This document shows positions 1 to 34,568 of a stretch of DNA of 34,568 nucleotides, in pieces; the first letter of the stretch is position 1; the number at the start of each line of letters is the position of its first letter. The translations under genes were made by a program, and so were the position numbers. The notes under the pieces were generated by a model. That model saw nothing but the letters and a program-made list of their open reading frames with translations. It was not told the origin of the DNA and made no database searches. Source of the stretch: Jimgerdemannia flammicorona (taxonomy: Eukaryota); assembly GCA_003990765.1 (NCBI GenBank), contig RBNJ01000272.1:1-34568 (forward strand), given 5' to 3'.

Positions 1-15
1 AAAAAAAAAAAAAAG
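1..15 (+). mobile_element. Poly(A) tail, probably the 3' end of another LINE (LINE C) inserted into LINE A; body lies outside the window
   Basis: A15 abuts GGCTTCTGGTGG (G-F-W-W), which is internal LINE ORF2 sequence (compare AAAGGATTTTGGTGG at ~5953-5967 in LINE B). Confidence 0.55.
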
Positions 16-1103
16 GCTTCTGGTGGGGTGTGATTAATGAGACCCACTATATTGGTATCTGTTGACAGGACAAGAAGAGAGAAGAGAACTGGGGATCTAG
101 GATGTAGAGGTGGAATCATCTTCTGTTAGAGGATAGTCAGGTGGAGGACTTTAATCTTGAGAATAGAATAGAGTGTCTTAGGAAATGAGGGAGGAATTTC
201 TGGCCTAAAGTATAGCAGAGAGTTAGTATTAGAAAAGAATGGAACTAGGCCAGCATCTGGTCATAAAATAAGGTGGTGGCAAGGTGACTTCCACCCAAGT
301 TCTGGGGGGTGTGGTGGAGGTTCTTGAGATGAAACATGATACTGAACTTCTGGTCAGAGTATCTAGTGGAGAGTGGAACCTTTGATTGTAAAGAGTGCTA
401 TAATGTAGAGCAGGAGAGTGAGGTGGTACAGACTCCAGAACATTGGTTGGGAGAGTGTGAAAGCTTAGAGATTTTCTGGAAGATAATTGAGAGGAGGTTG
501 GAGGTGGTGGCTCCTGCTCCAGGGAGAGGTAGATAATGTGATATCCTACAATTCCATCTGGTAGATAGTGTGGGAAATGAGTGGCTTACTGTTGAGTGGG
601 TGGTAGTGATGTGGGTTGGACTTACAAAATACTAGTAGAGTATCTTTGAGGAGGGCCCCAGGTTGGTGGTTAAAATGAAAAAAGTGAGGTAGAAGTGGCT
701 GATGTTGGAGCTTTTGAATGGATAGTGGGTGGGGTAGGGGCCTAAGGGAGAGAGTTAAAAGGAACTGGTGAGGAGGATTGCTAGGAAGAGTAGAGAGTAG
801 ATTAAGGTATCAGAATTAGTGCTCCTAACAAGTCAATTTAATCCGGATTGGATTCGGATTGATTCAGATTGAATCCTATCTGGATGGATTCGAATCAACC
901 ATTGTTTTGATTTCCAAATTAGATAATTAAATGTTTATATCAATAACTCAATGAATAATCATCCAAATTTGATAACCTTAGTGTCATTTGAAAGCCCTTA
1001 ATAAGGCCTATCTAATGATCACATCTCTTTCCAGTACCATTCAGGTTATACAACCTTTGGAAGGCACTTTCGACATCATTTTCGGAGAAAAGAGACTAAC
1101 AAC

Positions 1104-2441
1104 ATGGCAACCAACAGGCAACCTGAGGTGTGTACTGGGCAGGGTGGTCCAAGCGCTTTCGACTGGCAGCAGGTGGGGAGGGGTCCAGGCCTGGGGGGAG
1201 GTATGAGGGGCCTGCTGGCGGGTGGACGTGGAAGGGGTGGAGGAGGGGGTGGAGGATCAGGATCTGGGAGGGCAAGCTTCACGGAGATGGTGAAGGGGAG
1301 ACAGCAGGCATCAGGGCTGGAGGGCTGGCTGAGGAAGGGCAAGGAGACTGAGAAGGCGACAGTGCCGGGGGGAGTGGCCCTTGGAAGGGGGGGCAGTGGA
1401 GCTGGGGGAGTAGTGGCGGGGGGAGGTGTGACTGCTGATGGTGGTGGGACTGTCAATCTGGAAAAAAATCCAGATGTGACAGCTGATGGCGAGGCTGAGC
1501 AGCTGAGGCTTAGAAGACAAGGGGACTTGGCAGATGGTGTAATGGGTCTGGCGGTGGCCCCATTACTCAAGAAATCGATTTCGGCATTTGCAGTCACACT
1601 GTGCTTCTAGGGCCTGGCAGTAACAGCAAAAATGGTACTGGGGCTCATTGCTAAGCAGGTGGCAGGAGCGGCATCTGTGAAGTTTTTGAAGGGACTAGAA
1701 GAAGTGGAGGTGGGTTTTGAGGAGGCGGCACTGCTGGAGGAGGCACTGAAGGTTGGATTGGTGGTTGGGGAGGTGTATGTTCCAATGACATGGTGCCTAA
1801 AGTGGGACCCCAGGGTGGTCCAACTGCTGGTGAAAGGAGTGCCAATAGTGATGGCAATGGAGACAAAGAAGAGAGTTGAGGATTTTATGGTAGAATATGG
1901 CAAGGTAGTGGATATCGGGTTCAGGGTCTGGGAAGGGACCTCGCTCAGGACTGGTGACGTGGATGTGAGGATTTGGCTGGCTAGGAGAGAAGCCACTGGG
2001 AAGGCAAGGGATTGGCCTTCGGTGATGGTCTGGGGAGCGATCCTGTGTAAGGTGACAAGGGTGAAGGGAAGTGAGGAGAAGGAGGAGGATTTATTGGAAG
2101 TACTAGAAGAGCTGAGTGGTGCTGTGGAGAGGTGAGCGAAGGCTTGGGAGGCTTTTGTGGAGGCTACACACTTGGAGGTGGTGGATGGAAAGCGGATTCA
2201 AGTGACCAAGGAGCAGTGGGAAAGGGCTCAGGGGCATAAGAGACAGAAGGAGTTACTGGCCAAGCTGGATAGCAGACCACTGGGGGAGGCGAGCAAGGTG
2301 AAGGGTACAGGGGGAGCTGAAGCGAGTGTCTGGGCTGGCAAGGGGGAGGGGAAGGACAAGAAGGAGGTGGGGGAGGACAAGAAGAAGGCTGGGAAGGACC
2401 TGTATGCAGATGGTACACTGGAGGTATGGGAGGAGGACTGA
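1104..2441 (+). pseudogene. LINE B ORF1 (Gly/Arg-rich N-terminus), two internal stops
   Basis: ORF-track pieces 1104..1610, 1632..2135 and 2157..2441 share one frame and are separated only by single stop codons; first ORF after an ~80-nt 5' UTR. Confidence 0.7.
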
Positions 2442-3159
2442 GTGGGCTCCCCTCTCTACCCCTCTCATCAGGCATGGCCTGGCTTCCCAGAATAAGGTGG
2501 TAGAAGATGTGCCAATGCGAGGAGCCCAGAGGGTACAATTCGGAGTTCCAGAGGTGGCATATGGGGGACAGGTGGTGGCGGCTGGCGAGGAGGAACTGGT
2601 GGATGTCCCGGAAGTATGGGATGAGTCTGCAAGTACTGGAGCTGACACCACAATGTTGGATGGAGGGAGGCTGGCGACTCCAGGGGGGAAAGAGGTGGGG
2701 AATTTGCTTTGGATGTACTGGATGATGAATAACCTGGTGGCGGAAGAGTTGGGGGAAGTGGACTTGCAAGTGATGAGTGATAAGCATTGGGCAGGGATAC
2801 TGCAGGGGGATGGTGTAATGAAGGCATTAAAGGCAGAAATTCTTGCAGTGTACCTAGAGGAGGAAGGGTATGAGATAGATAAGGAAAGGGAGGAGGAGAT
2901 AGTGGTCATTGCTGGAGAAAGGGCTGAATACTGCTGGAACAAGCATCATGGACTATAGCTCTGGCAGGAGGTGTACATCGAATACTGAGAGGAGTTTGAG
3001 GAGAAGGCTGATGGAGAGATGAATGAACTGCTGGCTGGATTGGAGGCTCAGAGAGCAGAAGAGGAGGAGGTGGCTGCAGAACATAATTTGGACAGGGCAC
3101 AGAAAGAGATGAATATGGAGCAGTAGAGGCTGATTGACGACATCATATATATCATCAAT

Positions 3160-6100
3160 ATGAACAGTACAACCAATATTTTCTCTTTGAATGTGAATGG
3201 GTTATAGGGCACTTCTTGACGTAGGAACATTTTTACTTAGATGAAGGGATTGGAGGCTGATCTCTTCCTCTTGCAGGATGTCCGGTGCGAAGATGACTCT
3301 GATAGGTTAGAATGGATGAAGGAATGGGGAGGTGTGGTGATTTGGAAGAGCAAGGTTGGGATTTTGGTTTGGAAAGGCAGAGGGGAGATACAGAATGTAC
3401 AGTGCTGGGGGGAGAGACTGGTCTGGGGAGAGTGGATTCGGGCAGGCTGGGGGCCAGTTATGGTTGGCTCCTGCTACTGTCCTGTGGTATGGGGTGAGAG
3501 AGTAGTGTGGGTGAAAGGCTTACAGGAGAGTGGATTACTTGTGGAGGCTGGGGTGGATATGCTTGGGGGAGATTTCAATATGGTTAGGGATACACTGCTG
3601 AATAGAACAGATGGAGGATGAGGTGCTGAGAGCAGGAGTGGAGGACTGGTGGCATGGGAGGAAGTAGAAAGACTAAGTGTGCTATTGGATGCTGGAAGGG
3701 AGTGCTGGGGGAGTAGGAGGGTCTATATACATTGGGCAGGGGGTCTGGGGACTAGAATTGACTGGATTTTGATGGCCTGCTACTGGGGACTAGATGTTTG
3801 GAAGTCATTGGAGGTGGAATGGTGTCTATGGTCAGATCACTGGGGGCTTCTGGGACAGGGGTGCTTTGGGGGAAGTGGGGATGGGCCTGGACATTGGTGC
3901 CTCAATTCCTCTTTGTTAGATGACAAGACCCGGTGGGATGAGTGGGCTAAAGACATTCAACTGAGGGTGGAGAACTGGAGGCAAGAAGGGGCCTCAGTTG
4001 AGACTCAGTGGATGAGGATGAAGGAAATGGCCAGGATTTACTAGAGGGAGGCTGGCAAGGAGGCAGGGAAGCAGTGGAAACAAAGAGTGCATTGGGCCTC
4101 TGCCAGATTGACAAAGCTCCTGGAGGAGTGGGCAAGGCTGATGATGTTGGAGGGAGAAGAATATTGGAGATTAATGAGGGTGAAAATAGAGGTTGGAGAG
4201 CTTCAACAGGTGCTGTGGGAGGAGGAAGAGGCAAGGGTACAGAGCTTGGCAGCACGTCTTTGTTGGCAGGATCTGGCAGAAGGAGAGAGGCCTTCCAAGC
4301 TTCTTATGAGGGCCCTTAGGGTGAGGTGGGTCCAGCAATGGTGGGAAGGAGTATTGGACTCTAATGGTATACTGGTGCATGGTGTACAGGATATTCTTGG
4401 ATCGCTGAAGGAGAGATGGAGTGGATTGTGGAGTGAAGAGGAGGGTGGGGCGGATGCCGCTACAATTGAACGAACATTGGAGGATTGGCACCCACCACAA
4501 GTCAAAGGGCTAGGGGACCTGGTGATGCCTGTACAGGAGGATGAGATCCACCAGGTTCTTGCCGCGACAACACCCAGTATGGCACCTGGGGAGGATGGTC
4601 TGCCCTGGGACTTTTGGAAGCAAATGGTTGGAGTCCCAGAAGTGATGGGAGAGATGACAGTATTGTGTGATCTTATTCTACAGACAGGGAGGTGGGTGGG
4701 GGAGCAGGACCTTGGGCTGGTGACACTGCTTTACAAAAACAAAGAAAGGTGGGAGGATTGGAAGAACTGGTGGCTGATAATGTTGCTAGATATGGACAGA
4801 AAGTTGGTAACTAAGGTAGTGGTGGCGAGACTACAGAAGGTGGCCCAGCAAGTCATGGGTGTTGAGCAGAGGGGATTTGTGGGTGGTCAGCTCATCAGGG
4901 ATGGTACTGCCTAGGTACATGGCATTATCGAAGGGGCAAGGGCCTGTGGACTGGATGGGCATCTAGTCTTCTTGGACCAGGAGAAGGCATATGACCAGGT
5001 GCAAAGAGTCTGGCTGAAGAAAGTTTTGGATAGAATGGGGGTACCATATCATTTCCGGTCAACAATGGTCAGCCTACTGGAAGGGAGTAGGGCTGTACTC
5101 ATGTGTAATGGTCATAGAGGGGTAGCATTCCCCTTGGGTAGGGGGGTGCCCCAGGGGGATCCATTGTCCCCCATTTTGTATGCTCTTTCCCTGAAACCAC
5201 TTATGGACCGAATTAGGTGGAGGATAGTGGGGCTCTCTGTCTTTGGCATAGGATGGAAGGTTGGGGCCTTTGCTGATGACATGGTGGTGGGTTTGGGTTT
5301 GATTGCTGATGTGGAGGAGCTCAAGAGGACTGTGGAGTGGTATGAGGAGTATTCTGGAGCTAAGCTGAACTGACATAAGTGTGAGACAATGATGCTCGGT
5401 AATGGCCTGGTGGGCGGGGAAGTTATAGGAACAATTGTCCCCACCAGTGAAGCAGTGCAGTACTTAGGTATCTACTTATCAGTCTATGGATCAGTTCTGC
5501 CCAAGCTTTGGTGGGAGCAGAGGATTGGAATCTGGGAGGAGGCTCTGTAGAGTTGGGGGGGAAGACATTTTTCTCTGGCAGGGCGGGTCTCGATTTTGAA
5601 TGTCTACTGGCTGCCAAAGTTGTGGTACCTGGCATATCATCTGAACTTCTCAGCCTGGGTGGTGAAGAGATTGATGAAGTCAGTGAAGGGATGGATTTGG
5701 GCTGGCAGGTGGAGTCAAATTAGTTGGGAGACCTTGGCCCTACCAGTAGCAAGAGGTGGTCTTGGGCTGGTTGACTTCCCAAAATGGTTACACTGCTTGA
5801 GAGTATGGTGGCTGAAGAGAGTGGTGGAGTTGAGAGGAGGTGGATGGGTTTCTCTATTACAGAAGATATGGGAGAGGTGGGCATTACCAAGGGGCTCAAC
5901 TGGCAATCTCCTCTCCTTGGTTAGGCTTCAGAACACCACCCAACTACAATATAAAGGATTTTGGTGGGGGATTGCAAAAGGAGTGCACCACATTGGTATT
6001 CGTTGGCAGGGGAATGAAGGCGAGGAGGATTGGGACCCAGCAATGTGAAGATGGGATCATATACTGCTGGGGGGTGCTTCTTTAGTTGAGTTCGACATTG

Positions 6101-6816
6101 GTGATGGAATGGAATACCAAAGGGGACCAGGCCAGAATCTGTGGTCTAGTGGTTGGCAAGGAGTTGGAATTGGTGAAGAGTGGAACTGGCATGGTGTTTG
6201 GACCTGGAGTGCTGCAGTGAGAGCGTGGCTGCCACCAAAGTACTGGGTGGTCTGGTAGCGCATGCTGCAGAGGAACATTATGCTCAACTTTTGCTCAGGG
6301 CACCTTGTTGTAGGGGGTTGCTTCGACTGTGAGGAGTGCTATGATATAGGGCAGGAGGGGGGTTATGTACAGATGCCAGAACATTGGCTAGGAGAGTGTG
6401 AGGTGTTGGGGGATTTTTGGCAGACAATTGGGGACCACTTAGGAGTACGGAGTAGGGGTGATGAAGTATGGGGGCGGTGGGAGGACTTGAGGGATAGATT
6501 GGTAGGGGAGATAGGGAAGGAGTGGCTTACTTTAGGTTGGGCTTTGGCTATTTGGGTGGGGCTGGCCAGTCATTGGCTATTTGTTTTTGAGAATGGGAGG
6601 AGGCAGAGTTTGGGAGACTGGCTGCTGCGATGGCATAGGCTTATAGAAGACACCTTAACAGGCTGGTGGCTGGGTTGGGGGATGCGGGGTGGTCGGAGGC
6701 ACCACTTGGTGGAGAAAATCTATGGGCAAAGTGGGGGGAGAGTTGGGGTAGTTGGTGAAAGGGTGATTTTCATTTGTGAGAAAGTAGGGAGGGGCCCCCT
6801 TGTGGGGATTGGATAG
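3160..6816 (+). pseudogene. LINE B ORF2: AP endonuclease, reverse transcriptase and C-terminal Cys/His motif (~1218 codons, possibly extended upstream to ~2515)
   Basis: One frame throughout. APE motifs SLNVNGL, LLQD, GGDFN, TRIDW, SDH. RT motifs APGEDGLP, EQRGFV, DQEKAYD, GVPQGDPLSPILY, FADD, YLG. C-terminal CEEC...EHWLGEC. Confidence 0.93.
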
Positions 6817-7395
6817 TGGGTCAGAATGATGTATATTTACTCATAGACTGGTAATAAAGGCAGAGTCCACATGACTATAAAAAAAAAGGCCTATCTAATG
6901 ATACCAAGAACATTGAAATCAGATCATGCGTTGCTGAACCCATCTGAATCGCCGATTTTGGAAATTCTTTGATTTGCCGATTTTGGAAATTTCATCAAAT
7001 AGAACATTTTCCTTAATATCTTGGCAACGTGTAATCCGATTTTAATGTTCTTGATATCATTAGAAAGGCCTTATTAAGGGCTTTCAAATGACACTAAGAT
7101 CATCAAATTTGGATGATTATTCATCGAGTTATGGATGTAAACATTTAATTGTCCAATTTGGAAATCAAAACAATGGTTGATTCGAATCCATCCAGATGGG
7201 ATTCGAATCCATCCGAATTCCATCCAGATTGACTCGTTCGGAGCACTAATCAGAATAGAGAGTTTCCTTTGTAAGAGATAGAGGAAGATGAGTCCTATGT
7301 GAGATAGGATAGGAGGATACTGTATTATTATATTATAGATAAGAAGAATAATAAATGACAAAGTTCAAGAGACTATAAAAAAAAAAAAAAAAAAA

Positions 7396-7429
<34 letters not shown>

Positions 7430-7432
<3 letters not shown>

Positions 7433-10400
7433 TATCTTAACATCTATTTGATAAATTTCATAATTATATTTAGCTTCAATTATAAGAAGTATTCTAAGTA
7501 AAGTAATCTTAAATACTAGGGAAAAAGTCTCATCATAATCTATATGAATATTCTTTTACTACAAATTGGGTCTTATACTACTCTATATCACCATTACTAT
7601 TATACTTAATCTTATATATCTATTAGGATCCTATTGCTTATTGATTTGTCAGAAGAGAGACTAGATTTCAGGTGTTATTCTCAATAAGTAAATTATACTC
7701 CTTTTCTATAGTCTTTTTCTATTTTTTTTTTATCATTTGAGTATATAGCTTTATTATAGTTTACTGATTTACCAGTTATTGCAATATAAGTATACTTATA
7801 AGTATAGTTCATATGATATTTGTTGTGATAGGATTTCTTAGATTGATTCTAATAATCTTCTAAATCTATTTTGATCTTATTACATAGTCTAAACTTGTGC
7901 TTTTTCTTATCTTTCAGAGAGGTATCCTCATCATTATCCTCATTTGTAATTTCCATAATTCTTAGCTCTGATAGTCTTGTTGGTATGGATATGAGTTGTA
8001 CTGATACTAGCAAAGATATCATTTTACTTACCTTTAAAGTTAGTATAGTTGTCACTAGCTATACCATCAGATAGATCAGGATAGAAACTTTTATATAAAT
8101 TTTCTACTTAATTTCCTTGAATTGAATATTATATGAGATAATAATATGATATTTCTATAAGTTCCACAATCTATATATCACTCTGTCATATCTAAGGAAT
8201 GTTTATCTGCTTTAGGCTCAAATTTGTCTCTATTGTTACTCTTATCTAAGATATAAGCCTTACTTCTGAATATTTATAAGTGTGAAATATCTGGATTAGA
8301 TCTACTCTATAATTCTTCAGAGATAAGATTATTATCATTCCTAGATCATTGATTATTATTATCAGATTTGTTAGATCTACTGGAGTCTTTACTTAAAGCT
8401 CAAGAAATATAATGATTTCAGATATATATTACTATATTCACTACTTTGGCCCAGAAGGAGTGTGGTAAGTCAGCCATATTTATCATCATTTGAGCCATCT
8501 CTACTATTATTTGATTAAAGCACTCTACTATACCATTTTGCTCATATATATAGAGGGCTACTATAGAGTATTGAATACTATACTTTTTCAAGAAGTATCT
8601 GAAGACTTTGTCAACATATTTTTTACCATTATCTGAGTATAGGATTTATATTTTATATCTTATTTCATTCTCTATAGTTGCTTTGAATTTTCAAAATTTC
8701 TCAAATGCCTTATTCTTTACTATAAGGAAGTATATATAGACTTTGCAAGTATAATTATCAATGAAAGTAATAAAATACTTTTTTCTGAAGTATATTGCTA
8801 TTTGTATAAGACTGTAAATATCTATATATTATATTGAGAATGCCAGTTACTCACTTCATAATTTCTGAAAAGATTGCTGAGAAGTCTTATTTACCATATA
8901 TTCATTACAAAAGCTGAGGTCTAATAATATATAGTTTGGTAATCTATATATAGATTTACTCCTTATCATCAATTTTAAGCTCATCTTGCTGATATGTTCT
9001 AAAATATTTATACTATATATATTAGAGATCCTCTCCAGTTATAGTAGAATATATAGATGATATACTACTTTATATACTATTGATTATATATAGATTTCTC
9101 TTTTTTGATATATATATTAACTCTTTATTATTCTTTAAATTAATTACTATTATACTATTTGATCATATATTTACTCCTTTATCTCCTCAAGCCATTATTC
9201 AGCTAATTAAAAGAGATTCTTGCTGATATCTGGAGTATATAGTATATCTACAAAGATGCCTGAGGGTTCATCAACTTTTCCATATAGATATATACTGACA
9301 TTTCTCTTATCTTAAGTATAAATGACATTATTGTTATTTAGTTTGATAGGTATAGAATACTCAAACTTCTTGTATATAGAGAACTACTCATAGTAAGCTG
9401 TTATATACTATATATATTATACTGGAATCAATGAGCTAAATTTCTTCACTATATATATAAGTACTCAGCATATAGCTTACATTCATGCTGGTACTGATAT
9501 TAATATTTTCTGTTCTTATAACTCTTTCTGTATACTACTTCTATAAAAAACAGATCTTTATTATTTCTGCTACTTTTATTATTACTATTATTATTGGTAT
9601 CTATGACATTTGTCTACCATTATTTATATTACTTATCTTGGCCACTCTTTTCTTTTTTCTTATGATTACAATCTTACTTATAATGTCCATACTTATTATA
9701 GTAGAAATATTTACTATTAAATTTCTTACATTGCTGGCCTTGGTCTCATTCTTTGCTTAACTTGTCTTTATCTTACCCATATACTCTATAGAAGACTTTT
9801 TCATCACTATTATTATTATTATTACTATCTAGTCTTGATTCCTCATTTAAAAGACTTGTAATGACATACTTGTAGTCTGATAGTTTACTGGATTTTCTTA
9901 TAACAATAATAACTATATTATATACCTCAGAAAGACAATATATAAGGACCAGAACCTTGTCTTTATTCTTAATAAGTTCTGCTAGTATAGAAAGAGAGTT
10001 CACTTGATTTGTCAGATTATTAATATGGTTGGCATAATCTCAGATGCTCTCTTTGAACTTTATTTAGAGATTAAATAGTTATACTTTAGATAGAATCTAT
10101 TTGATATGAATGTCTACTAGTAGTGATTGTATAAGATCTCCCAGGCTTCATTTGCTATTATAGTATTGATGATAAATTTCATTTGTATATTTGAAAGGGT
10201 GAATATAATCTCTCTTAGTGCTCTGTAATTCTTTATAGTTTTGTATACTATTACTTATACCTATAGCTTTTAGTAATCTTCCAAACTGTATTCTTCTAAG
10301 AGATTTTTCATATAGTATACCTATATGGTATAATCTTTACTATCAAAGACAAGAATCATTCTTTTTATTATCATTGATACCACTATAGTTATGACTGTTA

Positions 10401-10742
10401 TATTAGATATACTTATGCTGTCAGTACTTATTCTAAGTCTCATTCCTCTTATACTACTTAGCTGGCTCATATTTGATATGTTGCTAGTATTGACTGATAT
10501 TATAGTATAATATAGCATATGTGTTAGAGATATATTTATTATCTACTTTTACTAGTAGAGCTTATAATATTTTATTGTAGAATACTTAGAAGAGTAGAGA
10601 GAAAAAATTGAAAAAAGATAGTATTATTTATTGATACTAACTTATGTGCTTTTATGTATATTGATGATATTTATATAATAACATAGTCAGGATCAGACTG
10701 AACTACTATATGTCAAGTTATTATAACTAAGATATTTCAATA
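7430..10742 (-). mobile_element. Heavily decayed Ty1/Copia LTR retrotransposon (5' LTR, gag, PR, IN, start of RT), cut in RT by LINE A
   Basis: Minus-strand translations in Copia order: gag-like FDSKDY..MKNLLEEYSL (~10270-10350), PR IDSS (~9421-9432), IN EQNGIVECFNQIIVEMA..LPHSFWAKVVN (~8435-8545), RT ENNT*NLV..IYKIKYNSNGDIE*YK (~7570-7685) and YQIDVKIA (7430-7455). Confidence 0.85.
10573..10742 (-). repeat. Probable 5' LTR of the Copia element
   Basis: Bounded by TATTG...CAATA (decayed TGTTG...CAACA). Adjacent AGAGCTTATAAT resembles the reverse complement of the GGTTATGAGCCC seen next to many fungal Copia 5' LTRs. G2 sequence starts immediately at 10743. Confidence 0.55.
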
Positions 10743-10915
10743 CTTATAATGTGATCATTGTACATTACTCTGAAAAAACCAATGCCAATATAAATGCCCT
10801 CTCACAGATACCTCAAAGGACTCTCAATCAATAAACCAATTATGAATAAAGAGCTCTACTACAGAATTATCACCTATCTGAGACAGTAAAAGATACTCCA
10901 ATATCTGAAAGAATA

Positions 10916-11318
10916 TGTAATGGTTCTAGTTTCTAAATGAGGAAGTGACTAATTCTGGTAGTTCTAAGTAGCTCAAAGAGATACTAAGGATTCAAGTGTT
11001 CTCAAAGGATTTCTGAGAGAAAATATTCTGAGGCTTTATTCATGAGAACAAAGGGGATATTTATACAAGATCTGAAAGAAGGATCAGGAAGGATCTGAGA
11101 AATCAAAGGAAAATGCCAAGAGGAAAGTTCTCAGCAAAGATGACAAATAATGGCAAATAAAGTTCTACAAGTTTCCAGGACAATCAGTGACTAACTAAAT
11201 AAGTACTAGAGGATGCTCGGCACCAAGAAAGGATTTCTAAGCATTCAGAAAGTACCAGAAGATTGTAGAATATTAAAGAAAGACAAAGAAAAGAAATAAA
11301 CTATGCTAAAATACTACA
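10916..11318 (-). repeat. Chromovirus 3' LTR
   Basis: TGTAA...CTACA termini; direct repeat of 16562-16964; adjacent to PPT. Confidence 0.95.
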
Positions 11319-11631
11319 TCTCCTCCTCCTTAAGAATCAATATCCTTATTGAATTCTCAAAGTTACACATAATAAACAATAAGACTAAAAGAAACTTCAA
11401 ATTAAATATATCGACTCATTGGTAAGGATTGGTCATCCTTGTATAAGGTGAGGGCCAAAGTATCATCTTGATCAGATGAGAACTGGTTCGAACCTCGTTG
11501 GTTGCAGGATTTATAGGGTTCTCCTGTATCTCTTGCTTCTAATGCTGTATTCCTTAGAGAGCCCCAATGTGTAATGTGCCTGATCAGTACAGTAGGTCAT
11601 CTACTATCCAAGAGGAGAACCTCACAGGCAG

Positions 11632-14600
11632 TCAATGAGTTTCTTTTTGCTTGAACTCTTGGATGAGGTCTTGGGAGTTCTTGAGATTGGTGGCAGGTTC
11701 CCAGGTAGTATCATATTCAGAGTAACTTATCTACTTGACTAGGTATTCTGTGCAATGGTATCAGACTCGTTTGTCTAAGATTTTCTTGACTTCATACTCA
11801 ATATGGTCTTCAATTATGACTGGTGCTAATAGTGTCAGAATTTGACCAGGGTATGGGGGTGACTGGTTCCAGGCCTTGAGTTGTGACACATAGAATACTG
11901 GATGTATATGCATGGTTGTTGGCAAGTTGAGACAGTAAGACCAGGTAGAGACTTGCTCAGTAATCTTGAAGGGTCCAAGGTACTTGGGCTGGAATTTGGC
12001 TGACTAGCAGTTGACTTGAGATTGAGCCTTAATGTTGTCAGCTTTGAGTAGAACCATATCACCAATATTGTATATGACATCTCACTGCTTCTTATCTGCA
12101 TACTTAGCTTGATGTTGCTGAGCCTTTTGCAAGTTTGTAGTGGTGATCTTGAGAAGAGAATCCATTTTGTTGATAAGGTTCTGGGCTGTGGGGACTTGAG
12201 TGTGACTGGATTGCTGGAATTGGACTAGACTTGCAGGGATCTCAGGGTTTTGACCATAAAGTAGCTGAAATGGGGAAAGACCAGTTGATGATTGGTTGGC
12301 ATTATTGTAGGTGAACTCAGTGTAGATCAGATAGTGGTCTCAATCATCTTGCTTATAAGACACATAGTTTCTGAGTATTTGTTCAAGTATTCTGTTCATT
12401 CACTCTGTCTGTCTATCAGTTTGAGGATGAAAGACAGTGGATATAGCAATTTGAGTTTCAAGGGTCTTGAAGAGTGCTTGCCAGAAGTAACTTGTGAACT
12501 TGGGGTCACAGTCGCTGATAATTACTTGGGGAAGTCCATAATGGTGGAAGACAGTCTTGAAGAAGATTCTTGCAATTTCTGGGGCAGTGGTATTAGTTGT
12601 GGTTGGCTCAGCAATTATAATCTTAGTGAGATGGTCTACAAATACAACAAAAGCATCATAGCCTGTTTTGGTTCATATGTAGGAGTTGCACAATAAAGTC
12701 TATTGTGACTTGTTCGAACTTCTTGGTCAGAATTGACAAGGGTTGTAGAAGACTGACAGGTGCTTGATTGCTTGACTTATTTCTTTGGCAAAGATCGCAG
12801 CTTTGGACATACTCTTTGATTTCCTTGAGCATGTTTGGCCAATAGTAGTCTCGTTGGATATTCTTGATGGTCTTCTCAGTTCCAAGGTGGCCAGCTAGTG
12901 GAGAGTCATGATGTTCACAAAGAATCTTGTACCATAGTTCAGGGTTGGTAGGAATATATACTTTGTCTTGATAGTACACAAGATTGTCCTTCATGATGTA
13001 CTTTTCCTTGAATTCCTTGGTATTCCTTTGTAGAACCAGAGAGTCTTGTTTGTATGCCTTCTTGATCTAGTTGAGGAATTCAGGTGCCACAGTGACTTGT
13101 AAGATCACAGCAAGGTCAGATCTCCTTGAAAGTGTATCTGGTACAACTAGAGTTTTGCCAGGCTTGTAGATGATGTTTGGGGTAAAGGTCTGAAGTAGTT
13201 GGCTCCACTTGGCTTGTTGGCGAGAGAGGGTTGGTTGAGTGTTGATGTACTGAAGAGATCTATGATCAGTGATCATATCAAACTCAACTCCTTCTAGATA
13301 GTATTGCTAGATCTTGAGGGCATGTATGATTGCTAGGAGTTCCTTTTCATGAGTAGCTAGCTTTTGTTCTGCTGGGGACAATTTTCTTGACTCAAAGGCA
13401 ATAGGTCAGTGTCCTTGACCATCATCTTGAGAAATGACTGCACCAATGACAAAGTTAGATACATCTGTAATAACTGTGAACTTCAAGTTTGGGTCCATGT
13501 TTCTAAGGACAGGTGCATGGGTCAGATAGTTCTTGAGTTCTTGAAAGGCTTGTTGACAGAAGTCATCCCAGATGTAGGGGACATAGAGGTCAGAGTTGGG
13601 TTCCTTTCACAGGAGATTTGTCAAAGATTCTGCAATGCCAGAGAAGTTCTTGACAAATCAACAGTAGTATTCAGCCAGACCAAGGAAGGACCTAAGTTCA
13701 GTGAGGTTTGCTGGTACAGACCACTGTTCAATAGCTTGTATTTTTCTTGGGTCTACTTGAATTCCTTTGGCTGATACAATGTGTCCAAGGTATTTGACTT
13801 GATCCTTGAAAAATTCACATTTCTTGAGCTTTGCATAGAGCTTGTTCTCGTGGAGGATCTTGAGGACTTGTTTGATGTGCTTGAGGTGTTCTTCTTCAGT
13901 GCTATTGAAGATCAGGATGTCATCAATATATACAAGTACAAAGATATAGAGCTGATCCTTGAAGACAGTTTGCATGAGGTCTTGAAAGGTTGCTGGCACA
14001 TTGGTGAGAACAAAGGCCATAACTAGAAATTTGTAGAGTCTAAAGAGTGTCATGAAGGCAGTCTTGGGTATGTCTTCTGGCTTGATTCGAATTTGGTGAT
14101 ACTCAGAGGTGAGATCAATCTTGGTGAAGTACTTGGCATTCTTGAGAGTATTAAAGATTTGATCTATGAGTGGTAGCAGATAATGGTTCTTGACTGTGAT
14201 CTTGTTGAGTGTACAGTAGTCTATGCACATTCACAGAGTATCATCCTTTTTCTTGACAAATAGGACTGGGGAGCCAAAGGGTGACTTGCTTGGTTGAATG
14301 GCTCCTTGTTCAATGAGTTCATTGAGTTCCTTCTTGACTGCTTCAATTTCAAGTAGAGACATGCGGTACATTTTCTTCTTAGGTATAGCTGTATCAGGTA
14401 CCAACTCGATTTCATGGTCATGATCTCTTGAAGGTGGTAGACCAGGTAGTTTGTCTGGGAAGACATTCTTGTACTTGTTCAGCAGTAACTTGATGCTTTC
14501 ATCAATTGATAGCTTCTTGTCTTCTTTCTTTGATTGGATCAGTACCATAAAGGTACAGGTAGCTTTCTTGAGGGCCTTCTTGAACTGGATTACTGAGAGG

Positions 14601-16483
14601 GTAGCAATTGGGGTTCTCATCTGAGTCTTGTCTGGCTTGATGGTAATGTTGGCTCCATCTTGAATCAAGGTGACTTCATTCTTAGTCCAATCAATCTGAG
14701 GGTTGTGCTGTATAAGCCAGGGTTTGCCTAGGATCAGGTCATGGTCTCCTAGTGGTGCTACCTCGAAATCTAAACATTCCCAATACTTCTGGATCTTGAG
14801 GGGAAGTTTAGCAGCAATTGAGTCAATTGATAAGGTAGTGCTATCTGCAGTGACAACTCTACCATTCTTGCTAGCTGGTTTGGTGAGAATCTTGAGCTTG
14901 TCGATGAGGTTCTTGTTGATGAAGTTCCCAACAGCTCCACTGTCTATGAGAATATCTAGCTCTTGTCCCTTGACTAGACCTTTGAAGATGAGCATTGAGT
15001 TGGTTCAGTTCTTAGCTATACTTGCAACTTTATCAGTACCGCCAAAGCCTTTCTGATCTTGCTTGGTGGCAGATAGCTTGATGACTTCTTTAACAACTGG
15101 TAGGATAGCTTACTTTAGAATGAGTTGTACAATTCTGTCACCTTCATTGATGGTATATGGTTGGTTCTTGTGGTTGACTAGCAGGACTTGCATTTCATCT
15201 CAGAAGTCAGAGTCAATGACTTCAGCACTAACATCTAATGAGTGCTTGAAGCTGAGGCCAGATCTTGGTACAATTCTTGCATAATGTTCCTTGGGGATTT
15301 CGACTAAAAGGTCAGTTGGAATGAGCCTTCTCTCATGTGCTGGAATAGTGACTTGTTGTACTGCTTGAAGGTCCAAACCAATGGCTCCTTCTGACTGTGC
15401 TTGAGGGATCTGGGCCTTGGAGTTAACTTACATGAAATTGAGTATAACTTCTTGTTTGACTGGTTGATCTTGAGTGTCTTTGGACAGAACTAGAATCCTC
15501 TTTGGTTCCATGGTTTTCTTGGGACATTTGGTTGCAATGTGACCAGGCTGATAGCAAAAGAAGCAGGCTCTAGCCTTCTTGAGGTGCTCCTTTTTCTTGG
15601 GTGTAAGCTTGCCTTTCTTGCTCTTGTTGATGGTATCTAGGTCCATGGGGGCAGGTCCAACAGTTCTGACTTTGGGTTCCTCCCTTCTGTGGTTGTTGTT
15701 GTTGTTGTTGAAAGGTGGTCTCTTCTGTTCAAAGCAGTGACCATAAGTGATGACATCAAATCTATCAGCAATTTTTATTGCTATATCTAGGTCCTTGGGT
15801 TCTTCTAGTTCAACACAAACTCGGGTTTGACCTTTCAGGCCTTGGATGTACTTGTTGACCTTCTCGTCTTCAGTGATATATGGTAATTCTAGCAGAATTG
15901 ACAGGAATTGTGCATTGTATGCTTGCACAGACTTAAGTTGTTTGACATTTGCCAGACGGTCTCATGCAGCCTTGGTGCTGTTGACTGGTTTGAATTGGTC
16001 TTAAATAGCATCAGAGAATTTACCCCAGGTCTTGATTTGGCCAGAAAATCTGGTATTCTGGACATGATTTCACCACCAGATTGCAGTATTCCCTCGGAGG
16101 AGTATAGCAGCAAATTGGACTAGTGTTGTTTCTTCCAAATTTATCAGTTCTCTATATTGCTTCAATTGGAAAAGCCAGGCATCAGTAGACAGTCCTCCTC
16201 TTTGACCATTAAAGGTGTCAGACTTCTGAGGCTTGATAGTGACTACTGTCAGATATATTGATATTGGTAGGGGTGTGAAGGTATGAGTGGGGGCCTTGCT
16301 TTCCTTTCTTTCTATGCATTCTTAAAGTTGAGCAATCTGAGCTAATGTGGTCTGCAAAAGACTCTCAATGGCCCCATTTAACTGAGTAGGGTTTTGCTAT
16401 TCCTCTTCTTCTTGCTGATTGTACTGATTGTATGAGGTATTATCTGAACTATAGGTATGTACTATATGAAGGGTTCCACCCAT
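11632..16483 (-). pseudogene. Chromovirus gag-pol polyprotein with many transition-derived stops
   Basis: ATG at 16483 is in frame with ORFs 15928, 14995, 14230, 13276 and 12994. Motifs: CFFCYQPGHIATKC, ILIDSGA, YIDD, HHDSPLAGH..CDLC. Chromodomain EYEVKKILDKRV..EYLVK*..YDTTWEPATNLKNSQDLIQEF at ~11650-11800 is in a shifted frame. Confidence 0.92.
15035..15440 (-). other. dUTPase domain within chromovirus polyprotein, between zinc knuckle and protease
   Basis: In-frame read-through gives KAQIPQAQSEGAIGLDL..IPTDLLVEIPKEHYARIVPRSGLS..EVIDSDF*DEMQVLLVNH..INEGDRIVQLIL..QKGFGGT, i.e. all five trimeric dUTPase motifs. Confidence 0.9.
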
Positions 16484-16561
16484 TGTCCTTTATAGTATTA
16501 TAACTGATATCTTGAGAAGTGTCTTGATAAGGCTAGGTGTAACTTCACCACTGCTACTAAG

Positions 16562-16964
16562 TGTAATATTTCTAGTTTCTAAATAAGAAAGTGACTAATT
16601 CTGGTAGTCCTAAGTAGCTTAAAGAGATACTAAGGATTCAAGTGTTCTCGAAGGATTTCTGAGAGAAAATATTCTGAGGCTTTATTCATGAGAACAAAGG
16701 GGATATTTATACAAGATCTGAAAGAAGGATCTGGAAAGATCTGAGAAATCAAAGGAAAATGCCAAGAGGAAAGTTCTCAGCAAAGATGACAAATGATGAC
16801 AAATAAAGTTCTACAAGTTTCCAGGATAATCAGTGACTAACTAAATAAGTACTAGAGGATGCTCAGCACTAAGAAAGGTTTTCTAAGCATTCAGAAAGTA
16901 TCAGAAGATTGTAGAATATTGAAGAAAGACAAAGAAAAGAAATAAACTATGCTAAAATATTATA
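16562..16964 (-). repeat. Chromovirus 5' LTR
   Basis: Direct repeat of 10916-11318; adjacent to PBS and gag start. Confidence 0.95.
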
Positions 16965-17539
16965 GAATAGATATAAATAATTATCAATAGAATATGGAAA
17001 TAATTTAAAACTAATAGAGAGATACTAAAGAAAGAAAACTACTAGTCATATCTAAATACAAAAAGGAGTAAGTAATGAAATCAGTATATAAACTTAGCTA
17101 TCTAAAAGGAATAAATATCTATGATAAAGCAAGAAGAAAATATAGTAGCCAGAAATAGAGAAAGATATCAAATAATTTGTCAAGACCTATAATAAATACT
17201 AAAAATAGAAATAAGATTAATGAAATCAGACTTCAGAATTGATATACATAGAACTAATACTCTTTGCATATATTATAATAGATATAATTGGCTTTCTATT
17301 CTTAACTTTAATTAATAACTATGTAATACATTATTATCATTATAGACCTTTTTACAAAATAGATAGAGATAGGATCTCTCAAAGAAGTCAATATATAGTC
17401 AATTGTAATATATTTTTTTATTTTAAATAAAGCTTAGAATATTTTTTTCTAAAAATCTTTAAATTTATAGTATCTCTTTAAGTTACTTAGACTTACTAAA
17501 ATCTTTTAAATTTAATTACTTTCCTTAAAAAAATGAAAA

Positions 17540-17717
17540 CTATTATATTAAATTAAGTTTTAAATTAAATTAGAGATTTAATTTAATTTAAATCTTTATT
17601 TAACTTTAAAATATAATAACTTGTTAAAAATATATTCAAATTTCATATTTATTATTATATTAAATTTATCTTAATAAGTGAATTCAATAAGCTAGAATTG
17701 AAAAATTAAGAGCACTA
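17540..17717. mobile_element. Decayed MITE remnant with hAT-family terminus
   Basis: Ends in GAGCACTA (17710-17717), the same terminus as the MITE at 7241-7248. Contains the AATAACTTG..AAAATAT.TTCAAATTT motif shared with ~28515 and ~29270. Left end not resolved. Confidence 0.5.
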
Positions 17718-18091
17718 GTTCTTATCTTTTAGTAAAATTATATTATTCTCATTTTTTTTTAGTAAATTATATCAATATTGTTTTTTTTTTAATAAACACT
17801 ATATATTATTTTAAATTTTATTATACTTTTGAGTTATTATAAATATTTACTCATAACTTAAAGATCCTACAAATATATTATCTTCTATTATATCAGAGAT
17901 TGCATCAGATATTATGTATTTTGAGAGATAAAAATTGCTCTATATATAATCAGAGTAACTTCTATATCTAAAAATAACTAAATTATATACTGAAGATATG
18001 TTGAATTAATTCTTGAAGGGTTTTACTTATTCTTGAACAGACTTTGCATGAATGCATTGAGAATGACTGAGATTGTTGTTGCAAAACTGTA

Positions 18092-18146
18092 GATTGCAAT
18101 TGTTGCAATTGTTGTAATTGTTGTGATTGTTGTGATTGTTGTAATT
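18092..18146. repeat. Short tandem repeat, 9-bp unit (ATTGTTGTG / ATTGTTGCA)
   Basis: GATTGCAATTGTTGCAATTGTTGTAATTGTTGTGATTGTTGTGATTGTTGTAATT. Confidence 0.75.
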
Positions 18147-18439
18147 ATTATATACAGTATGAGATTTGCACAACGGCAAAAGAAAGCCACCACTGGCTTT
18201 CATTTCTCCATATGCCCACACAACACGGACGGCCGGCGGGCTGAGGCAGTGGGCGACCAATTAAAAGATTGACGAGGTAGGGAAAGAGGATGGGACATGG
18301 TTGATGTTTAAGAGAAAATCCGCTCATGGAATGATCGTCGCCAATGTCAGCACGACACGTGAACAATTTACACGTGTCTCCCTTCACGTAATTATTATAT
18401 ATACATAGTATCTTTCTCACTTTCTCACGTTCAAATCCT

Positions 18440-19840
18440 ATGACAATGGAGAAGAAAATGCCCAAGATAGGCACAGATCTACAAACTATACTTGAACCAA
18501 ATCCTTCGTGCCCGCGACTTCCCCCCGAGATCCTGTACCACATCTTCAGCTACTTTGACCTATCCTCTCCAGAAAACACCGACGGCGTCTTCGACCTGAT
18601 GGCGGCCTCCATGGTCTGTCGCGAATGGTGTGAAGTCGCTCGTCCCATGATAACAGATGAACACATAGAAGAATCTCAGTTTATGGACGAGGAAATTGAT
18701 GATAAATTCCCTGAAAACCTTCAGCGGTTTGCCTCGTTGCTTTCCACATCGAAAATTCTCGGCATGAACTACTGCACCAAGGTCAACATCGTCATAATTG
18801 CGATTAACGAATTCCTGGGGAGTCCTCAATGCGTTGACGACGCCAGAACTCTAACCAATCTGCCCACCAAGCCCGAGGACCACGATGCCCTATTTACCAT
18901 CCTCGCCCTCACTACGCCAACGCAACTCATCGTCCAAATCGACAAACCCGCAGGATATGCGCCTGACCGCCTCCACGCACGCGAACAGTTCCTCTCTAGG
19001 CTGGCCCCACACTTCGGTGTCCACGCGCTGACGCTCCATCTTCCCCGCGATGAGCAGCCCCCGGACCCACAATTTGCCAGCCTCGTTCACGTAGCGCGCG
19101 CCTCCTTGAGTAAGGTTACCCTCCTGGGCAGGCCTGATCCCATGACGCGGGACGCACTTTCCCTGTGCGTCGATGTCCGGACCGCGAGCATCTTCAACGG
19201 TCACGCCCCGACCACCGACTCCATCCTGAAAGGCTGGCGCGCCCTCCGCAGCATCAATCTGCTCTGGCCGGCCGGACGGGTCGTAGAAACCGTCTCGGGG
19301 ATGGGTGACACGCTAGGCGACGCGCTGGAGGACATCTACGTCATAGGGAGCCCGATCATGGAGGAGGCGGAAGCAGCCGAAGTCGCGGGGGTGCTGGAGG
19401 CCGTCGTGTCGCGCTGCGCTCGACTCGAGAGGCTGTACGCCGGCGCGTCCGAGTTTCCCACGATGTCGTTCAACTATATCAATGACGGGGTCTTGCGGGC
19501 CATGGCACGGAATTGTAAAGAAATTAGACTATTGGATCTCGCGCCCGGCCTCGGGCTCACGGCCGCGGGCATCTGGGATGATGAAACGGCGCCGCAATGG
19601 CCGAAGTTGAGGTGCTTGAACGTGTGGAACGAGCAGGTCGTGCCCGAATTTGTGGAGCGGGTGGTTTTAGGGTGCGGTGCGCTGGAAGAGGTGTATATGG
19701 TGACGGAGGTGAGCGAAGATCCGGGTGTGATGAGGGCGATCGAGCAGCGCGGGTTTGAATGGGTCTGTGATCGTCTCTGGCGTAGGCCAGCCAGCGATTC
19801 GAGTGTGGTGGAAAGGGAGGAGGCTCGAATAGCGACATAG
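18440..19840 (+). CDS. F-box domain protein with LRR/RNI-like C-terminus (466 aa, single exon; start could be 18440, 18446 or 18458)
   Basis: F-box signature RLPPEILYHIFSYF...LMAASMVCREWCEVA. LRR-like segments (CARLERLY, NCKEIRLLDL, WPKLRCLNV, CGALEEVY). Intact ORF with CpGs retained. Confidence 0.88.
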   Translation: MTMEKKMPKIGTDLQTILEPNPSCPRLPPEILYHIFSYFDLSSPENTDGVFDLMAASMVCREWCEVARPMITDEHIEESQFMDEEIDDKFPENLQRFASLLSTSKILGMNYCTKVNIVIIAINEFLGSPQCVDDARTLTNLPTKPEDHDALFTILALTTPTQLIVQIDKPAGYAPDRLHAREQFLSRLAPHFGVHALTLHLPRDEQPPDPQFASLVHVARASLSKVTLLGRPDPMTRDALSLCVDVRTASIFNGHAPTTDSILKGWRALRSINLLWPAGRVVETVSGMGDTLGDALEDIYVIGSPIMEEAEAAEVAGVLEAVVSRCARLERLYAGASEFPTMSFNYINDGVLRAMARNCKEIRLLDLAPGLGLTAAGIWDDETAPQWPKLRCLNVWNEQVVPEFVERVVLGCGALEEVYMVTEVSEDPGVMRAIEQRGFEWVCDRLWRRPASDSSVVEREEARIAT

Positions 19841-20430
19841 ATTGAGATTTAATTTGATCAGATTGGAATCTGGCACGAGGTAGAAAGAAAATGTTGATCG
19901 TGGGGCTAGAGGAAGCGAGTCGCGGCCTTGCGCTGGTGATTACAGAGATGGAGAGAAGGTTCGCGTAGTATATCAGGAAAAGGTCGCGAGGAAGAGCGAT
20001 AAAATGGATAGGGTTACGTTTGCAATTAGAGAATTTGTGTGTACAATCTAGTTTCGTTGAGTTCCGGGACATAATCAAATAATCACATTTTTGGTCGGCT
20101 CAAAGGGTAAGTGCGAACCGTATTACCATAAAAAGAGGGAGGCAAATGAAGAGACAGAACATGAAATAAAATGAAATAAAAATAAAAACCAGGAGATAGA
20201 AGACGAAGGCAAAAACAAGAAGTTCCGTCATGGCAAAATTAAAGATGCTTATACTACGTTAGCAGAGTCAACATTGGGGTTGCTCAAACTTGCAAAATCC
20301 CTGAATTTACGACCATACTATGAACAGCCCCACATACGTCACAAGCGTCCTGCAAGCCAACCAACATAACGTCCAGGGTGGCCACGAACAACGTTCCAAT
20401 TCTCGTCGTTGACAGCCTCCTGACGGGCAA

Positions 20431-20969
20431 CTAGAGCGGCCCGACCGGATCACGGCCCTGTCTAATAGCGTCGTCGAAGTCGGCCATGCCCTGTCCGTCG
20501 AGCTGGAGCTCCAGCTGTATGAAGTCGCCCGAGTAGAAGTAATCTTGCAGTGCGACCAAGTTGGCGGGGGGCGAGTTCAAGCCTTGGTCCGCAACCGAGA
20601 TATGCTGTCTATGTAGCGAGGTCACAGTGTCGGCGAGAGAAAGGAAATGATGGGTGGGTTGGAACAGCCATAATTGGTTTGTCCGAGGTGGTGTTTGCCT
20701 CGAGAACGAGGAAGACGGGATTGCGTTCCCCATGCTTCAAAGGAGGACCCAAGACAACGCGGCGGGTCGGGTTCTGGTTTAGTGCATCACTTATTATAAT
20801 TACGTCTCAGGGAAACATATTATCACAAAATGACCTGGATTTTATACTTATGATAACGTACTTGTTGCTTATCGGTCAAGATATCGACCAGGGCATCTTG
20901 GCTCACTGGGACTGGCCCCAGCGCCGGTATGAATATATATGTATTGTCGACTTGCCGAAGACGGGCCAT
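20431..20969 (-). CDS. Probable small spliced host gene, unknown function (~90-120 aa)
   Basis: Exon 1 20969-20862 (MARLRQVDNTYIFIPALGPVPVSQDALVDILTDKQQ). Intron 20861-20774 GTACGT...CTAAACCAG. Exon 2 NPTRRVVLGPPLKHGERNPVFLVLE. GC3-rich last segment HISVADQGLNSPPANL...GRDPVGPL* ends at 20431. Second splice donor unclear. Confidence 0.5.
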
Positions 20970-21140
20970 GCGCACGGTTGATATGGGCTTGAGAGGTGTT
21001 TACTGCCGATTCACAAGCGGGATGCTTAAAGACGTGTGAGTAGATTAATGACCGAAGGAGCTTCTAAAGGTTGGGCGGGGGGGGCCCTTTGAGTGATGCA
21101 GACTTTATATTCATCGGCAAAGTGCGAGATTTTATTAGCT

Positions 21141-21142
<2 letters not shown>

Positions 21143-21171
<29 letters not shown>
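21143..21171. repeat. Poly(T) tract (29 nt) upstream of the minus-strand gene
   Basis: Directly visible homopolymer. Confidence 0.85.
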
Positions 21172-21640
21172 CGCTTTCGTTGCCAAAGTTATTTACAATT
21201 TGCCGAGAGTGGCGCGCTGCCACAGTGTGGAGTTCTCAGTTATCGCTTAATGCAATACTGGTACATATAATTCAATGTGGTATAATTAAACTGCCTTACC
21301 CTGCACTGCGGATCTGTGCCATGCGCCCCGTGCACCAAGCCTGCTATTTTTGGCCGCGCTCCGCCCGATCCTTGCTGGGTCCCTGGACCCCTCGGGGCGC
21401 ACCGCGTGCATTCCACTCCCCGAACGCTCTTGTTTTGATGGCTTCCCGTACAAGGTAACCAAACATTAGGTAATTTTATATTTAGAAGTTTCGCCAAAAA
21501 TCTTATAAGCCCTGAACAATTCTCTCGGAAATTACTTGTTACTCTGGTAAATAGTTTTAAGAAATAATTTTTTAAAAATTATAATTACAATTTCAGACAT
21601 CCTTTATATCTAGCACAAGAATAATAAATACCATTACTAT

Positions 21641-22099
21641 TGTGACGGTATAGCCAGATTTGGAAGAAGGAAATAGGGAACAGACATTTGATCGCACCCA
21701 GTCCCAAAGTAGTATAGTCACATAGTTAGCAGTCCTTGATTTCACCACTTGCTAAATATTTTGCAAAGTGCAAGATGGAGCTTCTCGATATAGTATAGCA
21801 TTTTGCAACTGGCAAAATATTTTGCAAAGTGTTAAATGACTCATAACCTAGTTATATAACTCATCTCATAGCTAGCAAACTTGTTAAATAACCCAGTATC
21901 TTCAAGTGAATAAACCTCAGATCGAAATAGTTCAAAGCAAAGAGATAGCAAAGGAACTAGTAAGCCTGTGGGCAGATATACTTTGAACTCACCCACTCTC
22001 CTCTGCAACTTCAAGAGACTCTGCAAGAGTCAGAATAGTCAAGTTTTCAAGATACAGAAATCTGATGTACTTTCAAGAGTAAGCATCCACTATGTTACA
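21641..22099 (+). repeat. G2 5' LTR
   Basis: TGTGA...TTACA termini; direct repeat of 27881-28340. Confidence 0.95.
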
Positions 22100-22199
22100 A
22101 CTTGGTGCACATTGGCTGGTGATTCAAGATGAATCCCTCACTTTCAAGCTGAACAACAAACAACTGCCACTACCCGAACAACCATACAAACTGAGCCCC

Positions 22200-25100
22200 A
22201 ATACCCAGACAAGATGGATATGAGACTGTCAGTATTTTATGGATATATCTTAGATAAATCAATCATCACCTTCATTGATGATTTTGAGCAGTATGCCACT
22301 GTAAGGGCCCTGACAGCAGCACAGCAAGTAGCCCTCATGCCCTTCAGCCTATGAGGTCCTGCCAGAGCAGCATTTACAGCCACAACCCATGCAGGAAATG
22401 ATGCCAATGCTATACTGACAGTACAGAAGACCTGGCTCCAAAATACATATTATACGGACAAGATCAAGCAAGCTCTGAAGGATCAGCTCAATACAATATA
22501 CCAAGGAATGAGTGAGGATCCAAACACATTCTATACCAGAATTCGATATTAGATAATCCTTGCAGATTATGCTGCTGCTATCTGAGATCAAGTAGTCAAA
22601 GCAATCTTCATGAAAGGAGTCTATCCAGAAATAGCCATGGCTATCTGCTCATCACTAGTGATTCTGGATCTGCTACAGAAGGTCACCTATGCTCAGCGAT
22701 ACTGGATAGCCAGACATCCACAAGACCATACAATAGAAAGAGTTACAGGAGTCAAAATCAAAGCACCCAAGGCAACCAGTGTGATCTCTACCACAATGAT
22801 CAATCAAAACACACCTCAGCCAAAAGCTACAGAGCAGCAAAAGAACAGTGACCCTATGGAGGAACTCGCCAAAAGGTTTGCCAAAATGACTGCCCACCTG
22901 GGAGATATGGTAAAGGAAATTTGAGAAAGAGACCGCCACCCTGTCCAGAAGTTTGCTGCCATCTCAGATAAGAAGAAAGGCACCTGCTATACTTGCAGAG
23001 AAGAAGGCCACTACTCCTATGAATATATGAGTGAAACCAAGCACAAGGCTCAACCAAACAATGCTATATGAAACAAGGAGCAGGCCAATACAATTACCTT
23101 CGAGGAAATTGGAGATTCTGATGAAGAAGAATAGGAGGCCTATCCTGCTCAGACTACCAAGAAGGATGTTTGCAAGGAACCCTACAAGAGACCACCAGGA
23201 AGACCCAAGAAGAACCTAGTAGAAAAGCAGATGGAAATGGCTACCGAAAGCCAAGCTGAAGAGATGGACCAAGATATGGAGCTGGAGTAAGCAGTTCAAG
23301 ATATCATCCAAGGAATCACTCCAGCCAGTAAAGGAGAAAAAGAAAAGAAGCTTTGCAAGACCAAGACCTTTAAGTATGATATCTTCAAGAACCTCAGTCA
23401 ACAAAAGGTCAATACAACCTTTGGTCAGCTCGCAGAAATCCCAACATTCAGACAGCAAATAAGGTTTGAACTTGCTGAAACAACTAAGAAACAAGGATGG
23501 AAGATAACTGAGGCCAATAATGTTCAAGAGGACTCAGGAGAAGAAAGTGAGGACAATCGCAAAACCTCTGCTTATGCAACATACCAAATTAAAGATAGAA
23601 TCTTTGAAGCCATTATTGATATGGGAGCAGGAGGATGTCTCCTCAGCAAGAAGACAGCAGACCGCCTAGATTGAGATGTGGAAGAAGCAACTAAGCTGGG
23701 TTTGTCACAGCTGATGGCACAAGAGCCACACCTCTGGGAAAGATCCAAGATGTTCCCATCAAGATTGGAGGAGTAACCATCCCAGTAGATGTAATTGTAA
23801 CCAATGCCACTAACTATGACATCCTCATCAGCAATCAATGGCTTCATAAAGCCAAGGCAGTAATTGATCTCAATGCCCAGAAGATATAGAATCACCTATC
23901 AGGGACAGAAGATATGAATTCCCATCAATGTCAACAAAGGAGTCCTATCTGATATGGAGGAAGAAGAGAGTGAGCAAGAGGAAGCTTATATGGTGACTAC
24001 TCCAAAGAAGAAGAAAGTTGGATGGATAAGTAAAGAAGAATAGTGCAAGAAGATCACAGAAGGTTATGCTCTACAAGGAGTCTGTCCTCATGGGATCAAG
24101 ATGTACTATATGGAGCATGTCAATGATTGCTACCAGTGTACCATCAGAATCAAGAAGATCTACCAGGAAAGAAGGCAGAAAGCTCTTGAAAAACAGATCA
24201 GGGAAGAAGAGAAGGAGGAAGATGACAAACCACCAGCCCTCCTGGAAGACAGTAATGATGAAGAAGAAATCAAGGTCAAGATTCAAAAGATCCACCCTGA
24301 TGCAGTCTTGCCAGAATACAAGTCAGAAAATACAGCTAGAATGGACATCGCTACAGTAGAAGAGACTGTACTGGAACCCCAGACAACTACCCTACTTGCA
24401 ACTGGACTGGAGATGACCATCCCAAAGGATCATATCAGGATTCTCAAGACAAGAAGCAGCCTGGCTAAAAGCGAAATCACAATCGAAGGAGGAGTCATCG
24501 ATTCAGACTATACTGGAGAAATTCTACTCATTGCTAGGAATCACAATCCTACAATCCCATTTCTAGTCAAGAAGAAGGACTGGTTGGCACAAATGTTGAT
24601 CTTTCTGATCCTACAACTAAAGATCATAGAAGTTAAGAAGCTGGAGGAAATGCAAAGAGAAAAGAAAGGATTTGGATCCACAGAAAGAGGAGTATTCGCT
24701 AGCACCAAGATCACTGAACTCGAGCATAAGAAGGAGGAAAACACAAGCAAGCACAGCTATACCATCAGAAACAAATTTCCACTCAAGAAAGAACTCAAGA
24801 AAATACTCTACAAATTTGAAGATGTCCTTATCATAGATTTCAAGGATATCAAAGGAAAGACCCCACACTACTATCATAAAGTAGATACTGGAAACACCGA
24901 ACCAATTTATCAGAAGGCAAGACCTGTCCTGCCAGCCTACCGAGAATGACTCAGAGAAGAAATCAAGCAGATGGAAGAAGCCGGCATTATTAAGGAAGCC
25001 AGCAGCCCCTGGGCCTCACCTATTGTACTAGCCCCGAAAAAGGGCAGCAAGTCTGAAGAATTTGCCCCAAGACTCTGTGTTGACTATAGAAAGCTCAACA

Positions 25101-26191
25101 TGGTTACCAAAAAGGATCACCAACTACTGCCCCTCATCAATGATATCCTCATAATACTGGGAGATGAAGCATAGTACTATAGTACTTTGGACTTATACTC
25201 AGGATTCCACCAAATCGGACTCACAGACATGACAAGTGAAAAGTCAGCTTTCATCACCCCAGATGGAACCTATGTCTACCTATAAATACCATTTGGAATA
25301 TGCAATGCACCAGCAAGTTTCCAGCAAATGATGAATAAAATCTTCTACTATGACATGGGAAGATGGATGATGGTCTATATTGATGATGTAATCATCTATA
25401 GCCAGACACCAGAAGAACACCTGTAGCATATCTGGCAGATAATGGAAAGACTGAGAAAGCATGGCCTATACATTAAGCCCAAAAAATGCAAATTTGCAGA
25501 AATCAAGATCTCTTATCTCAGCCACATCATCAACCAAGATGGAACACACATGGACCCCCTCAAGATACAAGCAGTGGCAATATACTCAAGACCCACTACT
25601 GTTACAGAAGCCCAAGCCTTCATGGGACTTGCCTCCTATTATTGCAGATTTATTAGAGGATTTTCTAATATTGCAGGACCAATCTACAAACTTAACAAGA
25701 AGGATACTAAGTTCCAGTAGACTGGCAGACAACAAAAAGCATTTGATGAACTCAAGGTCAGACTGACCCAGGCACCCATCCTCAGAAGACCTGACTGGAC
25801 TCAAGAATTCATTCTACAGACTGATACAAGTACACAAGGACTAGGAGCAGTCCTAGTTCAAAAGAAAGATAAAGTGGAGTATGTCATTGCATACCTCAGC
25901 CGCGGAACCCAAGGAGCTGAAAAAGAATATGAATCCTACAAGTTGGAATGCCTCACAGTCATCTGGGTCATAGAAAAGTTCCACTACTACTTGGCTGGAA
26001 GACACTTCACCATCCAAATGGACCACTCAGCTCTCACCTGGCTACTGACAACCAGACAACCCAAAGGAATCTATGCCAGATGGATAATGAAGTTGCAAAC
26101 TTATGATGTAACCATTGTACACTGCTCTGGAAGAACCAATGTCAATGCAGATGCCCTCTCACAGACACCCCGAACTACCTCCAACCAATAA
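22200..26191 (+). pseudogene. G2 gag-pol (gag, CCHC, PR, dUTPase, RT, RNase H), ending at TAA 26189-26191; start approximate
   Basis: Zinc knuckle CYTCREEGHYSYEY (22985); PR AIIDMGAG (23618); RT SPWASPIVL, RLCVDYRKLN, DLYSGFHQI, YIDD; RH TDTS..GLGAVL..VIAYLSR..LECL..DHSAL..NVNADALS. Mostly one frame, with local indels near 23700 and 23890. Confidence 0.92.
24269..24685 (+). other. dUTPase domain in G2 pol, between protease and RT
   Basis: KIHPDAVLPEYKSENTARMDI, TGLEMTIP, KTRSSLA, GGVIDSDYTGEI, KDWLAQMLI, REKKGFGST. Confidence 0.92.
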
Positions 26192-26198
26192 ATTAATT

Positions 26199-27392
26199 AT
26201 GAATAAGGAGCTCTACTATGGAATTATCACATACCTGGGACAGTGAAAGATGCCCCAACATCTGGAAGAATGGATACAAATAATTATCAACAGAATATGG
26301 AAACAATTTGAAACTGATGGAGAAACACTGAAGAAAGAAAAACTACTAGTCATACCAGAACACAAGAAGGAGCAAGTGATGAAATCAGTATATGAACTTG
26401 GCCATCTAGGAGGAATAAATACATATGACAAGGCAAGAAGAACAATATGGTGATCAGGGATGGAGGAAGATATCAGACAATTTGTCAAGACCTGTGACAA
26501 ATGCCAGAAATAGAAATAAGACCAACGAAATCGAGCCCCAGAATCAGCACACATAGAACCAGTACTATTCGCCCACATTGTAATAAATGTAATCAGCCCT
26601 CTACCCTTGACTTTGACTGGCAACCGATACATCATCATCATCGTAGACCTTTTTACAAAATGGATAGAAGCAGGACCCCTTATGGAAGCCAATGTACAGT
26701 CAATCACTGATTTCTTCTACAAAGAAATCATCTGCCAATTCAAGACCCCAATGCAAGTAACAACAGATAGAGGAACAGAATTTGTGAACCAGTTCTTCAA
26801 AGTTCTCTATAAGAAGTACAAGATCCAGTATATTTGGACCACAGCATATCACTCTCAAGGAAACAGACAAGTAGAAAGGACCAACAAGACCCTCAAGAAT
26901 ATTATTGCTAAGATCTGTGATAACTATGAAAACTGGGATCACTATCTGCCAATAGCATTATCCGCTCTTCGGGATATCTGATCACAAAGTACCCACTTTA
27001 CCCCTCAAGAAATGCTGTTCAGAGAAGAATGTTCTCAGAGAACCCTATCATCCAATGGAGATGCTATATGGAAACATGTGGATATGGAAATATGGAGACT
27101 ATACCAAATCAGGAAGAAGGCTGAGGATTACATAACTAAGGCGCAGACACTACAATAGAGAAATGCAGAAAAGACCCACAAACTCTTGGAGATTATCAAG
27201 ATAGAAGACAAAGTCCTAGTGTATCGGAATATGGTAGAAGCTTCATGGTCACGAAAACTAGAGCCCAAGTGGGAAGGACCTTACCTTGTACAAGATATAA
27301 AAGGGACTACCTTTTGGCTACGAAAACTCTCAGGTACAATAATCCCCACTACTATTCACCGAAACTGACTCAAGAAATATCATAGCTAGTAA
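26199..27392 (+). pseudogene. G2 integrase encoded as its own ORF (+1 frame relative to RT-RH)
   Basis: ATG 7 nt after the RH stop. LGHLGG..CDKC zinc finger; VDLFTKW, TTDRGTEF, VERTN core; WEGPY motif; no chromodomain. Confidence 0.88.
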
Positions 27393-27405
27393 CAAAAGTA
27401 CTGCG

Positions 27406-27843
27406 ATGGCACTCAAGATTACTAGTGCTGCCCAAAGGGCCATCAAGAGACAATGGTACACCACTGAGCCTCCGACCATAGAGGAGTCTTATGACAGTAT
27501 CTAAAGTATCATGTAGACTCATCTCTCTTGGATCTCACACTTCAAGGCCTATCAGCATCGAAACGAATTTCAAGAGTACTTCAAACTTAGCCAAGTACTC
27601 AACCAAGACCCAGAAATGACTAAAGAAAATTGGATCATAGAATGCCAGCTCTCTTATTCCCAGATCACCATTGCTAAGAGAATCTATAAGCTATTCCGAG
27701 AGGATGAACCAGCACTAGCCCACCTGCAAGGAGTGACTCCCTCAGACTTCAACTGAGTCAGATGATACCATTGGGAAACAGTAATGCAACAAATCGCACA
27801 ATACAAGACCATACAGACCATTGAAGTCTGGGAGTTTGAATAG
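27406..27843 (+). pseudogene. G2 ORF3, unknown protein (116-145 aa) between integrase and PPT
   Basis: MALKITSAAQRAIKRQWYTTEPPTIEESYDSI(Q)SIM(Q)THLS...EVWEFE*. Same 438-nt length in the second copy (30420-29983), where most stops are sense codons. Confidence 0.7.
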
Positions 27844-27880
27844 ATGCTTTAAGGATGAGATCATCTATTCAGAAGGAAGT

Positions 27881-28340
27881 TGTGATAGTATAGCTAGATT
27901 TGGAAGAAGGAAATAGGGAATAGACACTTGATTGCACCCAGTCCCAAAGTAGTATAGCCACATAGTTAGCAGTCCTCGATTTCGCCACTTGCTAAATATT
28001 TTGCAAAGTGCGAGATTGAGCTTCTCGATATAGTATAGCATTTTGCAACTGGCAAAATATTTCGCAAAGTATTAAATGACTCATAACCTAGCCATGTAAC
28101 TCATCTCATAGCTAGCAAACTTGTATAAATAACCCAGTATCTTCGAGTGAATAAATCTTAGATTGAAATAGTTCAAAGCAAAAAGATAGCAAAGAAACTA
28201 GTAAGCCTGTAGGCAGATACACTTTGAACTCACCCACCCTCCTCTGCAACTTCAAGAGACTCTGTGAGAGTCAGAACAGTCAAGTTTACAAGATATAGAA
28301 ATCTGACATACTTTCAAGAGTAAGCATCTGCTATGTTATA
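27881..28340 (+). repeat. G2 3' LTR
   Basis: Direct repeat of 21641-22099, preceded by PPT. Confidence 0.95.
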
Positions 28341-28459
28341 CTATTTATCTTTGATTATAATAAATATTTTTGTAAGTCTCCTTTAGCAGAATGAAGTAGA
28401 AATAAAAAAAGCAGCCAGCCTTTTTATAAAGTTCCATTTGAATAGTCACCTGAAATTTA

Positions 28460-28705
28460 TAATGCAGGTTAATTTGATTCAAGTTTCAATTTAAACTTAA
28501 ATTTTCAAAATTCAATAACTTGATGAAAATATGTTCAAATTTAATGAATTTTAGCTTGTTAGATTTATCTTATCTAGGTGAATTCAGTATAATAAAGATC
28601 ATTAAATATGAATATATTTTAGATAAGTTATTGGATTTTAAAGTTTGACTCTCAATTTTGAATCAAATTAGATTTCAATTCAATTTAAATTCAATTTAAA
28701 TAATT
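28460..28705. mobile_element. Decayed, roughly palindromic MITE-like remnant
   Basis: AAAATTCAATAACTTGATGAAAATATGTTCAAATTTAATGA near 28510-28548 pairs with TCATTAAATATGAATATATTTTAGATAAGTTATTGGATTTT near 28600-28640; termini not resolved. Confidence 0.5.
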
Positions 28706-28829
28706 TCTAAAAAATAAAAATCTGAAAATATTTATATAAAATATAGAGAAAATTGTAATAAAACTATATACTAATAGAATTAATATATTGCAGATAATTA
28801 AGATAATTATTAGTTCTAAGTTCTAAGTA

Positions 28830-29192
28830 TTTATAAAAAAGTACTAAGTTCCAATTATCTAATTATAGTAGTATAGTCCAAGTATTACTTTTGGATTCAT
28901 ATACTGATGGAAGTACCATACTTGTATCTCAAGTTGATCAGACTTAGAATTATTAATAAGTCAAATCTGAGGGTTCTGTAATAAGATTATTGCTTTATTC
29001 TTATATTTGGAGAAAGTAGAGCTGAGGTTACAATATAATCAATATAGAGAATATTTATACAGATTTGAAGCTATAACTAAATATAGTATGGTAGGTATAT
29101 CTATATATAATTATACTATATTTAGTATTTATAACTATTAGTTAGAAATTCTATAGAAATTTCTATAGGAATTTCTGGTGGCTTATATGTAA
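28830..29192 (-). mobile_element. Possible decayed LTR plus adjacent internal fragment of another retroelement
   Basis: TGTAATAAG start at 28977 followed by TTGCTTTATTC, resembling the other minus-strand LTRs here; no partner LTR or coding motif found. Confidence 0.25.
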
Positions 29193-29453
29193 TAGTGCTC
29201 TCAACAAATTGAATCAAAGATTCAATTTAATTCAAAATTTAATTTAAATTCTATTTTTTGAAATATAATAACTTGACAAAAATATGTCCAAATTTAATAA
29301 GCTAAAGATTATTAAATTTGGATGTATTTTTATTGAGTTATTATATTTCTAAAAATAGAGTTCAAATCAGACTTTCAATTTGATTTAAATTTGATTTTAT
29401 TCAGACTTAATTCAAATTGAAAAATCTCTAATTTGATTTGTTTGGAAGTACTA
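29193..29453. mobile_element. hAT-family MITE (~260 bp, palindromic)
   Basis: Termini TAGTGCTCTCAACAAAT / ATTTGTTTGGAAGTACTA; internal inverted symmetry; flanks ATATGTAA and ATATAT (right TSD cut by the LTR at 29460). Confidence 0.7.
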
Positions 29454-29459
29454 ATATAT

Positions 29460-32400
29460 TGTAACATAGTGGATGCTTACTCTTGAAAGTACATTGGATT
29501 TCTGTATCTTAAAAACTTAACTATTCTGACTCTCGCAGAGTCTCTTGAAGTTGCAGGGGGAGTGGGTGAGTTCGAAGTATATCTGCCTGTAGGCTTACTA
29601 GTTTCTTTGCTATCTCTTTGCTTTGAACAATTTTGATCTGAGGTTTATTCACTCGAAGATACTGAGTTATTTATACAAGTTTTGCTAGCTATGAGATGGT
29701 TACTGGGTTATATGGCTAAGTTATGAGTCATTTAACACTTTGTGAAATATTTTGCCAGTTGCGAAATATTTCACCAGTTGTGAAATACTATATTATATCA
29801 AGAAGCTTGATCTCACACTTTGTGAAATATTTAGCAAGTGGCAAAATCAAGGACTGCTTACTATATGGTTATACTACTTTAAGACTGGGTGCGATCAAGT
29901 ATCTATTCCCTATTTCCTTCTTCTGAATCTGGCTATACTGTCACAACTTCCTCCTGAATAGATGACCTTATCCTTGAAGTATCTATTCAAACTCCCAGGC
30001 TTCAATGGTCTGTATGGTCTTATATTGTGCAATTTGTTGCATTACTATTTCCCAATGGTGTCGCCTGACTCAGTTGAAGTCTGAGGGAGTCACTTCTTGC
30101 AGGTGGACTAGTACTGGTTCATTCTCTCAGAATAGCTTGTGGATTCTCTTAGCAATGATGATCTGGGAATAGGAGAGCTGGCATTCTGCAATCCAATTTT
30201 CTTTGGTCATTTCTGGGTCTTAGTTGAGTACTTGGCTAAGTTTGAAGTACTCTTGAAATTTGTTTTAATGCTGATAGGCCTTGAAGTGTAAGATCTGAGA
30301 GAGATGAGTCTGCATAATGCTTTGGATACTATCATAAGACTCCTCTATGGTCAGAGGCTCAGTGGTGCACCATTATCTCTCAATGGCCCTTTGGGCAGTG
30401 CTAGTGATCTTGAGTGTCATCACAGTACTTTTGTTACTGGCCATGATATTTCTTGAGTTGGTTTCGGTGAATGGTGGTGGAGATTATTGTACCTGAGGGT
30501 TTTCATAGCCAAAAGGTAGTTCCTTTTATATCTTGCACCAGGTAAGGTCCTTCCCACTTGGGCTCCAGTTTTCATGACCATGAAGCTTCTACCATATTCT
30601 GATATACTAGGACTTTGTCTCCTATCTTGATAATCTCTAAGGATTTGTGGGTCTTTTCCACATTCCTCCATTGTAGTGTCTGCACCTTGGTTATGTAATC
30701 CTCAGTCTTCTTTCTGATTTGGTGTAATCTTCATATTTCTATATCCACATGTTTCCATACAGTATCTCTATTAGATGATAAGATTCCTTGAGAACATTCT
30801 TCTCTGAACAGCATTTCTCAAGGGGTAAAGTGGGTACTTTGTGATCGGATATCCTGGAGAGTGGATAATGCTATTGGCAGATAGTGATCCCAGTTTTCAT
30901 AGTTATTATAGATCTTAGTGATAATATTCTTGAGGGTCTTATTGGTCCTTTCTGCTTATCTATTTCCTTATAGGTGATAGGCTGTGGTCTGAATGTGCTA
31001 GATCTTGTACTTCTTGTAGAGAACCTCAAAGAGCTGGTTCACAAATTCTGTTCCTCTATCTGTAGTTACTTGTGTTGGGGTCTTGAACTGGCAGATGATT
31101 TCCTTATAGAAGAAATCAGCGATTGACTGTGCATTGGCTTCCTTGAGGGGTTCTGCTTCTATCCACTTCGTAAAAAGGTCTACGATGATAATGATATATC
31201 GGTTACCAGTCAGGGTCAAGGGTAGAGGGCTGATTACATCCATTGCTATGTGGGCAAATGGTACTGGTTCTATGTGTGCTGATCCTGGGGCCTGGTTTTG
31301 TTGGTCTTGTTTCTGTTTCTGGCATTTGTCACAGGTCTTGATGAATTGTCTGATATCTTCCTCTATCCCTGGCCACCATATTGTTCTTCTTGCCTTATCA
31401 TATGTATTTGTTCCTCCTAGATGGCCAAGTTTGTATACTGATTTCATTGCTTGCTCCTTCTTGTGTTCTGGTATAACTAGTAGTTTTCCTTTCTTCAGTG
31501 TTTCTCCATCAGTTTCGAATTGTTTCCATGTTTTGTTGATAATCATTTGTGTCCATTCTTCCAGATATTGGGGCATCTTTTGCTGTCCCAGTTATGTGAT
31601 AATTCCATAGTAGAGCTCCTTATTCATGATTAATTTGTAGTTTGGAATATCTGTGAGAGGGTATCTACATTGGCATTGGTTCTTCCAGGGTAGTGTACAA
31701 TGGTTACATCATAAGCTTGCAACTTCATTATCCATCTGGTATAGATTCCTTTGGGTTGTCTGGTTGTCAGTAGCTAGGTGAGAGCTGAGTGGTTTGTTTG
31801 GATGGTGAAGTGTCTTCCAGCCAAGTAGTAGTGGAACTTTTCTATGACCCAGATATCTGCAAGGCATTCCAACTTGTAGGATTCATATTCTTTTTCAGCT
31901 CCTCAGATTCCATGGCTGAGGTATGCGATGATGTATGTACTCTACTTTATCTTTCTTTTGAACTAGGACTGCTCCTAGTCCTTGTATACTTGCATCAGTC
32001 TGTAGGATGAATTCTTGAGTCCAGTCAGGTCTTCTGAGGATGGGTGCCTGGGTCAGTCTGACCTTGAGTTCATCAAATGCTTTTTGTTGTCTGCTAGTCC
32101 ACTGGAACTTGGTATTCTTCTTATTAAGTTCATAGATTGGTTCTGCAATATTAGAAAATCCTCTAATAAATCTGTGATAATAGGAGGCAAGTCCCATGAA
32201 GGCTTGGGCTTCTGTAATAGTGGTGGGTCTTGGGTATGCTGCAACTGCTTGTATCTTGAGGGGGTCTGTGTGTGTTCCATCTCGGTTGATGATATGGCTG
32301 AGATAGAAGATCTTAATTTCTGTGAATTTGCATTTTTTGGGCTTGATGTATAGGCCATGCTTTCTCAGTCTTTCCATTATCTGCCAGATGTACTGCAGGT

Positions 32401-33209
32401 GTTCTTCTGGTATCTGGCTGTAGATGATTATATCATCAACATAGACCATCATCCATCTTCCCATGTCATAGCAGAAGATTTTGTTCATCATTTACTGGAA
32501 ACTTGCTAGTGCATTGCACATTTCAAATGGCATTCATAGGTAAATGTAGGTTCCATCCAGAGTGATGAAAGCTGACTTTTCACTTGCCATGTCTGTGAGT
32601 CCGATTTGGTGGAATTCTGAGTATAAGTCCAAAGTGCTGTAGTACTGTACTTTATCTCCCAGTGTTATGAGGATGTCATTGATGAGGGGCAGTGGTTGGC
32701 AATTCTTTTTGGTAACCATTTTGAGCTTTCTGTAGTCAAGACAGAGTCTTGGGGCAAATTCTCCAGGCTTGCTGCCCTTTTTCGGGGCTAGTACAACAGA
32801 TGAGGACCAGGGGCTACTGGCTTCTTTAATGATACCAGCTTCTTCCATCTGCTTGATTTCTTCTCTGAGCCATTCTTGGTAGGCTGGCAGGACAGGTCTT
32901 GCCTTCTGATAAATTGGTTCAGTGTTTCCAGTATCTACTTCATGATAATAGTGTGGGGTCTTTCCTTTGATATCCTTGAAATCTGTGGCAAGGACATCTT
33001 CAAATTTGTGGAGTATTTTCTTGAGTTCTTTCTTGAGTGGAAATTTGTTTCTGATAGTGTAGCTGTGCTTGCTTGTGTTTTCCTCCTTCTTATGCTCAAG
33101 TTCAGTGATCTTGATACTGGCAAATACTCCTCTTCCTATGGATCCAAATCCTTTCTTTCCTCTTTTCATTTCCTCCAGCTTCTTAACTTCTATGATCTTT
33201 GGTTGTAGG
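29460..33209 (-). mobile_element. Second G2 copy (3' LTR 29460-29945, ORF3, IN, RH, RT, end of dUTPase), interrupted by a hAT transposon
   Basis: Reverse complement of ~24610-28340. ORFs 32534..33229 (KRGKKGFGS, RLCLDYRKL), 31895..32491 (YVDD) and 30998..31576 (IN). Confidence 0.95.
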
Positions 33210-33317
33210 TAGTGCTCCGAACGAGTCAATTCGAATCAAATCCGGATTCAATTCGTCACATGATGGTTTGATTCGAATCTCAAATCCGAAGCCATCCAGA
33301 TCAACTCAGATTTAATC

Positions 33318-33645
33318 CGAATCACCCCATCTGAATCGCCCCATCCGAATCACCCATCCGAACCACCCCAATCCGAATCACTCAATCCGAATCACTCAAT
33401 CTGAATTGCTCCATCTGAATTGCCCCATCTGAATCATCCATCTGAATCACCCATCCGAACCACTCCAATCTGAACCACTCAATCTGAATCACTCAATCCG
33501 AATCACTCAATCTGAATCACTCAATCCGAATCACTCAATTCGAATCCTCCAATTTGAATCCTCCAATTTGAATCCTCCAATTCGAATCCTTCAATCCGAA
33601 TCCTCATCCGAATCCTTCAACTGAATCCTCCAATCCAAATCCTCC
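33318..33645 (+). repeat. Subterminal tandem array of ~12-14-bp units (TCCGAATCACYCMA / TCGAATCCTCCAA)
   Basis: About 25 imperfect copies directly inside the TIR; typical position of hAT transposase-binding repeats. Confidence 0.85.
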
Positions 33646-33729
33646 ACATGACTCATATGCCAGATGCATCCACAACACAACACACACACACGCATACATA
33701 CACATGCACATGCAAACACGCAAACACAC

Positions 33730-34568
33730 ATGTCAACAGATCAGTCTTCAACAGTCCACAGTACCGATGATGCTTCAAGTCAAACATCCCTGATAGTTCC
33801 ACACCTTCCACGCAATCCTCGCTCCGAAATCTGACAATATTGTACTAAGATAGGAGATGATGTTGTTTGTAATTATTACAGGTAAAAAATTAAGACGCAC
33901 CTATTGACACTTTGTCTGACACACACATGATATTGTTTGACACACACATGATATTGTTTCATCCACCCCCATGAACTGCACCAGCCAGAAGTTCAAAATG
34001 CTTGGGGGTATGACTTCGAACATGAATCGACACATAAAAGACAAGCACTCTGACAAAATCAAAAAGAACACGGAGACAAATAAAATCGACATCCAAGCTG
34101 TGGTGGGTATATTTATCTGATTGCCTGACCATTTCTGTACCAACAATGCCATTTAATCAAAAATTTTAGCCATACTCTTCGGCAGAATTTCGAAATCGGC
34201 TCGTTCACTGGATTGTGTGTACAGACCAGCCATTCACAACCATCAAGAGTGATCAATTGCATAGCATCTTTGGCCTCCTCAAGCATGATTTATATTTGCC
34301 AAGTGCCGATACTATTTGCAAAGATGTCCTGGAGGCCTATAGGAAGGAGCACGACAATCTCCGCCAGACACTTCAGGTAAAATAAGGGCAGCACCATGAC
34401 CTTTGCAAGCTGAATTATACAAAAGAGCTCACCAATTTAACCTCACATTCAATAAGCAGAATTCGGCAGGCAAAATTTCATTTACGATCGACACATGGAC
34501 ATCCCCCAATGCAATTTCATTTCTGGGCATTACCGGTCATTGGATTGACCTCGATTGGCAGCTTAAAT
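33730..34568 (+). pseudogene. Spliced hAT transposase (exons 33730-33881, 33985-34102, 34170-34376, 34460->34568), premature TGA at 33832-33834
   Basis: MSTDQSS..PRSEI*QYCTKIGDDVVCNYYS/QKFKMLGGMTSNMNRHIKDKH (BED finger); LVHWIVCTDQPFTTI..LPSADTI; ISFTIDTWTSPNAISFLGITGHWIDLDWQLK (first catalytic D). Three frame-preserving GT-AG introns. Confidence 0.88.

Follow-up and report, generated by a model that had tools for sequence, protein, structure and literature searches.

The integrase of retroelements normally reaches the particle within the Gag-Pol polyprotein. In a survey of LTR elements of fungi it is described as the last part of pol (PMC3248453), and for PosPlaTy3-5, Gypsy elements of the fungus Postia placenta with a dUTPase between protease and RT, one or two ORFs (gag, pol) are described (PMC2864245). 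Other splits are on record, i.e., between gag and pol in Tyl3 and into three ORFs in a non-LTR element, none of those described there separating RNase H from integrase (PMC5014426, PMC5911963). Searches of the main texts of open-access papers gave no description of a Gypsy integrase encoded in an ORF of its own. The DNA transposon Ginger1 is described as having a Gypsy-like integrase that stands alone and carries H2C2 and GPY motifs, together with TG...CA ends and a 4-bp duplication (PMC6839031). Foamy virus Pol is made from a spliced RNA, and its uncleaved precursor alone is packaged, via RNA or protein contacts (PMC3705302). For Tf1, reverse transcription is described as independent of integrase, and supply of the integrase in trans is not shown in that account (PMC5741268).

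A second ORF can be translated by termination-reinitiation. The described pattern is a stop and a start within 20 nt, sometimes as AUGA, after a long ORF, with an efficiency of 3-20%, and the fungal viruses CHV1 (hypovirus) and HvV190S (victorivirus) are among its users (PMC10275272). Fungal viruses also do so without the UGGGA TURBS motif (PMC5972666). In the viral cases the process sets the ratio between two proteins, and among retroelements these reviews give reinitiation for the non-LTR elements SART1 and LINE-1 only (PMC10275272, PMC5972666).

The window, i.e., the whole stretch of 34,568 nt analysed here (contig RBNJ01000272.1 of Jimgerdemannia flammicorona), contains a 6.7-kb LTR retrotransposon in which RNase H and integrase are split. 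Its 5' LTR (21641..22100, plus strand) has TG...CA ends and is directly preceded by the 4-bp target duplication CTAT (21637-21640). A purine tract stands before the 3' LTR (27881..28340, plus strand) and CTAT after it (28341-28344). The LTRs are identical in 424 of 461 columns and differ by 33 transitions and 3 transversions; the 3' LTR of this decayed copy ends in TA instead of CA. One frame (22214..26206, plus strand) encodes gag, protease, dUTPase, RT and RNase H and terminates at the stop within ATGAATAA. It is followed by a stand-alone integrase ORF (26199..27392, plus strand) with an H2C2 zinc finger, a DDE core and a GPY motif. Both are decayed, with 22 stops in 1331 codons from Met 22214 and one short local frame excursion in the former, and 7 stops in 396 codons in the latter. 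Pfam gave dUTPase and RT_RNaseH matches on the element, and the relative P0201 is a single open ORF of 1499 aa with zf-CCHC, protease, dUTPase, RT and RNase H, without integrase.

The direct LTRs with TG...CA ends, the target site duplication, the domain order PR-RT-RH-IN and the H2C2/DDE/GPY integrase are those of Ty3/Gypsy elements (Metaviridae). In difference to these, the integrase is an ATG-started ORF of its own, and gag and pol share one frame; the place of the integrase within a Pol polyprotein is a usual Ty3/Gypsy feature but not the phylogenetic criterion. The dUTPase between protease and RT is shared with PosPlaTy3-5, whereas a separate integrase is not part of their published description (PMC2864245). 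At the integrase C-terminus Pfam detected no chromodomain (P0004), and the integrase stops shortly past the GPY region, so the element does not class with the chromoviruses. In its stand-alone integrase with these motifs, its ends and its 4-bp duplication the element resembles Ginger1 (PMC6839031); Ginger1 is, however, defined by terminal inverted repeats and the absence of RT, whereas here the LTRs are direct and RT-RH immediately precedes the integrase.

Two further copies lie in the window, and all three are decayed. The old copy, in which 10742..10914 (plus strand) spans the last part of RNase H and the first part of the integrase, carries ATGAATAA at 10842-10849, and its integrase resumes at 16964-17403 past a nested element. 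The third copy (29459..33209, minus strand) is 5' truncated and carries ATGAATAA at 31627-31620 behind an 11-nt deletion; the ATG of its third ORF (ORF3) is at 30444. The nested element (10916-16861) is a different Ty3/Gypsy element inserted in the integrase of the old copy, with LTRs at 10916-11215 and 16562-16861 (96% identical). On the minus strand it encodes capsid, protease, RT and integrase, the last of these in one frame with RT-RH. Elsewhere the window holds a G-rich stretch (871-7204) with inverted repeats at 871-1019 and 7056-7204, and decayed ORFs (3241-6048) that by eye look like a non-LTR endonuclease and RT, two pieces of which gave no Pfam match. A single open frame with an F-box domain (18392-19840, plus strand) is the only apparent host gene. 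A tandem array of a 14-nt repeat (33200-33607) adjoins the third copy at its truncated 5' end, and a short inverted repeat (29221-29388) lies beyond its LTR.

The sequence-only reading had described the junction as a conserved stop, a 7-nt spacer and an ATG. Its letters and the frame change hold: in the window element TAA stands at 26189-26191, the ATG at 26199 and the integrase in the +1 frame; the old copy reads CAA TAA ACCAATT ATG at 10829-10844 and the third copy TAATCATG at 31632-31625 (minus strand). However, the conservation of this layout does not hold, as the codon at 26189 is sense in 85 and a stop in 38 of 123 distinct copies of this family (family A), taken from 130 loci after edge loci and duplicates were dropped; the source genome, of 231 Mb, contains thousands of candidate matches. 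What is conserved is the overlapping stop/start ATGAATAA (26199..26206, plus strand) and not the upstream TAA with its spacer. In this 8-nt overlap, a candidate stop/restart site, the RNase H frame (xAT GAA TAA) is laid over the integrase ATG AAT AAG in +1, an arrangement kept in all three window copies. The overlapping stop is present in 123/123 distinct family A copies (122 TAA, 1 TAG), and the integrase ATG is intact in 113 of the 123.

The upstream TAA was rejected as a conserved stop and is a C>T decay product. Over the 123 copies the codon at 26189 reads CAA 66 times, TAA 33, ACT 13, TGA 5, CGA 4 and AAA 2. In 25 copies near locus L082, CGA (4), TGA (5), CAA (12) and TAA (4) stand side by side, the pattern expected of CpG decay. 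When 30 copies were chosen with a distant protein instead of a junction query, CAA was found in 25, TAA in 2, AAA in 2 and a contig edge in 1. TAA occurs in 10/30 best matches of the window's own junction and in 18/25 matches of the heavily decayed old copy. Elsewhere in the integrase CAA>TAA changes amount to 2-4%, below the 10/30 seen among the best matches of the window query. This excess speaks against decay alone: the first TAA may in part have been passed on within a sub-branch, or the query may have enriched for it. From the frame change it had been argued that the junction could not be a simple C-to-T stop; the frame change stands, but the TAA at 26189 is itself such a change. The TAA of the third copy, taken as the homologous stop, is a different, non-homologous triplet that came into the RNase H frame because of the 11-nt deletion.

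The overlap also occurs in 3/3 metagenome relatives (L031, L032 and L033, the confirmed cases among 87 pattern matches), though the upstream linker diverges. Their integrases are 78%, 72% and 48% identical to the query, respectively, and in L031 and L033 1001 open pol codons end at the overlap stop. Two sister families in the same genome, B and C, with RT-RH 41-46% identical to family A, have the integrase in -1, with ATGA as the overlap (31/31 copies in B, 16/16 in C). The integrase begins 22 (B) or 3 (C) codons past the RNase H end motif. Among the families having the split, RT-RH identity is only 41-53%. A fused Gypsy family is present in the same genome as well (L093, L102, L177). At one family C locus (L165) a second integrase region, of family A type, lies 3' of the copy (6548-7600 in minus-strand coordinates).

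The integrase is under purifying selection, with a dN/dS between subfamilies of 0.06-0.11. Invariant residues are H65, H69, C99 and C102, D130, D190 and E226, and G360 and P361. The best PDB match is Ty3-G Gag-Pol (7q5b). In 28 aligned integrases the initial Met is the first and an invariant column, and 53/58 proteins that match from the profile start begin at that Met, evidence that is weakened for database proteins because gene callers partly set the start. A protein search confined to 217-692 aa gave 44 integrases, most full-coverage ones being 408-480 aa long and starting with M[ND] at the same column. Database integrases of this kind carry bacterial transposase labels. Viral contigs (8 loci) and prokaryote genomes (18 loci) gave distant fused or bacterial integrases only.

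Young copies or close relatives with RNase H and integrase fused, which would make the split copies a non-autonomous subfamily, were looked for, and no fused member was found. In a profile search without length limit 96 of the 150 listed proteins are fused, the best of them at rank 26 of the 150 by single-domain score (341 vs 614 bits). Among 120 listed RT-RH matches 18 are at least 50% identical and none of these has an integrase family, in a search with an upper length of 1752 aa that full-length fusions would escape. Cluster members and representatives with the RNase H end lack an integrase in 59/59 cases, and cluster members up to 2048 aa stop at the same residue across assemblies.

For RT-RH, 127 rows, already without 10 multi-copy or short matches, were reduced by 32 near-duplicates and by 5 rows that were redundant or long; 5 others were added, giving a tree of 95 rows. 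A 24-row clade (SH-aLRT 99) comprises every one of the 9 split elements verified at the DNA level and, in addition, 15 pols that lack an integrase; together with its sister it has 58 rows (SH-aLRT 89) and no fused member. Five integrase-less rows sit among the fused clades and are probably broken copies. The integrase tree (83 rows, fused rows picked by hand) has a 32-row core (support 97) without fused member, and the branching of this core, B and C versus the rest, matches that of the RT-RH tree; both trees are quick ones without bootstrap. Two fused integrases, P0266 and L177 (G000:C3096), nest in a wider 54-row integrase clade (support 100) with a placement support of 82-85, possibly by re-fusion or as retained ancestry. 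Some of the lone database integrases could be DNA transposases or Ginger-like, because these proteins were considered without DNA context. In this lineage the integrase is a separate ORF and not a decay product. The lineage is broad and probably fungal: Rhizophagus holds integrase-less gag-pol relatives, and those members of the sister clade that bear a name come from Rhizophagus. Integrase-less gag-pols of the sister clade (P0221, P0237, P0250 and others) have a tail of 200-360 aa past RNase H, for which Pfam gave no family (P0221 examined); in the Rhizophagus members this tail is shorter. In P0236, an integrase-less pol of the same clade, PF00293 (NUDIX) replaces the dUTPase.

A second junction follows the integrase. 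ORF3 (27382..27843, plus strand; about 153 aa) overlaps the integrase end with its start in +1, and the start codon is ATA in the window copy. In the 54 matched family copies (60 examined), the ATG is present in 50 and the stop in all 54. ORF3, at 4184-4645 in L031, is under purifying selection. It has no Pfam family, uninformative Atlas matches and 10 close homologues only, and its model is helical with low confidence (pLDDT 49). L033 and family C have unrelated ORF3s with this same start position, and in the L032 subfamily an unrelated ORF3 begins 4 nt past the integrase stop. In L031 and L033 the overlap is 41-44 nt, where viral cases tolerate 30 nt. ORF3 may be coupled to the integrase much as the integrase would be to RNase H, which is less certain because the overlap reaches 44 nt.

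The integrase is probably made by coupled termination-reinitiation at the RNase H stop. By its sequence layout the element encodes a Gag-PR-dUTPase-RT-RH polyprotein and, further along one LTR-to-LTR RNA, a second cistron for the integrase. After terminating at the end of RNase H, ribosomes would begin anew at the overlapping AUG. If only a minority did so, less integrase than Gag would be made, the job of the gag/pol frameshift in two-ORF elements; with gag and pol in one frame, it is the restart that would yield the excess of Gag over integrase. An integrase without Gag tether would enter the particle via RNA or RT binding, by analogy to foamy virus Pol, which is likewise made without Gag and packaged through RNA or protein contacts (PMC3705302); there the whole Pol is free, here the integrase alone. 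As in caliciviruses, influenza B, CHV1 and HvV190S, where the out-of-frame stop and start are a few bases apart, including AUGA (PMC10275272, PMC5972666), both lie within about 20 nt of each other, with overlaps of 8 and 4 nt. Unlike in the viral cases, neither UGGGA nor a shared structure was found upstream, and the mechanism, proposed here from sequence, would serve a retrotransposon enzyme. Counting against it, the TURBS motif TGGGA is absent from the 150 nt upstream of the junction in 7/7 elements, and the z values for folding of the upstream 100 nt range from -3.2 to +2.1 and disagree within family A. The proposed coupling would resemble that of the downstream ORF in SART1 and LINE-1 (PMC5972666); these are non-LTR elements, unlike the present ones, with the junction between ORF1 and ORF2 and no integrase to package.

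Further evidence comes from the pol ends: Gln is the last residue in 7/16 core-clade pols without integrase, against a background of 4% (p about 1e-6), which counts for reinitiation because CAA-TGA would give a terminal Gln. The sister-clade pols show no such bias (3/34). The closeness in ATGA may partly be chance, because an MN start in -1 makes ATGA automatically and off-frame stops are frequent; 25/58 integrases start with MD or ME, which cannot form ATGA (proteins only). Pairing of 18S rRNA with the junction gave nothing convincing when judged by eye. The longest identical run between L031 and L033 (18 nt) lies at the RNase H end, a weak hint, as equally distant pairs show runs of 16-17 nt elsewhere.

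Of the three routes offered by the sequence-only reading, reinitiation fits best and +1 recoding is disfavoured because the sister families use the -1 frame, whereas a subgenomic RNA stays a rival. Such an RNA, started at an internal promoter or spliced from the 5' LTR transcript, would be the template for both integrase and ORF3, the overlap reflecting compactness only. This would explain the frame freedom and the conserved Met equally well and agrees with the absent upstream reinitiation signal, the looser overlap at ORF3 and the spliced RNA for foamy virus Pol (PMC3705302). We consider it unlikely, since no splice acceptor is shared (YAG positions vary, and the 150 nt upstream in L033 contain none) and since it would require neither conservation of the overlapping stop across three families nor a bias of pol ends towards Gln. 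With a programmed frameshift, +1 in A and -1 in B and C, some of the RNase H would be joined to integrase, and packaging would be as usual. The integrase frame is open for 29-48 codons upstream of the ATG in families A and B, and four representatives of family A have CCC CGA codons 37-32 nt upstream; however, many family A copies read CCT CGA, in family C the frame is open for only 7 codons, and 7/7 elements lack an XXXYYYZ slippery site. The offset is not constant, sister families would need two different mechanisms, and conservation of the Met would be needless. The two frame offsets, the one stop/start geometry and the conserved Met speak against frameshifting, which appears improbable, and for termination-reinitiation.

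An IRES or shunt, by which an A/C-rich, weakly folded stretch before the ATG would recruit ribosomes regardless of pol termination, is a rather improbable explanation: in family A most of the 40 nt ahead of the ATG is unpaired and -3 is a purine, but in families B and C that stretch is paired and has C at -3, and the stop overlap would be left without reason. It is most improbable that the break is a lesion of a dead, non-autonomous subfamily, spread with help of a fused helper element. The three window copies are all decayed, a fused Gypsy family exists in the genome and two fused integrases fall in the wider clade. However, pol and integrase are both open in young relatives, purifying selection acts on the integrase, the split is common to families with such divergent RT-RH, and the RT and integrase trees branch alike.

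The split integrase is a real and, within the open-access literature searched, new form of Ty3/Gypsy organisation, with termination-reinitiation as a likely mechanism. More tentatively, and at somewhat less than even odds in our view, the clade would be old, widespread and fungal, polycistronic by successive stop/restart (Gag-to-RNase H, integrase, third protein), with free integrase packaged without a Gag tether; the split would have arisen once, with occasional re-fusion, and would show how a free Gypsy integrase such as that of Ginger can arise. For annotation the finding is a warning, as such elements look frameshifted and dead. The junctions are natural short test sequences for eukaryotic reinitiation after an ORF of 1,300-1,500 codons without a known signal. 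A large lineage in which the integrase has stayed a gene of its own must bring it into the particle by a different route and must control the Gag:integrase ratio in a different way.

Follow-up and report, generated by a model that had tools for sequence, protein, structure and literature searches.

Evidence for a selectively conserved third gene between integrase and 3′ LTR in a chromodomain-less, dUTPase-bearing Ty3/Gypsy retrotransposon lineage

From the analysis of a 34,568-nt stretch of Jimgerdemannia flammicorona DNA (contig RBNJ01000272.1, in the following called the window), we conclude that the region between the integrase (IN) gene and the 3′ LTR of an LTR retrotransposon very probably holds, in two dead copies, a genuine third gene of 153 codons (ORF3), belonging to a Ty3/Gypsy lineage that lacks a chromodomain and bears a dUTPase. 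The element, called G2, has the general structure gag-PR-dUTPase-RT-RNase H (RT-RH), followed by IN, shifted by +1, then by ORF3, shifted by a further +1, and finally by a polypurine tract (PPT) and the 3′ LTR. A previous sequence-only reading of this DNA had proposed a hidden accessory gene other than env in an element with a dUTPase and an integrase in a separate frame. This view is borne out by intact homologues, by the same layout in an independent metagenome locus (L001) and by an omega of about 0.11.

The window contains two copies of G2, of which copy A is complete and copy B is inverted and 5′-truncated. In copy A, on the plus strand, the 5′ LTR (21641..22097), which self-BLAST pairs with the 3′ LTR, starts with TGTGACGG and ends with ...GTTACA. 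The decayed coding region for gag with its zinc knuckle, PR, dUTPase, RT and RNase H follows (22098..26188; Pfam on read-through frames), and then the integrase ORF (26112..27392; Pfam) with an H2C2 finger, an rve core, a C-terminal module and the stop codon TAA at 27390-27392. The ORF3 pseudogene (27382..27843), delineated by tblastn and alignment, comprises 153 codons and the stop codon TAG. Downstream of it lie the sequence AGAAGGAAG (27871..27879), which adjoins the 3′ LTR and is from its position the putative PPT, and the 3′ LTR itself (27881..28340; found by self-BLAST, its end read from the sequence). The two LTRs of copy A (21640-22097 and 27880-28338) are 92.4% identical in self-BLAST, their ends are TG..CA (TA in the 3′ copy), and a target-site duplication (ACTAT/CTAT) flanks the element. 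Along the read-through of copy A, Pfam returned the domain order RVP_2, dUTPase, RVT_1, RT_RNaseH, Integrase_H2C2 and rve. By its LTR ends, its target-site duplication and the order PR-RT-RNase H-IN, G2 is a Ty3/Gypsy LTR retrotransposon. A chromodomain is absent from the G2 integrase according to Pfam, and IN ends after its C-terminal module. The RT-RH frame of copy A is open up to 26188, with the PR piece sitting in another frame, and the IN frame, +1 relative to RT-RH, is open from 26112 to 27389 once transitions are undone.

Copy B spans 33209 to 29456 on the minus strand and matches copy A, with 89.5% identity, from position 24610 on. In this copy, the integrase portion that follows an 11-nt indel between A and B lies at 30434..31636 (A/B alignment and read-through translation), its ORF3 pseudogene, with the ATG start intact, at 29983..30444 (A/B alignment and tblastn) and its 3′ LTR at 29459..29946 (self-BLAST), all on the minus strand. 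A third G2 fragment (10735-10914 and 16964-17403) is interrupted by a different element.

Between copies A and B we counted 332 transitions and 17 transversions in 3766 aligned columns, together with 6 indel runs, none of which lies between 26190 and 28037. The proportion of mutated cytosines depended on the context and was 25% for CpA (142/566), 24% for CpG (38/156), 13% for CpC (52/397) and 4% for CpT (21/535). This pattern indicates a RIP-like or methylation-driven decay, in which C>T/G>A transitions at CpA and CpG sites killed the two copies. Within ORF3 (27382-27843) the copies differ by 44 transitions and 0 transversions. Because these differences are all transitions and the LTRs of copy A have diverged by 7.6%, the differences most probably arose after insertion. 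A dN/dS comparison of the two copies, which had been suggested as a test of the gene, gave 0.35 and is uninformative for the same reason. Many related pieces, 80–95% alike, were present in the DNA contigs of two sequencing runs with small shares (0.07 and 0.05). The only long joint in these contigs runs from LTR to LTR (22066 to 28308), and contig depth is lower over 27464-27911, which carries no interpretable signal.

The frame of ORF3 had been described in the sequence-only reading as starting with an ATG at 27406, 13 nt past the IN stop, closing at a TAG shortly ahead of the PPT, and being 438 nt long in both copies with 0 indels. All these positions and lengths agree with the sequence, in which the TAG occupies 27841-27843, 27 nt ahead of the purine tract, and the copy B counterpart runs from 30420 to 29983 on the minus strand, but the true start lies 8 codons upstream of the ATG at 27406, namely at 27382, as in copy B, in L001 and in 8 of the 8 database relatives with an N-terminus, all of which carry ATG there. 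The codon at 27382 is ATG in copy B and ATA in copy A (G>A), and in the window 11 nt at the beginning of ORF3 are shared with the end of IN. Instead of the previously suggested 116 or 145 amino acids, the product is 153 amino acids long, as in two intact versions, the database protein P0005 and the ORF3 of L001 (5001-5462).

The stop codons of the two copies are complementary, as had been noticed: TAA 27502 and TAG 27514 of copy A correspond to CAA and CAG in copy B, and the private stops of copy B (codons 16, 52, 67 and 98 counted from 27406) are sense codons in copy A. A fourth internal stop of copy A, TGA 27763 (CGA in copy B), had been missed in addition to the correctly named ones, so that the complete list reads 27502, 27514, 27754 and 27763. 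The TGA at 27754 (codon 117 counted from 27406) is common to both copies, and a CGA origin had been considered for it in the sequence-only reading. Relatives carry R, L, Y, H or Q at this position, so the frame continues through it, and the TGA is most simply explained as a CGA that mutated in both copies.

With C or G chosen at the A/B transition sites, the ORF3 frame contains one stop between 27343 and 27840, compared with 5–13 in the other five frames. Because 93 of 5000 mononucleotide shuffles gave an open run of at least 137 codons in some frame, this openness alone is only modest evidence for a gene, and the comparative data decide.

To these data we added homologs from several collections. 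A profile with the two window ORF3 copies as rows, stops being read as X, was searched against 1.84 billion representative proteins and yielded 4 matches at E ≤ 0.001, among them three clear relatives (P0001, 1e-57; P0002, 8e-46; P0003, 5e-13). P0004, a 550-amino-acid repeat protein with an E-value of 8e-6, matches only profile positions 59-87 (29 positions) and was judged unrelated. A word-index search with a 5-row profile identified 12 proteins at E ≤ 0.01 among 266 candidates, P0005 included. Ten of these 12 relatives are partial and come from contigs of 515–962 nt, and all 12 are known only as predicted proteins, so they are open by ascertainment.

P0005 is an intact protein of 153 amino acids whose first and last residues coincide with 27382-27840. 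In tblastn it covers 27382-27840 of copy A with 80% identity (E 1e-81) and 30444-29986 of copy B with 74% identity; no ORF3 paralogue was detected elsewhere in the window or in L001 by this search. P0005 and the L001 ORF3 are 72% identical to each other and both finish with WEFE before the stop, and P0009, which begins at an internal Met, has the same C-terminus as P0005. There are 0 gaps in the alignment of ORF3 relatives (14–15 rows). One related contig, of run X1, has a +1 at 27559 and a −1 at 27564 inside ORF3, with the frame restored after two codons.

Among the scanned contig collections, the JGI metagenome contigs gave one confirmed locus (L001) out of 52 pattern matches. No ORF3 locus could be confirmed among 197 pattern matches in the viral contig collection or 20 in prokaryote genome contigs, and megablast against the phage collection returned no match. 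Upstream of ORF3, gag (CCHC), PR, dUTPase and RT-RH form a single ORF of 1274 amino acids in L001, and the integrase follows in the +1 frame, carrying two stops. The intact ORF3 begins with an ATG (context ACCATGG) 44 nt before the integrase stop, and directly after it come a purine tract and an LTR start like those of the window. The PPT next to the LTR start is kept in copy B as well as in L001. ORF3 is thus located between IN and PPT/3′ LTR in copies A and B and in L001, which represent two diverged sublineages.

For the analysis of selection, the window, in its inferred pre-deamination state, was compared with L001. There are 0 indels between 24610 and 27840, and the first one occurs immediately past the stop codon of ORF3. 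At the nucleotide level the ORF3 sequences are 72% identical, and their differences number 32 at the first, 22 at the second and 75 at the third codon position (chi-square p 1e-8). By the Nei-Gojobori method (NG86), omega was 0.106 for ORF3 (pN 0.17, pS 0.69), close to the values for RT-RH (0.072) and IN (0.105), while the same region read in the two shifted frames as a control gave 1.20 and 1.76. The value for ORF3 is rough, since a single pair of lineages (the two window copies against L001) was compared at the DNA level and dS, at 1.9, is close to saturation, but its contrast with the shifted frames is not. Both halves of ORF3 are constrained, and the 28 codons past the shared TGA yielded a pN of 0.13 and a pS of 0.89. 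Because its omega resembles those of RT-RH and IN and lies far from the 1.2–1.76 of the shifted frames, this comparison identifies ORF3 as a selectively conserved gene, under purifying selection matching that on RT-RH and IN. Since selection on ORF3 equals that on pol, the element would need the ORF3 protein to propagate. Neither the frameshifts nor the dN/dS near 1 that had been named as signs against a gene were found.

These results are very hard to reconcile with a frame that is open by chance in an untranslated 3′ region, or that is left over from the decay of a known integrase C-terminal domain. The 93 shuffles of 5000 and the lack of a family match would fit such an origin, but they are set against the low omega relative to the shifted frames, the excess of third-position differences, the absence of any indel up to the ORF3 stop and the existence of two intact versions with 72% identity. 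A detached integrase C-terminal domain, considered in the sequence-only reading, was searched for with Pfam, which returned 0 families at E ≤ 10 for six ORF3 versions. The same search found SH3_Tf2-1 and Chromo in a neighbouring element of the window as a positive control. Both the chromodomain (PF00385) and SH3_Tf2-1 (PF24626) were therefore rejected as identities of ORF3.

The P0005 protein has a mass of 18.1 kDa, a pI of 6.8, a GRAVY of −0.58 and a maximum Kyte-Doolittle value of 0.19 over 19 residues. No hydrophobic or transmembrane segment was detected over this span, and env is ruled out because of this lack. There is also no arginine-rich or other basic patch in P0005, which together with the near-neutral pI does not favour direct binding of nucleic acids by ORF3. 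An AlphaFold2 model from a 14-row alignment consists of seven helices but is poor (mean pLDDT 50.3, pTM 0.34). The earlier description of a hydrophilic, helical-looking protein distinct from env fits these properties, and the ORF3 product is predicted to be a soluble, all-helical protein of ~18 kDa with a near-neutral pI and no enzyme signature.

Searches for relatives outside of the element lineage gave no assignment. The PDB sequence search had no match (best E 0.33), and Foldseek with the ORF3 model yielded 0 matches in the PDB at E ≤ 0.001. In the Atlas, only unnamed clusters reached 0.95, and named ones stayed at 0.93 or below, sharing 145–151 features compared with the 170 typical of a true family. 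The wide structure search VIA, for which the input model had a mean pLDDT of 50, returned a best Z of 4.8 and none of at least 5. Its top matches were Dicer RNase III domains with a Z of 4.2–4.8, which is below the noise level for helical models. At the sequence and profile level RNase III was rejected, as the ORF3 profile, aligned by hhalign with E. coli RNase III, gave a probability of 0.16% and Pfam no match. The stretch aligned by hhalign comprises residues 137-197 of the 226-residue E. coli enzyme, which we take to be its dsRNA-binding part and not the catalytic domain. By these searches, the ORF3 protein belongs to no known family and has no detectable relatives outside of its own element lineage. 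No description of this family was found in the literature searched, where the additional ORF of PMC2864245 is represented by a figure legend. Extra ORFs in LTR retrotransposons are already known; this ORF3 family appears to be new to the literature.

Complex prediction with two copies of P0005 supported binding, with a score of 0.49 (runs 0.49, 0.46 and 0.49) compared with 0.00 for the best of 3 controls. At least 61% of the contacts are shared between the runs, and the partner pLDDT is at least 66. As calibration, 21 of 30 proteins solved as one-chain pairs had passed the mark, against 0 of 23 solved as single chains. For eukaryotes the counts were 17 of 29, only 1 of the 7 lacking an older solved relative, and 0 of 30 for single chains, so that the calibration is weak for eukaryotic proteins of this kind. 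The interface is symmetric and formed by residues 40-94, for instance 58 with 58, 44 with 69/72 and 51 with 62/65. The interface columns have a major-residue frequency of 0.89 versus 0.79 in the other columns within 33-115 (permutation p 0.014); the dimer was predicted without use of the alignment. ORF3 is therefore likely, judged by the model, to form a homodimer through its most conserved helices.

IN is read in the +1 frame of RT-RH, and ORF3 in turn in the +1 frame of IN. The change from RT-RH to IN falls behind the ADALS[QR] motif and ahead of the zinc finger and is conserved in the window and L001 with 0 indels. At this RH/IN junction both have the sequence CCC CGA A, which, by its likeness to Ty1/Ty3-type sites, looks like a +1 slip site. 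A slippery motif shared by both frame junctions was not found, as CCC CGA A occurs only at RH/IN and not in the IN/ORF3 overlap. In a 170-nt stretch of L001 no ATG other than that of ORF3 occurs, and the frame is open for 13 codons upstream of the ORF3 start in copies A and B and in L001, bounded by a conserved stop at 27340. The IN stop lies 8 nt downstream of the ATG in the window and 41 nt in L001, and this differing distance argues against a tight stop-restart coupling. We consider it fairly likely that ORF3 is initiated independently, in which case it would be translated from its own AUG, either on a 3′-coterminal subgenomic RNA or by termination-reinitiation coupled to the integrase. Across the element, no splice-like joint was seen in the DNA contigs of the sequencing runs.

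Alternatively, +1 ribosomal frameshifting on a fraction of molecules could produce an IN-ORF3 transframe fusion, in which ORF3 would be a C-terminal extension of the integrase and a functional analogue of the fused chromodomain. Such a product would agree with the +1 position of ORF3 relative to IN, the same shift as from RT-RH to IN, with the upstream RH/IN junction that is conserved without indel and carries CCC CGA A in the window and L001, and with the 50–83-nt overlap of the IN and ORF3 frames, which allows a slip. We nevertheless regard the fusion as improbable: the ORF3 ATG is conserved in a strong initiation context, and the overlap has no slippery site of the CCC-C type known from Ty1/Ty3 and other +1 sites and seen at the RH/IN junction. 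A fused, longer form of ORF3 was found in 0 of 7514 candidates in a search for longer proteins, which counts weakly, as gene callers do not predict frameshift fusions.

Concerning its function, for which the sequence-only reading had speculated on targeting or anti-silencing, the ORF3 protein may act in trans as a non-enzymatic adaptor. Our favoured, though tentative, reading is that of an integrase-coupled accessory or tethering factor, a partner that would tether or assemble the integration complex on chromatin, as the fused chromodomain does in sister elements. We favour it because ORF3 sits where the fused SH3-Chromo lies, has no enzyme signature, is a probable dimer and is under selection like pol. 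A neighbouring chromovirus in the window (10916-16962, minus strand) has IN-SH3-Chromo fused according to Pfam. A somewhat less probable role is that of a post-transcriptional regulator of the element RNA, like CERV of Cer1 or retroviral Rev. The mRNA of ORF3 would then be subgenomic or spliced, and the full-length genomic RNA would depend on the protein in order to be exported, translated or packaged. In the C. elegans Ty3/Gypsy element Cer1, a spliced mRNA gives rise to CERV, without which gRNA is not exported (PMC10309623). The 3′-end position of ORF3 is where such regulators lie, an essential factor acting in trans would be expected to be as constrained as pol, and the predicted dimer fits multimerising regulators. 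However, the protein has a pI of 6.8 and no arginine-rich or basic patch, sequence similarity to anything outside of the lineage was not found, and no splice-like joint was seen, the material being DNA contigs only. The removal of a 5-kb intron would also be unusual for fungi. ORF3 could also be a counter-defence protein that blunts repeat-directed silencing (RNAi, cytosine methylation or RIP-like mutation), which we consider unlikely. The host does attack repeats, as seen from the 332 transitions versus 17 transversions between the copies, and Dicer RNase III domains came out first when the weak model was compared with known structures; yet their Z of 4.2–4.8 falls below the noise level, and neither hhalign against E. 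coli RNase III (0.16%) nor Pfam at E ≤ 10 lent them support. In this unlikely scenario, a small, dimeric helical ORF3 would interfere with silencing, and its loss would leave copies such as the two in the window open to C>T decay.

The favoured tethering factor would resemble the integrase C-terminal chromodomain of chromoviruses in that ORF3 comes directly after the IN C-terminal module and may serve the same purpose. Unlike the chromodomain, it lies in a separate frame with its own ATG, has 153 amino acids, is all-helical in the model and gave no Chromo match. In fungi, a Figure 3 legend of Novikova et al. 2010 (PMC2864245) describes some Gypsy elements drawn with an additional ORF of unknown function, and the same article places a dUTPase between PR and RT in some fungal elements. 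G2 is like these elements in its fungal Ty3/Gypsy type, its dUTPase and its extra ORF. In contrast to that survey, which deals with chromodomain-containing elements, G2 is without a chromodomain; the additional ORF, compared by its legend only, may be of the same family.

Among other Ty3/Gypsy elements, CERV of Cer1 (PMC10309623) is likewise a non-env accessory protein without a known family; its gene lies 3′ of pol, and Cer1 requires it for its own cycle. CERV differs from ORF3 in its spliced mRNA and phospho-regulation, and no sequence similarity between the two was found. In bdelloid rotifers (PMC5408684), the ORF3s of LTR retrotransposons are env-like, a GDSL esterase or a DEDDy exonuclease. 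These retrovirus-like lineages, with their varied third ORFs, share with G2 the dUTPase and the position of the extra ORF after pol, whereas the G2 ORF3 has neither a transmembrane segment nor an enzyme family match. In plant non-chromovirus Ty3/Gypsy lineages such as Retand (PMC11963269), pol and the 3′ LTR are likewise separated by a region that is long or coding; these lineages belong to a different kingdom, and the likeness is one of position only. The ORF3 passage of PMC5006619 concerns DIRS-1 and is irrelevant to G2, and the part of PMC12581995 on truffle Gypsy clades provides context.

The annotation of retrotransposons normally ends at gag and pol, and ORF finders miss ORF3 in decayed copies, while here a third gene is constrained as tightly as RT and IN. 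With its 153 amino acids, ORF3 may offer a small handle on targeting or RNA handling by chromodomain-less Gypsy elements in fungus-type genomes. It also bears on whether such elements counter repeat-directed silencing. The compact, overlapping +1/+1 layout of RT-RH, IN and ORF3 raises the question of translational control. As a minor observation, synonymous divergence between the window and L001 is low in the last 180 nt of IN (pS 0.31–0.33) compared with IN overall (0.48), RT-RH (0.71) and ORF3 (0.69), a weak hint at a cis element embedded upstream of ORF3.

The reverse transcriptase-RNase H (RT-RH) ORF and the integrase of G2, a dUTPase-bearing Ty3/Gypsy element lacking a chromodomain, meet at 26108-26193 in the window and at 3727-3812 in L001, a metagenome contig with a related element of the same layout. 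An ADALS[QR] motif lies just before the end of the RT-RH ORF, and the integrase carries on in the +1 frame. This frame change is common to both sequences and occurs without an indel. The heptanucleotide CCC CGA A, present in the overlap of both, is a candidate +1 frameshift site by analogy with those of Ty1 and Ty3.

Between the window (26190-27381) and L001, synonymous divergence (pS) in the integrase is 0.48, clearly below that of RT-RH (0.71) and of ORF3, the third gene (0.69), and in the final 180 nt of the integrase it is 0.31-0.33. These low values may stem from sublineages having recombined or from a cis element embedded in the sequence.

In the full-length G2 copy A, the protease piece (about 23700-23890; Pfam match at about 23746-23886) is out of frame with both gag and dUTPase. 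Related contigs have a +1 at position 23703 and a -1 at 23889, and the two frameshifts are therefore private to copy A. Its gag zinc knuckle (about 22900-22950) reads C-X2-C-X4-H-X4-Y. Since the L001 gag has a Pfam zf-CCHC match at the equivalent site, the last Cys was probably lost through a G>A transition.

A fragmentary third G2 copy (10735-10914 plus 16964-17403) is interrupted by the insertion of a distinct Ty3/Gypsy element, a chromovirus on the minus strand (10916-16962; LTRs 10916-11316 and 16562-16962), which has a dUTPase between gag and PR and SH3_Tf2-1 and Chromo domains fused to its integrase. An intact 466-aa ORF with an N-terminal F-box (18440-19840, plus strand; GC 46-60%, with 60% at 19001-20000) is probably a host gene flanked by repeats.

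Four of the long ORFs within 1-7000 had no match in Pfam; across these 7 kb, GC skew is very strong (+0.33 to +0.51) at a GC content of 41-56%. The AT-rich spacer separating the two inverted G2 copies holds an imperfect palindrome of roughly 185 nt (29212-29396; 79.6% self-complementary). In L001, an 18-nt unit is tandemly repeated within the LTR of the G2-related element (5610-5685).
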